From the NCBI RefSeq assembly GCF_011045215.1, contig NZ_CP049201.1: a stretch of DNA of 64,000 nucleotides. The stretch is one strand, 5' to 3'. Position numbers and translations under genes: made by a program. This stretch comes from Escherichia coli (GTDB lineage: Bacteria; Pseudomonadota; Gammaproteobacteria; Enterobacterales; Enterobacteriaceae). Within the stretch, counting starts at the first letter, position 1; each line of letters begins with the position of its first letter. This document shows positions 1 through 64,000 of this stretch, in pieces. Under the pieces are notes generated by a model. It saw only the letters and a list, made by a program, of their open reading frames with translations. It was not told where the DNA came from and made no database searches.

Positions 1-155
1 ATACATGGAATATCCCCGCCCCGGCAATACTCAATTTTTGCAGCAAGATGAGTGTCACGCGGATAGAACTCCAGACGATACATATCCCCCAGGACATGCA
101 CTTCCTCAACCTGACGGCCATCTTTAGTTACCGTTATTTTTTTCAGTGCGTACAT
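1..155 (-). CDS. hypothetical phage protein, partial (runs off window start)
   Basis: Minus-strand ATG at 153-155 preceded by GGAGG with 5-nt spacer; open to position 1 (MYALKKITVTKDGRQVEEVHVLGDMYRLEFYPRD...); under 60 aa inside window so absent from ORF track. Confidence 0.3.
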   Translation of the reverse strand, partial: MYALKKITVTKDGRQVEEVHVLGDMYRLEFYPRDTHLAAKIEYCRGGDIPC

Positions 156-222
156 ACGTACCTCCGTTCTTTCGTTTTTTGAGTAATAAAAAAGGCCGCC
201 ACAGCGACCTTTGCCAGTACGT

Positions 223-768
223 TTACAAACCAACGCGCGCTTTCATCCAGCCATAGACAAACGACTCATTGGCCTCGCGTTTCTCTGCCAGCTCCAGATA
301 ACGCTCGCCCTGCGTACAGTTCAGGGCTTTCACCAGTACCAGTTCACCATCCCTGCTGCGATTTTTCAGATATGCCCGTAACGCATTAAGAGTACGCGGT
401 CCGATGCGTCCATCTGCATCCATATCCGGATAGAGTTTCCCGCGCAGGTTAAAAACATTCAGCCAGCGCTGAAGCATTCTGGACGCCACGGCTGGTCCCA
501 TGTTCACGCCCGTGTCGCACAACTCTGCGGCAATATCCGGAGACAGATTCTCAACCTGGTCGAATCGTGGTCCGTACCAGTAGTCCGCCTCGAGTATTTC
601 CAGCGCCTGCCCACGCGTCAGGTCACGCATATCGCCCTGATAACCGTGTGCACGGGCAACTTTTTCAGTGATGCCCCATTTAGTCGGACCACCTTTATCA
701 TCCGGGTGATTGACGTAACCGCCCTCTTTTCCCAGAATTTCGTCAAAAATTTCATCTTTCGACTTCAT
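223..768 (-). CDS. phage endolysin, GH108-like lysozyme with peptidoglycan-binding C-terminal region
   Basis: ORF-track protein carries the IFDEILGKEGGYVNHPDDKGGPTKWGIT motif typical of GH108 lysozymes; start placed at internal ATG 766-768 preceded by GAAGG; last gene of lysis cassette. Confidence 0.75.
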   Translation of the reverse strand: MKSKDEIFDEILGKEGGYVNHPDDKGGPTKWGITEKVARAHGYQGDMRDLTRGQALEILEADYWYGPRFDQVENLSPDIAAELCDTGVNMGPAVASRMLQRWLNVFNLRGKLYPDMDADGRIGPRTLNALRAYLKNRSRDGELVLVKALNCTQGERYLELAEKREANESFVYGWMKARVGL

Positions 769-769
769 A

Positions 770-1060
770 TCAGCGCCTTCGTAATACAAGGATTTTTGAT
801 ACGTTCCCGCGTGCTCGTATCACCAGCACGCAGAACACCAGGTTAATCAGGACGACCAGCCAGTTACCGGGTGGAAAGCGACCACACAGATAACAAAGCG
901 GCGCAAAGGCATAAAGCAGCATCAGCAGCCAGGCCAGCCACGACATCAGCGGTTTATGTCTCGACTCACCACGACGATAAAAAAAGAGCGTCAGCACGAT
1001 AACCGTGCTTAACACCACATTCAGTAATCCGGGAAGGTTACTTAACATTACCGCCTCCAC
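770..1060 (-). CDS. small hydrophobic lysis-cassette membrane protein (holin/antiholin-like accessory)
   Basis: 96-aa ORF with two long hydrophobic stretches, wedged between the putative holin and the endolysin with short overlaps. Confidence 0.45.
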   Translation of the reverse strand: MEAVMLSNLPGLLNVVLSTVIVLTLFFYRRGESRHKPLMSWLAWLLMLLYAFAPLCYLCGRFPPGNWLVVLINLVFCVLVIRARGNVSKILVLRRR

Positions 1061-1427
1061 CCCGCAGACGGGAGAACAGCCCGGATACCAGCGATGCGAT
1101 ATCCTGCTGGTGGATGAATGAGAGAATCTTCACTGACACCACCGATACCAGTACCGCACAAAGCGCGTCGAGAGATGTGCTGTGGAGATTCAGTTTTTCA
1201 ACCAGGTAAGACGCCATCACATCCGCCCCCAGCACGCCAACAATGAACGACACCAGAAAATGCGCTGCCACACGCCAGACAGAAATCTTCTGTGGTATCG
1301 TGGCCACAAACAGCGCCCCTGCGAATGCACCAAACACAATCCCGAAATCCGTTCCGGTAAACAGCCCGAATACCGTCGCCCCGCCGAGCGCCGCAGCCGT
1401 GCCGGAACCGGATAAGGGTTCAGACAT
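1038..1427 (-). CDS. putative phage holin
   Basis: Track ORF 1038..1640 trimmed to ATG at 1425-1427 preceded by AGGAGA; 129 aa, glycine-rich hydrophobic segments (GTAAALGGATVFGLFTG...), directly upstream of endolysin. Confidence 0.6.
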   Translation of the reverse strand: MSEPLSGSGTAAALGGATVFGLFTGTDFGIVFGAFAGALFVATIPQKISVWRVAAHFLVSFIVGVLGADVMASYLVEKLNLHSTSLDALCAVLVSVVSVKILSFIHQQDIASLVSGLFSRLRGGGGNVK

Positions 1428-1443
1428 ACTTTTTCTCCTGTAA

Positions 1444-1468
1444 ATAAAAAAGGGCCGCTGTCGGCCCG
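1444..1468 (-). terminator. hairpin plus T-run on minus strand, immediately upstream of holin (tR'-like)
   Basis: GGGCCG-ctgt-CGGCCC stem at 1453-1468 flanked by A-runs on plus strand, so T-run follows hairpin on minus strand. Confidence 0.4.
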
Positions 1469-1597
1469 TAAAAAAACACCCCGTCAAAGGCACCCGCAGA
1501 TGCCTTTTGTGTGGTGTTATCTGGTGTTTTCTGATGTGGTGTGTGCAGGACACAGATGTGAAAAAGGTCCGCCGGTACGAACCCTGTGTATGGATAA

Positions 1598-1625
1598 AAA
1601 AATGCCCGTCATGAGACGGGCTAAC
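1598..1625 (-). terminator. second hairpin plus T-run on minus strand
   Basis: GCCCGTC-atga-GACGGGC preceded on plus strand by AAAAAAA (T-run after hairpin on minus strand). Confidence 0.35.
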
Positions 1626-1675
1626 GCATTCATCATGCAAGAGTTAAGCAGGATTACCTGTATCGAATTATCGGT

Positions 1676-1751
1676 ATCAGAATGAGTCGTCAACCTGCAA
1701 CGCAATTCTGACGAATCGTAGACCCCGGTTCAGGCGACGACTCATTCTGAT
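1676..1751. repeat. 16-bp perfect inverted repeat with 44-nt spacer
   Basis: ATCAGAATGAGTCGTC at 1676-1691 and GACGACTCATTCTGAT at 1736-1751 are exact reverse complements. Confidence 0.7.
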
Positions 1752-1906
1752 AACGCATACCATTAACAATGTAAAAAACACAGCACTGAAACTGTAACCG
1801 GCCAGGCATTACAGAATGAAGAAAATAAAGTGTCCGCAACCAGATTCTTCACGAAAATTCGTCAGTGCTGATAAAGCTATGACTCATCAGTTTTACTGGA
1901 GAACGG

Positions 1907-1982
1907 TGGCGGGAATCGAACCCACATCATCAGCCTGGAAAGCTGAGGTAATAGCCATTATACGATACCCGCATACTGTGCT
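1907..1982 (-). tRNA. tRNA-Gly(UCC)-like pseudo-tRNA; acceptor 3' strand not complementary
   Basis: Minus strand reads GCGGGTATCGTATAATGGCTATTACCTCAGCTTTCCAGGCTGATGATGTGGGTTCGATTCCCGC, near-identical to E. coli glyT through D, anticodon (loop TTTCCAG) and T arms, but then continues CACCGTTCTCCA, which cannot pair with the 5' GCGGGTA. Confidence 0.4.
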
Positions 1983-2190
1983 GGCTTCCGGAATCACACG
2001 AATTACCGGGAAAGCCAGCACTGGTCTTTCCGGTGGCAAGCAACACCCCTGTGAACATAAAGACAACCACCTTCCGGACCAGTCAGAATACTAACGACAG
2101 TTTTTCAGACATCAAAAATATATTTGGTGTTCAGTTTTAAATATGTGTATACATCTGTATCAGAAATATACAACTTATATCATCACTGAA

Positions 2191-3237
2191 TTAAAAATCT
2201 TTCGTTATTTCTCTGACCGTCTGATTAAAACGTTCCTCTTCCAGTTCCACGCCAATCGCCCTGCGTCCCAGCAACAGTGCCGCTTTTATCGTGGAACCTG
2301 ACCCCATAAAAAAATCTGCGACCAAATCGCCTGGACGGCTGCTGGCAGTAATTATCTGACGCAACATATCCGCCGGTTTTTCACAGGGATGTTTGCCCGG
2401 ATAATACTGCACGGGCTTGTGCGTCCAGACATCCGTATAAGGAACGACAGCCGATACGGAAAAATAACGCCGCAGTGATTTGTATTCCTCCAGCAGGCTG
2501 ACATATTGCCGGTTCAGTTCGCTGTATGTGCTGACCAGCTGGTGATGTGGCTGCTCCAGTTCACCGCGCTGGTGTTTTTCTGCCGCCACACGTGCAAACA
2601 GCGCCTGCAGTTTACTGTAATCGGCCTCATTCGGTAACTGCCACTGACTGGTACCAAACCAGTGCGAAACCATGTTTTTCTTTCCGGTGGCTTCAGCTAT
2701 CTGTTTTGACGTTATCCCCAGTGATTCACGCGCATCACGGAAGTAAGAAATCAGCGGGGCCATCACGTGCTGTTTAAGCTCGCGCCCCTTTGCCGCATAG
2801 CCGTCATTTTTTGGCTGGTATGGCCCCTGATAATGTTCAGCAAACAGAATGCGCTCTGTTGCCGGGAAATACGCCCGCAGGCTTTCCTTGTTGCACCCGT
2901 TCCAGCGTCCGGACGGCTTCGCCCAGATAATGTGGTTCAGCACATTAAAGCGCTCACGCATCATGATTTCGGTGTCAGATGCCAGGCGATGACCACAGAA
3001 CAGGTAAAGACTTCCGGCAGGCTTCAGTACCCGCCAGAACTGCGCCAGACATCGGTCCAGCCATTGCAGGTAATCATCGTCGCCCTTCCACTGGTTATCC
3101 CAGCCCTCGGGCTTCACTTTAAAGTATGGCGGGTCTGTGACTATCAGATCGACAGAGTTTTCCGGTAATGTCCGGATAAATTCCAGGCAATCCGCGTTGA
3201 TTAACTCACAACTGGATATTTTTACAGTATTAGCCAT
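2191..3237 (-). CDS. DNA methyltransferase (N6-adenine or N4-cytosine type), orphan
   Basis: 348 aa with DPPY motif near N-terminus (LIVTDPPYF) and FxGxG AdoMet motif near C-terminus (FFMGSGST); no nuclease recognised alongside. Confidence 0.85.
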   Translation of the reverse strand: MANTVKISSCELINADCLEFIRTLPENSVDLIVTDPPYFKVKPEGWDNQWKGDDDYLQWLDRCLAQFWRVLKPAGSLYLFCGHRLASDTEIMMRERFNVLNHIIWAKPSGRWNGCNKESLRAYFPATERILFAEHYQGPYQPKNDGYAAKGRELKQHVMAPLISYFRDARESLGITSKQIAEATGKKNMVSHWFGTSQWQLPNEADYSKLQALFARVAAEKHQRGELEQPHHQLVSTYSELNRQYVSLLEEYKSLRRYFSVSAVVPYTDVWTHKPVQYYPGKHPCEKPADMLRQIITASSRPGDLVADFFMGSGSTIKAALLLGRRAIGVELEEERFNQTVREITKDF

Positions 3238-3387
3238 AGATCAATAAGCACTTCTCTGATAGGCTCATACCGCTTTTGCGCAAAGCAGATGGGCCTGAGG
3301 TTTGCTTGTGACCCCAACGCATGAGCAGATGGCTGGCAGGTGCCGCTAACACCCACCAGCCGCCCATTACCACAAATTAAAAAGCCT

Positions 3388-3585
3388 TCACTGCGAAAGG
3401 CGTCTGTAACAACCGAACTGATAATCTGCCAGACCCGCCATAACAAGCTGGGTCAGTATTAACTGGCAGCGTTCGCGTGAAAGGTAAGTATTCTGCGCAA
3501 TTTCCCCGACGGTCGCCGGTTCGGTGACGCTTAATTCATTAAACACCACTCTGGCGGTTTTGGTCATATCCTGCTGTTTTAGCAT
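3388..3585 (-). CDS. small putative DNA-binding protein (winged-helix-like)
   Basis: Track ORF 3388..3807 trimmed to internal ATG 3583-3585 (AGGGA upstream); the N-terminal extension looks non-coding; residues TVGEIAQNTYLSRERCQLILTQL resemble an HTH recognition helix. Confidence 0.35.
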   Translation of the reverse strand: MLKQQDMTKTARVVFNELSVTEPATVGEIAQNTYLSRERCQLILTQLVMAGLADYQFGCYRRLSQ

Positions 3586-3902
3586 GTCTTTTTCCCTATT
3601 CCGGTTAACGTGACATACCAATAACTCTTGTCTGAAAAGCCAGCAAGCTGAAAAACCGGTATTCGTAACCACCAGCGCGTTTAACGTACTGCACCACTTT
3701 TCGGGCACAAAAAACCCGCCTAACGGCGAGCTTAAGCTGTGTAGCGAAGTAACCACTCTTAACACACTAAGCGAAAAAATGCGGACCGCGTTAGTGATTT
3801 TTAGCAAGTTTTGCTTTATTTTTCCTACGTACAGTAAAAATAAGAAATCAATTCCAGCCAGGCTGGCTGAGTTAACACAGGTCTTAGAATGAGGGAACTT
3901 CT

Positions 3903-4913
3903 TTGTACGAAATACATTACGACGTTGAGTCTGAACAGCAAGCTTTTGAATTACTTGAACGTTACCTAAACGGACAAGCTTTACCCGAAAAAATTAGTTT
4001 CAATGGTTGGCCAAGTCTAACCATCAGGTTGACTGGTGAAAAATTCAACAAATCACTCACACCTTCAGTTATGAAAGGATTTGTTGAAATGCAATCGCAA
4101 CTCAATAAGTCTTATGCGCTAGCAAAGTTCGGAACTCCTGATGTCCGCAGGCTAACAAAAGAAGAACTTGATGCTTTAGAAATTGAAGTTACAGTAGAGC
4201 AAGGTTCATCTCTTGTAGAGATTAACATTGATGGCTTCCTAAGCAAGCTTACGCACGAACTGGTAGGGAAAATGAACGCCACAGAGATTGTATTTACGGT
4301 TCTCGGTGCTGCCGTTATATGGGGCGGTGTAACCGTCTTCAAACGCTATCTGGATAACCGTAAAGATACTCGGTTGGCTGAAATTGCTAAAGAAGGCGAC
4401 AAAGAACACCTACGCGCAATGCAAGTGATGACACAGGAGGAAACAAAACGCCTCCAAATCATCTCAGAAATGGTGGCTAAAAAACCTCTACTCGACAATA
4501 TGGATCGAATGTCTTATGACGCTAAAACCACCATGGTTAAATCTTTCGTGCGTTCAGATTCAGCAGAAATTGACGGTGTCACAATAGATTCAGAAACGGC
4601 AAAAGAGCTAGTAACAAATGCTCGTCGACGCTCAGTTGAAATGAGAATAGACGGTATATACCGTATCGAAGAAGTGAATAATACCGACCCCGAAAGCTTC
4701 AAAGTTAAGGTTCGAAAGGTCGATTCTGATCAACGTTTGACCTGCGTTGTTCAGGATATATTCCTTGATGAATCAGGGAACAAAGAAGCCTTACAGCGAG
4801 CTGAATGGGAAAGAAAGCCTGTGCATTTAAGCATCAATGCCAAACACATTGATGGAGATATCAAGTCCGCCGTAATTTTACATGTGAAAGATGTTGAAGA
4901 TAAGCCCGAGTAA
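3903..4913 (+). CDS. hypothetical protein with one central hydrophobic segment; AT-rich cargo gene, family not recognised
   Basis: 1011-nt ORF opposite to the late genes; TTG start 6 nt after GAGGGA (in-frame TAG at 3885-3887 excludes an upstream ATG); 36 G+C in first 100 nt by hand count; hydrophobic stretch EIVFTVLGAAVIWGGVTVF. Confidence 0.7.
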   Translation: MYEIHYDVESEQQAFELLERYLNGQALPEKISFNGWPSLTIRLTGEKFNKSLTPSVMKGFVEMQSQLNKSYALAKFGTPDVRRLTKEELDALEIEVTVEQGSSLVEINIDGFLSKLTHELVGKMNATEIVFTVLGAAVIWGGVTVFKRYLDNRKDTRLAEIAKEGDKEHLRAMQVMTQEETKRLQIISEMVAKKPLLDNMDRMSYDAKTTMVKSFVRSDSAEIDGVTIDSETAKELVTNARRRSVEMRIDGIYRIEEVNNTDPESFKVKVRKVDSDQRLTCVVQDIFLDESGNKEALQRAEWERKPVHLSINAKHIDGDIKSAVILHVKDVEDKPE

Positions 4914-4928
4914 TCGGGCTGTCTGGTT

Positions 4929-5309
4929 TCAAGATTCCACTTCGGCATCCATTTCTAAACTTACATCCAACATACTCAGGCAACCGTCGATAAACCCTTC
5001 AGCCATCTGTATCTCTATACGTATCAATTTCTCATCCTTCCAACGCGCCTTTGCAATCTTGCGCTTGGATATCCTGTATAAATAATGTGCCACAAGAAGC
5101 GAATGCTCATAAGGCCTTTTTTGCTTTAAACAAGCAAGACAACCTTCAATAATTAATGCGTCACTATCTGAACAAGCCAGGCGTTTCTTACTGGTATAGG
5201 GCAGAAGTCCCTTAAACCCGGCAGCTATAGGTGAATAGTCCACACCCGAGCTATCACTAGCCGCCCATGCCCCCCAACGCTCAAGAACCATCTGAATATC
5301 ACGCGCCAT
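4929..5309 (-). CDS. late-gene antiterminator Q (QuuD/DLP12-type)
   Basis: MARDIQMVLERWGAWAA...IAAGFKGL...LEMD matches the remembered QuuD sequence; sits after rusA as in lambdoid nin-Q regions. Confidence 0.75.
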   Translation of the reverse strand: MARDIQMVLERWGAWAASDSSGVDYSPIAAGFKGLLPYTSKKRLACSDSDALIIEGCLACLKQKRPYEHSLLVAHYLYRISKRKIAKARWKDEKLIRIEIQMAEGFIDGCLSMLDVSLEMDAEVES

Positions 5310-5670
5310 CGTTACCACCTGTAATTTCGTAAATCTTCACACCCAGCCGACCACCAGGTACGCGCTGACCGCGCACAATATTAATTTCATCAAACTGCTC
5401 GTCGTCGATAAGCAACCCCGCATGTGTCAGTGCATCCAGTGGTGCTTTCAGAATATTGTCCAGGTCACGACGGCGCTTATCCGGTGGCTCTGCAGTAATT
5501 TTTATTGCCAGCCTTCCGGACAGATTTAATTTCAGCCGCTGCTGGCGAACAATGAGCGCCACATCACGGCGATAACGCTCACCGGCTTTTGATACAAAAT
5601 ATGTGCTGCCACGACGTCGCCAGTAGGTGTTTACCGTCGGCGGGTAAGGCAAAACAAACTCTATACGCAT
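5299..5670 (-). CDS. rusA: RusA-family Holliday junction resolvase
   Basis: 123 aa; PPTVNTYWRRRGSTY and RRRDLDN motifs match RusA. Confidence 0.85.
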   Translation of the reverse strand: MRIEFVLPYPPTVNTYWRRRGSTYFVSKAGERYRRDVALIVRQQRLKLNLSGRLAIKITAEPPDKRRRDLDNILKAPLDALTHAGLLIDDEQFDEINIVRGQRVPGGRLGVKIYEITGGNDGA

Positions 5671-5682
5671 CAGTAACCTCTT

Positions 5683-6732
5683 TTACCCGAGCACGCCGGT
5701 TGCAAAGGCGTGATCAAGAAAACGAAAAATTAAATCAACCTGGGAACCATGCTTTTCTTCGAACGCCAGCGGATCCGCATGAAGTTCGTTGTGATGTTCC
5801 CGGCATAACGGTAGCGTGAAAATATCGTGGGATTTTGTTCCCATTCCGCCCTGACCATGACCAATCAGGTGATGGGGATCGTCGGCTGGCTTACCACAGC
5901 ACGCACACGGCTGTGTCTTTACCCAGCGTGTATATTTCTCATTTATCCAACGGCGACGTTTAGGTCGCTTCATGAAAGATTCCGGAGACTCCGGATCTAC
6001 GGCAATGCTGACCACCGTCTTTTCCTGTGGTGCGTTCTGTTGCTGGTGGGCGTGAGGTGGTAGCGCAATATTTTTTGTGCGCTGCTTCAGTATGCTGGTA
6101 GCTGTCTGCTCTCCCGGTACGATGTCGCTTTCGCGGTATACTGAGTGGATTTTTTCACCCGGAAGCTTCAGGATTCGACGCGCCATATTTTCGGTCATGG
6201 CATCCACTACATCATTTACAGCAGCCCAGCAGTACAGTTCAGCCAGCGATAATTCCCGCTCCTGTGTACCGCTTATTGCGTGACGTATGACGTCAATCAT
6301 CCAGGCTGTCAGATTTTGTTGAGCAAGCTGCCCGAGTGATTCGGAGGTCTGGTCACGCAGCTGGTTGTCGCAGTGCCAGCACAACACCATCGCGCCGGTG
6401 CCGTAACGATGTATGACGGTTTCACTGTGATGATAGTCACCATGAGGCCACTGGCAGGATTTGACATGACGCAACAGCCAGTCAGACAGTGCGCCAGCGC
6501 CGCCAGCAGCACGAATCACCCGCTCATCGCTGAAAAATGGCAGTAATGATTTATCTTCCGCCAGCGGCTGGCGAACAGCAGGAACAACTCCGAACGGCAG
6601 ACCGCGCATGCTTTTCGGTTCCGGTTCCACCAGCACTCGAGGGTTATGAAATACCTGCATGGATTCACGACCAGGCTTAAGGACCACCAGCCCGAGTTCC
6701 GGTACCGGAACAGGTCGAAGTAATACCCGCAC
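5683..6732 (-). CDS. DUF968/YdfU-like protein with C-terminal HNH-type motif
   Basis: 349 aa, same length as Qin YdfU; C-terminal CACCGKPADDPHHLIGHGQGGMGTKSHDIFTLPLCREHHNELH. Confidence 0.75.
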   Translation of the reverse strand: MRVLLRPVPVPELGLVVLKPGRESMQVFHNPRVLVEPEPKSMRGLPFGVVPAVRQPLAEDKSLLPFFSDERVIRAAGGAGALSDWLLRHVKSCQWPHGDYHHSETVIHRYGTGAMVLCWHCDNQLRDQTSESLGQLAQQNLTAWMIDVIRHAISGTQERELSLAELYCWAAVNDVVDAMTENMARRILKLPGEKIHSVYRESDIVPGEQTATSILKQRTKNIALPPHAHQQQNAPQEKTVVSIAVDPESPESFMKRPKRRRWINEKYTRWVKTQPCACCGKPADDPHHLIGHGQGGMGTKSHDIFTLPLCREHHNELHADPLAFEEKHGSQVDLIFRFLDHAFATGVLG

Positions 6733-6733
6733 G

Positions 6734-7006
6734 TTACCTCCAGATGCGTTGCTGGAATGTGCGGGATGGACGCGGTGGGCGTTCGGAATAAGGGAGCCTG
6801 ACTGAAATTATCCAGTGTCGGAAGTCAGGGCTGAGGTCTTTCTGAAACTCGTACCCACGTCTGCGGTAGTTCTGTATCAGCCATTCGGCCTGTTCTTCAG
6901 TGCAGGGGTCATGCTGATACCAGTCATATTTGAATGTGTGAGAACGCCGCCCGTATCTGCTGGCAGGGGCGGCATCAGAATTGTTAATTTTCTTGTAATG
7001 CACCAC
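6734..7006 (-). CDS. hypothetical nin-region protein
   Basis: 90-aa ORF abutting the DUF968 gene on the same strand. Confidence 0.4.
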   Translation of the reverse strand: MVHYKKINNSDAAPASRYGRRSHTFKYDWYQHDPCTEEQAEWLIQNYRRRGYEFQKDLSPDFRHWIISVRLPYSERPPRPSRTFQQRIWR

Positions 7007-7072
7007 TACTATCCTCGTAATGGTGCGACAGACGCCAGTTGTTCAGGCTGGCTTTAACTACAACATTATAAT

Positions 7073-7267
7073 CTAGTCTTTCTTAATGCTGAAGTGACTG
7101 ACCGAATCCGCATGTGATTCTTTGGTGATCAGAATAACATCGGATGGCAATGGCATTACGATAAACTCACCATTCTCAAGAACTATTACTTCATAATTAC
7201 CTGGTATAGAAAGCGCAGCAATTAATTCCTTATCGTTCATAACCAAAATCCCGTGAACTTTAAACAC
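7073..7267 (-). CDS. hypothetical small protein
   Basis: 64-aa ORF co-oriented with the early-right operon. Confidence 0.35.
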   Translation of the reverse strand: MFKVHGILVMNDKELIAALSIPGNYEVIVLENGEFIVMPLPSDVILITKESHADSVSHFSIKKD

Positions 7268-7400
7268 CTCCCCTTAAGGGGACCATCCTTCTTCTCCCTG
7301 CGCGCCAATCAAGTAATGAGATTCTATTTCCCCCGTAATTAGCCTCAAGAACAACAAATCACAAAAACACAAAAAGCCTGTTTGATTAAAAATAATCGTA

Positions 7401-7424
7401 ACAAAAAACCCGCCGAAGCGGGTT
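7401..7424 (-). terminator. rho-independent terminator downstream of hok
   Basis: AACCCGC-cgaa-GCGGGTT hairpin at 7407-7424 preceded on plus strand by AAAAAA, so T-run follows on minus strand. Confidence 0.45.
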
Positions 7425-7492
7425 AAGTGCGGGTGCGTTGAGGATGCCTGACACATCAGAGGTGGCGAGGGATTTCTCCCCCGCCAGGTCTC

Positions 7493-7648
7493 TTACTCCT
7501 CAGATTCGTAAGCTGTGAAGACAGCGACCTCCGTCTGGCCGGTTCGGATTCGTACCTCGCAGAGGTCTTTCCTCATTACCAGTGCCGTCACTATGACGGT
7601 TAAACAGATGACGATCAGGGCGATTAACATCGCCTTTTGCTGCTTCAT
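7493..7648 (-). CDS. hok: Hok/Gef-family type I toxin
   Basis: MKQQKAMLIALIVICLTVIVTALVMRKDLCEVRIRTGQTEVAVFTAYESEE is near-identical to remembered HokD; AAGGAG 7 nt upstream. Confidence 0.85.
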   Translation of the reverse strand: MKQQKAMLIALIVICLTVIVTALVMRKDLCEVRIRTGQTEVAVFTAYESEE

Positions 7649-7705
7649 AGCCTGCTTCTCCTTGCCTTTCGGCACGTAAGAGGCTAACCTACGTTTGTGT
7701 AGCAT
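7493..7705 (-). CDS. mok-like overlapping reading frame
   Basis: In-frame N-terminal extension (MLHKRRLASYVPKGKEKQA) upstream of the hok ATG, as in hok/mok/sok loci. Confidence 0.45.
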   Translation of the reverse strand: MLHKRRLASYVPKGKEKQAMKQQKAMLIALIVICLTVIVTALVMRKDLCEVRIRTGQTEVAVFTAYESEE

Positions 7706-8102
7706 AGATTGGGCCTCAGATTAATGTTAAGCGTCTTGCCGGACGCGTAATGTTAACTGGGGCTTTTCTCTGTCTGCCTTACAGTGGCATGCCCGAGGCA
7801 GACAGCCTCAGGCACCCGCAACAATCTTACCGACACCGATAAGAAAACGCTATTTTTTATTGCCAGAACCTTCTGCCCAGGCTAATGTATCCGCGTCAGA
7901 ACGGCGCAATGCGCTCGCCTGAGATACGTTTACTTGTCATTGGTGGCAACAGATAACGGCAATTGTTGTTTCTGTTTGTTTCCTTCAAAAACCCCGGACC
8001 ATCAATCCGGGGTTTTTGTTTGTTATCCCCAGCGGCAAATCGAATACACCATCAGCGCCACCGCCATCGCAATTCCTGCCGTTGTGAATGCTTCAGGCCA
8101 GG

Positions 8103-8465
8103 TCATCGTAAAATATCCTCCACGCTTATCAGTCCGTTTCGCTCCAGGTAGTCCATCACCTTATCCGGCAGTTTGCAGTCCGGCTTCGCTTTCCTCAGTT
8201 GCCAGGTTAACTGCTTTACCTGCATGGTTAACTCGTCGACCAGACGCTGATACCCCACTGGTTTGTATTCATAAAATTTACCAACTGGCGCTGCTGCCAG
8301 CGATTGCAGTGCAATTTCCAGAACAGCAATATCCATCTTATATGCGCGAATGAGGTCATGGTCGATTGTACCTGGTATGCACAGTCTCTGTGATTCAATA
8401 GTCTCCTCTGCGTGGGCTATTAACTGCTCTTTGGTAAACCGTTCTTCTTTGGTCAAAGTCGCCAT
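8103..8465 (-). CDS. hypothetical phage protein
   Basis: 120-aa ORF in early-right operon; starts 1 nt after stop of upstream small ORF. Confidence 0.5.
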
Positions 8466-8466
8466 T

Positions 8467-8640
8467 TTATTCTTCCTCTTCGTCTTTTATTTCGTGATAT
8501 GAGTAATTGCAGTGATTAAAGAAAACATCAATTGCCTCGTTTTCTATTTCCTCAGGAATCGCGTCATCATCCACTTCAAATACATCTTCACGCACGCCAC
8601 CAACAATCCTCGTTTCGATAACTATTTTGAATTTTCGCAT
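8467..8640 (-). CDS. small acidic hypothetical protein
   Basis: Hand-translated 57-aa ORF ([57 protein letters not shown]), GGTGG upstream, tightly coupled to next gene; below ORF-track cutoff. Confidence 0.35.
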
Positions 8641-8730
8641 TGTCTTACCACCATTTCTGGCAGTCTCCTGATGTTCTGAGGGTGCAGAAATCCCTCCGGT
8701 TAAGGATTTTATTTTCGATAATAATATTGG

Positions 8731-9087
8731 TTATTCTGGTCTGGTTTTTGTCGCCCTGCGTATCCGCGCTTTCACATTGCGCTCAATCTGAATTAGCTTT
8801 TCTATATTTTTACGTCTTTCCCGTTCCTCCTGACGCAATTGTTTTACATCATCTGCCAGTCTGGTTTCTCTTTTCGCCACAGAGAGCATCCAGTCAAATG
8901 GCTCCACAACTGCACCGCAGATTTTACAACGGACCTGACGCTCTTTTTCATCAACCCTGACAGAGGCGTGATGGCAATATGGTTTCTCCGATGACTCATA
9001 AAGAAAATTAACCTGATTACGTGGGTCATCCTCTTTTACCGGAAATAAAACAATATTACTTAACTCATCTTCTGGTTTTATTTCCAC
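8731..9087 (-). CDS. hypothetical zinc-ribbon protein with basic coiled-coil tail
   Basis: Track ORF trimmed to GTG at 9085-9087 with AAGGAG 6 nt upstream, overlapping upstream TGA; contains CHH...CKIC. Confidence 0.45.
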   Translation of the reverse strand: MEIKPEDELSNIVLFPVKEDDPRNQVNFLYESSEKPYCHHASVRVDEKERQVRCKICGAVVEPFDWMLSVAKRETRLADDVKQLRQEERERRKNIEKLIQIERNVKARIRRATKTRPE

Positions 9088-9088
9088 G

Positions 9089-9418
9089 TCACTCTCCTTT
9101 GATGCGAATACCTGCCACACGTAGTGCATGCTCCAAATCAGCCAGATAAAGCCAGCGTCCATGCTCTCTGGGCATCATGACATATTGCTCATCGGCATTT
9201 ATCGGATGACCCCTTCGAAGGTCATAGCAAGTCGGTAACTGCACTGTCCTTGCTTCCAGCTCTGCAATGCGTTTATCTCTGGCTTCCAGTTCGTCCAGTA
9301 ACGCCAGCACAACCTGCGGTGTGACTTTCATGCGAAACGCCAGCAGTTTCTGAGGTGTGGACACTGTTTTTATTGCCTCTGCCACATCACGCAACGCCTG
9401 GTTGTTAATCTGATTCAC
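9089..9418 (-). CDS. hypothetical phage protein
   Basis: 109-aa ORF, start overlaps stop of upstream gene. Confidence 0.5.
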   Translation of the reverse strand: MNQINNQALRDVAEAIKTVSTPQKLLAFRMKVTPQVVLALLDELEARDKRIAELEARTVQLPTCYDLRRGHPINADEQYVMMPREHGRWLYLADLEHALRVAGIRIKGE

Positions 9419-9756
9419 TGCATCACCTCACGATTCCTCAACCAGATACAAACCGGTCCATCCTCGGTGTCATGAATGGAGCCAATAAACCAGCCCTCAC
9501 CCTCTGGTCGTTCAGGTTCCCATGCGGAAATATCGGGACCATCTGCATCCGGGTTAAAATCATCTTCATCCATACTGCGAATAGTCCACTGAAGATTATT
9601 TACCTTCATCCAGGCGTTAAATTCTTCCGTCGAAATATACTCCCGGCCATCACAAAATTTTTCATATTCAGGATGCGTCCAGCAGCCATATTCATCACGT
9701 TCTACCGGCAGTTCTTTGATTTCAATCAAAACATTAACTCCATTAAGATAATGCAA
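9415..9756 (-). CDS. hypothetical phage protein (acidic)
   Basis: 113-aa ORF in operon register. Confidence 0.5.
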   Translation of the reverse strand: MHYLNGVNVLIEIKELPVERDEYGCWTHPEYEKFCDGREYISTEEFNAWMKVNNLQWTIRSMDEDDFNPDADGPDISAWEPERPEGEGWFIGSIHDTEDGPVCIWLRNREVMQ

Positions 9757-9925
9757 AACAAATTAACCACACCACGACAACCGATGCTATTAACACCCTG
9801 ATTGCAAACAGCGGGCTGATATGTCGAAAAGGATTTTCCCAGATAATAAAAGCCGCTGCCAGAAATGCACTGATAAGTAAAACAATAACAAACAGCTCAA
9901 TTTTGATTATCCAGAACATATTCAC
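9743..9925 (-). CDS. small hydrophobic membrane protein
   Basis: 60-aa ORF, almost entirely hydrophobic. Confidence 0.35.
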   Translation of the reverse strand: MNMFWIIKIELFVIVLLISAFLAAAFIIWENPFRHISPLFAIRVLIASVVVVWLICFALS

Positions 9926-10212
9926 TGCATCGCCTTCTGTAAAATAACCGCATGCCCCAGCTTCTCCGCCAGCGCCAGTTCTGCCTTAGCACCCGCCGAC
10001 CGCTGCCAGCCATTCAGCATGTAAATCGCATCCACGCAACGTATCATCGCCATGCAGATATCCATGTACTGCGACTGAGTCAGTCCGTCCGGAAGTACTG
10101 CCGGGTTTAAGACGGTATGCCCTTCCCGTTTCAGTTCCTCTTCCGCTTTGTGAAACGCCTCACGGTTGAAGTTTTCATGGCCAGTCATCGGCCCTGCGAC
10201 ATAAACCTTCAT
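9922..10212 (-). CDS. DUF4406-like protein (nucleoside 2-deoxyribosyltransferase-like fold)
   Basis: N-terminus MKVYVAGPMTG is characteristic of this family. Confidence 0.55.
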   Translation of the reverse strand: MKVYVAGPMTGHENFNREAFHKAEEELKREGHTVLNPAVLPDGLTQSQYMDICMAMIRCVDAIYMLNGWQRSAGAKAELALAEKLGHAVILQKAMQ

Positions 10213-10658
10213 ATCGTTTTTACTGTCCCTTTATTGTCCCTGTAAAACATCAAAACCCGCTGCATAACATCGCTATTCCGGCACTCACGACAGATTATGT
10301 TCTGACGCCTGTCATAGCGGCGTATTTCTCCATCTGGTAATGAATAAATCAGGTCTGGGTCGCTCTTTTTCTTCGCTCTGTTTTTCTTCACTCCCCCTTT
10401 CGCGATCTTTTGGTGAGCCCTTTCCCAGTCCCTGTGCGCCTGCTCAGACGGAAATACCCCGTAGTCAGAGTTGTACACCTCACCGCTGGCAGCAAGCTCT
10501 CTGGATAAGCGACCGGTAGTGACTCTGCTGACACCCGTTTTATCTGCCAACTGCTGATGTGTTTCTCGCCCACTCTGGCGTACGAGCTCCACAATGCGCG
10601 CCTTCACTTCTTCCCGTTGTTCGTGTGTGAAAGGTTTTGCCATAAGCGCCTCCGGCAA
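10209..10658 (-). CDS. hypothetical phage protein, possible DNA-binding
   Basis: 149-aa ORF, basic, overlaps neighbours by 4 nt. Confidence 0.5.
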   Translation of the reverse strand: MPEALMAKPFTHEQREEVKARIVELVRQSGRETHQQLADKTGVSRVTTGRLSRELAASGEVYNSDYGVFPSEQAHRDWERAHQKIAKGGVKKNRAKKKSDPDLIYSLPDGEIRRYDRRQNIICRECRNSDVMQRVLMFYRDNKGTVKTI

Positions 10659-11429
10659 TCACTTTTCTGATGCAACACGGCGGGAAGAATCAGTCATCTG
10701 CCGGAAAATATCCCGGTGCTTGTTCAGCTCCCGCAGCGCAGCGCAGACACGTTCCCACTTCCGGATATGACTTTTTGCCCGGCGCAGTTCACGGTTTGCC
10801 ATATGTAGCGATGGCAGCATTACATAGTCGGTATGTTTTTCGGTGAACAATGGCAGTGACTGCACAATATCCGCCACCGTTTCTGTTTTAATTTCTTCCT
10901 GTGTTGCAACCTCCTGTACTGGTAACGCAACCCCCGCTGGCTGAGGAAAGGCTTTACCATCAGTTTCCGCTACCGATGCGGCTTTCAGTTCTGCTGGTAA
11001 ATTCTCGCCTGGCATGCAGTAACGAAATTTACCGTTCTGATTAACGCGTGCCAGTCGCCCTGTTGAGGTTACTACCGCCAGCGTGGAAGCAACCTTGCGA
11101 ATGCTGACACCGAACTTACCCGCCAGTTCCTCACACGTTTTAGCCCCCTCCTGGCCGATAAACTCAATCATCATGTCAGCGGTAACTTTTTGTTCGCCCA
11201 CCCCGGTTAGCACATCCGGTGCTTCAGATTGTACTGGCTGCTCTTCGGTTACCCCGGATTCACCTTCGCCAGCCAGAAACCAGGTGTGGCCAGTTTTATC
11301 AACGACGCCATTTCTTTTGAGTTCCCACAGCTCGTTCAGAACTTCTTCACGACTGATTTCAAGTCGTGCGACCAGTTCCACCGACGTGGCTTTTCCCATT
11401 GCTTTCAGTGCATCAAAAACGGTCTCCAT
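10659..11429 (-). CDS. hypothetical phage protein (DUF1627-like)
   Basis: 256-aa ORF following the helicase loader. Confidence 0.5.
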
Positions 11430-11468
11430 TAAAATTTCCTCCCGGTAAAATTATTTCTCAATTCCTGG

Positions 11469-12197
11469 CTAACCAACATTTGAACGCCAGCTCTCCCAGT
11501 TAAAATTCACCCAGCGACCACCGTTCATGGTCATGCGGTCCATCACGCGCTCGCCAAGCAGCGTATTCATTGCCGTATGGTTCAGGTTCGTCAGCATCCC
11601 GACGCTGTGCATCGAGGCTGTTCTGCGATCGACTATCTGGTTCAGTGTGACCTGTTCGTTACGCGTATCCCGCTGCATACCAATTTCATCCAGGACAAGC
11701 AGGTCAACTTCACACAACCCCTGCAAAAATTTTTCGCCCGAGTTTTTGTTGTCGTAGTTGCCGTGTAACGCCAGCATCACATCCGCCACCGTCACCACAA
11801 TCACGCTGCGACCTTTCGCCAGAAGATGGTTGCCAATGGCTGCTGCCAGATGATTCTTTCCGGTACCCGGCTTACCGCTGAACACGAAATTTGTGCATCC
11901 GGTCATCATTTCTTCCGCGATGGATTTTGCCTGGCTCAGCGCGTGGCGTTGGCCATCGTTCTTCACCTGGTAATTCGCAAACGAACACTTCTGGTGCAAC
12001 AGTTGGATACCGGAACGCTTCATAATTTTCTCCACCCGGATCTGGCGATTCTGGCGGTTAATTTCCTCACTACGCTTTCGCCCTTCTGCAAGCTGCCACT
12101 CTCGCCACTCGTCCACTGTCCGGTACGGCGCGGTTACATGCTGCGGGGCCAGCTTACGGATACGCTCAAGAACACCACCTGCCGCAATATTTTTCAT
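11469..12197 (-). CDS. DnaC/IstB-like replicative helicase loader
   Basis: Walker A FSGKPGTGKNHLAAAIG and Walker B LLVLDEIG; position equivalent to lambda P / Rac YdaV. Confidence 0.85.
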   Translation of the reverse strand: MKNIAAGGVLERIRKLAPQHVTAPYRTVDEWREWQLAEGRKRSEEINRQNRQIRVEKIMKRSGIQLLHQKCSFANYQVKNDGQRHALSQAKSIAEEMMTGCTNFVFSGKPGTGKNHLAAAIGNHLLAKGRSVIVVTVADVMLALHGNYDNKNSGEKFLQGLCEVDLLVLDEIGMQRDTRNEQVTLNQIVDRRTASMHSVGMLTNLNHTAMNTLLGERVMDRMTMNGGRWVNFNWESWRSNVG

Positions 12198-12203
12198 AAC
12201 CCG

Positions 12204-13313
12204 TTACCCCCTGAATCCCGGCGGAATTTCGGTATCCGGTTCAGAAATATGATTCACACAACGCTGGTTGTTCGTGCCGCTTACCGGGAGCAACCAGGGG
12301 TTTTCAAAATTCCGGTCCGGTCCAAAAAACGTCGTCGCTCGCTGAACAAATTCCGTTCCCGCTTTCCCGGTCGCCGCCAGGTATCTCGCGTAACGCCTCA
12401 CACCATCCAGCATGGTCTCTGGTGGCACCCCCTCGCGCAATCTGGCCTTCCAGGCACTGAATGCGGATTTCTTCGGGTTTGCCCCGGCACGCAACGGGTA
12501 TTCCCGCCAGACCTGTTCGAACACATCCGGATAATCCACTCGTCCCACAGGCCGCCCGGTGTTTTCCGGGACTACCCGATCGGCTTCCCGCTGAATGGCG
12601 GAATCGGCTTCAGGCTGCTGCAGTTGGTGTGATTGCTCCGACCCTGCGGTCATCACCTGCTGCACAGCGCCCGAATCGGTTTTCAGCGCATACGCCGAAT
12701 CGGCTTCCGGTGTCGTGCCTGCTGGCTGACCAGAATTTACGGTCTGAACATCCCCTGCCTGGTTCGTGGTGTTTTTTTCGCCATGAGCTATAGTGTTTTT
12801 GTCCTGTTCTTTCTCCTGCTCCTGTTCCTGTTCTTGGCTTCGAAGCCCCTTAAAAGCCCCTTCGAAGCCCCTTACCGAATTTCGGCTATTATTCCGCCTC
12901 ACATCCAGATGGAAATCCGTTTTATATCTGTCGTAAAACGCTGACAGAAAAGCGTTTTCAGGTAATGATGCATACTCATTCCTGACACCTGCACAACGGT
13001 TATCGCCAGGCTTCAACGTTTCCCCAACCTGCCAGGCTGCCATTTCATGGACCCAGACCATCTCGGCATCATGGTCATAGCTACAAAAACCAGCTTCAAC
13101 AGCCCTTTTAAGCCCCTTTGAAGCCCCTTCCAGACCAAGCCCGGTTTCATGAGCAAGGTATAAAACTGGCAGGTAATACAAACCCAGCATATTTGCGTGA
13201 GGGGATGTCATCAGGTAAAAAGCAACAACTTGCGCTTCTGCACCCGCCTTTCTAAGTTCTCTCCCCGTTTCTCCCAGCCAGAATCGCGGAGAAACTTTTG
13301 CGTAATCACGCAT
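12204..13313 (-). CDS. replication initiator (O-like / YdaU-like) with internal iterons
   Basis: Track ORF trimmed to ATG 13311-13313 preceded by GAGG; immediately upstream of the helicase loader; contains iteron-like repeats and an acidic QEQEQEQEKEQ linker. Confidence 0.65.
   Translation of the reverse strand: MRDYAKVSPRFWLGETGRELRKAGAEAQVVAFYLMTSPHANMLGLYYLPVLYLAHETGLGLEGASKGLKRAVEAGFCSYDHDAEMVWVHEMAAWQVGETLKPGDNRCAGVRNEYASLPENAFLSAFYDRYKTDFHLDVRRNNSRNSVRGFEGAFKGLRSQEQEQEQEKEQDKNTIAHGEKNTTNQAGDVQTVNSGQPAGTTPEADSAYALKTDSGAVQQVMTAGSEQSHQLQQPEADSAIQREADRVVPENTGRPVGRVDYPDVFEQVWREYPLRAGANPKKSAFSAWKARLREGVPPETMLDGVRRYARYLAATGKAGTEFVQRATTFFGPDRNFENPWLLPVSGTNNQRCVNHISEPDTEIPPGFRG
12843..12873. 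repeat. iteron-like direct repeats, three AAGCCCCTT copies at 11-bp period
   Basis: Copies at 12843-12851, 12854-12862, 12865-12873 inside the O-like gene. Confidence 0.6.
13101..13129. repeat. second iteron cluster (AAGCCCCTT x2 plus a degenerate copy)
   Basis: AGCCCTTTT at 13101-13109, then AAGCCCCTT at 13110-13118 and 13121-13129. Confidence 0.5.
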
Positions 13314-13530
13314 GGCTACCTCATCTGGTGCCGAACCTTCCTCCGGATATAATCTGTGGTTCCCAATCGACAGAACCAGAGGAGGTTCGACATGTATTTT
13401 TTGAAAAGCCTTTATCAGGCTCATGTATTAAATGTTGCAGCAACAAACCGCTGGTGTAACAGCCCCGAAATGCTCCCGGATTACAGAGCCTGGCTGCGCG
13501 CCGAAACATACCTTCGTCTCGACATATTGA

Positions 13531-14040
13531 TTAGCGAACTTCAAAAAGAGACTGCATCCATTCATAACCTTCAGGGTATCGACGCTGTTCGCATTCTGGT
13601 ATCGCGCCATAGTGCTCTCTCAATAATTGAAGTGCGTCATCTCTCTTTTTCTGAACTGATTTTCTTGCTTCAACCAGCTCTGGAATCAGCGAATATCCCA
13701 CCGAAAGTGATCCAATACCCACCTCATGTTGACGAGCAGTTACAAGATGTGCCATACAACCAGCGTGCTGGATTGACTCCCTGCTCAGAGGCTGAATGGG
13801 ATCACTCTCTGCTGAAGAAATACCAAGATTTGTATAATCCTCAATAAGCCCGGCACACGCTTCTGCATCAGCCAGCTTTATTCTGGTTTCCTTGCGCTGC
13901 TCTCTGGCTGACAAACGCCAGAGCAGCGCATTAGCTTTATGTATCAACCACTCTGCCAGCTCCACATCAGATAAACCGCCACGCCAGATGTGCGGACTGT
14001 TTTCGTAAACGCTCAGTGTCAATTTTTTGTCATTACTCAT
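13531..14040 (-). CDS. hypothetical protein between YdaT-like and O-like genes (strand ambiguous)
   Basis: 169-aa ORF from ATG 14038-14040, 13 nt after the YdaT-like stop, weak RBS; overlaps a plus-strand ORF that has a strong SD. Confidence 0.4.
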   Translation of the reverse strand: MSNDKKLTLSVYENSPHIWRGGLSDVELAEWLIHKANALLWRLSAREQRKETRIKLADAEACAGLIEDYTNLGISSAESDPIQPLSRESIQHAGCMAHLVTARQHEVGIGSLSVGYSLIPELVEARKSVQKKRDDALQLLREHYGAIPECEQRRYPEGYEWMQSLFEVR

Positions 14041-14053
14041 ATTTATTACCCAA

Positions 14054-14479
14054 TTAATGCACAGCCAGAGTGTTTCCTGCCGGGCCACCACGATTCATCT
14101 GATCGAACAGAACGATCGCTGATGCAACGAAATCATCAATATCTTTCACCAGCCGTTCCTTCGTCTCTACCAACTCCCGAAAATAAGCGGAACTGTGGCT
14201 GCGCATTCGGGCCACCAGCGGAGGCGGCATTGCTTTTTCGATCGCTGGTAACAACGCCTGAATTTTTTTAACCGCATCAGGGGTGTCTTTATCCAGCCAA
14301 CGGAAAATTTTCTGGGTATTACGAGCCAGCGCTTCCGGATGCCTGTCGTCATATAGCTCCGGGAACGTCATACCCAGCTCAAAATAAGCCTGGGTTATTT
14401 CAGCTGCCGGAACTTTTTCACCGTCCGGATGCGCCCAGGCATTCATCGCCATACGGATGTGTTCATGCTTGATTTTCAT
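14054..14479 (-). CDS. YdaT-like regulator (CII-like position)
   Basis: 141 aa; N-terminus MKIKHEHI and length match remembered Rac YdaT; follows the Cro-like gene with a 17-nt overlap. Confidence 0.7.
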   Translation of the reverse strand: MKIKHEHIRMAMNAWAHPDGEKVPAAEITQAYFELGMTFPELYDDRHPEALARNTQKIFRWLDKDTPDAVKKIQALLPAIEKAMPPPLVARMRSHSSAYFRELVETKERLVKDIDDFVASAIVLFDQMNRGGPAGNTLAVH

Positions 14480-14738
14480 GAATCAACTCCGGTGTATTTG
14501 GTGTGTTAGCCTTATCTCCAGCAGGCAACCCGTCAGTTGGATTCGGGTATAAATCTGGTCGCAATTCATGAGGAGTCACCCCAGTTGCAATATAAATTTG
14601 ACGAACCCGTTCCCCCGTCGGAACTCGACCATTGTATTCATTTGCCCATTTGTGTATTTGAGATGGCCAAGCCCCTATTGCACGCCCTAGTGGACGAATA
14701 CCACCAGCAATCTTTATTGCTTTGTCCAATGCTGTCAT
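14463..14738 (-). CDS. Cro/YdaS-like HTH regulator
   Basis: 91-aa ORF divergent from the repressor gene; GGAGG upstream; helix-turn-helix-like segment GIRPLGRAIGAWPSQIHKW. Confidence 0.65.
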   Translation of the reverse strand: MTALDKAIKIAGGIRPLGRAIGAWPSQIHKWANEYNGRVPTGERVRQIYIATGVTPHELRPDLYPNPTDGLPAGDKANTPNTPELIHENQA

Positions 14739-14807
14739 ACAACCTCCAGTTCAACTAATCATAACAATTGTTCACTTAAAACGAACATAAGTCAACACCT
14801 CGAGGAA

Positions 14808-14835
14808 TTGTTAGTGTTCACTGAACGGTTATAAT
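14808..14835 (+). promoter_or_regulatory. sigma70-like promoter for the repressor gene; transcript probably leaderless
   Basis: TTGTTA (14808-14813), 16-nt spacer, TATAAT (14830-14835); ATG at 14842, only 6 nt after the -10; palindrome GTTCAcTGAAC (14816-14826) in the spacer. Confidence 0.4.
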
Positions 14836-14841
14836 TGCTAA

Positions 14842-15231
14842 ATGGACATGAGAAAAAAGCAATACGACACCCCGCTAGCAGAAAGGTTAGATGCGATCTC
14901 TCAACAGCATCATTTAAGTGGTTCAGATTTAGCGCGTATCGCTGGTGTAGGTCGTTCATCAGTCAACGCATGGAAAAAAAGAGGAACAATCAGTAAAGAT
15001 TCCGCAGCCAAAATTGCAGAAGCCACAAACGTTTCCCTTTCTTGGCTACTGACAGGGAAAGAAGAGACAAATAGAGAAGCGCTTGATGATGACGAGAAGG
15101 CCCTGCTTGATGTTTACAGAAACCTGCCACCTGTAGAACGTAGAAATATGCTGGCAGCTTTTCAAATGCGACTTCAAAAACTGACCGAATTTTACTCAGA
15201 ATACGTCGACCCAATAACACGACAAAAATAA
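14842..15231 (+). CDS. prophage repressor-like HTH protein (XRE family, no peptidase domain)
   Basis: 129 aa; HTH segment LSGSDLARIAGVGRSSVNAWKK; divergent from the Cro-like gene across a 103-bp operator region. Confidence 0.65.
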   Translation: MDMRKKQYDTPLAERLDAISQQHHLSGSDLARIAGVGRSSVNAWKKRGTISKDSAAKIAEATNVSLSWLLTGKEETNREALDDDEKALLDVYRNLPPVERRNMLAAFQMRLQKLTEFYSEYVDPITRQK

Positions 15232-15399
15232 TTCTTTATTTTACAGAATCATACCGCCGCAAGGCGGTTTTTTTTACCTTTTACGTATTCATAATGTTGA
15301 CTTTTGTTCACCCAAAGAGAACAATGTATTCCATCAAAGCACAACGGTGCGACAGGTCTTAGTTCCGCTACCCCGGCGTTAAGGGGAAATGAGGTCAAC

Positions 15400-15555
15400 A
15401 TGGATACTATCGATCTTGGCAACAACGAATCTCTGGTATACGGCGTGTTCCCCAACCAGGACGGCACGTTCACCGCCATGACGTATACCAAAAGCAAAAC
15501 GTTTAAAACCGAATCTGGCGCGCGTCGCTGGCTGGAAAGAAACTCAGGTGAGTGA
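15400..15555 (+). CDS. small protein, YdaF-like
   Basis: 51 aa from internal ATG of the track ORF; resembles remembered Rac YdaF and occupies the same position next to the repressor. Confidence 0.45.
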   Translation: MDTIDLGNNESLVYGVFPNQDGTFTAMTYTKSKTFKTESGARRWLERNSGE

Positions 15556-15556
15556 T

Positions 15557-15685
15557 ATGGATTTCGACACAATCATGGAAAAGGCTTACGAAGAATACTT
15601 CGAAGGCCTTGCCGAAGGCGAAGAAGCTCTCAGCTTCAGCGAATTTAAACAGGCGCTTTCCAGTTCGGTAAAATCTAACGGCTGA
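15557..15685 (+). CDS. small acidic protein, YdaG-like
   Basis: Hand-translated 42 aa (MDFDTIMEKAYEEYFEGLAEGEEALSFSEFKQALSSSVKSNG); ATG 2 nt after the upstream stop. Confidence 0.45.
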   Translation: MDFDTIMEKAYEEYFEGLAEGEEALSFSEFKQALSSSVKSNG

Positions 15686-15714
15686 TAAGCGAAGCGGCAC
15701 CGCGAGGAATCAGT

Positions 15715-15933
15715 ATGCAGAAACGAGAACCCCTCATCATCGCACCAGACTATACCGATGATGAACTTTATGAGTGGATGCGCGGGAAGATACGCGCCAT
15801 TAATGACCTGAAGCAGGCCACTGACCACAAAGAGCGCCTCTCTGAAACACTGACGTCAGTGACGCAGGATATTATCGCTCTGGCAAAAAGCGCGGCATTA
15901 AACGTTTCGCGACCGGTAAAAACAACTGACTAA
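15715..15933 (+). CDS. hypothetical early-left protein
   Basis: 72-aa ORF with GAGGAA upstream. Confidence 0.4.
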   Translation: MQKREPLIIAPDYTDDELYEWMRGKIRAINDLKQATDHKERLSETLTSVTQDIIALAKSAALNVSRPVKTTD

Positions 15934-15944
15934 TGAGGTTAACC

Positions 15945-16103
15945 ATGAATGAGGCAGAACTGAGACACGTTATAGCATTGCTTCTGGAAGATGCAAAACG
16001 TCTACATGAACTGGAACCAAATGCAGGCACAGGGGCCCGTATTTTGTTAGCAAAAAAATGTCTTGCTTCACAAGTGGTAAAAGCAACTGAACAGCGAGGT
16101 TAA
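15945..16103 (+). CDS. hypothetical small protein
   Basis: Hand-translated 52 aa; TGAGG 7 nt upstream; stop overlaps next start (TAATGATG). Confidence 0.35.
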   Translation: MNEAELRHVIALLLEDAKRLHELEPNAGTGARILLAKKCLASQVVKATEQRG

Positions 16104-16741
16104 TGATGGAATTTAAAGATTTACCGCTATCAATCCAGGGGATTGCAGCACACACACTACGTCAACGTCTGAACGAAGCTATGGCTGAATCTGCAACGAA
16201 AGAAACCATTGATAACATGGCTCGTAATGTGCACGATGCGTTTACCGGATTGTATTTCTGTGCGTCTGTAAATAAACACGACCCAGAGAGTGTGGCAAAG
16301 AAAATTGCAGAAACGACAGTGCAAAACATCAATACGAAACCAACCGAAGACGAAATTGACCAGCCTGCCAGTGAACAAAAGAAAGAAAAATCGCCATATG
16401 CGGGGAACATGTTTGTTTATGACAAACTTATCCGAATTCGTGGCGAAATTCCGACTGAATACCTGGCAAAAATTCACCAGGCATTACTTAAAAATCTGGA
16501 AACGGAAGTATTTGATGGCAACACCAACGGCTCCTTCGTGGTGTCAGCCCTCACAAAAGAATGGGATACAGATAATCGCCGGAATGTTGCTACATGGTTA
16601 TTCAGCAACAAAGCTGCTGCCCTGGAAGCTGCGGCCTGTATTTGCGACCTGCTAAGGACAGACCGCAAATACAACCTGGATGTGTATAGCTATATTTATG
16701 CTGAACACTATCCACTCTGGATTGACTGGTTTAAAGGGTAA
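16103..16741 (+). CDS. hypothetical early-left protein, family not recognised
   Basis: 212-aa ORF translationally coupled to upstream small ORF. Confidence 0.55.
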   Translation: MMEFKDLPLSIQGIAAHTLRQRLNEAMAESATKETIDNMARNVHDAFTGLYFCASVNKHDPESVAKKIAETTVQNINTKPTEDEIDQPASEQKKEKSPYAGNMFVYDKLIRIRGEIPTEYLAKIHQALLKNLETEVFDGNTNGSFVVSALTKEWDTDNRRNVATWLFSNKAAALEAAACICDLLRTDRKYNLDVYSYIYAEHYPLWIDWFKG

Positions 16742-16903
16742 CACCTGCGGGACCGAGCCGACCAGCACCACGATTATTTTATCCTCCATTAAGGGGTGAA
16801 TTAAAAATGGAGACCAACACGCTGCTACGTGTGGTCGTGCGCCGGACACGGATAACCTTCCGGCATGCTCTTTAACAATCTGGATATCCACAACAGCAAT
16901 AAC

Positions 16904-17539
16904 CTACGGATTGCTGCTCAATGCTCTACCTATCTCTTCTTCAGATGGGGGCGGTATATAGTCATCATTGCGTTCAAATTTAAAGCGCGAATCACATTTC
17001 AGGCATTTAGAAATATGGAACTTATCATGCTCACCAATTTCAACAGGTTGAAGTATTGCTATTACACCATGCTGATAGCAATTGGGACAGGCATAGTGAA
17101 AACATGTGTCTTCTTCGTCGAGGCTGTTCCTGAAAGCATAGACAAAATGCCCAAAACCAGTTTTGTGTATCGTATAGCATTCAAGTTTTCGATTACGCTC
17201 GTCAATTTCATGACATTTTTACTTAAGCAAGAGTATTTCCTCGTACTGAAGCGCGAGCGTTTTCGCTAGCTCTGCGTTCTGTATTTGTAAGTCTGCCAGT
17301 TGGCGACGCATTTCGTAGACAGCCTTTTCACGTTCAGATTGGCTTTTTGCATCAAGTATTACCTGTAATAAATCAATCGAGACTTTAATTGCCGTTATTG
17401 ATGAAGTTATTCCAGATAGCATTCTTAACTCTCTTTGTTGTTGGGGTATCCGGATTATACAAAATTCTTGTTGTTGGGGAACAACAGGAACCACCTCGCC
17501 TGATGTGGTTAAAAGCAGGCACACAACACGAAAGCGCAC
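16904..17539 (-). pseudogene. coiled-coil/zinc-ribbon gene interrupted by an in-frame TAA
   Basis: Track ORF 17219..17539 ends at TAA (17219-17221); the same frame continues 104 codons to TAG at 16904-16906 with no ATG/GTG start and CPNC...CLKC zinc-ribbon motifs. Confidence 0.4.
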
Positions 17540-17984
17540 GGCGAAGGTTTCTTTTCCTTAGAAGGCTTGTCGTTAGATTTCTTCGGCCGTGCGCTTCCGG
17601 TTGTGGCAATCCGCGAAATGGCGCGGCGGTAAGTATGGCGGGGTTATCCTTACCCCCACTGGTAGCACCGGGTTGTCAGGTTGACCATACGCTTAAGTGA
17701 CAACCCCGCTACAACATCTCCATGTTGAGGCTTGTGTGAGACCTTTGGCGGCATCAGTTTAATTGCTGGCTGATGTCCGCCCTTTTTAAAGTGAATTTTG
17801 TGATGTGGTGAATGCGGCTAAGCGCACGCGGAACAGTTAAAAGACCATTTGTTCTCCGTATCAATACTTATGGGTAGGTACTTGCAGGCGGGTCCCTGTA
17901 TTCCGGCGTTAATTGTTAACTGGTTAACGTCACCTGGAGGCACCAGGCACCGCATCACAAAATTCATTGTTGAGGACGCGATAA

Positions 17985-18172
17985 TGGAAACGTTATTACT
18001 CAATTCCACTACGCCTGAGACTCGTTTTGAAATTGGCGTTATCACTGGCGATAAAAACTTTATTGAGGATGCCATTAATCAGATAAAGCATGAGCCAGAT
18101 TCATCAAATGAGATATGCATTGCTTCAATGCTGGCCCGTTTACGCCCGACGCAAAAAGGATGCTGGCAATGA
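17985..18172 (+). CDS. hypothetical small protein
   Basis: 62-aa ORF from internal ATG with GAGGA 7 nt upstream. Confidence 0.35.
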
Positions 18173-18372
18173 ATACCACATTTGCACTTGTTCTGACGGT
18201 TTTTCTTGTTTCCGGTGAACCAGTTGACATGGTTATTGGCGTATACAGCTCAATGAAAGAATGCATGGCTGCCGCAGATGAACAGAAAATTCCCGGTAAC
18301 TGTTATCCGGTCGATAAAGTTATTCACCAGGATAATAACGAAATCCCGGCAGGACTTAAAACAGCGCCGTAA
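18169..18372 (+). CDS. small protein with N-terminal signal/lipoprotein-like segment
   Basis: 67 aa (MNTTFALVLTVFLVSGEP...); ATG overlaps upstream TGA. Confidence 0.4.
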   Translation: MNTTFALVLTVFLVSGEPVDMVIGVYSSMKECMAAADEQKIPGNCYPVDKVIHQDNNEIPAGLKTAP

Positions 18373-18449
18373 TTGATATTCGGTTTCATTTTTATATGTC
18401 AGCAATGACAGGGATTTGTTCACCCTTAAATCTGTAATGAGGTTTATCA

Positions 18450-20885
18450 ATGAGCACTGATAAAGAAGAATTTGCATTATATTGTGAAGCAAAAAATGAC
18501 AAAGTCAGAAAACGCCTTGGAATTAAAGGTGGTTTTTACTGGACTACAGCAAAAAAATTATCTGTTGCCATCTCCCGCTGCATTACCGCAATGGATGACA
18601 ACGATTATGATGAAGACGACTTTAAAAAACCCGTCCGCGTCCATTTACCCGTTGTGAATGACCTTCCACCTGAAGGCGTGTTTGATACTGAATTCTGTAA
18701 CCGTTACGAAAAAGGCGGGGAAGATGGCATCACAATGGTATTTATCGCGCCCTCACCCTCTGCGCAGGACAAACCAGCCAACATTGACAATACCAACGTC
18801 AACGGCGAAGACATGACTGAGATTGAGGAGAACATGCTCCTGCCGGTTTCAGGTCAGATTCTGCCTGTTCGATGGCTGGCACAGCACGGCAGCAAAAAAC
18901 CGATCACACACGTTTCGCGGGACGAACTGCGCGCATTACATAACGCACAGGATGAAAAACTTCCCGCCGTTACCGCGCTGGCTATCTCAAATAAAGCAGC
19001 GCAACTCGAACCGCTGGAGATTCGCGATCTCCACAAACTGGTGCGAGACACTGACAAAGTTTTCCCCGCCCCCGTAAATTCGGACCTGGGACTGATAACC
19101 TCTTTTATCGAAGCATACCTAGACGCCGACTACACCGATCGCGGTCTGCTGACAAAAGAGTGGATGAAAGGAAATCGTGTTTCGCGTATCACCCGTACGG
19201 CTTCCGGTGCAAATGCCGGTGGCGGGAACAAAACCGATCGCAATCCGAATTTAGTACACACCTTCGATACGCTGGATGTGGAGATTGCAACAGCCACACT
19301 TCCGATGGATTTTAATATTTATGAAATTCCGGGCAGCGTTTATCGTCGCGCAAAAGAAATCGTCCTGAAAAGAGAAAGTCCGTTCAAAGAATGGTCCGCA
19401 GCACTTCGCGCAACCCCGGGTATTCTGGATTATTCCCGCGCCGCTATTTTTGCACTTATCCGGAGCGCTCACCCTGAGTTTTATCACTACCCGGGACGCC
19501 TTCAGGGGTATATCAACGCCCACTTAACGGAGACTGATCACGAGAACCCCAGCAAGGAAACTCTCACTGCTGCACGACATACACCGGAAAAAGACATCCT
19601 GGAAGAAGTTAACCGCGAACTGGCTGCTGAACGCGAAACAGAAGAAGAAAAAAATAATGAGGAAAAATCACAACCGTCTGACGCAATGGCAGATGAACAG
19701 GCAACGACTGAAGCAATGGGACAGGATACAACTGAATATCGCCAGGACACACAATCGCTGGATACTCAGGCACAGATAAATCCGGTTAATCAGGTAAAAG
19801 TTACCGCTGACGAAGTAAACAAAATTATGCAGGCAGCCAATATCAACCAGCCTGATGCCGACAAAATACTGGCAGTCCATCGCGGTGAATTCGTTGACGG
19901 AATTAGCGACCCGAATGATCCGAAATGGGTTAAGGGGATTGAAACCCGCGATTCTGTGAACCAGAACCAGCCCGAATCGGAACAAAACAGCCAAAATGCG
20001 TTACAAAACGAGCCAGAAACGAAACAGCCTGAACCAGAAGAGCAACAAGAACCGGAAAAAGTCTGCACCGCCTGCGGTCAGACCGGCGGCGGCAACTGTC
20101 CTGACTGTGGCGCGGTGATGGGCGACGCAACATACCAGGAAACATTCGATGAAAAAAATCAGGCTGAAGTTCAGGAAGATGATCCGGAGGAAATGGAAGG
20201 CGCTGAACATCCGAACAATGAGAATGCTGGTAACGATCAGTATCACGCCAGCGATAGTGAAACTGGCGAGGCGACAGATCCCTTAATTAATGTGAACGGT
20301 CATCACGAAATCACATCCACCAGCAGTACGTGTGACCATCTAATGATCGACCTTGAAACCATGGGAAAAAATCCTGATGCCCCGATTATCTCAATAGGTG
20401 CAATATTTTTCGATCCGCAAACCGGAGATATGGGACCGGAATTTAGTAAGACTATAGATCTGGAAACAGCTGGCGGAGTCATTGATCGTGACACCATTAA
20501 ATGGTGGCTTAAGCAATCACGCGAGGCGCAATCTGCCATTCTGACCGATGAAATCCCGTTAGATGATGCACTGTTGCAATTGCGGGAATTTATCGACGAA
20601 AACTCCGGCGAATTTTTTGTTCGTGTCTGGGGAAATGGAGCCAGCTTCGACAACGTAATTTTACGCCGTTCATATGAACGGCAGGGGATCCCCTGCCCGT
20701 GGCGTTACTACAACGATCGCGATGTACGCACAATTCTTGAACTGGGAAAAGCCATAGACTTCGATGCCAGAACGGCTATTCCATTCGAAGGCGTACCCCA
20801 CAATGCGCTGGACGATGCCCGTCACCAGGCAAAACAAGTTTCAGCTATCTGGCAAAACCTGATCCCGAGTCAGGCTGATTTTTAA
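18450..20885 (+). CDS. large phage exonuclease-like protein (C-terminal DnaQ/DEDDh-like 3'-5' exonuclease, acidic linker, zinc ribbon)
   Basis: 811 aa; C-terminus LMIDLETMG...WGNGASFDN...HNALDDARH fits DEDDh motifs; CTACGQTGGGNCPDCG zinc ribbon; E/Q-rich low-complexity centre. Confidence 0.7.
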   Translation: MSTDKEEFALYCEAKNDKVRKRLGIKGGFYWTTAKKLSVAISRCITAMDDNDYDEDDFKKPVRVHLPVVNDLPPEGVFDTEFCNRYEKGGEDGITMVFIAPSPSAQDKPANIDNTNVNGEDMTEIEENMLLPVSGQILPVRWLAQHGSKKPITHVSRDELRALHNAQDEKLPAVTALAISNKAAQLEPLEIRDLHKLVRDTDKVFPAPVNSDLGLITSFIEAYLDADYTDRGLLTKEWMKGNRVSRITRTASGANAGGGNKTDRNPNLVHTFDTLDVEIATATLPMDFNIYEIPGSVYRRAKEIVLKRESPFKEWSAALRATPGILDYSRAAIFALIRSAHPEFYHYPGRLQGYINAHLTETDHENPSKETLTAARHTPEKDILEEVNRELAAERETEEEKNNEEKSQPSDAMADEQATTEAMGQDTTEYRQDTQSLDTQAQINPVNQVKVTADEVNKIMQAANINQPDADKILAVHRGEFVDGISDPNDPKWVKGIETRDSVNQNQPESEQNSQNALQNEPETKQPEPEEQQEPEKVCTACGQTGGGNCPDCGAVMGDATYQETFDEKNQAEVQEDDPEEMEGAEHPNNENAGNDQYHASDSETGEATDPLINVNGHHEITSTSSTCDHLMIDLETMGKNPDAPIISIGAIFFDPQTGDMGPEFSKTIDLETAGGVIDRDTIKWWLKQSREAQSAILTDEIPLDDALLQLREFIDENSGEFFVRVWGNGASFDNVILRRSYERQGIPCPWRYYNDRDVRTILELGKAIDFDARTAIPFEGVPHNALDDARHQAKQVSAIWQNLIPSQADF

Positions 20886-20949
20886 TGTTCAACCCCGGTC
20901 GTCGCCCACTAGCTATAGTGGTGGCGACCATGATTAGCGAACGACGCTC

Positions 20950-21198
20950 ATGGCAAGACTTATTCTGCTCACTGAGTGGGCAAAAGAGGAATTCAGCGAT
21001 CCGGTCCCTACTCCGGGCACGTTAAGTAAATACGCTAAAGCCGGAATGATATTTCCTCTCCCCAAAAAAGTTGGAAGACACTGGCGAGTGGATCCACGAG
21101 CTCGCTTTGTCGGAATGGTAAACAAGCCGGAGGTGATCGCCACAGATCACCCTGCTTTGAAGAGGATACTGGAAGATGGCGCGCCCGCGAAAATATAA
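20950..21198 (+). CDS. xis: excisionase (lambda Xis-like)
   Basis: 82 aa, overlaps int start as in lambda; GMIFPLPKKVGRHWRVDPRARFVG resembles lambda Xis. Confidence 0.7.
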   Translation: MARLILLTEWAKEEFSDPVPTPGTLSKYAKAGMIFPLPKKVGRHWRVDPRARFVGMVNKPEVIATDHPALKRILEDGAPAKI

Positions 21199-22306
21199 AA
21201 CCGAAGTTCCGGGACTATCTCCGTATTTTGACAAAAGAAATAACAAAGTTTACTGGCGTTACAGGCATCCCATAACAGGCAAAAATCACGGTCTCGGCAG
21301 TATTGACCAGAAACTGGCAGAAACTATTGCAGCAGAAGCGAACAGCCGTCTTGCCAGGCAGCAAATGGAACAAATGCTCAGTCTGCAGGAGAAAATTATT
21401 AATGATACCGGCGGTTCATCAACCGTTTCCATTTTTCTGAATAATTACAGAAAAATTCAACAGGAAAGATATGAAAACGGAGAGATCAAACTCAACACGC
21501 TGAAACAAAAAGCGGCCCCTCTCAGGGTATTTGATGAACGTTTTGGCACCAGACCGTTAGATGCCATAACTGTAAAAGATGTGGTATCGGTGCTGGAAGA
21601 GTACAAGGCCAGAGGACATAACAGAATGGGGCAAATTTTCAGGAAGGTACTGATCGATGTTTTCCGGGAAGCTCAGCAAACAGGCGATGTTCCGCCAGGC
21701 TTTAACCCTGCAGAATCGGCAAAAAAACCGCAGGTGCGGATATCAAGACAGCGACTGACTTTTGATGAGTGGATGATGATTTATAACGCAGCGGAAAAGG
21801 ATGGTTACTTTTTACAGCGCGGCATGCTGCTGGCACTGATGACAGGCCAGCGCCTTTCAGATATTTGCAAAATGCAATTTTCGGATATCCGGGATGGTTA
21901 TCTTCATGTCGAACAGCAAAAAACAGGAACCCGGATTGCCATCCCTCTTGCTCTGCGTTGCAATAAATTAAATCTCACCCTGGATGATGTGGTGTCATCC
22001 TGTCGCGATTGCGTTCTTAGTCCGTGGCTATTGCACCACCATCATGCGAAAGGGACAGCCAAGCGCGGCGGGATGGTTAAGCCAGCAACGTTAACAGTTG
22101 CATTTAAAAAAGCGCGGGATTCTGTGGATTACAACTGGCGTGCTAATGGCACCCCACCCTCTTTCCATGAGCAGAGATCTTTATCAGAGCGATTGTTCAG
22201 AGAGCAGGGAATTGATACCCAAATTTTGCTGGGTCATTCGAATCAAAAAATGACCGATATTTACAACGATGCACGCGGCAAGGAGTGGAAAAAACTGGTC
22301 ATTTGA
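21176..22306 (+). CDS. int: tyrosine integrase (lambda Int family)
   Basis: 376 aa; LTFDEWMMIYNAA...LALMTGQRLSDICKMQFSDIRDGYLHVEQQKTGTRIAIPLAL aligns with remembered lambda Int catalytic region. Confidence 0.9.
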   Translation: MARPRKYKTEVPGLSPYFDKRNNKVYWRYRHPITGKNHGLGSIDQKLAETIAAEANSRLARQQMEQMLSLQEKIINDTGGSSTVSIFLNNYRKIQQERYENGEIKLNTLKQKAAPLRVFDERFGTRPLDAITVKDVVSVLEEYKARGHNRMGQIFRKVLIDVFREAQQTGDVPPGFNPAESAKKPQVRISRQRLTFDEWMMIYNAAEKDGYFLQRGMLLALMTGQRLSDICKMQFSDIRDGYLHVEQQKTGTRIAIPLALRCNKLNLTLDDVVSSCRDCVLSPWLLHHHHAKGTAKRGGMVKPATLTVAFKKARDSVDYNWRANGTPPSFHEQRSLSERLFREQGIDTQILLGHSNQKMTDIYNDARGKEWKKLVI

Positions 22307-22313
22307 TGACCAG

Positions 22314-22347
22314 TTTTGCAGAGGAGTTTTGCAGAGATTTTGCAGAG
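22314..22347. repeat. three direct TTTTGCAGAG repeats between int stop and ompW stop (att arm region)
   Basis: Copies at 22314-22323, 22327-22336, 22338-22347. Confidence 0.6.
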
Positions 22348-22351
22348 AAAA

Positions 22352-22990
22352 TTAAAAGCGGTACCCGGCAGAGAACATAAACACCCACGGATCCAGTCGT
22401 ACCGCGTCTTTCACGGGTGTTCCGTTAGATTTATAGCTGGCTGTGGTATCGATATCCATGTACCACACTGACATGTTAACCAACCAGTCACGGTTAATCA
22501 GATAATCAACCCCCACCTGCCCGGCAGCTCCCCAGGAATCTTTCAGACTGAGATCGGAAAGCCCCGCCTCTTTGCCATGATCGTTAAATCCATTATCAAA
22601 GAAGGTGGTGTAGTTAATACCTGCCCCAACATAAGGACGGAATTTGCTGCTGGCATCACCAAAATACCACTGCGCCATCAGTGTTGGCGGCAGATGATGA
22701 ACGGTTGCAATATCGCCGGTCGCCCGGGTGCCGATTTTATGGCGGAACGGCGTCGCTGCCAGTAATTCCACACCAATGTTGTCGGTCGCCATATAAGTAA
22801 ACGTCAGGCCCAGTTGAGTGTTATTGGTCACGCTGAATCCACCCAGACTTCCTAACGTACCACCAGCACCTTCTGTTGGACGTACGGTTGCAGAACCTGC
22901 ACGCATAAAAAATTCGCCTGCTTCATGCGCAAAGGCACTGCCAGAGAGAAGAGTTGTTACTGCCAAAGCCGCCACTGTTAACTTTTTCAT
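22352..22990 (-). CDS. ompW: outer membrane protein W
   Basis: 212 aa with signal peptide; matches E. coli OmpW. Confidence 0.95.
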   Translation of the reverse strand: MKKLTVAALAVTTLLSGSAFAHEAGEFFMRAGSATVRPTEGAGGTLGSLGGFSVTNNTQLGLTFTYMATDNIGVELLAATPFRHKIGTRATGDIATVHHLPPTLMAQWYFGDASSKFRPYVGAGINYTTFFDNGFNDHGKEAGLSDLSLKDSWGAAGQVGVDYLINRDWLVNMSVWYMDIDTTASYKSNGTPVKDAVRLDPWVFMFSAGYRF

Positions 22991-23346
22991 ATCCGCTCCG
23001 TCGTTATGGTTATAAAAACGTGACGAATATACCTACATTGGAGTAACAAATGATCCTACATAGATCACATTACATATGATAATTCACCATTTATTGATCT
23101 GGATTAATTTAGAAGTTGCATTGAGAATCCTGGTTAACGTGATTTAAATCAATTTTTAAATATTTTCGCTACGCAAATATTAACTCGTTCGCCACTTGCC
23201 GCGGTTTGCCCACGCCTGAAGGCCAGCAATTACCTCCGCTTTACAAAGATATGCTTTTCCATACAAGACCTGATGCTGCCACCCGAGGCTTAACCAGGGT
23301 ACAATTGCCCGCTAATTAACACCTGCATAAAACTCAAGGAGAGTGC

Positions 23347-24090
23347 ATGTCTATCACGGCGCAGTCCGTATACCGTGACACCGGAAATTTCTTCCGTAAT
23401 CAATTTATGACCATTCTGTTGGTATCGTTGCTATGTGCGTTTATCACAGTGGTGTTAGGGCATGTTTTCTCACCCAGTGATGCACAGCTTGCGCAGCTCA
23501 ATGACGGCGTGCCCGTTAGCGGCAGTAGTGGGTTGTTCGACCTGGTTCAGAATATGTCACCGGAACAGCAACAAATTTTGCTGCAGGCTTCAGCGGCGTC
23601 CACTTTTTCAGGATTAATCGGTAACGCCATTCTCGCCGGAGGCGTAATATTAATTATCCAGCTGGTGTCTGCGGGTCAGAGAGTCAGTGCGCTGCGAGCT
23701 ATTGGTGCCAGTGCGCCGATATTGCCAAAGTTATTTATTCTGATTTTTCTGACTACCCTTTTAGTACAGATTGGCATCATGCTGGTGGTCGTTCCGGGAA
23801 TTATCATGGCCATATTACTGGCCCTGGCACCGGTGATGTTGGTACAGGACAAAATGGGCGTTTTTGCCTCGATGCGTAGCAGTATGCGGCTGACTTGGGC
23901 GAATATGCGTCTGGTGGCACCCGCAGTACTGAGCTGGTTGCTGGCAAAAACACTGTTGCTGCTTTTTGCCTCTTCTTTTGCCGCATTAACCCCGGAAATT
24001 GGTGCCGTACTGGCGAACACCTTGAGCAACCTGATTTCAGCCATATTGCTCATCTATCTGTTCCGCCTGTATATGTTGATTCGCCAATAA
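23347..24090 (+). CDS. yciC: UPF0259 inner membrane protein YciC
   Basis: 247-aa polytopic membrane ORF in conserved position. Confidence 0.9.
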
Positions 24091-24119
24091 CCTTAAGCAT
24101 TTGATTACGGAATCGTAAA

Positions 24120-24659
24120 ATGAAGCAGTTTCTTGATTTTTTACCGCTGGTTGTCTTTTTCGCGTTTTACAAGATTTATGACATCTATGCGGCTACTGCG
24201 GCGCTGATCGTCGCCACGGCGATTGTGCTTATCTATAGCTGGGTTCGCTTTCGTAAGGTTGAGAAGATGGCCCTGATCACTTTTGTTCTGGTGGTCGTCT
24301 TCGGTGGCTTGACGCTGTTCTTCCACAATGATGAGTTTATAAAATGGAAGGTTACTGTCATTTATGCCCTGTTTGCGGGTGCCCTGTTAGTCAGCCAATG
24401 GGTGATGAAAAAGCCGCTAATTCAGCGGATGCTGGGTAAAGAACTCACGCTGCCGCAACCGGTATGGTCGAAGCTGAATCTGGCCTGGGCTGTTTTCTTT
24501 ATCCTTTGCGGTCTGGCAAACATCTACATCGCATTCTGGCTGCCGCAAAATATTTGGGTCAACTTTAAAGTCTTTGGCCTGACCGCCCTTACCTTAATCT
24601 TCACATTGTTAAGCGGTATCTATATCTACCGCCACATGCCGCAGGAAGATAAATCCTAA
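24120..24659 (+). CDS. yciB: inner membrane protein YciB (intracellular septation protein A family)
   Basis: 179-aa membrane ORF in conserved synteny. Confidence 0.9.
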
Positions 24660-24763
24660 CCAGACTGCCAGTCCTTCGGGGCTGGCGCTGTATCTCCTCT
24701 GTTCTCCTCAGGAAAATCATAGTAGCATCGCGCCTGTGATTTTCCTTTTAAGTCGGTTTTACC

Positions 24764-25162
24764 ATGTCTACAACACATAACGTCCCTCAGGGCGATCTTG
24801 TTTTACGTACTTTAGCCATGCCCGCCGATACCAATGCCAATGGTGACATCTTTGGTGGTTGGTTAATGTCACAAATGGATATTGGCGGCGCTATTCTGGC
24901 GAAAGAAATTGCCCACGGTCGCGTAGTGACTGTGCGGGTTGAAGGAATGACTTTCTTACGGCCGGTTGCGGTCGGCGATGTGGTGTGCTGCTATGCACGC
25001 TGTGTCCAGAAAGGGACGACATCGGTCAGCATTAATATTGAAGTGTGGGTGAAAAAAGTAGCGTCTGAACCAATCGGGCAACGCTATAAAGCGACAGAAG
25101 CATTATTTAAGTATGTCGCGGTTGATCCTGAAGGAAAACCTCGCGCCTTACCTGTTGAGTAA
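24764..25162 (+). CDS. yciA: acyl-CoA thioesterase YciA
   Basis: 132-aa hotdog-fold thioesterase in conserved position. Confidence 0.9.
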   Translation: MSTTHNVPQGDLVLRTLAMPADTNANGDIFGGWLMSQMDIGGAILAKEIAHGRVVTVRVEGMTFLRPVAVGDVVCCYARCVQKGTTSVSINIEVWVKKVASEPIGQRYKATEALFKYVAVDPEGKPRALPVE

Positions 25163-25201
25163 TAGTCAAAAGCCTCCGGTCGGAGGCTTTTGACTTTCTG
25201 C

Positions 25202-25921
25202 TTACTGAATTTCGGTGGTGCCGTTAATTTTAAACAGGATATTCACCACAATCCCACTGCCTGGCTTACCCGGCTCATAACGCCATCTGCGCATCGCATT
25301 TTTCACCTCACGCTCAAACATGTTCGCAGGCTTGGCTGAGAGGATTTGTACGTTATCCACGCGACCATCCGGCGTGACGTCAAATTTAACTTTAACCTGC
25401 CCTTCAATGCGCAATGCCTGTGCTCGTGCCGGATACTGCGGCTGATTACGGCTTAATGCGCGTGGTCCTGAAGCCACACTGGTAACCGGCTTGCTGGTTG
25501 CAGCCGTTGCTGTACTTGATGTCGGGCGTGCCGGTGTCGTATTTTCAAACGGTGATGCCGGACGCGACTCTACGGGTTTGACATCGCGTTTTGGCTGCTC
25601 CTGTACCTTTTTCACCGGCTTCGGTTTTGGCTTAGGTTTCGGCTTCGGCTTTTCAATGACCACCGGTGCTTCTTTTGGCGGTTCAGGAATCGGCTCAGGT
25701 TCCGGTTCTGGCTCTACCACCGGCTCCGGTGGCGGCTGAACGGCTTGTGGCGGTTCGAGATCAGCAGGCGCAACCATCGTGACAGAAATCGGCTGCGCAG
25801 GCGCAGGTAGTTCAATAACCTGATGTACCGAGGTATAGAGCAGACCCGCCACAACAGCACCATGAATGCAGACCGAAAGTAACGTCGGCCAGGGGAAGCG
25901 GCGAGGTAAATCAAGGGTCAT
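25202..25921 (-). CDS. tonB: TonB energy transducer
   Basis: Track ORF trimmed to [11 protein letters not shown] start; (EP)n and (KP)n proline-rich repeats. Confidence 0.9.
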
Positions 25922-26144
25922 TGAAGTCATAATCATTTCAGTAGAAAAACCAGGTCTCGATTTTAAATGCAAATAGCAATCATATTCAATAAGGCAAGAC
26001 GATCAGGATCAGTGAAAATGTCATTTTTGGCGTAATTGACCTTACTTTATGCATGGTCTTAACAAAGACATCATCTTTCCGTTGCAGATCTTCGCCCTTT
26101 CAAATAACGTACTTTACAACTTTCCCGAACAAGGAGTTGTGCCC

Positions 26145-26441
26145 GTGTTGTATGTTATTTACGCTCAAGACAAAGCTGATAGCCTCGAAAAACGCCTTTC
26201 CGTTCGTCCGGCACATTTAGCACGTTTACAGTTACTGCATGATGAAGGTCGTTTGTTGACAGCTGGTCCAATGCCAGCGGTAGACAGTAACGATCCAGGG
26301 GCTGCGGGATTTACTGGCTCAACCGTTATTGCTGAATTTGAATCGCTGGAAGCAGCTCAGGCCTGGGCCGATGCTGACCCGTACGTAGCGGCAGGAGTCT
26401 ATGAACACGTTTCAGTGAAACCATTTAAGAAAGTGTTCTGA
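26145..26441 (+). CDS. yciI: YciI-like protein
   Basis: GTG start 8 nt after AAGGAG gives the expected 98-aa product. Confidence 0.8.
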
Positions 26442-26741
26442 GTAGAGATCCAATATTTAAGGGCACGGTTTTTGCAACCGTGTTCTTGTTTGGCCTTTCC
26501 TTATAGGTCGGTCATTGCATTCACCACCACAAGCAGATAATAACTTTATCTGTATTTCTTTATATGATGTGAGCATGTTCAGGAAAAATGCCCTTTCCTG
26601 ACGCAGAGTTGCTCACTCAAAACCTTTGATTACTGCAGATAAAGTCATCTACTATTGTTTAACACATTCACGTGTCGCATGTATGTTCAGAAAATGTGCA
26701 CGTTAAGATAATTAAACAAAATTGTGGTTACAGAGGTATCA

Positions 26742-27995
26742 GTGAGTCACTGGGCTACATTCAAACAAACAGCAACAAATTTATGGGTGACCCTACGGCA
26801 CGACATTCTCGCGCTGGCCGTCTTTTTAAATGGGTTGCTTATTTTTAAAACAATCTATGGTATGTCGGTCAATTTGCTTGATATTTTCCATATCAAAGCA
26901 TTTTCAGAGTTGGATCTCTCCTTGCTGGCAAACGCCCCACTATTTATGCTCGGCGTCTTTCTTGTCCTGAACTCCATTGGCTTACTGTTCCGGGCAAAGC
27001 TCGCATGGGCAATCAGTATCATTTTGTTGTTGATAGCGCTAATTTACACCCTGCATTTTTATCCCTGGCTGAAATTTAGTATTGGATTTTGCATTTTTAC
27101 GCTGGTGTTTTTACTGATACTGCGCAAAGACTTCTCCCACAGTAGCGCCGCAGCCGGGACAATTTTTGCATTTATTAGTTTCACGACATTACTGTTTTAC
27201 TCAACCTACGGTGCGCTTTATTTAAGCGAAGGTTTTAATCCGCGAATAGAAAGTTTGATGACCGCGTTCTATTTTTCGATAGAAACCATGTCAACCGTCG
27301 GCTATGGAGATATTGTCCCTGTTTCTGAATCAGCACGATTGTTCACTATTTCGGTCATTATTTCCGGCATTACCGTTTTTGCCACATCTATGACCTCAAT
27401 TTTTGGTCCGCTTATCCGCGGGGGATTCAACAAACTTGTAAAAGGAAACAATCATACAATGCATCGTAAAGATCATTTTATTGTTTGCGGACATTCGATT
27501 CTCGCTATCAATACGATCCTGCAACTGAATCAACGCGGACAAAACGTAACGGTTATCAGCAACTTGCCTGAAGATGATATCAAGCAACTTGAGCAACGCT
27601 TAGGCGATAACGCTGATGTTATCCCCGGTGACAGTAATGACAGTTCAGTATTAAAGAAAGCGGGAATCGATCGTTGCCGGGCCATTCTGGCGCTGAGTGA
27701 TAACGATGCAGATAACGCGTTTGTTGTACTCTCGGCAAAAGATATGAGCAGTGATGTCAAAACAGTTCTCGCCGTCAGTGATAGCAAAAACCTGAATAAG
27801 ATTAAGATGGTACATCCGGATATCATTCTCTCACCGCAACTGTTTGGCAGCGAAATTCTGGCGCGAGTTTTAAATGGTGAAGAGATTAATAATGATATGC
27901 TCGTTTCAATGTTGTTGAACTCAGGTCATGGTATTTTCAGCGATAACGATGAACAAGAAACGAAAGCTGACAGTAAAGAATCGGCGCAAAAATAG
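26742..27995 (+). CDS. kch: voltage-gated potassium channel Kch
   Basis: GTG start (..SHWATFKQ) after GAGGT; pore motif TVGYGD. Confidence 0.9.
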   Translation: MSHWATFKQTATNLWVTLRHDILALAVFLNGLLIFKTIYGMSVNLLDIFHIKAFSELDLSLLANAPLFMLGVFLVLNSIGLLFRAKLAWAISIILLLIALIYTLHFYPWLKFSIGFCIFTLVFLLILRKDFSHSSAAAGTIFAFISFTTLLFYSTYGALYLSEGFNPRIESLMTAFYFSIETMSTVGYGDIVPVSESARLFTISVIISGITVFATSMTSIFGPLIRGGFNKLVKGNNHTMHRKDHFIVCGHSILAINTILQLNQRGQNVTVISNLPEDDIKQLEQRLGDNADVIPGDSNDSSVLKKAGIDRCRAILALSDNDADNAFVVLSAKDMSSDVKTVLAVSDSKNLNKIKMVHPDIILSPQLFGSEILARVLNGEEINNDMLVSMLLNSGHGIFSDNDEQETKADSKESAQK

Positions 27996-28049
27996 AGTTT
28001 AAAGACGGAAGAGTAAACTTATTGGGCACCGCAATGGTGCCCAGTACAT

Positions 28050-28223
28050 TTAGATATTGTAGATCGCAAACAATAACGAGTTACGCTGTTTGTTTAGAAT
28101 GCACTTCCTGATGCTGTGGATACGCATATTTCGGCGCGATTGCCCCTCAAGCCAACGCGATTTACGTCGGCTAGCCTGACGCTGCATGCGCCAGCGCCCC
28201 ACTTCCGTTCTACTCCGCTTCAT
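28050..28223 (-). CDS. yciY: small protein YciY
   Basis: 57-aa internal-start version (MKRSRTEV...) of track ORF. Confidence 0.5.
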   Translation of the reverse strand: MKRSRTEVGRWRMQRQASRRKSRWLEGQSRRNMRIHSIRKCILNKQRNSLLFAIYNI

Positions 28224-28365
28224 GTTAACTACTCTATGCAATAACAGAATGGTCATTATACCCCCGCCCCCGACGCTGACCAGTGGTTTTCCCGCGTTTT
28301 TATTTGCCAGATGAATCCATATGCGTAAACTCATAACAATGCGCTTTCAAAAGGATTTCTAATCT

Positions 28366-30190
<1,825 letters not shown>

Positions 30191-30242
30191 ATAATCACTT
30201 TCGGCGTGAAAAAGGGCTGACAACTGTCAGCCCTTTTTGTGT

Positions 30243-31247
30243 TTAAAGCGGATCGACTTTCAGGCAAGAAACGGCGTGTCTGAAACTCCCCTCCAGCACA
30301 GGACGTGTTTTGGCACACTCCGGACCGGCAATCGGGCAACGGGTACGGAAAACACAACCGGAAGGCGGGTTGATCGGCGACGGTAATTCTCCTTCCAGTA
30401 ACTGGATGGTTTTGTTCTTCTCCAGATCCGGATCAGGTATGGGGACTGCCGACATCAATGCCCTGGTGTAAGGATGTAGTGGATTGTGGTAGACCTCATC
30501 ATAGGTCCCCAGTTCTACCGCATGGCCGAGATACATCACTAACACACGATCGGAAATGTGTTTTACCACGGCCAGGTCGTGAGCGATAAAAATTAATGAC
30601 AATCCCATCTCACGTTGTAACTGCTGGAGCAGGTTGACCACCTGCGCCTGAATTGACACGTCCAGCGCCGACACCGGCTCATCACAGATAATCAGCTTCG
30701 GTTCAAGAATAAGAGCACGAGCAATCCCGATACGCTGGCACTGCCCACCGGAGAACTCATGCGGATAGCGGTTAATCAGGTTAGGCAATAACCCGACTTT
30801 CAGCATCATCGCCTTCACGCGCTCGCGAACTTCCTGGCGTGACATTTTCGGATGATAGGTACGCAGCGGTTCAGCGATAATCTCGCCGATGGTCATACGC
30901 GGGTTTAGCGATGCCAACGGATCCTGGAAAATCATCTGAATATCACTGCGAACGGCACGCCATTCATCGGGCTTCATGCCCAGCAACTCTTTACCTAACC
31001 AGGCAACATGACCGTCGGTCGCCTTGACCAAACCGATGATGGCGCGAGCAAAGGTGGACTTACCGCATCCCGATTCCCCTACCACACCTAATGTTTCCCC
31101 TTCATACAGGCGAAGAGTTACACCATCGACGGCTTTGAGAGTTTTCGGCGGTTGCCAGAACCACTGTTTGCCATCTTTGATTTCAAAGTGCACTTTCAGA
31201 TCGGCGATTTCGAGGAGGACTTTTCTTCCTTCGGTTACAGCATTCAT
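30243..31247 (-). CDS. oppF: oligopeptide ABC transporter ATP-binding protein OppF
   Basis: Walker A GESGCGKST, ABC signature; opp operon order. Confidence 0.95.
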   Translation of the reverse strand: MNAVTEGRKVLLEIADLKVHFEIKDGKQWFWQPPKTLKAVDGVTLRLYEGETLGVVGESGCGKSTFARAIIGLVKATDGHVAWLGKELLGMKPDEWRAVRSDIQMIFQDPLASLNPRMTIGEIIAEPLRTYHPKMSRQEVRERVKAMMLKVGLLPNLINRYPHEFSGGQCQRIGIARALILEPKLIICDEPVSALDVSIQAQVVNLLQQLQREMGLSLIFIAHDLAVVKHISDRVLVMYLGHAVELGTYDEVYHNPLHPYTRALMSAVPIPDPDLEKNKTIQLLEGELPSPINPPSGCVFRTRCPIAGPECAKTRPVLEGSFRHAVSCLKVDPL

Positions 31248-32257
31248 AACAGTTCCTCCACCGGTTTAAAGCAAGCACGCAGACGGCCAGGCGTAAACTC
31301 TTCCAGCGGCGGTGCGCTACTACAAATTTCCATCGCATGCGGACAACGTGGCTGGAACGGGCAACCTTTCGGTAATCGCAGCAAGTTTGGCGGATTACCC
31401 GGGATGGTCAACATTGTTTCACCTTCCGCATCAAGACGCGGCACCGCGTTGAGCAAACCGATAGAATAAGGATGAACGGGTTGATAAAAGACATCGCGCG
31501 CATTGCCATATTCCATCGTGCGCCCGGCGTACATTACCAGCACTTTGTCGCAGATCCCCGCCACCACGCCAAGATCGTGGGTGATCATAATGATGGCGGT
31601 ATTAAATTCCCGCTTCAGTTCATTCAATAGCGTCATGATCTGCGCCTGTACGGTGACGTCCAGCGCAGTAGTGGGTTCATCTGCAATCAGCAGCTTAGGT
31701 CGACATAGCAATGCCATCGCAATCATGACTCGCTGACGCATGCCGCCAGAAAATTCGTGCGGGTACATTTTCATGCGTTTACGCGCTTCCGGCATTTTAA
31801 CCGCATCGAGCATCCGCACCGACTCTTCAAACGCCTCAGCTTTGCTCATGTTCTTATGCAGCCTCAGCACTTCCATCAACTGCTCACCGACGCGCATATA
31901 GGGATTCAACGAAGTCATTGGGTCCTGAAAAATCATTGAGATTTGTTCAGCGCGCAGTTTATTGAGTTCACGCTCTGGCAAATTGAGGATTTCACGCCCA
32001 TTGAAGGTTGCCGATCCGCCAATGCGTCCGTTGGCAGCCAACAGGCCCATCAACGCAAATGCAGTTTGCGATTTACCCGAACCAGACTCACCTACAATGC
32101 CCAGCGTTTCTCCGGCACGTAGGGAAAAATTTAAATCATTGACCGCCGTGACGTCGCCGTCCGGGGTACTAAAGGTGACACGCAAATCTTTCACGTTCAG
32201 CAGTGCGTCAGCCTGTTGTTGTGCGAGCGGCACAGTTGCAGTTTCAATTACGCTCAT
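31244..32257 (-). CDS. oppD: oligopeptide ABC transporter ATP-binding protein OppD
   Basis: Walker A GESGSGKSQ; overlaps oppF start. Confidence 0.95.
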   Translation of the reverse strand: MSVIETATVPLAQQQADALLNVKDLRVTFSTPDGDVTAVNDLNFSLRAGETLGIVGESGSGKSQTAFALMGLLAANGRIGGSATFNGREILNLPERELNKLRAEQISMIFQDPMTSLNPYMRVGEQLMEVLRLHKNMSKAEAFEESVRMLDAVKMPEARKRMKMYPHEFSGGMRQRVMIAMALLCRPKLLIADEPTTALDVTVQAQIMTLLNELKREFNTAIIMITHDLGVVAGICDKVLVMYAGRTMEYGNARDVFYQPVHPYSIGLLNAVPRLDAEGETMLTIPGNPPNLLRLPKGCPFQPRCPHAMEICSSAPPLEEFTPGRLRACFKPVEELL

Positions 32258-32268
32258 GGCTGCACTCC

Positions 32269-33177
32269 TTAACGATCTTTCGGGTCGAGGGCATCACGCA
32301 AGCCATCGCCGATAAAGTTGAAACAAAACAGCGTCACCACGAGGAATCCCGCTGGGAACAACAGTAACCATGGAGAGACTTCCATCGAGTTCGCGCCATC
32401 ACTCAGCAATGCACCCCAGCTGCTTAACGGCTCTTGCGTACCCAACCCCAGGAAGCTAAGGAAAGATTCAAAGAGGATCATGCTGGGCACCAGTAGCGAT
32501 GCGTAGACCACCACCACACCGAGTACGTTCGGCACAATGTGGCGAATAACAATGCCCGGCGTCGATACACCGCCAACTTGTGCCGCCTCAATAAACTCTT
32601 TGCGCTTCAGACTCAGGGTTTGCCCACGCACAATACGAGCCATATCCAGCCAGGAAACCATGCCAATCGCCACGAAAATCAGCAGAATGTTTTGGCCGAA
32701 AAAGGTCACCAGCAAAATGACGAAGAACATGAATGGGAAGGAGTTGAGGATTTCCAGCAGACGCATCATTACCGAATCCACTTTACCGCCCAGATAACCG
32801 GAAAGCGAACCATAAAGTGTCCCCACGACCACTGCCACCAGTGCCGCAGCAACACCGACCATGAGTGAGATACGCCCGCCAATCGCAACGCGCACAAGCA
32901 GGTCGCGACCGGATGAGTCAGTACCAAAGTAGTGACCGGACTCCATATCCGGGGCGCTGGACATCATCGCCCAGTCAGTATCGTCATAGGCAAACTGCGA
33001 AAGCATCGGTGCCAGGATTACAAATAACGCGATCAGCACCAGCACTATCAGACTGGCAACCGCCGCACGGTTATGCATAAAACGTCGACGTGCGTCCTGC
33101 CACAAGCTGCGCCCTTCGACCTCCAGCTTTTCACTGAAATTTTCCAGCGTCTCGCTGTTTTTCTTACTTAACATCAT
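32269..33177 (-). CDS. oppC: oligopeptide ABC transporter permease OppC
   Basis: 302-aa permease in operon. Confidence 0.95.
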   Translation of the reverse strand: MMLSKKNSETLENFSEKLEVEGRSLWQDARRRFMHNRAAVASLIVLVLIALFVILAPMLSQFAYDDTDWAMMSSAPDMESGHYFGTDSSGRDLLVRVAIGGRISLMVGVAAALVAVVVGTLYGSLSGYLGGKVDSVMMRLLEILNSFPFMFFVILLVTFFGQNILLIFVAIGMVSWLDMARIVRGQTLSLKRKEFIEAAQVGGVSTPGIVIRHIVPNVLGVVVVYASLLVPSMILFESFLSFLGLGTQEPLSSWGALLSDGANSMEVSPWLLLFPAGFLVVTLFCFNFIGDGLRDALDPKDR

Positions 33178-33191
33178 CGCGAGCTCCAGTA

Positions 33192-34112
33192 TCAGTAACG
33201 GATTTTCGGGTCGATAACCGCATATAGCACATCGACAATGGCATTAAACAAAATGGTTAAAGCACCAACCAGGATGGTCAGGCTTAACACTAAGGAATAG
33301 TCACGGTTCAATGCGCCATTAACGAACAGTTGTCCAATCCCCGGCAAACCATAAATGGTTTCGATAACCATAGAACCGGTAATAATGCCGACAAATGCGG
33401 GGCCCATATAAGAGAGCACGGGTAACAGAGCAGGTTTTAATGCGTGACGTAAAATGATCCGCCGCATAGGTAACCCTTTCGCCCGGGCAGTACGAATAAA
33501 ATTGGAGTGTAATACTTCAATCATAGAGCCACGGGTAATACGCGCAATACTGGCGATATAGGCGAGTGACAACGCCACCATCGGCAATATCATGAATTTA
33601 AGCGCCCCACCATTCCAGCCACCGCCCGGCAGCCAATGCAAAATGATCGCAAATATCATGACTAATAATGGCGCAACCACAAAACTGGGGATAACAACCC
33701 CGGTCATTGCCAGCCCCATCACGGTATAGTCCCATTTGGTGTTTTGTTTTAATGCGGCAATAACGCCAGCACTAACACCCAGTATTACCGCAAGGAAAAA
33801 TGCTGCGGCTCCCAGTTTGGCAGAAACGGGAAAACTGGATGCAACCAGGTCATTGACCGAATAATCTTTATATTTAAACGATGGACCGAAATCGCCATGC
33901 GCCAGTTGTTTCAGGTAGCTGAAATACTGTGTCATGATCGGATCATTAAGATGATATTTCGCTTCGATATTGGCCATTACTTCCGGCGGTAAAGTACGTT
34001 CGCCGGTAAAAGGGCTTCCCGGCGCGAGGCGCATCATAAAGAACGAAATAGTAATAAGAATAAATAGCGTCGGAATCGCTTCCAGACAGCGACGTAGAAT
34101 AAATTTTAACAT
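33192..34112 (-). CDS. oppB: oligopeptide ABC transporter permease OppB
   Basis: 306-aa permease in operon. Confidence 0.95.
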   Translation of the reverse strand: MLKFILRRCLEAIPTLFILITISFFMMRLAPGSPFTGERTLPPEVMANIEAKYHLNDPIMTQYFSYLKQLAHGDFGPSFKYKDYSVNDLVASSFPVSAKLGAAAFFLAVILGVSAGVIAALKQNTKWDYTVMGLAMTGVVIPSFVVAPLLVMIFAIILHWLPGGGWNGGALKFMILPMVALSLAYIASIARITRGSMIEVLHSNFIRTARAKGLPMRRIILRHALKPALLPVLSYMGPAFVGIITGSMVIETIYGLPGIGQLFVNGALNRDYSLVLSLTILVGALTILFNAIVDVLYAVIDPKIRY

Positions 34113-34197
34113 TGCCCTACCTTCTGGCCTGTGCCTTCTGTAATGCGATAAAAATCAGACACCGTGGAGCAGGACACTCCTGCCCCACGTATTGCCA

Positions 34198-35829
34198 TTA
34201 GTGCTTCACAATGTACATATTCCGGGTATAGGTATTATCCAGCGGATCTTTGCCGGTATAGCCACCAACCCACGGTTTCACCAGACGCGCATTCACGTAG
34301 TAATAAACAGGAACAATGGCCGAATCCTTATCCAGCTGTTGTTCTGCTTTAGTGTACAGAGCTGTGCGCTGCGCCTCGTCAGTCACTTTCAGCGTTTCCG
34401 CCATAATGCTGTCAAAGGCCGGGCTCTTATAATGCGCCGTATTCATCGAGCTGTTCGACAGCATGGTGTTCAGGAAGGAAGTTGGTTCGTTGTAGTCTGC
34501 ACACCAGCCTGCACGGGCCACATCAAAAGTGCCCTGGTGACGGGTGTCGAGGAACGTTTTCCACTCCTGGTTAACCAGTTTGACGTTTACACCAATGTTT
34601 TTCTTCCACAATGAAGAGGCTGCAATCGCCAACTTTTTATGCAGATCGGAGGTGTTATACAACAGGTTGATGGTCAACGGTTTGTCTGCGGTATAACCCG
34701 CTTCAGCCAGCAGTTTTTTTGCTTCTTCGTTACGTTTTTCCTGGCTCCAGCCAAACCATTCCGGCTGAGTCAATTTTGCGCCATCAGTATACGGTGGAGT
34801 GTAACCATAGGCGGGCATGTCGCCCTGCGCTTTCACTTTATTAACAATGATATCGCGGTCCATACCTAGTTTCAGTGCGGTACGCACACGCACATCGTTG
34901 AATGGCGGTTTCTGGTTGTTAATTTCGTAATAGTAAGTGCACAGGTATGGATCAACGTGAACTTCGTCCGGGATCTCTTTTTTCAGCTTCTGGAACAATT
35001 CGATCGGCATATTGTTATACGTCATGTCGATTTCACCACTACGGTAGCGGTTGACATCGGTAACTTCAGAAGCAATAGGCAAATAGGTTACCTGGTTAAT
35101 AACGGTTTTCGCGTTGTTCCAGTAGGTCGGGCTGCGTTCAAGAACGATTCGTTCGTTTACGACCCAATCTTTTAAGGTATAGGCACCGTTGGTGACGATA
35201 TTACCAGGCTGGGTCCATTTTTCGCCGAATTTCTCGATAGCGGCTTTTGGCACCGGTGAAGTTGATGGGTGAACAAGTAATTTATAGAAGTACGGAACGG
35301 GTTCACTTAAGGTGACTTCTAATGTGTGATCATCAATAGCTTTCACGCCGAGATCGGTAATCGGTTTTTTCCCTTCAAGAATTTCATCAATACCGGCGAT
35401 ATGCCCATATTGCAGATAACTGGCATACGGAGAAGCAGTGTTCGGATCAACAGAACGTTGCCAGCTATACACAAAGTCTTGTGCTGTGACTGGCGTGCCA
35501 TCAGACCATTTCGCATCTTTACGCAAATGGAAGGTCCAGACTTTCGCGTCTTTATTATCCCAGGATTCAGCGACGCCAGGTGCTGGATGACCGTCAAGAT
35601 CGCTGACCAGTAAGCCTTCAAACAGGTCTCGGCTGATATTAGACTCCGGAACACCTTCAATTTTGTGCGGATCTAATGACTGAACTTCTGAACCATTGTT
35701 ACGTACCAGCGTTTGTTTTTCCGCCAGTGTGACGCCTGCGGGTACATCAGCTGCCAGCGCGACATTCCCTGCCATTAGCGCAGCCAGAACGCCAGCTGCT
35801 ACTAAACTTCTCTTGGTGATGTTGGTCAT
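34198..35829 (-). CDS. oppA: periplasmic oligopeptide-binding protein OppA
   Basis: 543 aa with signal peptide. Confidence 0.95.
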   Translation of the reverse strand: MTNITKRSLVAAGVLAALMAGNVALAADVPAGVTLAEKQTLVRNNGSEVQSLDPHKIEGVPESNISRDLFEGLLVSDLDGHPAPGVAESWDNKDAKVWTFHLRKDAKWSDGTPVTAQDFVYSWQRSVDPNTASPYASYLQYGHIAGIDEILEGKKPITDLGVKAIDDHTLEVTLSEPVPYFYKLLVHPSTSPVPKAAIEKFGEKWTQPGNIVTNGAYTLKDWVVNERIVLERSPTYWNNAKTVINQVTYLPIASEVTDVNRYRSGEIDMTYNNMPIELFQKLKKEIPDEVHVDPYLCTYYYEINNQKPPFNDVRVRTALKLGMDRDIIVNKVKAQGDMPAYGYTPPYTDGAKLTQPEWFGWSQEKRNEEAKKLLAEAGYTADKPLTINLLYNTSDLHKKLAIAASSLWKKNIGVNVKLVNQEWKTFLDTRHQGTFDVARAGWCADYNEPTSFLNTMLSNSSMNTAHYKSPAFDSIMAETLKVTDEAQRTALYTKAEQQLDKDSAIVPVYYYVNARLVKPWVGGYTGKDPLDNTYTRNMYIVKH

Positions 35830-36565
35830 TGTTTTTGGACTCCCTCATTATAATTACTGGTATTAACCAGCATGTGTAATCCCGGATTGGGACCCTGCAC
35901 AGGCTCGGAGACTTTCTGCTGTCAGGTTACTTTATCGTTACGGATTGCTATCACCGACTTTATTTATTCTGGTGATTCAGACGATCACCTTATGTCGATT
36001 CGTACTGTGTCTCCCCTGTCGAGACACATTATTCTTTCGCGACGCTCTTTAATTGTTAATTATTCTCATTACCAATAAAGAATCGCCTGACGGTTGCCCG
36101 GAAAGTACCAAATGCGGTTCTTACTCGCCAATACATTTTGCAAAATTGTTAAGCAATTCTCTTTTATTGACCGTATCAGAATCTATAGCTTGCATCCATG
36201 TCTTAACAAACATCTTTAAATTCAATCAAATAGAGATTGGTTAAGCATGTCTATCTTTTCTGATTACAGTTCCAGTAGTGAAATGCACAATAATTTAACA
36301 ATTGATTATTATTTAGCACTTTCCTCTACCAAAGGCAGTGGAATTACTAATATCATTTCAATTATTCTTCAGCAAGCCCAGGATTATGATGTGGCGAAAA
36401 TAACATGATGGTGAGGAGAAGCAGTTAAGGAAATCCTTATAACTAACTGTAATTTGAGAAGAATATTTTTACCTATTCCTTTTGCTTTTGATAACTGCGC
36501 GGGAACAAAGTAAAAATAATGACGAAGTAAACGGAGCATGGCAGCTCCGTTTCATTTGAAAGGAA

Positions 36566-37213
36566 TTAATTAAGCAGGCCGGGGAAAATCCCCTTAATAC
36601 CAGTAACGATAAATTCAATCCCCAATGCCATCAGCAATAGCCCCATAATACGCGTAATCACGTTGATGCCGGTCTGGCGTAAAACCCGTACCAGCCACGG
36701 TGCCATGCGGAACAATCCCCAACAACATAAAGCGAACAATGCAATAGCCACAAAGAAACCAAACAGATAGCTAATGCTGTGATAACGCGTACCCCAGACG
36801 ATGGTAGAACTGATCGCCCCTGGCCCCGCCATCAACGGCAACGCCAGTGGCACCACACCAATGCTTTCACGTACCGCGGTTTCTGATTTTTCTTGCTTGT
36901 TCTGTTTATCCTCTCCAAGCTTGCCGCTGATCATCGACATCGCTATCGTCACCACCAGGATGCCCCCGGCGATACGGAACGAATCAATTGATATACCAAA
37001 AAGTTGTAGAATCGTGTCGCCGAGAAAAAGCGAGATCCACAAGATAATGGCCACAGACAGGTTGGCTGTAAGGTTAGTTTTGTTTCGCGCTGCCGCTGTC
37101 TGATAACTGGTCATGCTGATAAAGACGGGAATAATCCCTACCGGGTTGACCAGCGCAAATAACCCGATGAAAAATTTGAAGTAAACGGGAAAATCAAAAA
37201 GGGTCTGAATCAC
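36566..37213 (-). CDS. ychE: MarC-family inner membrane protein YchE
   Basis: 215-aa polytopic membrane ORF upstream of opp. Confidence 0.9.
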   Translation of the reverse strand: MIQTLFDFPVYFKFFIGLFALVNPVGIIPVFISMTSYQTAAARNKTNLTANLSVAIILWISLFLGDTILQLFGISIDSFRIAGGILVVTIAMSMISGKLGEDKQNKQEKSETAVRESIGVVPLALPLMAGPGAISSTIVWGTRYHSISYLFGFFVAIALFALCCWGLFRMAPWLVRVLRQTGINVITRIMGLLLMALGIEFIVTGIKGIFPGLLN

Positions 37214-37689
37214 GGTTAGCTCCGAAGCAAAAGCCGGATAATGTTAGCCATAAATAAGGTTGAAAAGACGCGCTGACAATACGCCTTTTGACAGCATTTT
37301 TCACCTCCTAACTACTTAAAATTGCTATCATTCGTTATTGTTATCTAGTTGTGCAAAACATGCTAATGTAGCCACCAAATCATACTACAATTTATTAACT
37401 GTTAGCTATAATGGCGAAAAGCGATGCTGAAAGGTGTCAGCTTTGCAAAAATTTGATTTGGATCACGTAATCAGTACCCAGAAGTGAGTAATCTTGCTTA
37501 CGCCACCTGGAAGTGACGCATTAGAGATAATAACTCTAATGTTTAAACTCTTTTAGTAAATCACAGTGAGTGTGAGCGCGAGTAAGCTTTTGATTTTCAT
37601 CGGTTAAGCAAATCATCACCGCACTGACTATACTCTCGTATTCGAGCAGATGATTTACTAAAAAAGTTTAACATTATCAGGAGAGCATT

Positions 37690-40365
37690 ATGGCTGTTAC
37701 TAATGTCGCTGAACTTAACGCACTCGTAGAGCGTGTAAAAAAAGCCCAGCGTGAATATGCCAGTTTCACTCAAGAGCAAGTAGACAAAATCTTCCGCGCC
37801 GCCGCTCTGGCTGCTGCAGATGCTCGAATCCCACTCGCGAAAATGGCCGTTGCCGAATCCGGCATGGGTATCGTCGAAGATAAAGTGATCAAAAACCACT
37901 TTGCTTCTGAATATATCTACAACGCCTATAAAGATGAAAAAACCTGTGGTGTTCTGTCTGAAGACGACACTTTTGGTACCATCACTATCGCTGAACCAAT
38001 CGGTATTATTTGCGGTATCGTTCCGACCACTAACCCGACTTCAACTGCTATCTTCAAATCGCTGATCAGTCTGAAGACCCGTAACGCCATTATCTTCTCC
38101 CCGCACCCGCGTGCAAAAGATGCCACCAACAAAGCGGCTGATATCGTTCTGCAGGCTGCTATCGCTGCCGGTGCTCCGAAAGATCTGATCGGCTGGATCG
38201 ATCAACCTTCTGTTGAACTGTCTAACGCACTGATGCACCACCCAGACATCAACCTGATCCTCGCGACTGGTGGTCCGGGCATGGTTAAAGCCGCATACAG
38301 CTCCGGTAAACCAGCTATCGGTGTAGGCGCGGGTAACACTCCAGTTGTTATTGATGAAACTGCTGATATCAAACGTGCAGTTGCATCTGTACTGATGTCC
38401 AAAACCTTTGACAACGGCGTAATCTGTGCTTCTGAACAGTCTGTTGTTGTTGTTGACTCTGTTTATGACGCAGTACGTGAACGTTTCGCAACCCACGGCG
38501 GCTATCTGTTGCAGGGTAAAGAGCTGAAAGCTGTTCAGGACGTTATCCTGAAAAACGGTGCGCTGAACGCGGCTATCGTTGGTCAGCCAGCCTATAAAAT
38601 TGCTGAACTGGCAGGCTTCTCTGTACCAGAAAACACCAAGATTCTGATCGGTGAAGTGACCGTTGTTGATGAAAGCGAACCGTTCGCACATGAAAAACTG
38701 TCCCCGACTCTGGCAATGTACCGCGCTAAAGATTTCGAAGACGCGGTAGAAAAAGCAGAGAAACTGGTTGCTATGGGTGGTATCGGTCATACCTCTTGCC
38801 TGTACACTGACCAGGATAACCAACCGGCTCGCGTTTCTTACTTCGGTCAGAAAATGAAAACGGCTCGTATCCTGATTAACACCCCGGCTTCTCAGGGTGG
38901 TATCGGTGACCTGTATAACTTCAAACTCGCACCTTCCCTGACTCTGGGTTGTGGTTCCTGGGGTGGTAACTCCATCTCTGAAAACGTTGGTCCGAAACAC
39001 CTGATCAACAAGAAAACCGTTGCTAAGCGAGCTGAAAACATGTTGTGGCACAAACTTCCGAAATCTATCTACTTCCGCCGTGGCTCCCTGCCAATCGCGC
39101 TGGATGAAGTGATTACTGATGGCCACAAACGTGCGCTCATCGTGACTGACCGCTTCCTGTTCAACAATGGTTATGCTGATCAGATCACTTCCGTACTGAA
39201 AGCAGCAGGTGTTGAAACTGAAGTCTTCTTCGAAGTAGAAGCGGACCCGACCCTGAGCATCGTTCGTAAAGGTGCAGAACTGGCAAACTCCTTCAAACCA
39301 GACGTGATTATCGCGCTGGGTGGTGGTTCCCCGATGGACGCCGCGAAGATCATGTGGGTTATGTACGAACATCCGGAAACTCACTTCGAAGAGCTGGCGC
39401 TGCGCTTTATGGATATCCGTAAACGTATCTACAAGTTCCCGAAAATGGGCGTGAAAGCGAAAATGATTGCTGTCACCACCACTTCTGGTACAGGTTCTGA
39501 AGTCACTCCGTTTGCGGTTGTAACTGACGACGCTACTGGTCAGAAATACCCGCTGGCGGACTATGCGCTGACCCCGGATATGGCGATTGTCGATGCCAAC
39601 CTGGTTATGGACATGCCGAAGTCCCTGTGTGCTTTCGGTGGTCTGGACGCAGTAACTCACGCCATGGAAGCTTATGTTTCTGTACTGGCATCTGAGTTCT
39701 CTGATGGTCAGGCTCTGCAGGCACTGAAACTGCTGAAAGAATATCTGCCAGCGTCCTACCACGAAGGGTCTAAAAATCCGGTAGCGCGTGAACGTGTTCA
39801 CAGTGCAGCGACTATCGCGGGTATCGCGTTTGCGAACGCCTTCCTGGGTGTATGTCACTCAATGGCGCACAAACTGGGTTCCCAGTTCCATATTCCGCAC
39901 GGTCTGGCAAACGCCCTGCTGATTTGTAACGTTATTCGCTACAATGCGAACGACAACCCGACCAAGCAGACTGCATTCAGCCAGTATGACCGTCCGCAGG
40001 CTCGCCGTCGTTATGCTGAAATTGCCGACCACCTGGGTCTGAGCGCACCGGGCGACCGTACTGCTGCTAAGATCGAGAAACTGCTGGCATGGCTGGAAAC
40101 GCTGAAGGCTGAACTGGGTATTCCGAAATCTATCCGTGAAGCTGGCGTTCAGGAAGCAGACTTCCTGGCGAACGTGGATAAACTGTCTGAAGATGCATTC
40201 GATGACCAGTGCACCGGCGCTAACCCGCGTTACCCGCTGATCTCCGAGCTGAAACAGATTCTGCTGGATACCTACTACGGTCGTGATTATGTAGAAGGTG
40301 AAACTGCAGCGAAAAAAGAAGCCGCTCCGGCTAAAGCTGAGAAAAAAGCGAAAAAATCCGCTTAA
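37690..40365 (+). CDS. adhE: bifunctional aldehyde/alcohol dehydrogenase AdhE
   Basis: 891 aa; ALDH and Fe-ADH domains. Confidence 0.97.
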
Positions 40366-40390
40366 TCAGTAGCGCTGTCTGGCAACATAA

Positions 40391-40417
40391 ACGGCCCCTT
40401 CTGGGGCCGTTTTTTTG
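40391..40417 (+). terminator. rho-independent terminator of adhE
   Basis: ACGGCCCC-ttct-GGGGCCGT followed by TTTTTTT. Confidence 0.7.
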
Positions 40418-40665
40418 TTTTCCTAATGCAACTATTCCATAAACCGACAGCATTAGCCTTCATCATAATTGCAGCGATGTATAACGCCTACACACAGGGA
40501 TATTGTACTTTACAGGTCACAAGTCAACGTCGGTGCTTAAGCGCTCTGTGAGGCGTATAGCGGCGTTAAAAACTACCGCGAAGGGTGTATAACCCAGAAG
40601 AAGTGCGTAAAACGAACTGACAGGATAAAAACGCCCTGCTCACCCTGTCAGTAAAGAAATTCTTA

Positions 40666-41283
40666 TTAATCGTGGCGATGCCTTTCCTGAATAGCCGTTA
40701 ATGAGCCGACTTCTAACGCCTCTTTATAGTGTTTACGGCATACAGAAACGTAGCGTTCATTACCACCAATAACCACCTGCTCACCTTCGTTATAAGGTCT
40801 GCCTGCTTGATCAAGACGCAGCACCATGCTTGCTTTACGGCCACAAAAACAGATGGTTTTTAATTCAACCAGTTTGTCGGACCATGCCAGTAAGTATTGG
40901 CTGCCAATAAATAATTCACCTCGAAAATCGGTACGTAAACCATAACAAAGTACGGGTATATCGAGTTGATCGACAACCTCCGATAATTCATATACTTGTT
41001 GTCTGGTTAAAAACTGGCATTCATCAACCAGTACGCAATGAATTGCCTGCTGTTCATGTTCCGCACGAATCTCATCAAATAATGATGAATTTTGGTTAAA
41101 TAATTTTGCAGGCGATGACAAACCTATACGCGAACTGACTTTCCCGGCACCAAAGCGATCATCAATTTCTGCCGTATATACGACAGTGCGCATGCCGCGT
41201 TCCTGGTAATTGTATGAAGATTGCAACAATGCTGTAGACTTACCCGCATTCATTGCGGAATAGTAGAAATATAGCTGTGCCAT
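40666..41283 (-). CDS. tdk: thymidine kinase
   Basis: 205 aa, P-loop MNAGKST. Confidence 0.95.
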
Positions 41284-41886
41284 CAGCCACAGGCCCTCAA
41301 TGATATGAAATAAAGTTGGCTGGAGTTTATCATAATTCGTCAGTTTTTCAGCTCAACAGTATGCACAGAAGTGGTATATGCGTTCTCCCTTACGAAGCCT
41401 TGCATAATCCTTCTGAGCTATCATTACAACTGCCTCGCTTGTTATAAGCGGGTAAATGACTGCTGGTAACTATTCACAATCTTTAACCTGTTGCGCAAGT
41501 AATAGCCCTCTGTTGACCTCCAGGAGATAGTGCAATACTAAGTCCCTGCTCTTATTGCGACTGTTCTACTTTTCATCATTCGCTTAATAGGGAATTCTCG
41601 TAAACACGACTAATACAGAAGACTGAAAGGTCGTCAGCCTACGATGATCTCCCCATAAAATGTGACATGAATCAGGAAGTTTTAACCTCACGTGCTGCGA
41701 AATCATCGGTGCAAATAGGGCTATATGCCGCGTCTTTTCTGGCTAATTTTATGAAAAGATATTTATTGGCGGCACAAAATAAAGAACAATTTTGAATTCC
41801 TTACATTCCTGGCTATTGCACAACTGAATTTAAGGCTCTATTATTACCTCAACAAACCACCCCAATATAAGTTTGAGATTACTACA

Positions 41887-42300
41887 ATGAGCGAAGCACT
41901 TAAAATTCTGAACAACATCCGTACTCTTCGTGCGCAGGCAAGAGAATGTACACTTGAAACGCTGGAAGAAATGCTGGAAAAATTAGAAGTTGTTGTTAAC
42001 GAACGTCGCGAAGAAGAAAGCGCGGCTGCTGCTGAAGTTGAAGAGCGCACTCGTAAACTGCAGCAATATCGCGAAATGCTGATCGCTGACGGTATTGACC
42101 CGAACGAGCTGCTGAATAGCCTTGCCGCCGTTAAATCTGGCACCAAAGCTAAACGTGCTCAGCGTCCGGCAAAATATAGCTACGTTGACGAAAACGGCGA
42201 AACTAAAACCTGGACTGGCCAGGGCCGTACTCCAGCTGTAATCAAAAAAGCGATGGATGAGCAAGGTAAATCCCTCGACGATTTCCTGATCAAGCAATAA
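41887..42300 (+). CDS. hns: nucleoid-associated protein H-NS
   Basis: 137 aa, [20 protein letters not shown]... Confidence 0.97.
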
Positions 42301-42326
42301 TCTTTTGTAGATTGCACTTGCTTAAA

Positions 42327-42351
42327 ATCCCGCCATCGGCGGGATTTTTTA
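42327..42351 (+). terminator. rho-independent terminator of hns
   Basis: ATCCCGCC-atc-GGCGGGAT followed by TTTTTT. Confidence 0.7.
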
Positions 42352-42387
42352 TTGTCCGGTTTAAGACAATTTAATAAGAATAAGCTA

Positions 42388-42418
42388 TAAAAAAACGGCG
42401 TCGATTGCTCAACGCCGT
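42388..42418 (-). terminator. rho-independent terminator of galU
   Basis: ACGGCGT...ACGCCGT hairpin with T-run on minus strand just downstream of galU stop. Confidence 0.55.
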
Positions 42419-42443
42419 TTCGTGGATAACACCGATACGGATG

Positions 42444-43352
42444 TTACTTCTTAATGCCCATCTCTTCTTCAAGCCAGGCTTTAAATTCCGTGCCAAGGGT
42501 GTTATGACGAATACCGTATTCAACGAAGGCCTGCATGTAACCTAATTTATTACCGCAGTCATGGCTCTTCCCTTTCATATGATAGGCTTCAACCGTTTCT
42601 TTTTCGATTAGCATATCAATTGCGTCGGTGAGCTGAATTTCATCACCAGCTCCCGGAGGGGTTTTTGCCAGCAACGGCCAAATATCCGCACTAAGTACGT
42701 AACGACCCACAATAGCGAGATTAGACGGCGCAACATCCGCTTTTGGTTTTTCAACCACGCCAACCATCGGTACGCTTTCACCCGGCGCTAATTCAACGCC
42801 TTTGCAATCCACAACGCCATATGCGGTCACATCAGCAACCGGTTCAACCATGATCTGGCTATGACCCGTTTCATCGAAGCGGCGGATCATCTCTGCCAGG
42901 TTATCCTGTGACAAATCGGATTCATATTCATCCAGAATAACGTCAGGCAAAATAACAGCCACAGGTTCATCACCCACTACCGGGTGAGCACACAATACCG
43001 CGTGTCCCAGGCCTTTCGCCAGCCCCTGACGAACTTGCATAATAGTTACGTGCGGCGGACAAATAGACTGCACTTCATCAAGCAGTTGACGTTTTACACG
43101 TTTTTCCAGCATTGCTTCCAGTTCAAAACTGGTATCAAAGTGGTTTTCAATAGAGTTTTTAGATGAGTGTGTAACCAGCACAATTTCAGTAATGCCAGCC
43201 GCAATACATTCATTCACGACGTATTGAATTAAAGGCTTATCGACAAGTGGCAGCATCTCTTTCGGGATGGCTTTCGTCGCCGGCAACATCCTGGTTCCTA
43301 ATCCCGCAACGGGGATAACGGCTTTTTTGACTTTCGTATTAATGGCAGCCAT
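42444..43352 (-). CDS. galU: UTP--glucose-1-phosphate uridylyltransferase
   Basis: 302 aa, nucleotidyltransferase motif [15 protein letters not shown]. Confidence 0.95.
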
Positions 43353-43553
43353 TTAAATTCTCCTGGACTGTTCGTGTTTTGAACGTGTTCATATTTCTGT
43401 ATCGCATCCCAGTATATCAGCACCCCAGAGGGGCTAAGTTCTGAAAAGGATGCGAGTTAGCATAATTAAGACAATTACTTATACGAATGGCGACGATAGT
43501 ACCACCAGCCGACATTAGCTGGTAATGCAAATTTAGCCCGCGTTATCGTTTGC

Positions 43554-44567
43554 TCATTCTGCAGACAACATCAAGCGCAGCCGACCACCGGTTCCCCATA
43601 TTTGGCATTGCCAGGCATCGCATCGCTGGCTCAATTGATTCAAATAAGCGTTACCTAAAGTGCCTAACGGAACACCATTACTGATTTGCACCTGGTGTTC
43701 GCCGGTATTTAACGTCGCATTCAGACCCGCAGAAACCAGAATGAGATTTTTCAGTTCGCGATGATAATAGCCAACTAATAGCGGAAACTGCCCCGGCAGA
43801 TTGGCCTGACGGAGTAAATGGTTTACCTGCTTCAATAACGCGCCCAACTCTGGCAACCGTTGATTTTGGTGTGCAAGCTGTTCCTGTAATAATCCGTTAA
43901 ACAATGCGCGTAATAACAAGGCAGCAAGTACGCCATTATGTCCAGCTCGGGTTACATCAAGGCAATAAAATGCCAGATCGTTTTCCGAAAGTGCGGCAAT
44001 ATCAAGCACCAGGCCGGGTTTGTCCGCGGCAACCAATTGACGATAATTAACCCGGCAATGGGAAATCACCTGCTGAACCGGCGGTTGTAGTTCCTGTAAT
44101 AATTTCGCCGCTGCGGCAGGGTTATCAACCATTGCATCCCAGTCGCGAAAAAGCCTTTCCTCTTCCTCAACGCGCGAATTAAACATGCTGGGATAGAGAC
44201 AGGCAAAAACCATCTCGCGCAAGCGATTCAGATCTTTAACTGGTTTCAGCAAAACATCTTCAACGCCCAGACGTAACGCTTTGGCAATATCTGCCATATT
44301 TTCAGTGGCAGATATCACCAGAACTGGGGTCTGGTCGCCTCTGTTACGTATATGCTCCAGCAGTTTAAGCCCGTTCATTCGTGGCATCGCGATATCACAT
44401 ATCATCAGGTCTGGAGTGAAACCTCCCAGCAACTCAAGGGCATCCACCCCATCAGCCGCCAGTACCGTTGTCGCTCCCAATGAGGAAAACCACGAATCCA
44501 GAAGCGAGCGAAATACCTGCTCATCTTCAACAATGAGAATCTGTTTTCCGACCAATGGCTGCGTCAT
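43554..44567 (-). CDS. rssB: RpoS-degradation adaptor response regulator RssB
   Basis: 337 aa with receiver domain (ILIVEDE...). Confidence 0.95.
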   Translation of the reverse strand: MTQPLVGKQILIVEDEQVFRSLLDSWFSSLGATTVLAADGVDALELLGGFTPDLMICDIAMPRMNGLKLLEHIRNRGDQTPVLVISATENMADIAKALRLGVEDVLLKPVKDLNRLREMVFACLYPSMFNSRVEEEERLFRDWDAMVDNPAAAAKLLQELQPPVQQVISHCRVNYRQLVAADKPGLVLDIAALSENDLAFYCLDVTRAGHNGVLAALLLRALFNGLLQEQLAHQNQRLPELGALLKQVNHLLRQANLPGQFPLLVGYYHRELKNLILVSAGLNATLNTGEHQVQISNGVPLGTLGNAYLNQLSQRCDAWQCQIWGTGGRLRLMLSAE

Positions 44568-44658
44568 GTTCTCTCCCCTGACTGGCTTTACTCAATAGTG
44601 GCATGCTATTGCCACCTGCGCCTGTCAGAATTAACTTAAGTGTAGATAAAAATTCTGG

Positions 44659-45564
44659 TCAAATGTTGGTGCGTACCAACGGCAAAAGTTCGTCCATTTT
44701 CTTTTCCACTGCCAGCTGCCCGGCCGCAATGGCAGCGTGCGCGCGATGGAAATCAAGCGTAGATATTTGCGGGCAAACAGGTTGAATCAGAATATCGGGC
44801 GGATCACCTGCCATGCGGTTCCTTTTAAGGCGGTTCTCCAGCACCTGGATAGAAGTGGTCATAATCTCTGTTGCCGTTGGTGCTGTCACCGCCCGACGTG
44901 TCGTTATGCTGCCTAACCTTTCTTTCAGACGCGCATGCCACGGCAGAGAATCACCATTCTCGCTATTTTCTTCACTGACATTAAAGGAGAGCAAATCTTG
45001 TTGCATCAAATGAGCATCGTGCTGCAGGTCGACCGCTATCACAATGTCAGCACCCAATGCACGCGTGAGCGAAATAGGAATTGGGTTAACGACTGCCCCA
45101 TCAACCAGCCAGTAGCCGTTATGCGCAACGGGTGCCATTAGTCCTGGAATACTGCATGATGCGCGAATAGCAAGATGGAGATCGCCTTCAGTAAACCATA
45201 ATTCACGCCCCGTACTTAAATTGGTGGCAACAGCCGCGAAGCGACGGGAACAATTTTCGATCTCTGTTTCCGGCATTATTTCGCGGTATTGATTGAAGAC
45301 ACGCTCGCCGCGCAGTAACCCACCGCGCTGCCAGGAGAGATCCATCAGGCGTAAAACATCCCAATAACTGAAAGAGGTTACCCAATCTTCCAGCGCAGAT
45401 AATCGATCGCATGCATAGGCCGCGCCCACCAGCGAACCAATTGAACATCCTGCAACGATATCAATTTCAATACCCACTTTTTTTAGCGCATTAATAACGC
45501 CAATATGCGACCAACCTCTCGCCGCGCCAGATCCCAGCGCCAGCCCTATTTTTATCTTTCTCAT
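44659..45564 (-). CDS. rssA: patatin-like phospholipase RssA
   Basis: Trimmed to MRKIKIGLALGSGAARGWSHIGV start; GxSxG motif. Confidence 0.85.
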   Translation of the reverse strand: MRKIKIGLALGSGAARGWSHIGVINALKKVGIEIDIVAGCSIGSLVGAAYACDRLSALEDWVTSFSYWDVLRLMDLSWQRGGLLRGERVFNQYREIMPETEIENCSRRFAAVATNLSTGRELWFTEGDLHLAIRASCSIPGLMAPVAHNGYWLVDGAVVNPIPISLTRALGADIVIAVDLQHDAHLMQQDLLSFNVSEENSENGDSLPWHARLKERLGSITTRRAVTAPTATEIMTTSIQVLENRLKRNRMAGDPPDILIQPVCPQISTLDFHRAHAAIAAGQLAVEKKMDELLPLVRTNI

Positions 45565-45676
45565 TATTCCCGCAAGATTCCCCTGGAATGCAATCGTAGC
45601 CACATCGCTACTGCTCGGTTAACATAGTGCTACTCAGGCGGTTAATACGCCGTTATTGTTTCCAGGGAGATTATTT

Positions 45677-46135
45677 GTGTCTCAGCTTTGTCCCTGTGGT
45701 AGTGCTGTCGAGTATAGCCTATGTTGCCACCCTTATGTGTCTGGTGAAAAGGTTGCACCTGATCCAGAACATCTCATGCGTTCGCGTTACTGCGCTTTTG
45801 TGATGCAAGACGCAGATTATTTAATAAAGACCTGGCATCCATCTTGTGGGGCAGCGGCGTTACGTGCCGAATTGATTGCCGGATTTGCGCATACTGAATG
45901 GTTGGGATTGACCGTATTTGAACATTGTTGGCAGGACGTCGACAATATCGGATTTGTCAGTTTTGTTGCTCGATTTACCGAAGGTGGCAAAACAGGTGCA
46001 ATAATTGAACGTTCGCGATTTTTGAAAGAAAACGGTCAATGGTACTATATTGACGGTACACGTCCGCAGTTTGGCCGCAACGATCCCTGCCCTTGTGGTT
46101 CAGGTAAAAAATTTAAAAAGTGCTGCGGCCAATAA
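45677..46135 (+). CDS. ychJ: SEC-C motif protein YchJ
   Basis: GTG start after GGGAGA; two CPCGS-type metal-binding motifs. Confidence 0.85.
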
Positions 46136-46184
46136 TGGTTGACGGTACGGTTTAGCAAACACTCTCAACAAGGTTTTTCCAGCA

Positions 46185-47027
46185 ATGCATTCACTCCAAC
46201 GTAAAGTTCTGCGTACTATTTGTCCGGACCAAAAAGGTCTGATCGCACGTATTACCAATATTTGCTACAAGCACGAGTTAAATATCGTACAGAACAATGA
46301 ATTTGTTGATCACCGTACCGGGCGCTTTTTTATGCGCACGGAACTGGAAGGGATTTTTAATGATTCCACCCTGCTGGCGGATCTCGATAGCGCATTGCCA
46401 GAAGGCTCCGTGCGTGAGCTGAATCCTGCCGGTCGTCGCCGGATAGTGATTCTGGTCACTAAAGAAGCGCATTGCCTTGGCGATTTGTTGATGAAAGCCA
46501 ATTACGGCGGCCTGGATGTCGAAATCGCGGCAGTTATTGGTAACCACGATACTTTACGTTCTCTGGTTGAGCGTTTTGATATACCGTTTGAGCTGGTAAG
46601 CCATGAAGGGTTAAGCCGCAACGAGCACGATCAAAAGATGGCGGATGCCATTGATGCTTATCAACCTGACTACGTGGTGCTGGCGAAGTATATGCGGGTA
46701 TTAACACCGGAATTTGTGGCACGCTTCCCGAATAAAATCATCAATATTCACCATTCATTCCTGCCAGCGTTTATCGGCGCACGTCCTTATCACCAGGCCT
46801 ATGAACGTGGCGTGAAGATTATTGGCGCAACAGCTCACTATGTGAATGACAATCTGGACGAAGGCCCAATCATCATGCAGGACGTTATTCATGTCGATCA
46901 TACCTACACAGCTGAAGATATGATGCGCGCAGGTCGTGACGTCGAGAAAAACGTCTTAAGTCGCGCGCTCTACAAAGTACTGGCGCAGCGCGTCTTTGTT
47001 TACGGTAATCGGACGATTATTCTTTAA
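46185..47027 (+). CDS. purU: formyltetrahydrofolate deformylase
   Basis: 280 aa, ACT domain plus formyltransferase core. Confidence 0.95.
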   Translation: MHSLQRKVLRTICPDQKGLIARITNICYKHELNIVQNNEFVDHRTGRFFMRTELEGIFNDSTLLADLDSALPEGSVRELNPAGRRRIVILVTKEAHCLGDLLMKANYGGLDVEIAAVIGNHDTLRSLVERFDIPFELVSHEGLSRNEHDQKMADAIDAYQPDYVVLAKYMRVLTPEFVARFPNKIINIHHSFLPAFIGARPYHQAYERGVKIIGATAHYVNDNLDEGPIIMQDVIHVDHTYTAEDMMRAGRDVEKNVLSRALYKVLAQRVFVYGNRTIIL

Positions 47028-47186
47028 TCGCCAGCAAAAATAACTGGTTACCTTTAATCCGTTACGGATGAAAATTACGCAACCAGTTCATTTTTCTCAA
47101 CGTAACACTTTACAGCGGCGCGTCATTTGATATGATGCGCCCCGCTTCCCGATAAGGGAGCAGGCCAGTAAAAAGCATTACCCCGT

Positions 47187-47271
<85 letters not shown>

Positions 47272-47430
47272 TCACTTTCAAAAGTACCTGAACTCTCAAG
47301 CGAATCCGTAAATAAATATTCTGCCCAAGCGGGGAAGGACGAGAAGCTTCGACCAAGGTTCGACTCGAGCGCCAGCGAGAGAGCGTTGCCGCAGGCAACG
47401 ACCCGAAGGGCGAAGCGCGCAGCGCTGAGT

Positions 47431-47449
47431 AATCCTTCCTCCACCACCA
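47431..47449 (+). repeat. direct repeat of the tRNA-Tyr 3' end (tyrT downstream repeat unit)
   Basis: AATCCTTCCTCCACCACCA matches the tRNA 3' terminus with one mismatch; an AAGGTTCGAcTC partial copy lies at about 47357. Confidence 0.6.
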
Positions 47450-47632
47450 TTTCTTCCTGAAATACTCAAAACCTGTTACTCCGAGCTAATTTTGCCCGAT
47501 GGCACCGCGTTTACCGGACCTACAATATCCTCCCCTGTAGGTCGGATAAGCGAAGCGCATCCGACAACTCACCCCGCACCGTGCCCATAAAAAAACCCCG
47601 CCGAAGCAGGGTCTATGTGAACTAAAATTCGC

Positions 47633-48310
47633 TTAGTGACGAGCGCGCACCAGCTGGTACTTACGTGTCAGATACTCCACCGGTACGCTCCAGATGTGTA
47701 CCAGACGCGAGAACGGGAACAGCAGGAATAACGTCATCCCCAGCACCAGGTGTAGACGGAAGATAAACGCCACACCATCGAGGTGTTGAGAAGCGCCACC
47801 GTGGAAGGTCACCACCGACTGCGCCCAGCCAACCAGTTTCATCATCTCGCTACCGTCCATATGTTGGGCGGAGAACGGAATGGTCAACAGGCCCAGCGCG
47901 CACTGGATAACGAGCAGCGACAGGATCAGGATATCCGCTCCGGTAGTGGTTGCACGCACGCGTGGGCTGAACAGACGACGCTTAAGCAACAGTAGGCCGC
48001 CAATCAGACACAGCACGCCGCTGGCACCACCAGCAAACATCGCCATTTTCTGTTTCACTTCAATCGGCAGCCAGGCTTCATACATCCAGTGCGGCGTCAG
48101 CATACCGAAGAAGTGACCGACAAAAATCCCCAGAATACCGATATGGAACAGGTTCGACGCCAGGTTCATCCCTTTGCGATCCAGCATCTGGCTGGACGCC
48201 GCGCGCCAGGTGTACTGCCCGTAGTCATAACGCAGCCAGCTACCAATCAGGAAGACCGCCCCGGCTATGTACGGGTAGATATCAAAGAAGAACATATTCA
48301 GGAATTGCAT
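47633..48310 (-). CDS. narI: respiratory nitrate reductase gamma subunit
   Basis: 225-aa membrane cytochrome b; last gene of narGHJI. Confidence 0.95.
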
Positions 48311-49020
48311 TAGTGCTGTCCTCCGGTGGTGATATTCAGATATTGCGGCGCGACGGCACCGGCAAAGCGACGCTGATGAGCAGTGATTGCTGAATCACCG
48401 CAGCCTTTGTCAGCAAAGAATTTAACCTGCTCTTCTTCCCAAACAGCATCCAGCGCCTGCGGCGTATCATCGCGCGCTTCGTCGGCAATTTTTTCCGCCA
48501 CTTTGTCGCTGTCGATAGCGGTATTGGCCAATTTCAGCAGCAGATCAAACAGCACGGCATAACGGCTTTCACGCTGTTGCAGACGCGCGCTCAGCAATGC
48601 CAGAATTGGCGCGATATCTTTCAAACCTTCCACGGCTTCGCTTTGCGGCAGCTGCGACAGGTACTCCAGATACAGCGGCAGATGATCCGGCAATTCGCGG
48701 CTGTTTAACTGCAAGCCGTGCTGCTCGTACTGCGCCAGCAGGTCCACCATCGCCTGGCCGCGGTCGCGGGATTCGCCGTGCACATGTTCAAACAGCAACA
48801 GTGACGTGGCGCGGCCACGGTCGAACAGTTCGCTGTACTGCGCCTGGGCATCGAGCGGATCCATCGTCGTTAAATCGCGCAGGAAAATGCCCAGCGCATG
48901 GGCATCCTCTTTTGGCAGATTTTTCGACGCGGCAATCGCCTCAAACATCTCTTGTTGATGCTGCCATAAGGCAGCATCCGGATATTCAAGGAGACGCGAT
49001 ACAATCACGAGTTCGATCAT
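48310..49020 (-). CDS. narJ: nitrate reductase molybdenum cofactor assembly chaperone
   Basis: 236 aa, operon position. Confidence 0.95.
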
Positions 49021-50555
49021 GGATGCGGCTCCGTTTTGCTGGTCACATCGATGGCATCGATACGACGGCTGTTGAACAGATTGAATTTGGTATCTGAACC
49101 GTGGCAGCCATCACCAAAGGTAAAGCCGCAGCCATTTTTCTCCGGGAAGGCTTCCCGTGCCAGTTCACGATGACTACTCGGCACCACAAAGCGATCTTCG
49201 TAGTTAGCAATCGCCAGATAACGGTACATCTCCTGTGCCTGGGCTTCGGTCAGACCGACCTCTTCCAGCGCACGGGTATCAACTTTACCGTCAACGGTTT
49301 CAGCACGTTTGTAATGACGCATCGCCAGCATACGTTTCAGCGCGCGCAGTACCGGTTTGGTATCACCGGCGGTCAGCAGATTCGCCAGATACTGTACCGG
49401 AATACGCAGGCTTTCGACGTCTGGCAGAATGCCGTTGCTACCCAGCTCACCCGCGTCTGCTGCAGACTGAATCGGAGACAGAGGCGGCACGTACCAGACC
49501 ATCGGCAGTGTGCGATATTCTGGATGCAGCGGCAGCGCCAGTTTCCATTCCATTGCCATTTTATAAACCGGCGACTGCTGTGCAGCTTCAATAACGCTCA
49601 GCGGAATACCGTCTTTAATCGCCTGCTCGATGACTTTCGGATCGTTCGGATCGAGGAACACCTCCAGCTGACGCTGGTAGAGATCTTTCTCGTTCTCGGT
49701 GCTGGCTGCACGTTCAATCGCGTCGGCATCATACAGCAGCACGCCAAGATAACGGATACGACCGACACAGGTTTCTGAGCACACGGTCGGCTGACCCGCT
49801 TCAATACGCGGATAGCAGAAGATGCACTTCTCAGACTTACCGCTCTTCCAGTTGAAGTAGATTTTTTTGTACGGGCATCCGGTGATGCACATACGCCAGC
49901 CACGGCATTTATCCTGGTCGATCAGGACGATGCCATCTTCTTCACGCTTGTAAATCGCACCGCTCGGGCAGGTCGCCACACATGCCGGGTTCAGGCAGTG
50001 TTCGCACAGGCGCGGCAAATACATCATGAAGGTGTTTTCGAACTGGCTATACATCGCCTTCTGGATGTTGTCGAAGTTCTTGTCTTTCGCCAGCTTGTCA
50101 AACTCACCGCCCAGGTCATCTTCCCAGTTCGGCCCTTTTTCGATTTTCGCCATCCGTTCCCCGGTAATCAGCGAACGCGGACGGGCAATCGGCTGCGATT
50201 TGCTGCCTTCCGGCGCGGTATGCAGGTTCTGATAGTCAAAATCGAACGGCTCGTAATAATCGTCGATCCCCGGCAGATGCGGGTTAGCGAAGATTTTACC
50301 CAGCAGCATGGCACGGTTACCCATGCGCGGTTGCAGTTTGCCGTTGATTTTACGGATCCAGCCGCCTTTGTATTTTTCCTGGTTTTCCCAGTCAGTCGGG
50401 AAGCCCTGGCCCGGCTTGGTTTCCACGTTGTTGAACCACGCGTATTCCACGCCTTCACGGCTGGTCCAGACGTTTTTACAGGTAACTGAACAGGTGTGGC
50501 AGCCGATGCACTTATCGAGATTCAGCACCATGCCGACTTGTGAACGAATTTTCAT
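49017..50555 (-). CDS. narH: respiratory nitrate reductase beta subunit
   Basis: 512 aa with Cys clusters for Fe-S. Confidence 0.95.
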   Translation of the reverse strand: MKIRSQVGMVLNLDKCIGCHTCSVTCKNVWTSREGVEYAWFNNVETKPGQGFPTDWENQEKYKGGWIRKINGKLQPRMGNRAMLLGKIFANPHLPGIDDYYEPFDFDYQNLHTAPEGSKSQPIARPRSLITGERMAKIEKGPNWEDDLGGEFDKLAKDKNFDNIQKAMYSQFENTFMMYLPRLCEHCLNPACVATCPSGAIYKREEDGIVLIDQDKCRGWRMCITGCPYKKIYFNWKSGKSEKCIFCYPRIEAGQPTVCSETCVGRIRYLGVLLYDADAIERAASTENEKDLYQRQLEVFLDPNDPKVIEQAIKDGIPLSVIEAAQQSPVYKMAMEWKLALPLHPEYRTLPMVWYVPPLSPIQSAADAGELGSNGILPDVESLRIPVQYLANLLTAGDTKPVLRALKRMLAMRHYKRAETVDGKVDTRALEEVGLTEAQAQEMYRYLAIANYEDRFVVPSSHRELAREAFPEKNGCGFTFGDGCHGSDTKFNLFNSRRIDAIDVTSKTEPHP

Positions 50556-53500
50556 TTTACGCTCTCCTGTACCTGGTCATTGCCTTCGCCATCTAACCAG
50601 TCAATGTTCTTCATCTTACGCACTACAACAAACTCATCGCGGTTAGAACCTACGGTGCCGTAGTAGTTAAAGCCGTATGCCAGATGGGCATAGCCGCCGA
50701 TCATATGCGTCGGTTTCGGTGTGATGCGGGTGACCGAGTTATGGATACCACCACGCTGTTGGGTAATTTCCGAACCAGGCAGGTTAACGATACGTTCCTG
50801 CGCGTGGTACATCATGGTCATCCCTGCCGGAACACGCTGGCTGACAACCGCACGGGCAGTCAGCGCACCGTTGCTGTTGAAGACTTCAATCCAGTCGTTA
50901 TCGGCGATACCCAGATCTTTGGCATCGGCTTCGCTCAACCAGACTACCGGACCACCGCGACCTAAAGTCAGCATCAGCAGGTTGTCGCTGTAGGTGGAGT
51001 GGATACCCCACTTCTGGTGCGGCGTCAGGAAGTTGAGCGCTTTTTCCGGGTTGCCGTTGGATTTCTGGCCTATCACTTCTTTCACCGAACGGGTGTCGAT
51101 CGGCGGACGATAAACCAGCAGGCTTTCACCGAAATCACGCATCCACTGGTGATCCTGATACAGTTGCTGACGACCAGAGAGCGTACGCCATGGGATCAGC
51201 TCGTGAACGTTGGTGTAACCGGCGTTGTAAGAAACGTGTTCATCTTCCAGACCAGACCAGGTCGGGCTGGAGATAATTTTGCGCGGCTGTGCCTGAATAT
51301 CGCGGAAGCGGATCTTCTCGTCTTCTTTATTCAGCGCCAGATGCGTATGGTCACGACCGGTAAATTCGCTCAGGGCAGCCCAGGCTTTCACGGCTACCTG
51401 ACCGTTGGTTTCCGGTGCCAGTGTCAGGATCATCTCTGCCGCATCAATTGCGGTGTTCAGCATCGGCTGGCCTTTCGCCGGACCTTCCGCTTTGGTGTAG
51501 TTGAGCTTACGCAGCAGATCCATCTCGCTCTGGGTGTTCCAGGCAATCCCTTTACCGCCGTTACCGATTTTCTCCATCAGCGGGCCGATAGAGGTAAAGC
51601 GTTCGTAAGTTGCCGGATAATCGCGCTCTACGACCATAATGTGCGGTGCAGTTTTGCCTGGGATCAGGTCGCATTCGCCTTTTTTCCAGTCTTTCACATC
51701 CAGCGGCTGCGCCAGTTCAGCGGCAGAGTCGTGCTGGATAGGCAGCGTGACGATGTCGGTTTCTTTACCCAGATGGCCGACGCACACTTCGGAGAATTTC
51801 TTCGCGATGGCTTTGTAGATTTCCCAGTCGCTTTTCGCTTCCCAGGCCGGATCGACCGCCGCAGACAGCGGGTGAATAAACGGATGCATATCCGAAGTAT
51901 TCATGTCGTCTTTTTCGTACCAGGTCGCCGTCGGCAAAATGATGTCGGAATAGAGACAGGTACTCGACAGACGGAAGTCCAGCGTAACCACCAGATCCAG
52001 CTTGCCTTCCAGACCATTGTCCTGCCAGTCCACTTCTTCCGGCTTCACGCCGCCCTGCTGCCCCAGATCTTTACCCTGGATACCGTGCTCCGTCCCCAGC
52101 AGGTACTTGAGCATAAACTCATGACCTTTACCGGAAGAACCGAGCAGGTTAGAACGCCAGATGAACAGGTTGCGCGGGTGGTTTTTGCCGTTTTCCGGCT
52201 GTTCCGCAGCGAAACGGATAGAACCCTCTTTCAGGGATTTCACCGTATAGTCCACCGGATTCATCCCGGCTTTTTCTGCTTCGCCAGCGATAGTCAGCGG
52301 GTTAGTGCCTAACTGCGGCGCAGACGGCAGCCAGCCCATGCGTTCTGCACGGACGTTAAAGTCGATCAGATGTCCGGTATAGCGGGATTTATCCGCCATC
52401 GGCGACAGCAGTTCTTCCGCAGTCACGGTTTCATAACGCCACTGGCTGGAGTGGTTATAGAAATAAGAGGTGCTGTTCATGTGACGCGCCGGACGCTGCC
52501 AGTCGAGGGCAAACGCCAGCGGCTGCCAGCCGGTTTGCGGACGCAGTTTTTCCTGACCTACATAGTGCGCCCAGCCGCCCCCGCTCTGACCGACACAGCC
52601 GCAGAAAATCAGCATGTTGATCAGACCACGATAGTTCATATCGAGGTGATACCAGTGGTTCAGCCCCGCACCGACGATAATCATCGAACGACCGTGCGTT
52701 TTATCAGCGTTATCGGCAAATTCACGGGCGATGCGAATAATCTGGCTGCGAGAAACGCCGGTAATCTGCTCGGCCCAGGCCGGGGTATAAGCTTTCACAT
52801 CGTCATAGCTGGTTGCACAGTTAACGTCGTTCAGGCCACGTTCCAGACCGTAGTTTGCCAGCGTCAGATCATAAACGGTGGTCACCAGGGCGGTGCTGCC
52901 ATCAGCCAGTTGCAGGCGTTTCACCGGCAGTTTGTGCAGCAGCACGTTTTCCAGTTCCACTTTGTTGAAGTGTTCCGTGCCGTCGCCACCAAAGTACGGG
53001 AAGCCTACCTCAGCGATCTCATCCTGGCTACCCAGCAGGCTCAGTTGCAGCTCGGTTTCTTCGCCAGTTTTGCCGTCGCGCTGCTCAAGATTCCATTTGC
53101 CCTTCTCGCCCCAGCGGAAGCCAATAGAACCGTTCGGCGCAACCATTTCGCCATTGGTATTAAAGGCGACAGTTTTCCATTCCGGATTGTTTTCCTGGCC
53201 CAGCGCATCAACCAGATCAGCAGCGCGCAGCATACGACCTGCAGCGTAGTAACCGTCGCGTTCTTCCAACATCACCAGCATCGGCATGTCGGTGTAGCGA
53301 CGCACATAGTCGGTGAAATACTGGCTTGGGTTGTCGAGATGGAATTCACGCAGCATTACGTGGCCCATCGCCAGCGCCATTGCCGCATCGGTGCCCTGTT
53401 TCGGTGCCAGCCACAGATCGCACAGTTTGGCGATTTCAGCGTAGTCTGGTGTGACGGCAACAGTTTTGGTGCCTTTGTAACGCACTTCAGTAAAGAAGTG

Positions 53501-54295
53501 AGCATCTGGGGTACGCGTCTGCGGCACGTTTGAACCCCAGGCGATGATGTAGCTGGAGTTGTACCAGTCAGCAGATTCCGGTACGTCAGTCTGCTCGCCC
53601 CAGGTTTGCGGCGACGCAGGAGGCAGGTCGCAGTACCAGTCGTAGAAGCTTAAGCAAGTACCGCCAATCAGCGAGAGATAGCGTGCACCCGATGCGTAAG
53701 AAACCATCGACATTGCCGGAATTGGCGAGAAACCAGCAACACGGTCCGGGCCGTAGTTTTTGATGGTGTAAACGTTAGATGCGGCGATCAGTTCGTTCAC
53801 CTCCTGCCAGGAAGAACGAACAAAACCACCGCGTCCACGCGCCTGCTTAAAGCTTTTCGCTTTATCGGCGTCTTCAATGATAGAAGCCCATGCCTCAACC
53901 GGATCGCTATGCAGCGCCTTCGCTTCACGCCACATTTTCATCAGGCGTTTGCGCATCATCGGGTATTTCAGGCGGTTGGCACTGTAAAGATACCAGGAGT
54001 AGCTGGCACCGCGCGGGCAGCCGCGAGGTTCATGGTTTGGCAGATCCGGACGGGTACGCGGATAGTCAGTCTGCTGGGTTTCCCAGGTGACCAGACCGTT
54101 TTTGACGTAGATTTTCCAGCTGCAGGAGCCGGTGCAGTTTACCCCGTGGGTAGAGCGGACGATTTTGTCATGCTGCCAACGCTGGCGATATCCATCCTCC
54201 CAGTCACGGTTGGTATTGAGAAGCTGGCCATGCCCATCGGCAAAGGTTTCACCCTTCTGTTTGAAGTAGCGAAACCGGTCCAGGAATTTACTCAT
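50552..54295 (-). CDS. narG: respiratory nitrate reductase alpha subunit
   Basis: 1247 aa molybdopterin oxidoreductase. Confidence 0.97.
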   Translation of the reverse strand: MSKFLDRFRYFKQKGETFADGHGQLLNTNRDWEDGYRQRWQHDKIVRSTHGVNCTGSCSWKIYVKNGLVTWETQQTDYPRTRPDLPNHEPRGCPRGASYSWYLYSANRLKYPMMRKRLMKMWREAKALHSDPVEAWASIIEDADKAKSFKQARGRGGFVRSSWQEVNELIAASNVYTIKNYGPDRVAGFSPIPAMSMVSYASGARYLSLIGGTCLSFYDWYCDLPPASPQTWGEQTDVPESADWYNSSYIIAWGSNVPQTRTPDAHFFTEVRYKGTKTVAVTPDYAEIAKLCDLWLAPKQGTDAAMALAMGHVMLREFHLDNPSQYFTDYVRRYTDMPMLVMLEERDGYYAAGRMLRAADLVDALGQENNPEWKTVAFNTNGEMVAPNGSIGFRWGEKGKWNLEQRDGKTGEETELQLSLLGSQDEIAEVGFPYFGGDGTEHFNKVELENVLLHKLPVKRLQLADGSTALVTTVYDLTLANYGLERGLNDVNCATSYDDVKAYTPAWAEQITGVSRSQIIRIAREFADNADKTHGRSMIIVGAGLNHWYHLDMNYRGLINMLIFCGCVGQSGGGWAHYVGQEKLRPQTGWQPLAFALDWQRPARHMNSTSYFYNHSSQWRYETVTAEELLSPMADKSRYTGHLIDFNVRAERMGWLPSAPQLGTNPLTIAGEAEKAGMNPVDYTVKSLKEGSIRFAAEQPENGKNHPRNLFIWRSNLLGSSGKGHEFMLKYLLGTEHGIQGKDLGQQGGVKPEEVDWQDNGLEGKLDLVVTLDFRLSSTCLYSDIILPTATWYEKDDMNTSDMHPFIHPLSAAVDPAWEAKSDWEIYKAIAKKFSEVCVGHLGKETDIVTLPIQHDSAAELAQPLDVKDWKKGECDLIPGKTAPHIMVVERDYPATYERFTSIGPLMEKIGNGGKGIAWNTQSEMDLLRKLNYTKAEGPAKGQPMLNTAIDAAEMILTLAPETNGQVAVKAWAALSEFTGRDHTHLALNKEDEKIRFRDIQAQPRKIISSPTWSGLEDEHVSYNAGYTNVHELIPWRTLSGRQQLYQDHQWMRDFGESLLVYRPPIDTRSVKEVIGQKSNGNPEKALNFLTPHQKWGIHSTYSDNLLMLTLGRGGPVVWLSEADAKDLGIADNDWIEVFNSNGALTARAVVSQRVPAGMTMMYHAQERIVNLPGSEITQQRGGIHNSVTRITPKPTHMIGGYAHLAYGFNYYGTVGSNRDEFVVVRKMKNIDWLDGEGNDQVQESVK

Positions 54296-54638
54296 CGGTT
54301 TTCTCCTGTGGGAGCCTGTCGGCCCTCTGATAAATCGACATTGCTAATGTTTAAGGGCAAGGTAACGCTCTGAAACAGCGTGGGAATTGATAACGATCAA
54401 GAGTGATGGGGATGAAAAATAAAGTAAATTCCTAAGATACCCCTTTAGGATAATTAACAGTTACAGCATAACATGCTGTAAATTAAGACGTTTTATACCT
54501 GTAGTTATTTAAACTATTAAGATTTTTATGCAAATGGGTATTAAGGAGTATTCCCCATGGGTAACATATTAATGGCTCTTAATGAAATCCGGCGAAATAA
54601 ACCATATAACATTAGTATGTTGTAACTAAATGACGCAT

Positions 54639-54665
54639 AAAAAAAGCGCGACATCATGCCGCGCA
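54639..54665 (-). terminator. rho-independent terminator of narK
   Basis: GCGCG...CGCGC hairpin with T-run on minus strand about 25 nt downstream of narK stop. Confidence 0.5.
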
Positions 54666-54687
54666 AAGGATAATCAAATATTAAGAT

Positions 54688-56079
54688 TTATTTTTTAGAA
54701 TGCCGACCATATACCGCCCAGGTAATCACTACGCAGGCGATATAGAAAATCAAAAATACCTTCATTGCGCCGACTGGCGAACCCGTTAATGCCAGCGAGC
54801 TACCAAATGCTTTCGGGATAAAGAAGCCACCAATCGCGCCAATCGCAGAGATGAAACCCAGGGCCGCCGCCGTGTCGGTTGCCGCTTCACGCATCGCACG
54901 CTCGTCAGAACCCCCTTCTGCTTTCACGCGATCCATTGTCAGTTTACGGAAGATCACTGAAATCATCTGGAAAGTGGAACCACTACCCAGCCCAGCTGTC
55001 AGGAACAGCGCCAGGAAGACCGCGAAGAACGCCATGAAGCTTCCGCCCTGCCCGTCAGTCGGTAAGGTCAGGAACAGCAGGCCGCTGAAAATCGCCATCA
55101 GAATAAAGTTCACCAGCGTGACACGAGTTCCGCCCAGACGGTCAGATAATGCACCACCTGCAGAACGCGCCAGCGCACCAATAAACGGCCCGAAGAAAGC
55201 GTATTGCAGAATCTGAACATCCGGGAACTGCGTTTTTGACAGCATCGCAAAGCCCGCGGAGAAGCCGATAAAGGAGCCGAAGGTTGCCAGATACAGCAGG
55301 CTCATAATCCACAGATGACCCCGTTTGAGTACCGGCAACTGCTCCTTGATGGAGGCTTTCGAGGTAGCAAGATCGTTCATGCCAAACCACGCCGCAATGG
55401 TGAAGATGGCAAGGAACGGCACCCATATCCAGGACGCATTCGCCAGATACAGCTCAGTCCCATCCGGCTGTTTGACGCCCTGGCTACCAAATACTGCGAA
55501 AATCGACAGTGATACCACCAGCGGAGCAACCAACTGCATGACGCTGACGCCCATGTTGCCCAGACCACCATTCAGACCCAGCGCGCCACCCTGCTTCTGT
55601 TTCGGAAAGAAGAAGCTGATGTTTGCCATACTGGAAGCGAAGTTCGCGCCAGCAAAGCCGCACAGCAGAGAGATGATGATGAAGACGCTATAAGGCGTGG
55701 AGGTATCCTGCACGGCAAAACCCAGCCAGACACAAGGAATAATCAGAATACCGGTGCTGAACGCCGTCCAGCGACGACCACCGAAGATAGGAACCATAAA
55801 GGAGTATGGAACACGTAATAACGCGCCAGAAACCGAAGGCAGCGCAGTCAACATAAATAGCTGATCGGTCGTAAAATTAAAACCGACTTTCGGTAAGTTC
55901 ACCGCAACAGCGCTGAACAACATCCATACGCAAAACGCCAGCAGCAGACAGGGAACGGAAATCCACAGGTTGCGGCTGGCAATACGTTGACCGCGTTGTT
56001 GCCAGAACGCAGGATCTTCCGGTCGCCAATCTGTAATGACAGCTCCAGTAGCCCTTTCGGGGGCGGATGAGTGACTCAT
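54688..56079 (-). CDS. narK: nitrate/nitrite transporter NarK
   Basis: MFS transporter; ATG at 56077-56079 preceded by GAGGTG gives the 463-aa product; track ORF begins two codons earlier at GTG. Confidence 0.9.
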   Translation of the reverse strand: MSHSSAPERATGAVITDWRPEDPAFWQQRGQRIASRNLWISVPCLLLAFCVWMLFSAVAVNLPKVGFNFTTDQLFMLTALPSVSGALLRVPYSFMVPIFGGRRWTAFSTGILIIPCVWLGFAVQDTSTPYSVFIIISLLCGFAGANFASSMANISFFFPKQKQGGALGLNGGLGNMGVSVMQLVAPLVVSLSIFAVFGSQGVKQPDGTELYLANASWIWVPFLAIFTIAAWFGMNDLATSKASIKEQLPVLKRGHLWIMSLLYLATFGSFIGFSAGFAMLSKTQFPDVQILQYAFFGPFIGALARSAGGALSDRLGGTRVTLVNFILMAIFSGLLFLTLPTDGQGGSFMAFFAVFLALFLTAGLGSGSTFQMISVIFRKLTMDRVKAEGGSDERAMREAATDTAAALGFISAIGAIGGFFIPKAFGSSLALTGSPVGAMKVFLIFYIACVVITWAVYGRHSKK

Positions 56080-56417
56080 AGACACCTCTGATACTCGTTT
56101 CGATGTCTGCCACCTTAGTGTCTGTAGCTAAAGGCAATTTGATGTAAATCAAACGATAAGATAACTTTATCTATCATTGATATTTATCATTACCCATAGT
56201 GAGTACAGTGATTTCATAAAAATTATGAGATTTTTCACGGTGCTGTAGAATCCCTACCCTTACCGATGTAAAGCGACTAACCACACGGCAAATAAGGAGT
56301 AACTCTTTCCGGGTATGGGTATACTTCAGCCAATAGCCGAGAATACTGCCATTCCAGAATGTATCGTCACATTCATTAAGGTTATTGCTCATTTAAAGCC
56401 TGAAGGAAGAGGTTTAC

Positions 56418-58214
56418 ATGCTTAAACGTTGTCTCTCTCCGCTCACCCTGGTTAATCAGGTTGCGCTTATTGTGTTGCTTTCTACTGCTATTGGACTGGC
56501 AGGGATGGCGGTTTCTGGCTGGCTGGTGCAAGGCGTTCAGGGCAGCGCCCATGCGATCAACAAAGCGGGATCGCTGCGCATGCAAAGTTACCGTCTGTTG
56601 GCGGCAGTTCCATTAAGCGAGAAAGACAAGCCCTTAATTAAAGAGATGGAACAAACGGCATTTAGCGCCGAGTTGACTCGAGCAGCAGAACGAGACGGAC
56701 AACTGGCGCAATTACAAGGTTTACAAGATTACTGGCGTAATGAACTGATCCCTGCGCTGATGCGTGCACAAAACCGAGAAACGGTGTCAGCGGATGTCAG
56801 CCAGTTTGTTGCCGGGCTTGATCAGCTGGTATCTGGTTTTGACCGCACCACGGAAATGCGCATTGAGACAGTGGTACTGGTCCATCGGGTAATGGCGGTA
56901 TTTATGGCACTTTTACTGGTGTTCACTATTATCTGGTTGCGGGCGCGACTGCTACAACCGTGGCGGCAACTGCTGGCAATGGCGAGTGCCGTCAGCCATC
57001 GCGATTTTACCCAACGCGCAAACATCAGCGGGCGCAACGAAATGGCGATGCTTGGAACTGCGTTGAACAATATGTCTGCAGAACTGGCCGAAAGTTATGC
57101 CGTACTTGAGCAGCGGGTTCAGGAGAAAACCGCCGGGCTGGAGCATAAAAATCAGATCCTCTCTTTTTTATGGCAGGCTAACCGCCGTTTGCATTCCCGC
57201 GCCCCGCTGTGTGAACGCCTGTCACCTGTACTCAACGGCTTACAGAATTTAACCCTGCTACGTGATATCGAACTGCGGGTGTATGACACTGATGATGAAG
57301 AGAATCATCAGGAGTTTACCTGCCAGCCAGATATGACTTGTGATGATAAAGGCTGCCAGCTCTGCCCGCGCGGCGTATTACCCGTTGGTGATCGCGGCAC
57401 GACCCTGAAGTGGCGGCTGGCTGACTCTCATACGCAGTACGGTATTTTGCTGGCGACCCTGCCGCAGGGGCGTCATCTTAGCCATGATCAACAACAACTG
57501 GTGGATACCCTGGTTGAACAACTCACCGCCACGCTGGCGCTGGATCGGCATCAGGAACGTCAGCAACAGTTGATCGTGATGGAAGAGCGTGCCACCATTG
57601 CGCGCGAACTGCATGATTCTATTGCCCAATCTCTCTCTTGCATGAAGATGCAGGTGAGTTGTTTACAGATGCAGGGCGATGCGCTGCCAGAAAGCAGCCG
57701 CGAACTGTTAAGTCAGATCCGTAACGAACTGAATGCATCCTGGGCGCAGTTGCGTGAATTGCTCACCACATTCCGCTTGCAGCTCACCGAGCCTGGATTA
57801 CGTCCGGCGCTGGAGGCGAGTTGCGAAGAGTACAGCGCCAAATTTGGCTTCCCGGTGAAGCTGGATTATCAATTGCCGCCTCGTCTGGTGCCTTCGCATC
57901 AGGCAATCCACTTGTTGCAAATTGCCCGTGAGGCATTAAGTAACGCCCTCAAACATTCGCAAGCGAGTGAAGTCGTGGTGACGGTGGCGCAAAACGATAA
58001 TCAGGTCAAACTGACCGTCCAGGATAACGGCTGCGGCGTGCCTGAAAATGCCATCCGCAGCAATCACTACGGCATGATAATAATGCGCGACCGTGCGCAA
58101 AGTTTACGAGGCGATTGCCGCGTCCGCCGTCGTGAATCAGGTGGCACCGAAGTGGTGGTCACCTTTATTCCCGAAAAAACTTTCACAGACGTCCAAGGAG
58201 ATACCCATGAGTAA
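56418..58214 (+). CDS. narX: nitrate/nitrite sensor histidine kinase NarX
   Basis: 598 aa, HAMP and histidine kinase regions. Confidence 0.95.
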
Positions 58215-58857
58215 TCAGGAACCGGCTACTATCCTGCTGATTGACGATCACCCGATGCTGCGAACTGGCGTAAAACAGCTTATCAGTATGGCACCAGATA
58301 TCACCGTGGTTGGCGAAGCGAGTAATGGCGAACAGGGTATTGAACTGGCGGAGTCTCTTGATCCCGATCTGATCCTGTTAGATCTCAATATGCCCGGCAT
58401 GAACGGTCTGGAAACGCTGGATAAACTGCGCGAAAAGTCCCTCTCAGGGCGCATTGTGGTATTCAGCGTCTCTAACCATGAAGAAGATGTGGTCACCGCA
58501 CTGAAACGCGGCGCGGATGGCTATCTGTTAAAAGATATGGAACCGGAAGATCTGCTGAAAGCATTGCATCAGGCAGCTGCTGGCGAAATGGTATTAAGCG
58601 AAGCATTAACGCCTGTTCTGGCCGCCAGCTTGCGCGCTAACCGTGCCACGACTGAGCGCGATGTTAACCAGTTAACCCCACGCGAGCGCGATATTCTCAA
58701 GCTGATTGCCCAGGGTTTGCCGAACAAGATGATTGCCCGCCGCCTGGACATCACCGAAAGCACAGTAAAAGTGCACGTCAAGCACATGCTGAAGAAAATG
58801 AAGCTCAAGTCTCGCGTGGAAGCAGCGGTATGGGTGCATCAGGAGCGCATTTTCTGA
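58207..58857 (+). CDS. narL: nitrate/nitrite response regulator NarL
   Basis: 216 aa from internal ATG ([19 protein letters not shown]), overlaps narX stop. Confidence 0.95.
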
Positions 58858-60252
58858 TTACGGTTCCCAGCGCAGTTCGTCGTTTGACAATGCGTCGAAC
58901 GGTTCGACAAGCGTTAGCGTGATCTCATTGGAGGAGACACGCTGCCCCTGGTTATCTTCCACCACCACCGACAATCGCCAGTGATTGCTCGCCCCTTCCC
59001 CGTTCTGCCAGTCAGGCATGATCAGCGTCCAGCCCTCCGCGCTGTTGGCTTGTGCGCCCGGCGTCAAACTTAATATCTGCGTATCGCCCTGCCAAATCAG
59101 TTGCCGAATACCGTAACGACTGCGGATTTGTAATTTCAGCGGCACTGTTTCGCCAGGTTTTAAATCCCACGGCGGTGTCGCCAGAAACACCGTTAACGTT
59201 TTTCGCTGTCGGTACTCAAGAGTCGGTAGATTATTTCGCTGCGGATTATCATAGCGACTACCACGTAACGACTGACTTTCGGCAACCTCGCCCGCAGAAA
59301 GTTGTTTTTTGAGCGGTACACCAAAGCGGTAATTAAGATTCAGCCCGAGGTTATTTTGATTCTCGCCACTTTCACCCTGTTTATGCTGGGCCGTCACAGT
59401 GACTAATGGCACAGGGGTGTAATTTAATCCCAGACTCAACGCGACGGGATTGTGATAACCCGTACCAGAGTTAAACAAATCAACACGATCACCAAAATAC
59501 TGTTCTACGCTGACACTGGTATTGAGGTGTTGATAGAACGGCATGCGCATCCGGGCTGTCAGGTCGTACCCGCGCGCCATCCGTTGTTCCTGCGTGGCTG
59601 TCTGTTCATGCCATGCAGCAAATGGCTGATAAAAGTTTGCCGATAGTCGCAAATATTCGCCCCACGCTTCGGCACCAAAGCCCGCTCGCTGAAGATTTTC
59701 GTCCATCAAGTTGTCATAAAAAGTGTTATAACCCACCAGCCAGTTGCCGCGCGCCCAGCGTTGCCCAACGCCCACATTGCTCACCAACCCATCATCCTGC
59801 TGAGTAAGACCAAGCTGGCTCCAGGTGAGATAACGATCATTATCTTGTAACGGCACAAACCAGCTTCCACGACTGCCGGTAAAATGACCTTCGTTATCCA
59901 CTTTGACGTCAACACTGGCATTTCCCCACGGTGATAGCCAGGACTCTACGTGCTGATTAACCTGTTGACTAAGCGCGTCGCGGACTTTTCCCAATGCGAA
60001 AGCTTTTGCCTGCTCGCCAGTATCCAGCCCGTTATCATTCATACTGGTTTCGCCGAAATCTTTCACAATTTCAGCAAAGTGTTTTTCCCCATCATGATTT
60101 TCAGGTGCCATGCCTAAATCCGGCAGACCATCATTGTTATTATCAAAGGGATTTGCCGCTTTTTGCTCGAAGGTAGATTGTGCGTTAGCTGTACCGCCTG
60201 CCGCCAGCAAGAGTAAATAAAACGGAATAATGCGAGGAACGAAACGGCTCAA
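58858..60252 (-). CDS. ychO: invasin/intimin-like outer membrane protein YchO
   Basis: 464-aa ORF with signal peptide, conserved position beside narL. Confidence 0.8.
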   Translation of the reverse strand: MSRFVPRIIPFYLLLLAAGGTANAQSTFEQKAANPFDNNNDGLPDLGMAPENHDGEKHFAEIVKDFGETSMNDNGLDTGEQAKAFALGKVRDALSQQVNQHVESWLSPWGNASVDVKVDNEGHFTGSRGSWFVPLQDNDRYLTWSQLGLTQQDDGLVSNVGVGQRWARGNWLVGYNTFYDNLMDENLQRAGFGAEAWGEYLRLSANFYQPFAAWHEQTATQEQRMARGYDLTARMRMPFYQHLNTSVSVEQYFGDRVDLFNSGTGYHNPVALSLGLNYTPVPLVTVTAQHKQGESGENQNNLGLNLNYRFGVPLKKQLSAGEVAESQSLRGSRYDNPQRNNLPTLEYRQRKTLTVFLATPPWDLKPGETVPLKLQIRSRYGIRQLIWQGDTQILSLTPGAQANSAEGWTLIMPDWQNGEGASNHWRLSVVVEDNQGQRVSSNEITLTLVEPFDALSNDELRWEP

Positions 60253-60274
60253 AACGTCGGTAACTTCCGGTAAT

Positions 60275-60314
<40 letters not shown>

Positions 60315-60315
60315 A

Positions 60316-60419
<104 letters not shown>

Positions 60420-60436
60420 GAATACAGGAGTAAATA

Positions 60437-60790
60437 ATGCAAAAAATCGTGATCGTTGCCAATGGCGCACCTTACGGGAGCGAATCCTTGTTTAACAGCT
60501 TGCGGCTGGCCATTGCGTTACGAGAGCAGGAGAGCAATCTGGATCTGCGTCTCTTCCTGATGTCTGATGCGGTCACAGCCGGGTTGCGCGGGCAAAAACC
60601 AGGGGAAGGCTACAACATTCAGCAAATGCTGGAGATCCTTACCGCTCAGAATGTACCGGTGAAATTGTGCAAAACCTGTACCGACGGGCGCGGGATTAGT
60701 ACACTTCCTCTGATTGATGGGGTGGAAATCGGTACTCTTGTGGAACTGGCGCAATGGACGCTGTCAGCCGATAAAGTGCTCACATTTTAA
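60437..60790 (+). CDS. ychN: DsrE/DsrF-family protein YchN
   Basis: 117 aa. Confidence 0.9.
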   Translation: MQKIVIVANGAPYGSESLFNSLRLAIALREQESNLDLRLFLMSDAVTAGLRGQKPGEGYNIQQMLEILTAQNVPVKLCKTCTDGRGISTLPLIDGVEIGTLVELAQWTLSADKVLTF

Positions 60791-60833
60791 TGTTTGAGGG
60801 GGCGTCTGACGCCCCACGATGAGGGAAGTTTAC

Positions 60834-61529
60834 TCAGGCGAATCCCGGCCGTAACACACCATCCGGAAAATTCTCCGCCAGCAGTTTTTTTACCGATACC
60901 AGCAAATCATTCAGCCCATCGTCCTGCATTCCCAGTTTGATAAGCTCCTGTTCCAGTGAAAACAGGTATTGTGCGTTGGTTCCCAGCGGACCGCTCGCCG
61001 CCGCAATCAACGGCGCGATGACCTGAGCGCGAGTGTCAGATTCATATTCTGGATGTCGCGGGTCCATAATAAACACAATGGCGTTTACTGTGCGTCCATC
61101 ATCAAGATCAAGCTGACACCAGGTTGGCAGATAACAGCCGGTAATCATCTCGCGCTTCCACAACAGGGTTAGTTCCTGCTCCAGCGTCTCTTCTGGCAGT
61201 CGATAGGCGACGCCTGTGGTACGTCCGCCCTCTTTCAGTGCAAGCATCCGTCCCGGCTGGTGCGCAGTCCCGCGCCCAGCGGTCAGGCGCAGGCAAAACG
61301 CGCGATGCCATCCAACCAGTGTACCGGTGCACGACTCGGTAAACTCCAGTGCCGGATTCCACATCAACGATCCATAACCGAAGATCCACACCGGTCCCTC
61401 ATCAGGTCGACAAGCCAGCGTCGCCGCCAGCGAAGCCGCCCGTTGTTCTGCTGACCATAAGAGTGATTCTTCAATGGCACCAAATGCCGTTTTACAATCG
61501 GCATTCATCAAGAAATCACGCGTTATCAC
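60834..61529 (-). CDS. chaC: glutathione-specific gamma-glutamylcyclotransferase ChaC
   Basis: GTG start (..ITRDFLMNADCK) gives the expected 231-aa product. Confidence 0.85.
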   Translation of the reverse strand: MITRDFLMNADCKTAFGAIEESLLWSAEQRAASLAATLACRPDEGPVWIFGYGSLMWNPALEFTESCTGTLVGWHRAFCLRLTAGRGTAHQPGRMLALKEGGRTTGVAYRLPEETLEQELTLLWKREMITGCYLPTWCQLDLDDGRTVNAIVFIMDPRHPEYESDTRAQVIAPLIAAASGPLGTNAQYLFSLEQELIKLGMQDDGLNDLLVSVKKLLAENFPDGVLRPGFA

Positions 61530-61686
61530 CTTACACCTCCGCCACTGCATACTTCCCTGCGACAACTATTTGGTGTCTTCCGGACATTTTTACTGCTCAT
61601 TTTGAAACCACTAACGGGACAATATGCAATCCGCGGACCACTTGCAAGGCAACACCGCACGAATAGCTTTAACTAAGCTACCGGTT

Positions 61687-61917
61687 TTACGATTTTTTAT
61701 GCCATTTATCATCATCCCCTTTGGCATATTCATGCTTCACAGCAGCCCAGGCCACTTTATGCGCGGTTTCTTCGCGACTGGCGTCATCACGCCGATCTTC
61801 TTTATCTTTATATTGATCCCATGCGCTGTTGAACGCTTCTTTATAGATATCCTGGGCATGAGACGGTAGAACGTGCTTTACGCTTTCCGGCAGGTCGCTT
61901 TTCGTTTTATACGGCAT
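61687..61917 (-). CDS. chaB: cation transport regulator ChaB
   Basis: 76 aa. Confidence 0.9.
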   Translation of the reverse strand: MPYKTKSDLPESVKHVLPSHAQDIYKEAFNSAWDQYKDKEDRRDDASREETAHKVAWAAVKHEYAKGDDDKWHKKS

Positions 61918-62186
61918 CGTTGACTCCTTTTACAAAGTTGAACATTAAGTGTGGTCAACAATATCTACTCTTGCCAAAACATAAGAATTTTCGTGTCAGA
62001 CTGTTCTTAAGAAACGCTAAAACAAACATTGTCTAAACGTATTACTTATTTTTATGCCCCAATGAGTAAAAAATCGACAGCGGGGTAAAATTTCGTAAAA
62101 TGTTACCGATATCCAGACACTTTCTGTTATTTTTCCTACCTATTTTTTACATTTTCGACAAATTCATCTGCAAAGGGATAACCATA

Positions 62187-63287
62187 ATGTCAAATGCTCA
62201 AGAGGCGGTGAAAACCCGCCACAAGGAGACTTCGCTTATTTTCCCGGTTCTGGCGCTGGTAGTGCTGTTCCTGTGGGGAAGCAGCCAGACACTACCAGTG
62301 GTCATTGCCATCAATCTTCTTGCGCTTATTGGTATTTTAAGTAGCGCCTTTAGTGTTGTCCGTCATGCGGACGTATTAGCCCATCGCCTGGGAGAACCTT
62401 ACGGTTCGCTTATTCTTAGCCTTTCAGTGGTTATTCTTGAAGTCAGTTTGATTTCAGCTTTAATGGCAACCGGCGACGCCGCGCCAACGCTAATGCGTGA
62501 TACGCTCTATTCAATCATTATGATTGTTACCGGTGGGCTGGTTGGCTTTTCATTATTGTTGGGCGGTCGTAAGTTTGCCACCCAATATATGAATCTGTTT
62601 GGTATCAAGCAGTATTTAATTGCGCTGTTCCCCCTGGCGATAATCGTACTGGTATTTCCAATGGCTCTGCCTGCGGCGAATTTTTCAACCGGTCAGGCGT
62701 TACTGGTAGCATTAATTTCTGCGGCAATGTATGGCGTATTTTTGCTGATCCAGACCAAAACGCATCAAAGTTTGTTTGTCTACGAGCACGAAGATGACAG
62801 TGATGACGACGACCCGCACCACGGTAAACCGTCTGCCCATAGCAGCCTGTGGCATGCTATCTGGTTGATTATCCACCTGATTGCCGTTATTGCAGTCACC
62901 AAAATGAACGCCAGCCCGCTGGAGACTTTGCTCGACAGCATGAATGCCCCTGTCGCCTTTACTGGCTTCCTGGTGGCACTGTTGATTCTGTCGCCGGAAG
63001 GTTTAGGTGCATTAAAAGCAGTGTTGAACAACCAGGTCCAGCGCGCGATGAATCTGTTCTTTGGTTCAGTGTTAGCAACAATTTCGCTTACCGTACCTGT
63101 CGTCACGCTAATTGCATTTATGACGGGTAACGAATTGCAGTTTGCACTTGGTGCGCCAGAAATGGTGGTGATGGTGGCCTCTTTAGTGCTGTGCCATATC
63201 TCCTTCTCCACCGGACGTACTAACGTGCTCAATGGCGCAGCGCATCTGGCACTGTTTGCCGCCTATTTGATGACGATATTTGCCTGA
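62187..63287 (+). CDS. chaA: Na+(K+)/H+ and Ca2+/H+ antiporter ChaA
   Basis: 366-aa product from internal ATG (MSNAQEAVKTRHK); polytopic. Confidence 0.9.
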   Translation: MSNAQEAVKTRHKETSLIFPVLALVVLFLWGSSQTLPVVIAINLLALIGILSSAFSVVRHADVLAHRLGEPYGSLILSLSVVILEVSLISALMATGDAAPTLMRDTLYSIIMIVTGGLVGFSLLLGGRKFATQYMNLFGIKQYLIALFPLAIIVLVFPMALPAANFSTGQALLVALISAAMYGVFLLIQTKTHQSLFVYEHEDDSDDDDPHHGKPSAHSSLWHAIWLIIHLIAVIAVTKMNASPLETLLDSMNAPVAFTGFLVALLILSPEGLGALKAVLNNQVQRAMNLFFGSVLATISLTVPVVTLIAFMTGNELQFALGAPEMVVMVASLVLCHISFSTGRTNVLNGAAHLALFAAYLMTIFA

Positions 63288-63691
63288 CAGTTATATCTCC
63301 TCCGATGACGGAAATCGGGGGAGATAATATAAATTCCTGCTTATTGTATTTCTTCATACTACCTGGACAGGTCGTTAATCAGAATTGCGAGCCTGTACCA
63401 CAACCTGCACGAATCCACTGCAACAGCTGTTGAAAAGCCGGAATGTACTCTTCATTGCAAACATTTCAGGGATGAAGTGAAGATGAATTGAGACGTAGTA
63501 TCCACACCAAGCCGGCGTTATCCGGTGAGGCGCAATGTTGCGGGGGCTTTATCCCTGGTGGCATTGGTTGCTGGAAAGAGAAAACCCCCGCACGTTGAGA
63601 GGTAAAACCTGACAACAGAACGGGGGCTAATCTTGAAACCAGACACTTCAAGAATAGCCGCAAAATGTTGTCATTACAACAAGGCGGCTAT

Positions 63692-63799
63692 ATGACGCTC
63701 GCGCAGTTTGCCATGACTTTCTGGCACGACCTGGCGGCACCGATCCTGGCGGGAATTATTACCGCAGCGATTGTCGGCTGGTGGCGTAACCGGAAGTAA
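63692..63799 (+). CDS. ldr: Ldr-family type I toxin peptide (35 aa)
   Basis: Hand-translated MTLAQFAMTFWHDLAAPILAGIITAAIVGWWRNRK; AAGG 7 nt upstream; sits inside a long direct repeat. Confidence 0.85.
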   Translation: MTLAQFAMTFWHDLAAPILAGIITAAIVGWWRNRK

Positions 63800-63957
63800 G
63801 GTGAAAACGGGCGTCAGGCTGCCGTGATGGCAATATGCGCCCGAAACCGGCCGCAGGGGTAACAGCCTGCGGCCATTTTTGTCTTTATCACTTCCACAAG
63901 TAAATATTGGCAACCCGAGCTGGAAGCATCATCCAGAGCACTCATGAAACGACTGTA

Positions 63958-64000
63958 ACAGCTGTTGAAAAACCGGAATGCACTCTTCATTGCAAACATT
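63958..64000. repeat. start of next long-direct-repeat (LDR) unit
   Basis: ACAGCTGTTGAAAAaCCGGAATGcACTCTTCATTGCAAACATT repeats 63424-63466 with 2 mismatches at a 534-bp offset. Confidence 0.7.

Follow-up and report, generated by a model that had tools for sequence, protein, structure and literature searches.

A conserved, structured RNA of an undescribed family is encoded at positions 1764–1594 (minus strand) of a 64,000-nucleotide Escherichia coli window, at the lysis end of a lambdoid prophage. A hairpin, a linker and a terminator make up the unit, which is about 165–170 nt in length. It is conserved as a structure, and selection on its hairpin is strand-specific and acts at the level of RNA. 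The surrounding region, 1444–1760, is the last 330 bases of a 2.3-kb cargo block that holds a small ORF, a DNA methylase, a tRNA-Gly and the non-coding RNA. The best explanation, which we consider probable, is a discrete RNA gene of about 165 nt followed by a row of terminators, with the late promoter upstream. Overall, the locus is an ordinary prophage arrangement that contributes one new RNA family of modest interest.

Positions 1–6800 of the window form the late-control and lysis end of the prophage and are read on the minus strand. The gene order in that reading is a DUF968 gene, rusA, Q, a 336-aa gene, a 65-aa ORF, the methylase, a tRNA-like gene, 1444–1760 and the lysis genes. The antiterminator Q (4929–5318, minus) belongs to the Q21/QuuD family (PF06530, E = 4.5e-50). 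The 336-aa cargo gene (phrog_6191; 3903–4913, plus) is convergent to Q and lies between Q and the candidate late promoter. Its product is hydrophobic in a central segment and has neither a PADLOC match nor a Pfam domain above threshold. In other prophages this slot is occupied by ompC/nmpC or by three unknown genes. The methylase (2191–3237) is in late orientation. The lysis cassette runs from 1427 down to 223 and encodes a first holin (PF16931; 1038–1427, minus, ATG at 1427), followed by a second holin (PF05449) and a GH108 endolysin. The same module of methylase, tRNA-Gly, non-coding sequence and PF16931 holin is found in E. coli prophages related to LT-IIb phage SerU, and its holin end (window 1400–1530) also matches Stx2e phage P27.

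The original prediction placed a candidate late promoter and terminator at 1444–1760, with cargo inserted between Q and its promoter. The layout behind it is as described: Q ends at 4929 and the convergent 336-aa ORF ends close by, at 4913. A convergent gene immediately after Q means that the promoter must be elsewhere, and terminators do precede the lysis genes, as in lambda. Both points would suit a Q-dependent late promoter, Q-utilisation site and terminator at 1444–1760, displaced from Q by cargo, but this reading is very unlikely. A minus-strand sigma-70 scan of window positions 1–6000 returned no passing site. A relaxed scan of 1910–1430 gave only poor or wrongly spaced matches, none of which is conserved. 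Promoter prediction on the minus strand found no acceptable sigma-70 promoter and no promoter-like site in 1444–1760; intrinsic terminators are present, with no promoter upstream of them within that stretch. The methylase, the tRNA and the small ORF, all upstream, are already in late orientation. What stands of the prediction for this stretch is a set of terminators between upstream transcription and the lysis genes; the promoter and the Q-loading site do not.

The best candidate for the late promoter lies about 2 kb upstream of 1444–1760, at 3802–3709 (minus), and counts further against a displaced promoter. This candidate Q-dependent promoter and terminator is homologous to the DLP12 nmpC–essD sequence, and it was placed on that homology together with a Q-allele-specific block at 3802–3776 (minus), which co-varies with the Q allele. 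Downstream of the block are a −10-like TAGTGT (3769–3764, minus), in register with the DLP12 and C5 elements, and a conserved leader, GTTAAGAGTGGTTACTTCG, which begins at 3763 directly after the TAnnnT element. The conserved leader sequence GTTAAGAGTGG is likewise part of the 3802–3709 candidate. A strong intrinsic terminator (CUCGCC GUUA GGCGGG U6; 3730–3709, minus) follows about 50 nt downstream.

A convergent cassette straight after a PF06530-type Q is also present in HS13-1, C5 and DLP12. On its far side, the TAnnnT element reads TATGCT in DLP12, TATGAT in C5, TATTGT in HS13-1 and TAGTGT in the window, and all four loci have the element and the leader in common, with a strong terminator about 50 nt further on. 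The sequences upstream of TAnnnT form two classes that track the Q alleles. The Q proteins of the window and HS13-1 share 84% identity, and both promoter regions carry AAAATCACTAACGCGGTCCGCATTTT. QuuD and C5 Q are each 47% identical to the window Q, and both of their promoter regions carry GGTTTACGTACGTAAAAA. The assignment was made from homology and these four Q/promoter pairs; the DLP12 locus was taken from MG1655, and the locus in K-12 strain ER3413 is without the DLP12 lysis region. The DLP12 lysis-operon control region has been cloned as −121 to +650 (PMC7918800), which fits a start site far upstream of essD. Slightly further upstream in the window, at about 3826–3803, is a DLP12-like remnant, TTTAC(TG)TACGTAGGAAAAAT.

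With the promoter at about 3800–3709, the cargo block and RNA unit would lie inside the late operon, between the late promoter and the lysis cassette. Cargo does intervene after Q, as first proposed, but the candidate promoter sits 2 kb upstream of the place proposed for it. From these loci we infer that the late promoter of QuuD-type prophages is located on the far side of the convergent cargo cassette.

Four stem-loops with U runs on the transcribed strand, here T1 to T4, separate the hairpin from the holin and fit predicted intrinsic (Rho-independent) terminators. T1 and T4 pass a consensus terminator scan; T2 and T3 fail the simple scan and were called from folding and conservation only. 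T1 (1594–1621, minus) has a 7-bp G+C-rich stem, a 4-nt loop and U7, and forms the 3′ end of the RNA unit. Its scan core at 1621–1604 reads GCCCGTCTCATGACGGGC then ATTTTTTT, and one stem pair covaries, from UA to CG. T4 (1444–1467, minus) has six G-C pairs and U6, with a scan core at 1467–1452 that reads GGGCCGACAGCGGCCC then TTTTTT. It ends 8 nt before the Shine-Dalgarno sequence of the holin, and in relatives its stem is kept and its loop varies. The scan cores coincide with the two hairpin-plus-T-run elements originally reported at 1598–1625 and 1444–1468.

T2 and T3, two extra structures with a hairpin and U run, were absent from that prediction and emerged when the 176 bases after the hairpin stretch were folded. 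The terminator-like hairpin T2 (1561–1585, minus) folds as AGGGUUCGU ACCG GCGGACCUU and is followed by a U run. Its stem is kept in relatives through a two-sided change, from GGUUCG/CGGACC to GGCUCG/CGGGCC. T3 (1469–1518, minus) has an outer stem AACACC/GGUGUU and an inner stem GGCAUC/GGUGCC, then U7. Between T2 and T3, the fold leaves a C+A-rich stretch largely unpaired (1519–1560, minus). The 10-nt unit CCAGAAAACA (about 1505–1535, minus), in the C+A-rich stretch before T3, occurs once in the window; relatives (L024, L029 and L007) carry it as tandem arrays of two, three and four copies. A reading of the C+A-rich stretch as a GcvB sponge was rejected; the duplex energy was no better than that of shuffles or random 60-mers.

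The block at 1430–1527, which holds T3 and T4, occurs in 525 E. coli records and, at the loci examined, is directly upstream of a PF16931 holin. It neighbours three antiterminator types: PF06530 Q, a 221-aa Q and a DUF1133 protein. A block common to different antiterminator types belongs to the boundary of the lysis cassette and is no Q-specific site. Its sharing among prophages with unrelated antiterminators is a further point against a late promoter at this position.

The inverted repeat at 1672–1691 and 1736–1755 has 20-nt arms that are 95% complementary (one mismatch), with 44 nt between them. Its exact part, read from the sequence, is 17 bp (1675–1691 and 1736–1752), so the 16-bp perfect repeat first reported is present and is longer than stated. 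By an arithmetic estimate, about 0.002 exact 16-bp inverted repeats with arms at most 120 nt apart are expected in 64 kb, and the whole window contains five inverted repeats with a seed of at least 12 nt within 120 nt. The longest in the window is a different, A+T-rich repeat at 37543–37671, with 21-nt arms that are 95% complementary and 87 nt apart. RNA folding of the repeat, as recommended with the prediction, gave a strong fold: the 176-nt stretch that contains it has a folding energy of −70 kcal/mol, compared with −43.8 ± 3.9 for shuffled sequences (z = −6.8). The result is a long hairpin of 84 nt (1672–1755, minus) with a helix of about 25 bp, in which 1755–1730 pairs with 1698–1672, and a small apical stem-loop.

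Homologues of 1590–1800 were found in 24 of 5,426 complete E. coli genomes (about 0.4%), on 27 IMG/VR prophage contigs and on four E. coli plasmids. INPHARED phages gave no match to the RNA unit, and in the collections searched the unit is restricted to E. coli. A gapped pattern, CAGAATGNGTCG N{40,70} CATTCTK, was run over 298 Gb of genome contigs; it was too unspecific and returned no true homologue among the at least 120 matches listed. The strains listed come mostly from cattle or pig and include porcine strains named ETEC and relatives of LT-II/Stx2e phages. The RefSeq records examined carry no annotation of the unit.

The homologues occupy varied contexts: immediately 5′ of the holin-proximal block, which is the window arrangement; upstream of TerB/DUF3927 genes (L004 and L006); and on a plasmid, beside insertion sequences (L005). 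The L005 copy, at 3991–4215 of plasmid pPE041_2, is a 72%-identical hairpin and terminator, and the E. coli plasmids with this copy are of pig origin. The copy is far from any lysis cassette: an IS200/IS605-family tnpA precedes it by about 160 bp, and an EAL-domain gene follows. In every homologue, the plasmid copies included, T1 is about 45 nt downstream of the repeat. With a terminator always at this distance after a conserved hairpin, 1764–1594 looks like a small-RNA gene.

Pairing is maintained across the alignment. Helix 1, with 25 consensus pairs, is 95.7% paired across 16 distinct homologues of 67–99% identity. Compensatory changes on both sides occur at six helix pairs among these 16 homologues, and the small apical stem covaries too. 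The covariation score of 0.232 is well above every slid control and exceeds the 0.145 of shuffles (0 of 500 reach it), a control that overstates significance because the homologues are interrelated. Non-Watson-Crick cells, counted in the minus sense, comprise 61 G-U and 3 A-C. This bias indicates that pairing is selected in the RNA of the late strand, and not in duplex DNA or in the opposite transcript.

A covariance model, R1, was built from twelve homologue sequences and matches 1764–1594 with a score of 179 bits. Beyond this, R1 matches the window significantly just once, on the opposite strand of the hairpin, and the window holds no second copy of the unit. No matches were obtained when R1 was searched against the PasD, DLP12 and HS13-1 loci. 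Rfam scans of 1–8000, 1400–2100 and 1585–1670 assigned the RNA unit to no family and, the tRNA apart, returned only sub-threshold matches driven by terminators.

Three roles had been suggested for the stem-loop: a Q-utilisation-like structure, a structured small RNA or a relic of a small mobile element. The second is favoured, as the pairing is conserved, covaries and is selected on one strand. Q-loading sites are DNA elements at the promoter (bioRxiv 10.1101/651190). The hairpin is selected as RNA, whereas Q-utilisation sites are promoter DNA elements, so it is not a Q-utilisation structure; the same point weighs against a late promoter at 1444–1760.

It is highly improbable that the repeat acts as DNA, whether as a protein-binding palindrome, a recombination site or cruciform, or the termini of a miniature mobile element. 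Its arms are long and almost perfect, and its copies are found in various settings, among them plasmids where IS200-family and other transposases lie alongside. Substitutions nevertheless keep the pairing and not the sequence, and the G-U excess is confined to one strand. Homology extends past both arms, to T1 and the trailer stem; the arm ends carry no direct repeat, and the repeat is single-copy in the window. The mobile-element relic is set aside on the same evidence, namely homology beyond both repeat ends, no flanking direct repeat and selection on the RNA strand.

A coding role was also considered. An ATG-initiated frame of 28 codons, beginning at 1762 on the minus strand, runs through the window hairpin and could in principle encode a small toxic or regulatory peptide. 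We regard this as extremely improbable. The frame is broken by one-base and multi-base indels among close relatives (L001, L029 and L036) and has no ribosome-binding site, and conservation follows base pairing, not codons. A 1-nt loop indel between the window and L001 rules out coding.

Upstream of the unit, a tRNA-Gly(UCC) with a damaged acceptor stem lies at 1902–1972 (minus; Rfam, 36.4 bits); ARAGORN found no tRNA at these positions. Set against intact copies (L001, L002 and L028), it lacks 1 nt and has C changed to T in the 3′ acceptor strand, which together leave three mismatches. The window copy is probably a pseudogene. Immediately 5′ of the tRNA, in window 1978–2036, is a 10-bp hairpin, GTGCTGGCTT / AAGCCAGCAC. 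Within this stretch, 24 nt (2013–2036) match the terminator region of PasA, an EPEC small RNA, at 87.5% identity (E = 0.07).

The tRNA trailer (1773–1870, minus) immediately precedes the hairpin unit, and the two are conserved together. The invariant stem CAGCACUG/CAGUGCUG, with a U run, closes the trailer and is here called T0; the trailer fold is weak alone (z = −1.1). The tRNA, trailer, hairpin and T1 are conserved as a single block. Pairing of the invariant trailer sequence UCAUUCUG with the 5′ arm of the hairpin was tried and rejected; it shows no covariation, and a change in L007 is uncompensated.

Conservation of this block as a whole is the main reason to weigh a cis-acting alternative, which is rather doubtful. 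The hairpin could govern how longer transcripts are processed or how stable they are, as an RNase III site within the tRNA trailer or the late transcript. It would separate cargo RNA from lysis mRNA or set half-lives, like the RNase III sites of T7 early RNA or lambda sib. Near-perfect duplexes of about 25 bp are typical substrates of RNase III. Scans and alignment revealed no convincing or conserved sigma-70 promoter before the hairpin. Since no conserved promoter lies between T0 and the hairpin and the block is conserved whole, the RNA may be a processed 3′ part of a tRNA or late transcript. T0 is weak, so read-through from the tRNA promoter is plausible.

The distribution of the unit points the other way. 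The unit and its terminator are retained in loci with a decayed tRNA (the window and L004) and on plasmids away from any late operon, which counts against a purely cis role. Between the window and L004, identity is 80% over the RNA unit and 69.5% over the block with the decayed tRNA. A conserved linker and a U7 terminator, as in this unit, characterise stand-alone small RNAs.

The preferred reading is a non-coding RNA gene of about 165 nt in the direction of the late genes, which would comprise a near-perfect helix of about 25 bp, a linker and its own U7 terminator. The linker (1622–1671, minus; about 50 nt) is mostly single-stranded in the alignments and fold. Its conserved stretch just 5′ of T1, ACAUGAUGAAUGCGUUA, is a possible seed or Hfq-binding region. 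The build is that of a prophage-encoded, chaperone-binding small RNA on which RNase III and Hfq would act. RNase III would cut the helix and leave a 3′ fragment of about 70–80 nt. In the lysogen, T0, T1, T2, T3 and T4 would stop polymerase arriving from cargo and tRNA promoters, and the holin would stay silent. On induction, Q-modified polymerase from the upstream late promoter would read through all terminators to the holin. The unit would be produced as a separate RNA, and the terminators would serve as insulation.

A more specific proposal is tentative: 1764–1594 may found an undescribed prophage RNA family, either as a short, RNase III-released, terminator-bearing RNA that acts on host or phage messages, or as a sib-like switch in lysis timing. 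In the sib-like version, the helix would tag late, Q-modified transcripts so that processing occurs just upstream of the lysis genes. A helix that is transcribed only on read-through of the weak T0 could act as such a switch.

Two further RNA features were detected in the window. A complete hok/sok type I toxin-antitoxin locus is present at 7643–7817 (minus; Rfam sok, 109 bits), with a Hok-like 70-aa ORF (7493–7705) beside sok. The stretch 7403–7484 (minus) gives a sub-threshold match to IsrK, a Salmonella prophage small RNA (30.5 bits against a cut-off of 50); it has a terminator at its end and is upstream of nin-region genes.

Host regulation can be rewired by small RNAs that prophages encode in the cargo site ahead of their lysis genes, AgvB, AsxR and the Pas RNAs among them, and the unit is a further candidate of this kind with covariation support. 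The terminator row suggests how a lysis cassette may stay silent behind 2 kb of constitutively transcribed cargo. Placement of the late promoter beyond the convergent cassette should be useful for annotating QuuD-type prophages. Neither the RNA unit, nor the terminators, nor the promoter placement overturns current understanding.

The region resembles lambda pR′-qut-tR′ and its DLP12 and phage 21 equivalents in having terminators before the lysis genes that would be passable only by Q-modified polymerase. Unlike pR′-qut-tR′, 1444–1760 is without promoter, Q-binding and pause elements, and the candidate for these is 2 kb upstream. The terminators here are cargo and cassette-boundary terminators, not tR′. 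Like 3′ETS-leuZ and phage RNase III sites, the unit is a structured RNA directly after a tRNA, co-conserved with it and ending at the first strong terminator; this likeness is one of layout, and, unlike 3′ETS-leuZ, the RNA unit outlives the tRNA in several copies.

Prophage small RNAs are known to occupy this cargo site downstream of the late promoter, as the anti-sRNAs AgvB and AsxR do in EHEC prophages (RF02702 and RF02703; PMC4104026). There is a resemblance between the conserved 3′ module of AgvB and the 3′ part of the unit, which has a small hairpin, GCAU...AUGC, followed by GCCCG...CGGGC A U6. AgvB and AsxR are 51–60 nt in length with a conserved 42-nt 3′ module, in contrast to the unit of about 165 nt, and AsxR is antisense to the late (stx2AB) transcript, whereas the unit is co-directional. 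The AgvB/AsxR family model scores 16.7 bits on the unit against a cut-off of 56, and the linker is without the CACAACA motif.

The closest analogue is PasD, represented by PasD1 and PasD2 of EPEC E2348/69, with relatives EcOnc13 in EHEC and STnc100 in Salmonella (Rfam RF02076). The kinship is not one of sequence. Blastn of the unit against PasD1 and PasD2 of E2348/69 gave only short chance words, R1 did not match either RNA, and EPEC PasA, PasC and PasD showed no similarity to the window within 1444–1760. The STnc100 model (RF02076) scored 12.4 bits on the unit against a cut-off of 47, on the terminator only, and had no match at E ≤ 1 in an 8-kb scan. The hairpin is a near-perfect duplex here and irregular in PasD. 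Hfq binding and targets have been demonstrated for PasD. At 172 nt in length, PasD is encoded in late sense with DUF3927 on one side and the holin on the other (PMC8550237, table S6; bioRxiv 10.64898/2026.05.13.724894). Like PasD, the unit is found in a lambdoid prophage between cargo genes and the holin, in late-gene sense and at about 170 nt, and both fold into a 5′ hairpin of about 90–100 nt, a linker of about 45–50 nt and an intrinsic terminator with a U run.

Follow-up and report, generated by a model that had tools for sequence, protein, structure and literature searches.

A Probable Point-Mutated Pseudogene of a Phage-Borne tRNA-Gly(UCC) in an Escherichia coli Lambdoid Prophage

The stretch of Escherichia coli DNA analyzed here (64 kb, referred to below as the window) begins with a lambdoid prophage, and a tRNA-like locus in the late region of this prophage very probably derives from a phage-borne tRNA-Gly(UCC) gene that point mutations have turned into a pseudogene. 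The gene was almost certainly inactivated by the loss of one base and the substitution of two others. This interpretation is directly supported by homology, by synteny, by the exact lesions, by the predicted loss of the cloverleaf, and by a graded series of alleles in related prophages. The locus is an ordinary decaying accessory gene of a well-known kind and not a recombination scar.

Prophage and host context

The host is E. coli: complete genomes match the purU-tyrT-nar segment of the window at up to 99.5% identity. The lambdoid prophage, integrated beside ompW, occupies the first 22.3 kb, and its best match in the complete-genome collection is at ~94 to 98%. The minus strand encodes, in this order, a CII-like activator, a replication initiator, a DnaC-like loader, a hok/sok module, a DUF968/HNH-type protein, RusA, and the antiterminator Q. 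Q is followed by a 336-aa open reading frame (ORF) on the plus strand, a PHROG 331 gene, a methyltransferase gene, the tRNA-like element, two terminator-like hairpins, two holin genes, and the gene of a GH108 endolysin (Table 1). The protein genes that were compared with PHROGs or NCBIfam gave essentially full-length profile matches, and this part of the prophage is therefore not grossly degraded. The first-pass annotation had placed the element in the Q-to-lysis interval; with Q, the methyltransferase, two holins, and the endolysin as its neighbors, it does lie there, and the same placement holds for the whole family. The putative hairpins, which come from a scan that found 12 such structures in the region versus 4.2 expected, lie between the tRNA and the holin start, and, in the absence of antitermination by Q, they may insulate the lysis genes from a methyltransferase-tRNA unit.

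Table 1. Features of the prophage and of the tRNA homologue, in window coordinates
Feature	Coordinates	Strand	Basis or remark
Integrase	21176-22306		
ompW	22990..22352	-	
Repressor-like gene	14842-15231	+	
Antiterminator Q-like gene	5318..4929	-	PHROG 79, E = 9e-45; start of the Q-to-lysis interval
DNA methyltransferase, full length	2191..3237	-	PHROG 6025/67, E ~1e-105; directly upstream of the tRNA homologue and co-directional
Probable pseudo-tRNA-Gly(UCC)	1897..1972	-	Rfam RF00005; alignments to glyT and phage alleles
Anticodon UCC	1937..1939	-	Inside the loop UUUCCAG (1941..1935)
C50->U in the T stem, U50·G64 wobble	1924	-	Allele alignments
Lesions, almost certainly disabling	1903..1906	-	Allele alignments; differences from contig L019 at 1903 and 1904
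Two strong terminator-like hairpins with T runs	1621..1604, 1467..1452	-	Consensus scan only
Lysis cassette	223..1427	-	PHROG 198, 217, 315
Holin	1427..1038	-	Lysis cassette
Holin	1060..770	-	Lysis cassette
GH108-type endolysin	789..223	-	Lysis cassette

Two other readings of this region were tried and rejected. The ORFs at 1640..223 had been considered a second nin/Q region (DUF1367/DUF1364/DUF1133, as in strain C5), but PHROGs identified them as holin, holin, and endolysin. A module junction at the tRNA was ruled out, since three related loci (L004 to L006) share the lysis order and C5 has a rearranged genome.

Further elements were observed in the window. The hok/sok-type module of the prophage (7493-7817, minus strand) comprises an Rfam sok match of 109 bits at 7643-7817 and a MokW/Hok-like ORF of PHROG 251 at 7493-7705, also on the minus strand. 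The 336-aa ORF between Q and the methyltransferase (3903-4913, plus strand) matches PHROG 6191, a family of unknown function, over its full length, with no significant match in Pfam and none in NCBIfam. Relatives have an OmpC porin (C5 and EC11) or a CPBP protease (BCE049 and TK3046) in the same place; given these differing occupants, it is a variable “moron” slot. In the host region (47187-47449, plus strand), an RtT element (129 bits) comes after a lone tRNA-Tyr(GUA), at a site where K-12 carries the tyrT-tyrV tandem. An rdlD-type antitoxin RNA (91 bits) is located at 63579-63644 on the minus strand, near the window end.

Sequence of the tRNA homologue

The tRNA homologue reads from 1972 to 1897 on the minus strand, with the sequence GCGGGTATCGTATAATGGCTATTACCTCAGCTTTCCAGGCTGATGATGTGGGTTCGATTCCCGCCACCGTTCTCCA (given also as GCGGGUAUCGUAUAAUGGCUAUUACCUCAGCUUUCCAGGCUGAUGAUGUGGGUUCGAUUCCCGCCACCGUUCUCCA). 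G1 is at 1972, the discriminator U is at 1902, and the trailer CUCCA spans 1901-1897. The first-pass annotation had described a glyT-like pseudo-tRNA at 1907-1982. The sequence features that it named are present, among them the anticodon loop TTTCCAG with its UCC, but its coordinates are 10 nt too high: they include 10 nt of 5' leader and omit most of the 3' strand that it quoted, CACCGTTCTCCA, which corresponds to 1908..1897.

The alignments show intact D, anticodon, and T arms and a broken acceptor stem. With K-12 glyT (NC_000913.3, 4175673-4175747) as the reference, 61 of the first 65 nucleotides are identical, the four differences being C6T, C32T, A38G, and C50T, and the D arm, the anticodon UCC, and the T loop GGTTCGATTCC are shared. 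Unlike glyT, which belongs to the thrU-tyrU-glyT-thrT-tufB operon, the window copy is phage borne and lies outside the tufB operon; it has U6, U32, G38, and U50, its 3' strand reads CA-CCGUU where glyT has UGCCCGCU, and its CCA is displaced by 2 nt.

The lesions are best defined against the phage alleles described below. The CCC run at tRNA positions 68 to 70 has lost one C, which leaves CC at 1906-1905 and shifts the register of the 3' acceptor strand. C72 is replaced by U at 1903, so that the G1-C72 pair becomes G1·U. The third change, C50U, also occurs in R1/K99B-type alleles that have an intact acceptor stem. Two ORFs that overlap the tRNA, 1816-2094 (plus strand, 92 aa, without a PHROG match) and 1893-2066 (minus strand, 57 aa), were treated as spurious. 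A permissive Rfam search of 1400-2300 for other RNA families returned only a sub-threshold suhB/mmgR-like match at 1437-1498 (20 bits versus a threshold of 41), which was taken as chance.

tRNA model scores and predicted folding

The Rfam tRNA model RF00005 aligns to 1902-1972 of the minus strand over model positions 1 to 71 with a score of 36.4 bits, above the gathering score of 29 (E-value of 5.7e-4 for the 64-kb window and 8e-6 for a 900-nt region). Given this score and 97.5% identity over 120 nt to genes that PGAP annotates as tRNA-Gly, the resemblance to tRNA is not due to chance. The score is nevertheless 18 to 29 bits below those of the intact relatives, and ARAGORN, run on the 64 kb, called only the host tyrT and passed over the tRNA-Gly locus.

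Two findings had been named in advance as contrary to a broken tRNA, namely, the lack of a significant tRNA-model score and an acceptor stem that pairs fully at shifted boundaries. The former is not the case, as the bit score indicates, and the Infernal run disclosed no such stem. In register, the 3' strand CACCGTT forms only four of seven pairs with GCGGGTA, in line with the first-pass description of a noncomplementary 3' strand. The Infernal alignment requires a deleted column, equivalent to a bulged G, and gives five acceptor pairs, of which one is G1·U72, with A7 and C66 mismatched. The window allele thus scores above the Rfam threshold over the full length of the model and has the D arm, anticodon arm (a 7-nt loop with U33 and a purine at position 37), and T arm (GTTCGAxTC) of a functional tRNA, and what it lacks is the seven-base-pair acceptor stem.

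Folding predictions point to the same element. The window cloverleaf is 10.7 kcal/mol less stable than the minimum free energy (MFE) misfold. The corresponding gap is 7.9 kcal/mol for the BCE049 allele, 2.5 for the sublineage allele defined below, and 0.7 for the canonical phage allele as well as for glyT. In the predicted MFE structures of the alleles with the one-C deletion, the 5' GCGGG pairs with the T-arm CCCGC and not with the 3' end. RNAfold extends the predicted anticodon stem through U32·G38 and U33-A37, and G38 itself is unusual.

The identity elements of E. coli glycyl-tRNA synthetase (GlyRS) are G1:C72, C2:G71, G3:C70, U73, C35, and C36. The window allele keeps C35, C36, and the discriminator U, G1:C72 has become G1·U72, and the stem is shifted or bulged by the deletion at 68 to 70, so that, judged from its sequence, the allele would not present the full identity set. 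RNase P, EF-Tu, and the CCA-adding enzyme, for their part, measure a regular 12-bp acceptor/T helix. The discriminator is followed by CUCCA, with the CCA 2 nt out of register; this trailer is common to the whole sublineage, and C5_A-type alleles have no CCA at all. Addition of CCA by the host is possible in principle.

Relatives in the same late-region slot

A 121-nt query that spans the element found matches in 335 of 5,426 complete E. coli genomes, in nearly every case at a gene that PGAP labels “tRNA-Gly,” and the best of these is 97.5% identical over 120 aligned nt. A lone tRNA-Gly occupies the slot between methyltransferase and holin in CEA224S, BCE049, TK3046, RM11911, R1, K99B, OkiPb01716, KS-NP019, and C5. 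In Br_190_kylling, the slot contains tRNA-Ile(Met-CAT)/Arg/Thr/Gly, and in the phage SerU-LTIIb (KU052038), it contains Arg/Gly plus Thr/Gly. From Q through the PHROG 331 gene, the methyltransferase, the tRNA, and the two holins to the endolysin, the gene order of the window recurs in BCE049, TK3046, RM11911, R1, K99B, OkiPb01716, KS-NP019, and C5. By homology and by its position between Q/methyltransferase and the lysis genes, the window locus therefore belongs with the accessory tRNA genes of phages.

It shares its slot, its orientation, and U6 with the partner A67 with the tRNA-Gly(UCC) genes of lambdoid/P27-like prophages, and the C5/L019-type allele is the one to which it is 97.5% identical over 120 nt. 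Those phage genes have 6 or 7 acceptor pairs, score 54 to 66 bits, and are called by ARAGORN, whereas the window copy, with its one-C deletion, C72U, and C50U, is not called. A broader parallel is found in Shiga toxin phages of the 933W type, where the tRNA cluster ileZ-argN-argO lies upstream of the toxin and lysis genes. Both represent accessory tRNAs in the Q-to-lysis late region, which are thought to supply rare-codon tRNAs, and the methyltransferase adjoining the window tRNA shares 82 to 90% identity with its counterparts in phiP27 and many Stx2 phages. In contrast to these clusters, the window isoacceptor is Gly UCC, the copy is inactivated, and the part of the prophage seen has no stx genes. 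The methyltransferase homologues of the relatives carry the PGAP name “DNA-methyltransferase.” A literature search on tRNA-Gly of lambdoid prophages and on tRNA pseudogenes in prophages found nothing specific.

Strain C5 shows an arrangement of its own. At one locus (L001, 3365-4478, from NZ_CP010122.1), a pair of phage tRNA-Gly genes point toward one another across ~890 bp; nin/Q-type genes lie to one side and the methyltransferase to the other, a layout that suggests an inversion or a recombination between two prophages. C5 also carries a second methyltransferase-tRNA-holin module (L010).

A graded series of alleles

The alleles fall into four grades. The canonical phage allele scores 65.6 bits, as does the host glyT, from which it differs only by the compensated change C6-G67 to U6-A67; both have 7/7 acceptor pairs, and the phage allele has an encoded CCA. 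The second grade (54.3 bits), referred to here as the sublineage, has U32, G38, and C66, the last producing an A7·C66 mismatch, together with the out-of-register trailer. It is found in C5, TK3046, RM11911, R1, K99B, OkiPb01716, and ten IMG/VR contigs, and some copies add U50, U62 (L012-type), or A53 (L016) in the T stem. The third grade (41.4 bits), in BCE049 and KS-NP019, is the sublineage allele minus one C of the CCC run at 68 to 70. The fourth is the window allele itself, which combines the one-C deletion with C72U and C50U. ARAGORN called all alleles whose CCC run is intact and made no call for the three that carry the deletion.

As a baseline, we compiled at least 138 occurrences of the 5' 18-mer, representing at least 66 distinct alleles, from IMG/VR and the fetched loci, the E. 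coli loci among them having been chosen for their similarity to the window and not as a random sample. All seven acceptor pairs are present in 114 of the at least 138 occurrences, and the anticodon and T stems of these copies differ widely in sequence and yet stay paired. Six pairs are found in 18 occurrences (the sublineage plus L040), and three are truncated or fused fragments. Among the matches listed, only the window, BCE049, and KS-NP019 have a shifted 3' strand. These counts indicate that an intact acceptor stem is clearly the selected state and that the state of the window copy is a rare defect. Among the at least 66 alleles, G38 is confined to the sublineage, L135, and L040, and C72T occurs in no allele other than that of the window. 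The exact lesion, GGTTCGATTCCCGCCACCGYTCTCCAG, gave no match in metagenome contigs or in the contigs of GTDB representative genomes, and none of the ten sublineage matches from IMG/VR carries it.

Within the sublineage, 5 of 77 tRNA sites are variable (5 of 53 outside the search anchor), compared with 23 of 221 in the upstream spacer. The sublineage tRNA thus appears about as variable as the spacer, which would fit relaxed constraint, at a sample size with low power against mild constraint. All 20 sublineage copies agree throughout the 48 nt at the 5' end, 24 of these nucleotides being fixed by the search pattern itself.

Several single alleles depart from this series. In L040 (126-205), the anticodon arm is longer by 5 inserted nt, and A7·G66 is mismatched. 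L032, L095 (its second copy), and L102 are tRNA-Gly 5' fragments, truncated or fused to other sequence. L135 (329-403) is the canonical allele with A38G as its only change and is a possible intermediate toward the sublineage.

Residual function

Could the window copy still act as a tRNA-Gly, weakened but working? Such a molecule would have the bulged-G acceptor stem (G1·U72, C2-G71, G3-C70, G5-C68, and U6-A67), a trimmed trailer, and CCA added by the host. Some observations do favor it, and the same observations count against a pseudogene: Infernal aligns the sequence end to end with a score still above the gathering threshold, five acceptor pairs are possible with a single bulged G, so that a residual tRNA-like fold is conceivable, the D, anticodon, and T arms are intact, and the similar deletion allele of BCE049, like that of KS-NP019, is labeled by PGAP as a 71-nt tRNA-Gly. 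Set against these are the energy gap between the bulged cloverleaf and the MFE misfold, the rejection by ARAGORN, and, from established knowledge, the requirements for GlyRS identity and for a 12-bp helix; moreover, such a stem is found in none of the 114 intact alleles among the matches listed. We consider residual function very unlikely. The locus is a homologue of intact genes in which a required structural element has been destroyed, as is characteristic of a tRNA pseudogene.

Clustering and recurrence of the lesions

The nearest relative of the neighborhood is an IMG/VR contig (L019; IMGVR_UViG_2698536651_000005) that carries an intact sublineage gene. Over window positions 1659 to 2668 (1,010 nt), the two sequences differ only at 1903, 1904, and 1924; these positions fall within 22 nt and are all inside the 76-nt tRNA, with no difference in 245 nt on the 3' (holin) side and 696 nt on the 5' (methyltransferase) side. 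Over the longer interval from 898 to 2668, 3 of 11 differences lie in the tRNA, where ~0.5 would be expected, both intervals having been chosen post hoc. The one-C deletion, in turn, occurs on two haplotype backgrounds, as BCE049 and KS-NP019 resemble TK3046 and RM11911, and the window resembles L019 and C5. In BCE049 and KS-NP019, the deletion is the only difference from TK3046 and RM11911, whose run is intact, in ~700 nt. The one-C deletion was located within 3403-3478 of L004 and 1903-1978 of L014 by comparison with L005/L006.

The deletion on two backgrounds is a case of parallel loss or of micro-conversion. The two oddities, the clustered changes and the repeated deletion, may have been caused by independent slippage in the C run, by very short gene conversion between prophage copies, by selection against a drifted tRNA, or, in the window, by an assembly error. 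We regard them as minor. Three changes packed into 76 nt, with the remainder of the 1 kb identical, are not what simple neutral decay predicts, and this counts against the pseudogene reading.

Both oddities would be accounted for if the loss were not passive decay. A CCA-less sublineage tRNA with G38 and A7·C66 that harms the lysogen or the phage, for example, by misdecoding or frameshifting, would be disabled in its acceptor stem repeatedly in different lineages, which would explain the one-C deletion on two backgrounds and the location of all three changes inside 76 nt. Alternatively, the sequence may be kept outside translation, as an RNase P/E signal or processing element in the late transcript or as an anticodon-nuclease decoy, a role with which the invariance of the 5' 48 nt in 20 sublineage copies (24 nt fixed by the search pattern) would also agree. 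We judge selected loss or a nontranslational role to be very unlikely. The numbers are small and the intervals post hoc, C-to-T changes and slippage in C runs are the commonest mutations, and the deletion allele, found in few strains and in none of the matches from IMG/VR, metagenomes, and GTDB representatives, shows no conserved design.

An artifact of assembly or polishing would mean that the prophage really has the intact gene of the sublineage, like L019, and that its sequence was altered by collapsed reads from prophage copies or by a homopolymer error. The confinement of the differences to 22 nt of an otherwise identical kilobase would suit this idea, as would the homopolymer indel among them, the occurrence of T50 in other alleles, and the several module copies held by strains such as C5. 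The run is only 3 nt long, though, two complete genomes assembled independently show the same deletion, and C72T, being found in no other allele, cannot have come from mixing of reads with known copies; an artifact is accordingly highly improbable.

The first-pass annotation offered two origins for the element, a decayed phage tRNA and a truncated or chimeric remnant of an integration or recombination event at a gene resembling glyT. Synteny with the intact genes bears out the former, and the latter fails because the 3' strand is present, although mutated, the flanks are collinear, and ~19 kb separate the element from the integrase and the prophage/ompW junction; taken together, these points exclude a truncated or chimeric gene and an attachment site relic. 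Attachment site fragments (partial tRNA duplications at attL/attR) are likewise incomplete tRNA-like sequences in prophages, but they are true 3' fragments at prophage ends, next to the integrase and with an abrupt end of homology at the crossover, whereas the window copy is a full-length late-region gene with internal point lesions. Homology between phage groups in the wider family does end at the tRNA 3' end (CEA224S and Br_190), a break that is a feature of mosaic phage modules and not of the window copy. A truncated or chimeric origin is extremely unlikely: the mismatch between its 3' and 5' acceptor strands, that mosaic boundary, and the existence of truly truncated or fused fragments in IMG/VR (L032, L095, and L102) are outweighed by homology of the 3' strand and 3' flank to intact relatives, with a lesion that amounts to a 1-nt deletion and a transition, by flanks identical to L019 on both sides, and by the 5' 65 nt being the well-preserved portion, where att relics normally keep the 3' part.

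Discussion

A point-mutated pseudogene of a phage tRNA-Gly(UCC) would have the following history. Lambdoid prophages of E. coli commonly carry a glyT-derived tRNA-Gly(UCC), alone or in a small cluster, in the interval that separates the late-region methyltransferase from the lysis genes. An intact gene of this kind, which lies downstream of Q and points the same way as the late genes, is probably transcribed in the late, Q-dependent transcript; RNase P and 3' exonucleases would release its tRNA, and copies that do not encode CCA would have it added. We infer that its role is to provide decoding capacity for GGA and GGG, which make up 40% of Gly codons in the prophage ORFs and 25% in the host ORFs of the same window. 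The sublineage had already drifted, with U32, G38, A7·C66, and no in-register CCA, before a C disappeared from the 3' acceptor strand in the window prophage and C72U and C50U arose.

In the resulting RNA, the acceptor helix would be unable to form in register and the GlyRS positions G1:C72, C2:G71, and G3:C70 would be disrupted; in the predicted fold, the T arm becomes the pairing partner of the 5' strand, and the regular acceptor/T helix for RNase P, the CCA-adding enzyme, and EF-Tu would be lost. With the acceptor stem broken and its identity positions disrupted, no mature charged tRNA is expected. The window RNA is most likely neither processed nor charged and would have no role in translation, as far as can be judged from its predicted structure.

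The locus should therefore be labeled as a tRNA-Gly pseudogene and neither as a functional tRNA nor as an att or recombination scar, and the 71-nt “tRNA-Gly” genes that PGAP annotates in BCE049 and KS-NP019 are probably pseudogenes too. The allele series could serve as a test set for callers of tRNA pseudogenes. From intact through drifted to frame-shifted copies, it forms a small natural series for the decay of an accessory phage tRNA in a resident prophage whose neighboring lysis and regulatory genes remain intact.

Follow-up and report, generated by a model that had tools for sequence, protein, structure and literature searches.

The 348-residue DNA methyltransferase encoded in the window (the whole stretch analyzed, 64,000 nucleotides of the Escherichia coli contig NZ_CP049201.1) is not new but is another copy of the known M.EcoGI/M.EcoGII prophage family. 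We assign a probability of about 0.8 to the following explanation taken as a whole: this orphan enzyme would methylate adenine without sequence specificity, would be expressed late in a Q-dependent manner, would counteract restriction, and would be subject to a brake exerted by a structured leader RNA located immediately upstream from its start codon. The positions of the features discussed below are collected in Table 1.

The translated gene had a sole Pfam match, PF01555 (N6_N4_Mtase), which covers residues 29–340 (E 2.8e-44, 152 bits, cut-off 26.7). The earlier note had placed DPPY close to the N-terminus and FxGxG close to the C-terminus; both motifs were recovered at these locations, and their order, DPPY followed by FxGxG, is that of the beta class. 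A Dam-like, alpha-class assignment (PF02086, MethyltransfD12) was ruled out by this reversed motif order and by the Pfam result. The catalytic motif DPPY was invariant in 27 aligned homologues. The AdoMet-binding motif was also kept, with no variation of F310, G312, and G314 across the alignment. Comparison with six homologues gave dN/dS ratios of 0.06 to 0.13. Judged from its sequence, the gene is thus intact and under purifying selection. These observations bear on the possibility that the gene is a decaying remnant of a cryptic prophage and encodes no active enzyme. The acceptor stem of the neighboring tRNA-Gly gene is degraded, toxin cargo is absent, and the structural half (left part) of the prophage is located outside the window, as might be expected from decay. 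However, the reading frame is full-length and collinear with those of active enzymes, every invariant residue of the family is retained under a dN/dS ratio of about 0.1, and the identical protein is present on 17 contigs. Decay of the gene is therefore highly improbable.

Table 1. [quoted passage not shown]
Feature	Position	Strand	Basis or remark
DNA methyltransferase CDS, 348 aa, beta-class N6-adenine, M.EcoGI/M.EcoGII family	2191..3237	-	ORF and PF01555
Catalytic motif IV DPPY, residues 35-38	3124..3135	-	Regular expression on translation
AdoMet-binding motif I FxGxG (FMGSG), residues 310-314	2296..2310	-	Regular expression on translation
Methyltransferase segment	2527..2760	-	83% identity to M.EcoGII, 91% to Anc291; all-helical in AF2 model
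Structured leader RNA, ~140 nt, abutting the methyltransferase AUG	3238..3373	-	Conservation, covariation, CM
Leader helix P1	3362-3367 with 3321-3326	-	Fold
Leader long hairpin P2	3331-3361	-	Fold
Leader helix P6	3303-3314 with 3238-3250	-	3' arm ends one base before AUG
Leader helix P4	3290-3296 with 3261-3267	-	Fold
Leader hairpin P5	3270-3289	-	Fold
Chi octamer GCTGGTGG, 5' arm of P2, late-gene sense strand	3353..3360	-	Sequence match
Terminator-like hairpin and U-run, overlapping the stop codon of the 65-aa ORF	3375..3401	-	Compensatory changes in the hairpin across phages
Conserved 65-aa ORF, phrog_331	3388..3585	-	Annotated elsewhere as TrmB-family/HTH
Late transcript start block and intrinsic terminator (tR'-like hairpin 3715-3731 and T-run)	3709..3764	-	Conservation, fold
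Divergent 336-aa gene, variable cargo between Q and late leader	3903..4913	+	ORF
Late antiterminator Q, 129 aa	4929..5318	-	PF06530, E 4.5e-50; phrog_79
tRNA-Gly(UCC)-like gene, degraded acceptor stem	1902..1972	-	Rfam tRNA, 36.4 bits; slot of Stx-phage tRNAs and stx
Lysis cassette, same operon, downstream	223..1427	-	Pfam
Holin	1038-1427	-	Phage_holin_8 and Phage_holin_3_7 across the two holins
Holin	770-1060	-	Phage_holin_8 and Phage_holin_3_7 across the two holins
GH108 endolysin	223-789	-	Glyco_hydro_108 and PG_binding_3

M.EcoGI and M.EcoGII of E. coli O104:H4 C227-11 (Murray et al., 2018; PMC5778455) and M.EcoMV are likewise beta-class, prophage-borne orphans. These enzymes comprise 349 residues, versus 348 for the window protein, and align with it without gaps at 86–88% identity. 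Comparison with the M.EcoGII sequence machine-read from a publication (PMC11551740) revealed 297 identical residues out of 345. Three reading errors (NHHIW, TKVPQYY, and GRRRAIG) were corrected against real family members, with the EC958 M.EcoMV gene as a cross-check, giving approximately 302 identical residues out of 348 (about 87%). The ca. [quoted passage not shown] Among phage proteins, identity was 92% for L24 of phiP27, 86% for the methylase of 1720a-02, and 59% for the product of gene 52 of N15.

M.EcoGI and M.EcoGII methylate adenine without sequence specificity (PMC5778455, PMC4659465, PMC11551740), and reconstructed ancestors with as little as 72% identity to the window protein are active and non-site-specific (PMC11551740). 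The nearest site-specific relative, M.PflMI, is only 27% identical to M.EcoGII (PMC11551740). The level of identity to two non-specific enzymes (86–88%) and the activity of the ancestors suggest that the window allele is also non-specific and would most likely transfer a methyl group from AdoMet to the N6 position of adenine in any sequence context. In this family, a central four-helix HTH recognition domain is carried by long charged helical linkers (PMC11551740). The AF2 monomer model of the window protein, of moderate quality (pLDDT 68.5), contained helices 146–173, 177–184, 190–194, 204–224, and 231–255 between two Rossmann halves. Thirteen of the 78 residues of the recognition domain differ from M.EcoGII and, given these differences, specificity may be altered relative to that enzyme.

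The earlier note had proposed that the enzyme might mark the host epigenetically, a role that would call for a sequence-specific orphan active in the lysogen. Regulatory orphan prophage methyltransferases exist, such as M.EcoGIII of O104:H4, although the latter has a cognate endonuclease (PMC6602927, PMC4659465), and the 13 divergent recognition-domain residues could be read in the same sense. However, relatives displaying 72–88% identity are non-specific (PMC11551740), no methylation signal is detected in lysogens harboring M.EcoGI, M.EcoGII, or M.EcoMV (PMC5778455, PMC4659465, PMC6602927), M.EcoMV was judged to be untranscribed based on RT-PCR (PMC4659465), and constitutive expression of M.EcoGII harms or slows growth (PMC5778455). 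In addition, the gene is located behind terminators in a Q-dependent operon. Marking of the host genome is thus very improbable. Since the characterized relatives recognize no motif and are silent in lysogens, the absence of a new methylated motif in the lysogen, which the earlier note would take as a refutation, is expected even of an active enzyme. Comparison of the methylomes of the lysogen and of a cured strain would be uninformative and would wrongly suggest inactivity.

The prophage is lambdoid and inserted beside ompW. As indicated in the earlier note, the methyltransferase is an orphan of the late region, co-directional with lysis genes, namely two holin genes and a GH108 endolysin gene. 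Its position can be refined, since it opens the late operon as the first gene of substantial size, after Q and a conserved terminator. The order Q, terminator, small ORF, methyltransferase, and tRNA/stx or lysis genes was found in phages phiP27, 1720a-02, SfV, mEp460, and N15, in a Morganella phage, and in EC958, in which the M.EcoMV copy displays the same layout as the window (Q, small ORF, leader, methyltransferase, and tRNA). The late transcript start block was invariant in the three phages compared, and the terminator hairpin harbored compensatory changes; the annotators of SfV and N15 placed a terminator at the equivalent position. The 65-residue ORF was 45–97% identical in phiP27, 1720a-02, CEA224S, mEp460, and a Morganella phage, and was located directly upstream from the leader and the methyltransferase gene in the phages compared, except N15. 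A consensus scan detected no sigma-70-like promoter on the minus strand, but the same scan also missed the expected late promoter and the clear terminator at 3715–3731.

The operon position is shared by L24 of phiP27 (Stx2e) and by the 'DNA methylase' genes located between Q and stx2 in 1720a-02 and in Stx2a/c/d phages. In phages of the phiP27/Stx2 type, functional tRNA genes and stx follow the methyltransferase gene, whereas the window only harbors the degraded tRNA-Gly gene, and the toxin slot between this gene and the lysis genes is empty. ARAGORN called no tRNA near the methyltransferase gene and rejected the tRNA-Gly-like gene; it accepted the intact homologue of CEA224S, comparison with which showed that the acceptor stem has decayed in the window. 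These phages and the window also differ in the cargo that separates Q from the leader. In N15, gene 52 is downstream from a promoter and a terminator placed by the annotators of this phage and upstream from a holin gene. In contrast to the window, N15 is a linear-plasmid prophage relying on another late regulator and lacks the upstream 65-residue ORF.

In Stx phages, transcripts initiated at pR' end at tR' during lysogeny, and Q is required (PMC7547250, PMC6266700). The methyltransferase gene lies behind two or more intrinsic terminators and the expected Q-dependent late promoter, so that transcription in the lysogen would stop upstream from it and the enzyme would be absent. Silence in the lysogen is consistent with the two upstream terminators and with the lack of a promoter-like site on the same strand in the scan. 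After induction, Q-modified RNA polymerase would pass the terminators, the methyltransferase would be produced alongside the lysis proteins, and replicating phage DNA would be heavily methylated before packaging. The packaged DNA would then blunt adenine-methylation-sensitive restriction in the next host.

The Dam enzymes of phages T4, T2, and P1 are examples of promiscuous or dedicated phage anti-restriction methyltransferases. These enzymes and the plasmid enzyme M.EcoGIX (PMC7736820) share with the window protein the status of adenine methyltransferases that are borne by mobile elements, lack a cognate endonuclease, and are thought to pre-empt host restriction. Dam-type enzymes belong to the alpha class (PF02086) and recognize GATC specifically. 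The substrate of M.EcoGIX is single-stranded DNA during conjugation, with a preference for SAY (PMC7736820). Neither has the fold order of the window methyltransferase or its place in the operon. For the M.EcoGI/M.EcoGII family, protection of phage DNA is the published assumption (PMC5778455, PMC11551740), and our search of the literature retrieved no test of a family enzyme in phage infection. DNA methylated by M.EcoGII is resistant to 18 of 18 adenine-sensitive restriction enzymes (PMC5778455), and we infer an anti-restriction benefit for the window enzyme, as assumed for its family. Transformation of E. coli by pBR322 containing 80% m6A is lower by 4 to 5 logs (PMC5778455), indicating that very heavy methylation may damage the phage genome itself.

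The latter observation, together with the slower growth of cells constitutively producing M.EcoGII, is also in line with an enzyme that is non-specific and late but provides a benefit other than protection of packaged DNA. Hypermethylation of the host chromosome or of RNA might shut the host down, a defense other than restriction might be blinded, or RNA might be the target. M.EcoGII methylates single-stranded DNA, RNA, and DNA:RNA hybrids (PMC5778455), and tRNA genes are located directly 3' of the methyltransferase gene in most loci. However, activity on RNA is about 100-fold lower than on DNA (PMC11551740, supplementary table S3), a host-shutoff role has no experimental support, and co-expression with the lysis genes would leave scant time for reprogramming the host. 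We therefore consider such a benefit unlikely and retain protection of packaged phage DNA as the preferred reading.

The earlier note had left open the possibility that the divergent 336-residue gene encodes a restriction endonuclease. The two genes are adjacent and divergent, and phiP27 harbors a gene of the GIY-YIG nuclease family in the same slot. However, the 336-residue protein matched no family in Pfam, PADLOC, or NCBIfam. Structure matches to its AF2 model (pLDDT 85) were limited to OB-folds at the C-terminus, and the central helix is hydrophobic; neither a nuclease family nor a nuclease fold was recognized. No restriction-enzyme family was detected beside the methyltransferase gene, the neighbors being the 65-residue HTH-like ORF, the tRNA remnant, and this OB-fold protein. 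The slot carries variable cargo, since it is occupied in related prophages by GIY-YIG, CPBP protease, NYN, TerB, or ompC genes, or is empty. The methyltransferase was found in 1891 complete E. coli genomes, and the 336-residue family is also present in Enterobacter, Klebsiella, Serratia, and other genera. Finally, a methyltransferase lacking specificity has no means of defining a cognate site. Together, these results indicate that the 336-residue gene is not a partner of the methyltransferase, and the likelihood of a restriction-modification pair is close to nil.

The region preceding the methyltransferase gene encodes a conserved structured leader RNA. Nucleotide conservation was higher in the leader than in the flanking genes. 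In an unfitted MAFFT alignment, 87% of the alignment cells were paired, versus 31–41% in slid controls, and 18 pairs displayed double changes, a number matched by none of 500 shuffles. In the CM alignment, compensatory changes were present in 29 of the 42 base pairs. The CM had a single match in the window (118 bits, E 4e-23) and detected a divergent copy in N15 (41.7 bits, E 1.6e-6). The leader of phages of the phiP27/1720a-02 type is 89–99% identical to that of the window. Matches were found in 2708 E. coli genomes, across Enterobacterales, and in a Vibrio prophage; among the matches listed, nothing was annotated at the leader position in RefSeq. Rfam 15 provided no match in the leader (E<=1 over positions 1–8000 and E<=10 over positions 3200–3900), and no description of the leader was found in the literature. 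A loose pattern scan of viral contigs retrieved 120 stretches, of which 84 were true leaders preceding the methyltransferase gene and 2 were leaders truncated where the contig ended; 4 others were weak variants and 30 were chance occurrences. A variant of the leader is located ahead of holin genes in phages lacking the methyltransferase, indicating that the leader may be a general element of late operons rather than a control specific to the methyltransferase.

Hairpin P2 contains a Chi octamer in its 5' arm. Chi was ruled out as the cause of leader conservation, since it is carried by leaders of the Enterobacteriaceae type and other lineages form the pairing with different sequences. Thus, the conserved feature is the stem rather than Chi. 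The leader resembles lambda 6S RNA and StxS, which are pR'-tR' RNAs (PMC7547250), as a non-coding part of the 5' region of the late transcript, but is located downstream from the tR'-like terminator instead of between promoter and terminator. As in translational riboswitches and leader RNAs, its helices engage the bases immediately 5' of the start codon in pairing, which is typical of translational control; it has no match in Rfam. No Shine-Dalgarno sequence was found within 15 nt of the methyltransferase start. Bases preceding the AUG are engaged in the fold, and the leader probably limits translation of the toxic methyltransferase, acting as a brake or a switch.

We tentatively propose, with somewhat less than even confidence, that lambdoid late operons carry, in this leader, a previously undescribed cis-regulatory RNA, possibly a switch gating translation of the first late gene. 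This gene would be that of the toxic non-specific methyltransferase in the window and that of a holin in some phages. Pairing by P6 and P4 would sequester the bases that immediately precede the start codon in one fold, and a three-way junction made of UGGGC:GCCCA, hairpin P2, and the b:e helix would free them in the second fold. We hypothesize that the alternative pairing is a:c plus b:e; the b:d pairing (GCUCA:UGAGC) was ruled out as it is broken in sequences of the Providencia type. Binding of a metabolite (AdoMet, for instance) or of a phage protein (for instance, the 65-residue HTH product) could perhaps trigger the second fold.

The methyltransferase itself adds little, being a further allele of a family that already includes a commercial reagent (EcoGII) and has been catalogued in lambdoid prophages, those of Stx phages among them. 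What is new is the leader, a strongly covarying RNA structure for which no database annotation was found and which is present in about half of the complete E. coli genomes. It lies at the very point where expression of a toxic enzyme, or of lysis genes, has to be restrained. If the leader does act as a switch, this would provide a new control point for expression of late genes and of the Shiga-toxin operon, and the leader could be used as it stands for tight control of the expression of EcoGII-type enzymes.

The gene under study encodes a protein of 348 residues, of which residues 29–340 match the N6_N4_Mtase family (Pfam PF01555, E 2.8e-44). An earlier note had described a methyltransferase with DPPY near the N-terminus and FxGxG near the C-terminus, lying co-directionally with the lysis genes. 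This description is correct, both motifs being present and two holin genes and a GH108 endolysin gene following on the same strand. The order of the motifs, with the catalytic motif first and the AdoMet motif last, is that of the beta class. Comparison with six homologues gave dN/dS values of 0.06–0.13, which places the gene under purifying selection. Every invariant residue of a 27-sequence alignment was retained. An AF2 monomer model, of moderate confidence only, displayed the expected succession of a Rossmann half, a helical linker with an HTH bundle, and a second Rossmann half.

Nucleotide searches identified phiP27 and many Stx2a/c/d phages as the closest phage relatives, the homologue being annotated as a DNA methylase. 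The window enzyme shares 92% protein identity with L24 of phiP27 and 86% with the methyltransferase of phage 1720a-02, which was named by Murray et al. as bearing an enzyme 'very similar' to M.EcoGII (PMC5778455). The M.EcoGII reference was a machine-read text from the supplement of the SUPREM paper (PMC11551740) containing three evident errors; 297 of 345 residues were identical in the uncorrected text, and identity was about 87% following correction against real family members. This identity amounted to 95% in the N-terminal Rossmann half, 83% in the recognition domain, and 77–80% in the linkers and C-terminal half. M.EcoMV of strain EC958, which is 99% identical to M.EcoGI (Forde et al.), was aligned without gaps (303/344 identical residues). 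Among the reconstructed ancestors, Anc291, which methylates DNA faster than M.EcoGII (PMC11551740), was 88% identical to the window enzyme overall and 91% in the recognition domain, and Anc284 (SUPREM), an ancestor that remains active and lacks site specificity (PMC11551740), was 72% identical. Since the nearest site-specific relative, M.PflMI, is merely 27% identical to M.EcoGII (PMC11551740), the window enzyme is placed by its sequence well inside a clade whose tested members are all non-specific. These comparisons point to an already known type of protein, an orphan, non-specific adenine methyltransferase of the M.EcoGI/GII family in its standard late-operon position. Of 5426 complete E. 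coli genomes, 1891 carry homologues (at least 80% nucleotide identity), a single genome holding as many as five, and 3027 protein clusters were recovered across Enterobacterales (E<=1e-20). The identical protein is already present in NCBI under the name 'site-specific DNA-methyltransferase'.

The window is E. coli chromosome and contains genes that we take to be ompW, yciC, yciB, tonB, kch, cls, opp, adhE, and narGHJI, based on their size and order relative to the K-12 map. A lambdoid prophage spans roughly 1–22.3 kb. Its integrase adjoins ompW (region 21176–22990), and the prophage therefore sits in the ompW insertion site, which is used by some Stx2 phages (records named 'PPompW'). The prophage also carries an ExoVIII-like gene, a CI-type repressor, and a DnaC-like loader, followed by DUF968, RusA, and the late antiterminator Q. 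Its nin region harbors a hok/sok-type toxin-antitoxin locus, adjoined by a sub-threshold match to IsrK, a Salmonella prophage sRNA (30.5 bits for a gathering score of 50).

Comparison of phiP27, 1720a-02, SfV, mEp460, Morganella phage IME1369_02, N15, and EC958 revealed a conserved order consisting of the antiterminator, a promoter and terminator, usually the 65-aa ORF, the methyltransferase, and then either tRNAs and a toxin or directly the lysis genes. Identity of the methyltransferase was 63% in the Morganella phage and 59% in N15, and its operon position is thus conserved across deep divergence. The 65-aa ORF, separated from the methyltransferase by a 150-nt spacer in the window, was always found just upstream of the leader and methyltransferase, N15 excepted; its product could control the methyltransferase or act together with the leader. 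The prophage locus is devoid of a toxin gene, and where Stx and LT-II phages have their tRNA/toxin slot there is a tRNA-Gly(UCC)-like sequence (36.4 bits in Rfam; rejected by ARAGORN), whose 3' acceptor strand is altered relative to the intact copy of strain CEA224S. Two more terminator-like hairpins are located 3' of this sequence, ahead of the holins and endolysin.

Table. Features of the prophage late region and neighboring loci (window positions).
Feature	Position	Strand	Remark
tRNA-Gly(UCC)-like sequence	1902–1972	-	
Methyltransferase CDS, 348 aa	2191–3237	-	ORF and Pfam
DPPY, catalytic motif	residues 35–38		methyltransferase
FMGSG (FxGxG), AdoMet motif	residues 310–314		methyltransferase
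Leader, structured RNA, ~140 nt	3238–3373	-	abuts methyltransferase AUG
Chi octamer GCTGGTGG	3353–3360	-	5' arm of leader hairpin P2
Second terminator-like hairpin	3375–3401	-	contains stop codon of 65-aa ORF
65-aa ORF	3388–3585	-	phrog_331; TrmB-family regulator in other annotations
Chi octamer GCTGGTGG	3669–3676	-	conserved non-coding block
Conserved block ending in intrinsic terminator	3709–3764	-	
336-aa gene, divergent	3903–4913	+	between Q and late leader
Q, 129 aa	4929–5318	-	first in minus-strand order, then 336-aa gene
IsrK sub-threshold match	7403–7484	-	adjoins hok/sok
hok/sok-type locus	7493–7817	-	nin region
Hok-like 70-aa ORF	7493–7705	-	
sok RNA	7643–7817	-	109 bits
Integrase, lambda-type, 376 aa	21176–22306		directly beside ompW

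The divergent 336-aa gene had been considered as a possible restriction partner of the methyltransferase. The protein had no match in PADLOC, Pfam, or NCBIfam and belongs to phrog_6191, of unknown function in PHROGs; its family, of 82 clusters, has no known domain and is distributed over E. coli, Enterobacter, Klebsiella, Salmonella, Serratia, and others. The AF2 model, which is confident (pLDDT 85), consists of an N-terminal alpha/beta domain, long central helices, one of which is hydrophobic as read from the sequence, and a C-terminal OB-fold. Related prophages carry different cargo in the interval from Q to the late leader: phiP27 has a GIY-YIG protein there and NS-NP030 a CPBP protease, CEA224S has none, and others have NYN, TerB, or OmpC genes. 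Lacking a known domain and located in a slot whose cargo varies between prophages, the 336-aa gene was rejected as a restriction partner. It is variable cargo and a candidate moron or exclusion factor.

Downstream of Q, the terminator is conserved, and substitutions in its stem compensate for one another. Transcription in Stx phages starts constitutively at the late promoter, halts at tR' during lysogeny, and requires Q to go on (PMC7547250, PMC6266700). Native lysogens showed no methylation from M.EcoGI or M.EcoGII, and constitutive M.EcoGII was harmful (PMC5778455); by RT-PCR, the copy in EC958 was considered inactive (PMC4659465), and O111 copies gave no signal (PMC6602927). Since the operon position and the terminator fit this published behavior, we infer late, Q-dependent expression. 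The comparison of lysogen and cured-strain methylomes proposed in the earlier note would mislead. Up to 99% of adenines are methylated by M.EcoGII in vitro, and all 18 adenine-sensitive restriction enzymes tested were blocked (PMC5778455). Bulk adenine methylation of replicating phage DNA would thus offer broad anti-restriction. A different benefit, such as host shutoff, is a live rival to anti-restriction because heavily methylated plasmid DNA transforms 4–5 logs worse (PMC5778455); no phage-infection experiment on this family was found in the searchable literature.

The spacer upstream of the methyltransferase is better conserved in the alignment than the 65-aa ORF or the methyltransferase itself, and even the Morganella phage carries the block AATGGGCGGCTGGTGGGTGTT unchanged, despite saturation of the synonymous sites in its methyltransferase gene. 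Eighty loci were sampled (one genome per species), and a MAFFT alignment of the 38 distinct upstream regions supports a five-helix leader comprising P1, the long hairpin P2, the outer helix P6, P4, and the hairpin P5. The 3' arm of P6 (UGAUCU) ends one base before the AUG, and no Shine-Dalgarno sequence was read within 15 nt of this codon. In this alignment, 87% of the cells were paired versus 31–41% with partners slid; 18 pairs were changed on both sides versus 12.7 ± 1.6 in shuffles, and the covariation score was 0.203 versus 0.124, neither value being reached in 500 shuffles. Compensatory changes were seen at 29 of 42 pairs in the covariance-model-fitted alignment, which is biased toward the model's structure. 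G·U pairs outnumbered A·C pairs (151 versus 63), which assigns the fold to the sense-strand RNA. The two Chi octamers are located on the late-gene sense strand, inside conserved non-coding blocks of the interval from Q to the methyltransferase; the window contains 17 Chi sites (13 on the minus strand) versus 1.8 expected.

A covariance model built on the MAFFT alignment detected the leader in 52 of 90 sources, including N15, Serratia, Pseudocitrobacter, and a Vibrio prophage outside the seed. The window contains a single match (118 bits). Matches end at the methyltransferase start, except at the Vibrio locus, where roughly 145 nt separate the match from the downstream start inferred from tblastn. 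Matches to the leader occur in 2708 of 5426 E. coli genomes and in 59 phage records; it is unannotated in the 30 E. coli RefSeq entries listed and in nearly all of those phage records. It had no match in Rfam 15 even at E<=10 and no description in our literature searches. Xenorhabdus and Photorhabdus loci retain only its 5' hairpin domain. In phiSTEC1575-Stx2k (L089:2515-3350), only the first half of the leader is left and a 237-aa 'HTH domain' ORF takes the place of the methyltransferase, probably through loss of the N-terminal catalytic half by deletion.

Divergent copies (27–29 bits) were also detected in phages devoid of the methyltransferase, in the viral contigs L285 (5434-5571, +), L267 (1525-1685, -), and L253 (1414-1548, -). 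In these three contigs, P6 still pairs, through a completely different set of bases (GAACAAA with UUUGUUC). The L285 and L267 copies immediately precede a small membrane-protein ORF of the holin type, which in L285 comes after a P22-type Q-like gene, identified by zinc-finger motifs, and is followed by endolysin and Rz-type genes. Occurrence before holin-type ORFs in the absence of the methyltransferase therefore suggests that the RNA belongs to the late-operon leader and need not accompany the methyltransferase. In a possible alternative fold, UGGGC, which can pair with GCCCA in every sequence, does so with one covarying pair, and strand b pairs with e (71% paired, four covarying pairs); it would free the strands pairing the bases before the start, its support being weaker than that of the first fold.

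The methyltransferase is real but already known, with a misleading lysogen methylome test and a rejected restriction partner, and is itself of low interest. The leader merits separate attention: going by its anatomy only, we interpret it as a brake on, or a switch for, translation of the first late gene.

What the first reader, a model, noticed from the sequence alone, without database searches (positions are those of the whole stretch)
7400..7950. hok/mok/sok-type type I toxin-antitoxin in the nin region
A Hok-family peptide (near-identical to remembered HokD) has an in-frame upstream mok-like extension and a downstream minus-strand terminator. The long GC-structured leader on the plus-coordinate side should carry the fold-back elements and an antisense Sok-like RNA. 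Such loci on prophages act in post-segregational killing or phage exclusion.
Basis: partly seen in the sequence, partly recalled or inferred. Interest (0 to 1): 0.45.

Follow-up and report, generated by a model that had tools for sequence, protein, structure and literature searches.

The report
Prophage hok/mok/sok toxin-antitoxin cassette
This is an ordinary, already well-known hok/mok/sok "host-killing" toxin-antitoxin cassette carried by a lambda-like prophage of E. coli, complete in all its parts, although this copy has a rare one-base change that probably weakens the switch that turns the toxin on.

Summary
The minus strand at 7401-7830 carries a complete hok/mok/sok type I toxin-antitoxin cassette.

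- **Toxin:** a 51-aa Hok (Pfam HOK_GEF, E=2e-22), 49/51 identical to K-12 HokD and 47/51 to HokW of phage 933W.
- **mok:** an in-frame 19-codon upstream extension.
- **Leader:** it matches Rfam RF01794 at 109 bits.
- **Other RNA parts:** 5'-3' end pairing (tac/fbi), a terminator, and an antisense Sok gene at 7697-7767/7773 (+). Its -35/-10 hexamers are identical to those of the experimentally validated sokW.
- **Setting:** the cassette sits between the replication genes and DUF968-RusA-Q of a lambdoid prophage integrated beside ompW, the position of lambda's nin region.

The kind is already known. Similar DNA occurs in 4723 of 5426 complete E. coli genomes and in 102 phage records, and hokW-sokW has been characterised (PMC8621323). 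Unlike K-12 hokD, this copy keeps its regulatory leader.

This copy differs from its nearest relatives at only two bases. One gives Hok T25M. The other is tac U7C, the position equivalent to the R1 T6C loss-of-function mutation. Constrained folding predicts that U7C locks the processed mRNA in its untranslatable form, so this copy may be disarmed.

Interest is low.

The parts
7824..7829 (-). Putative hok promoter -10 hexamer (TAAGAT), 7 nt upstream of the inferred +1
   Evidence: Read from the sequence. Homology with 933W begins here, where 933W has TAGAAT. Of 96 related cassettes, 95 keep a TANNNT hexamer at this site. The consensus scan did not flag it.
7402..7817 (-). Full-length hok mRNA, about 416 nt; 5' end inferred by homology
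   Evidence: The Rfam RF01794 match starts at 7817. The terminator lies at 7424-7407. MFE -173.5 kcal/mol, z=-5.86.
7806..7817 (-). tac (translational activator) element GGGUGCCUGAGG. Position 7 (coordinate 7811) is C here and U in 94 of 96 related cassettes.
   Evidence: Rfam marks pair 7-54 as non-canonical.
7789..7815 (-). 5' metastable hairpin (GUGCCUGAGGC / GCCUCGGGCAU)
   Evidence: Predicted in the folds of the truncated mRNA. Such a metastable 5' structure is described for R1 hok (PMC9841398).
7757..7764 (-). ucb / anti-SD box (AGCCCCAG). It pairs with the mok SD in the closed form and with tac in the open form.
   Evidence: The full-length MFE pairs it with 7713-7719. The Rfam consensus pairs it with tac.
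7697..7773 (+). Sok antisense RNA (71-77 nt): single-stranded 5' tail, long hairpin, U-rich tail
   Evidence: The annotated sokW of 933W maps to 7697-7767 (offset +4920). The annotated 5' end of K-12 sokC aligns to 7697 and its 3' end to 7773. Fold -33.5 kcal/mol, z=-5.1.
7662..7690 (+). Sok promoter: -35 TTGCCT (7662-7667), 17-nt spacer, -10 TAACCT (7685-7690)
   Evidence: Identical to 933W sokW over the whole promoter. The promoter-less sokW mutant of PMC8621323, which lost antitoxin activity, replaced TAACCTA (primers YO-421/422).
7714..7717 (-). mok Shine-Dalgarno GAGG
   Evidence: Read from the sequence. Conserved in 94 of 96 cassettes. Sequestered by ucb in the full-length fold.
7493..7705 (-). 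mok reading frame (70 aa), in frame with hok and sharing its stop codon
   Evidence: PHROG phrog_251 'MokW-like host killing', 8.8e-32. The exact sequence is in NCBI as QIF13990.1.
7680..7684 (-). dcb (downstream complementary box) GCCUC
   Evidence: Paired with the mok SD region in the Rfam consensus structure.
7493..7648 (-). hok toxin gene (51 aa; Met25 where relatives have Thr)
   Evidence: The exact sequence is WP_206438885.1.
7508..7510 (-). Tyr47 codon UAC followed by G: a candidate TadA A-to-I recoding site (Tyr to Cys)
   Evidence: Read from the sequence. The codon and the three bases after it (UACGAA) match K-12 hokD. Editing is reported for hokC, hokD and hokE mRNAs (bioRxiv 10.1101/2025.08.07.668861). 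This is an inference.
7464..7485 (-). 3' UTR stem-loop GGCGGGGGAGAAAUCCCUCGCC, the likely 3' end protector of the processed mRNA
   Evidence: Predicted in all folds. Its role is inferred from R1 (PMC9841398).
7431..7451 (-). fbi (fold-back inhibitory) region, complementary to tac in two registers (UCAGGCAUCC and CCUCAACGCACCC)
   Evidence: The MFE pairs it with tac. Duplex -23.1 kcal/mol, with 0 of 300 shuffled tails as good.
7401..7424 (-). Intrinsic terminator of hok mRNA
   Evidence: Shared with K-12 hokD.
7986..8018 (.). Two-way terminator-like hairpin between the upstream phage genes and the hok promoter (a flanking insulator)
   Evidence: flags it on the + strand. The reverse complement also ends in five Ts. 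It is absent at the same place in 933W.

Best explanation
The region is a complete cassette of the hok/mok/sok family (hokD/hokW clade), carried as an autonomous 'moron' in the nin-equivalent region of a lambdoid prophage.

**Mechanism (inferred from the family).**
1. A weak promoter makes a stable hok mRNA of about 416 nt.
2. Its 5' end (tac) pairs with the 3' fbi element, and the ucb box hides the mok ribosome-binding site. The full-length mRNA is therefore neither translated nor bound by Sok.
3. Slow 3' trimming removes fbi. tac then pairs with ucb, which exposes the mok start.
4. Translation of mok runs through the hok start and permits Hok synthesis.
5. Hok is a 51-aa inner-membrane peptide that collapses the membrane potential.
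6. The unstable antisense Sok RNA is made from its own strong promoter inside mok. It pairs across the mok SD and AUG, blocks translation and triggers RNase III cleavage.
7. When Sok synthesis stops, Hok is made.

**Sub-claim (about 50% likely).** This copy is attenuated. Its tac U7C change breaks the tac/ucb stem and strengthens competing pairings, so the processed mRNA should stay closed.
For: **Shown here.**
- Pfam HOK_GEF 2e-22.
- PHROG 'MokW-like host killing' 9e-32.
- Rfam RF01794 at 109 bits over the whole 157-position model.
- In-frame mok of 19 + 51 codons.
- The full-length MFE forms both tac/fbi and ucb/SD-mok pairings, z=-5.9.
- tac/fbi complementarity of -20 to -24 kcal/mol lies 38-52 nt after the stop codon in six intact loci, with different sequences in each. 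It is absent from the IS-disrupted hokC and hokE.
- The Sok start, -10 and -35 coincide with annotated sokW and sokC.
- The terminator is present.

**From papers.**
- HokW, 92% identical, is toxic and is neutralised by sokW. Mutating the TAACCT -10 abolishes protection (PMC8621323).
- The refolding model for R1 hok mRNA comes from PMC9841398.

**For attenuation.**
- Only two differences from the nearest relatives in 471 nt: 7811 and 7575.
- 94 of 96 cassettes have U7.
- R1 T6C, at the homologous base, is a loss-of-function substitution. The numbering was checked against a 100%-matching IncF plasmid sequence.
- Constrained folding of the truncated mRNA gives open minus closed = -1.9 kcal/mol with U7 and +5.1 with C7. 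For R1 T6C the shift is only +1.8.
- hokB has C7 with a compensating G.
Against: - There are no expression, RNA-end or toxicity data for this copy. The 5' end, the Sok ends and the processing are all inferred by homology.
- The consensus promoter scan flagged neither promoter.
- The attenuation argument rests on thermodynamic prediction and on an analogy with R1.
- K-12 hokE carries the same uncompensated C7 opposite A, and a second genome (UTAK-6) has C7. The allele may therefore be tolerated.
- The effect of T25M is unknown. Met25 recurs in several sequence backgrounds.
- Chromosomal hok loci tested earlier did not mediate post-segregational killing (cited in the preprint).
Confidence: 0.9

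Rival explanations
1. The cassette is fully active, and its role is that shown for hokW-sokW. On prophage induction Sok disappears, Hok is made before holin and endolysin, and lysis and phage release are advanced.
For: In Sp5, hokW-sokW behaves this way: Sok is lost after mitomycin C in a RecA-dependent manner, and phage yield is halved without the locus (PMC8621323). The window cassette is 92% identical in DNA over the shared part and has an identical Sok promoter. The prophage here looks complete in its early, lysis and integration genes.
Against: The tac U7C change is predicted to hinder activation. In 933W the cassette lies at the far right end of the genome, next to different genes and not in the nin-like region. 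The trigger may therefore not carry over.
Confidence: 0.3
2. The cassette works as an addiction (post-segregational killing) or retention module for the prophage. Cells that lose the prophage lose the short-lived Sok and are killed by the stable hok mRNA.
For: This is the classical role of R1 hok/sok on plasmids (PMC9841398; PMC10899753 abstract). hok genes are four-fold enriched in prophages (preprint). The cassette has its own promoter and terminators.
Against: Chromosomal hokA, hokB and hokC loci did not mediate post-segregational killing (cited). Deleting hokW-sokW had no effect on growth. The C7 allele should reduce killing.
Confidence: 0.2
3. The cassette acts in abortive infection or phage exclusion. 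An infecting lytic phage shuts off host transcription, Sok decays, and Hok kills the cell before the phage completes its cycle.
For: R1 hok/sok on a high-copy plasmid reduced T4 plating efficiency by 42% and plaque size by about 85% (cited in PMC8621323).
Against: hok genes are not enriched near defence systems (preprint section heading; discussion). The effect was shown only at high copy number. No data exist for prophage copies.
Confidence: 0.15
4. It is a chance ORF, or a K-12-type hokD remnant that lacks regulation (the relBE-hokD arrangement).
For: K-12 hokD is such a remnant. Its homology with the window starts only at the hok SD, and it has no RF01794 match.
Against: The window has the full leader, mok, Sok promoter, tac and fbi. 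No RelB or RelE lies upstream: the two nearest upstream ORFs have no Pfam family and the third matches only DUF7167.
Confidence: 0.01

Closest known systems
hokW-mokW-sokW of Stx2 phage 933W / Sakai prophage Sp5 (experimentally characterised; PMC8621323)
   Same: - Hok is 47/51 identical.
- DNA is 92.4% identical from the -10 to fbi.
- It has the same in-frame 70-aa mok and the same 71-nt Sok with the extended hairpin.
- The Sok -35, spacer and -10 are identical.
- The same 27-aa small ORF lies upstream.
   Different: - The genomic position differs: the right end of 933W next to a ygiW/ydeI-like gene, against the nin-like region here.
- The Sok 5' tail differs at 5 of the first 16 bases, so the two Sok RNAs may not cross-protect.
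- The window has its own hairpin terminator; in 933W the sequence diverges after fbi.
- The window carries tac C7 and Hok Met25.
hokD (relF) of the K-12 Qin cryptic prophage
   Same: - Hok is 49/51 identical.
- The 3' UTR, fbi and terminator are the same.
- The neighbourhood type is the same: DUF968 (ydfU) and Q lie downstream.
   Different: K-12 hokD has lost the whole leader (tac, ucb, mok start, Sok), which is replaced by relBE. Homology begins at the hok SD, and there is no RF01794 hit. The window copy is the intact form.
hok/mok/sok of plasmid R1 (the prototype)
   Same: - The element order is the same: tac, ucb, Sok target, mok, hok, 3' stem-loop, fbi.
- mok has 19 codons before the hok start, 70 in all.
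- The same covariance model applies.
   Different: - R1 Hok is only about 44% identical to HokW (PMC8621323).
- In the hokB locus mok is out of frame with hok; my recollection is that this is also so in R1. Here mok is an in-frame extension, as in hokC.
- Sok here has an 18-nt longer hairpin.
- R1 is on a plasmid, where post-segregational killing has been shown.
hokC/mokC/sokC (gef) of E. coli K-12
   Same: mok is in frame and shares the stop codon. The 5' end of Sok lies 8 nt inside mok in both. RF01794 scores 118 bits.
   Different: The K-12 copy is disrupted 3' by IS186 and has lost fbi. It is chromosomal, not in a prophage.

Membership tests
hok/mok/sok type I toxin-antitoxin family (Pfam PF01848, Rfam RF01794) | A small (about 50 aa) hydrophobic Hok/Gef toxin ORF | tested here: met
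   PF01848 E=2.1e-22, 78.9 bits against a cut-off of 22, covering the full 42-position profile. 96% identical to HokD.
hok/mok/sok type I toxin-antitoxin family (Pfam PF01848, Rfam RF01794) | An overlapping mok frame that starts upstream of hok, has its own SD, and runs through the hok start | tested here: met
   ATG at 7705, GAGG at 7714-7717, 19 codons before the hok ATG. The same layout is found in 77 of 96 related cassettes.
hok/mok/sok type I toxin-antitoxin family (Pfam PF01848, Rfam RF01794) | A cis-encoded antisense Sok gene with its own promoter, complementary to the mok translation initiation region | tested here: met
   The sequence features are met: -35 TTGCCT, 17-nt spacer, -10 TAACCT. 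The start at 7697 coincides with annotated sokW and sokC. A hairpin plus U-tail follows. Expression itself cannot be tested here.
hok/mok/sok type I toxin-antitoxin family (Pfam PF01848, Rfam RF01794) | Long-range tac/fbi pairing of the mRNA 5' and 3' ends | tested here: met
   Formed in the MFE structure. Duplex -23.1 kcal/mol against a shuffled mean of -15.3, with 0 of 300 as good. Compensatory sequence differences occur across six intact loci.
hok/mok/sok type I toxin-antitoxin family (Pfam PF01848, Rfam RF01794) | Closed form: the mok SD is sequestered by ucb in the full-length mRNA | tested here: met
   G55-C105, C56-G104, C57-G103 and C59-G101 are paired in the full-length MFE. The closed form is favoured by 14 kcal/mol.
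hok/mok/sok type I toxin-antitoxin family (Pfam PF01848, Rfam RF01794) | Open form: a tac/ucb stem forms in the 3'-processed mRNA and frees the mok SD | tested here: inconclusive
   The stem is alignable to the Rfam model, but pair 7-54 is C opposite A. The truncated mRNA is predicted to stay closed by 5.1 kcal/mol. The majority U7 allele is predicted to open by 1.9 kcal/mol.
hok/mok/sok type I toxin-antitoxin family (Pfam PF01848, Rfam RF01794) | Hok is toxic and Sok neutralises it; the duplex is cleaved by RNase III; the mRNA is processed at its 3' end | not testable with these tools
   Shown for the 92%-identical HokW/sokW (PMC8621323) and for HokD toxicity (preprint). Not shown for this copy.
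K-12-type relBE-hokD (relBEF) arrangement | hokD lies directly downstream of relE, without the hok leader, mok or sok | tested here: not met
   The window keeps the full leader. K-12 homology starts at the hok SD. There is no RF01794 hit in the K-12 Qin locus. The upstream ORFs are not RelB or RelE.
nin-region cargo of a lambdoid phage | Located between the replication genes and the Q antiterminator, on the same strand as the early-right operon | tested here: met
   A replication initiator (12204-13424) and a DnaC-like ATPase (11469-12197) lie upstream. DUF968, RusA and Q (5683-4929) lie downstream. All are on the minus strand. Phage mEp460 and K-12 Qin have the same layout.

The most novel reading that the evidence does not exclude
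Two linked readings that go beyond 'known cassette'.

1. This copy is a naturally disarmed hok. Its only two differences from its nearest relatives fall on a base equivalent to an experimentally proven loss-of-function site (tac U7C, matching R1 T6C) and on a nearly invariant Thr of the toxin. That would fit selection to silence the toxin while keeping Sok.

2. Across prophage cassettes the one hypervariable segment is the Sok 5' recognition tail together with the first mok codons: 18 alleles in 96 cassettes, with everything else conserved. That suggests diversifying selection for mutually orthogonal Sok specificities among the several hok/sok copies found in one genome (median 2, up to 9).
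Probability: 0.35. Interest if true: 0.3.

Novelty: already known. Interest (0 to 1): 0.12.

Why it matters
It matters little as a discovery. The family is a textbook system, the prophage clade (hokW-sokW) has been characterised, and annotation pipelines already name the gene.

Three things are useful.

- **Annotation:** the Sok RNA, mok, and the tac, ucb, dcb and fbi elements are not annotated in the related RefSeq records, and here they are placed to the base. Rfam's 'sok' model reports the hok strand, which could mislead automated strand calls.
- **Intact form of hokD:** this copy shows what the intact ancestor of the rearranged K-12 hokD looks like.
- **Cheap experiment:** the natural tac U7C allele and the hypervariable Sok tail are ready-made material for testing the hok mRNA refolding switch and Sok specificity outside plasmid R1.

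Tried and rejected
- **Truncated-mRNA fold.** Folding the truncated mRNA (7817-7458) did not give the textbook open tac/ucb form. I first took this as a limit of MFE prediction. Constrained folding of both alleles then traced it to the window's own C7 base, with R1 as calibration.
- **Promoter scan.** The consensus scan found neither the hok nor the Sok promoter. It flagged a hok-sense TTAACA-18-TATGCT at 7730-7701 inside the leader, which I treat as chance. The Sok promoter was placed by homology and by the published promoter-less mutant instead.
- **K-12 relBE-hokD arrangement.** Considered and rejected.
- **Effect of Hok T25M.** I looked for the equivalent R1 T26 substitution in the FASTBAC-Seq paper. 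It is not in the main text, and no supplementary files are held. The effect stays unknown.
- **Literature.** A search for hok + 'nin region' + lambdoid found nothing.
- **Upstream gene.** I tested whether the 120-aa upstream ORF is homologous to L0139 of 933W, which would extend the shared module. It is not (E=5.7). Only the 27-aa small ORF is shared.
- **Rarity of C7.** A search of 5426 complete genomes for C7 in this sequence background found one other genome, UTAK-6. The search needs an exact 28-mer, so C7 in other backgrounds would be missed.

Full report

Yes. On the minus strand a 51-aa ORF (7648..7493) reads MKQQKAMLIALIVICLTVIVTALVMRKDLCEVRIRTGQTEVAVFTAYESEE. An in-frame ATG at 7705 extends it to 70 aa with the same stop codon. 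The ORF matches Pfam HOK_GEF over the whole profile (E=2.1e-22, 78.9 bits, cut-off 22) and PHROG phrog_251 'MokW-like host killing'. It is 49/51 identical to K-12 HokD and 47/51 identical to HokW of phage 933W.

A minus-strand intrinsic terminator lies at 7424..7407. Rfam RF01794 matches 7817..7643 over all 157 model positions at 109.2 bits (gathering score 59, E=7e-24). The cassette proper is about 7401-7830.

**2. Anatomy**

*Strand of the Rfam hit.* RF01794 is called 'sok', but it matches the hok-sense strand here and in K-12 hokB, hokC and hokE, where the annotated sok genes lie on the other strand. The model ends in the hok AUG. It therefore describes the hok mRNA leader in its 'open' form: a tac/ucb stem, the Sok-target hairpin and the mok-SD/dcb stem.

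*Full-length mRNA.* The 416-nt transcript (7817..7402) folds at -173.5 kcal/mol (z=-5.9). In the MFE structure the 5' tac (GGGUGC.CUGAGG) pairs with the 3' fbi (CCUCAACGCACCC, 7443-7431). The ucb box (7757-7764) pairs with the mok SD (GAGG, 7714-7717). This is the textbook closed form described for R1 (model from PMC9841398).

*tac/fbi across loci.* I tested this complementarity in eight loci.
- Six intact loci were examined: the window, 933W, two E. coli plasmids, a Klebsiella plasmid and K-12 hokB. Each has a duplex of -20 to -24 kcal/mol that starts 38-52 nt after the stop codon.
- At most 2 of 300 shuffled tails did as well, and the sequences differ in a compensatory way between loci.
- K-12 hokC and hokE, whose 3' ends are cut off by IS186, have no such duplex. 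They serve as negative controls.

*Sok.* The sokW feature annotated in 933W maps to window 7697-7767 on the plus strand. The annotated K-12 sokC 5' end aligns to the same base, and its 3' end aligns to 7773.

Upstream lie TTGCCT (7662-7667), a 17-nt spacer and TAACCT (7685-7690). This whole stretch is identical to 933W. In PMC8621323 the 'promoter-less' sokW mutant replaced exactly TAACCTA (primers YO-421/422) and lost protection.

The predicted Sok has a single-stranded 5' tail that covers the mok AUG and SD, a long hairpin and a U-rich tail (-33.5 kcal/mol, z=-5.1). Compared with sokC, sokB and sokE, the hairpin carries an 18-nt extension.

**3. Context**

The window's first 22.3 kb are a lambdoid (Rac/Qin-like) prophage. 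Its features:

| Feature | Coordinates (strand) |
|---|---|
| Integrase, next to ompW (22352-22990) | 21176-22306 (+) |
| RecE-like exonuclease | 18450-20885 (+) |
| cI-like repressor | 14842-15231 (+) |
| YdaS/YdaT | 14054-14738 (-) |
| Replication initiator | 12204-13424 (-) |
| DnaC-like ATPase | 11469-12197 (-) |
| hok cassette | about 7401-7830 (-) |
| DUF968 | 5683-6732 (-) |
| RusA | 5299-5670 (-) |
| Q antiterminator | 4929-5318 (-) |
| DNA methylase | 2191-3237 (-) |
| Holin | 1038-1640 (-) |
| GH108 endolysin | 223-789 (-) |

The cassette therefore sits where lambda's nin region lies and is co-oriented with the early-right operon. Phage mEp460 and K-12 Qin have the same layout.

A two-way terminator-like hairpin (7986-8018) upstream and the cassette's own terminator downstream give it the look of an autonomous moron.

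**4. How it compares with what is known**

Similar DNA is found in 4723 of 5426 complete E. coli genomes (median 2 places, up to 9), where it is annotated HokD or Hok/Gef. It is also found in 102 phage records, including 933W and VT2-Sakai, where mokW, hokW and sokW are annotated. The exact Hok and Mok sequences are already in NCBI.

[quoted passage not shown] A 2026 preprint catalogues more than 44,000 Hok homologues and reports their enrichment in prophages.

K-12 hokD is a derived form. Its homology with the window begins only at the hok SD, because relBE replaces the leader, and it has no RF01794 hit. The window copy is the intact version. Nothing about the kind is new.

**5. What is particular to this copy**

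Over 471 nt the cassette differs from its four nearest relatives at two bases only.
- 7575 changes ACG to AUG, giving Hok T25M.
- 7811 changes tac position 7 from U to C.

*tac U7C.*
- Among 96 distinct related cassettes recovered from IMG/VR, 94 have U7. One other complete genome, UTAK-6, carries C7.
- Position 7 corresponds to T6 of R1 hok. I checked the numbering against a 100%-matching IncF plasmid sequence, and it agrees with the paper's mok and hok start-codon coordinates.
- In R1, T6C and the other two substitutions at that base abolish toxicity by destabilising the tac stem (PMC9841398).
- Rfam flags the corresponding pair 7-54 as non-canonical in the window. K-12 hokB has C7 with a compensating G.

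*Constrained folding, open minus closed energy.*

| mRNA | Allele | Open minus closed (kcal/mol) |
|---|---|---|
| Window, truncated | majority U7 | -1.9 (opens) |
| Window, truncated | window C7 | +5.1 (stays closed) |
| R1, truncated | wild type | +1.7 |
| R1, truncated | T6C (proven loss of function) | +3.5 |

The swing in the window is 7 kcal/mol. For R1 T6C the shift is only 1.8 kcal/mol.

I therefore consider it about even odds that this copy is attenuated. Against this, hokE carries the same mismatch, the argument is thermodynamic only, and Met25 recurs in several sequence backgrounds.

**6. A side result**

Across the 96 cassettes, per-position entropy is low everywhere in the transcript (0-0.4 bits) except at 7713-7694 (0.63-0.91 bits). 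That stretch holds the mok start and first codons, which is the target of the Sok 5' tail. It has 18 alleles, while the GAGG and the AUG are kept in nearly all.

This fits diversification of Sok specificity among co-resident copies. I did not test whether it exceeds neutral expectation.

**7. Verdict**

This is a known kind of element and of low interest. There is one modest, testable twist: a natural tac switch mutation.

Noticed in passing
window 8023-8106 (-); also L001 (933W) 2942-3022 (-): A 27-aa hydrophobic small ORF ([27 protein letters not shown]) overlaps the stop of the upstream gene by ATGA. It also sits just upstream of hokW in 933W (MTWPEAFANVGTVMAVVLVVYSICRWR), and its first 17 nt occur in 23 of the fetched loci, although the upstream genes are unrelated. 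It has no Pfam or PHROG family. It may be a second small membrane peptide linked to the hok cassette.
   Followed up: partly
window 7694-7713 (-) and 96 related cassettes from IMG/VR (L012 onward): The only hypervariable stretch of the cassette is the mok start and first codons, which is the target of the Sok 5' tail (18 alleles; entropy 0.6-0.9 bits against 0.4 or less elsewhere). This suggests many Sok specificities.
   Followed up: partly
related cassettes from IMG/VR: In 19 of 96 distinct cassettes no in-frame mok of 19 codons exists. The commonest such allele (ATGCGACACATAGATTAG, 14 cassettes) stops mok after five codons, well before the hok SD. In R1 that would prevent Hok translation.
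   Followed up: no
window 7643-7817 (-); L007, L008, L010: Rfam RF01794 'sok antitoxin' matches the hok-sense strand in every locus tested, opposite to the annotated sokB, sokC and sokE genes. The model describes the hok mRNA leader, so automated strand calls for 'sok' from it are inverted.
   Followed up: yes
window 7986-8018: A strong hairpin (CAAAAACCCCGGA...TCCGGGGTTTTTG) with T-runs on both strands lies between the upstream phage genes and the hok promoter. It is part of a roughly 165-nt segment that is absent at the same place in 933W.
   Followed up: partly
window 7508-7510 (-): The Tyr47 codon UAC is followed by G, the TadA 'UACG' context. The codon and the three bases after it match K-12 hokD. 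[quoted passage not shown]
   Followed up: partly
window 63579-63644 (-) and 63692-63799 (+): A second type I toxin-antitoxin system lies in the window: an rdl antisense RNA (Rfam rdlD, 91 bits) opposite an Ldr peptide ORF (MTLAQFAMTFWHDLAAPILAGIITAAIVGWWRNRK).
   Followed up: partly
window 47187-47271 (+) and 47318-47449 (+): tRNA-Tyr is followed by an RtT RNA repeat (129 bits), the tyrT-type locus. This places the window in the ompW-kch-tyrT-ldr region of an E. coli chromosome.
   Followed up: no
window 1902-1972 (-): Rfam gives a weak tRNA hit (36 bits) inside the prophage, between the methylase and the holin. ARAGORN does not call it. The related genome R1-strain annotates a tRNA-Gly between the same two genes, in the segment that aligns with this part of the window. 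It may be a degenerate phage tRNA.
   Followed up: no
window 21176-22990: The prophage integrase (lambda-type, with an arm-binding domain) lies 45 bp from the ompW stop. The prophage therefore appears to be integrated beside ompW. The attachment sites were not mapped.
   Followed up: no
window 7269-7282: A perfect 14-bp palindrome, TCCCCTTAAGGGGA, lies just upstream of the 64-aa ORF that follows hok. A near-identical element lies upstream of rem in K-12 Qin.
   Followed up: no
L133 (E. coli UTAK-6, NZ_CP157151.1 2498422-2499421): A second complete genome carries the rare tac C7 allele. Its cassette has a 933W-like downstream neighbour (a YgiW/YdeI-family gene after hok) and Thr25, so the allele occurs in at least two cassette contexts.
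   Followed up: partly
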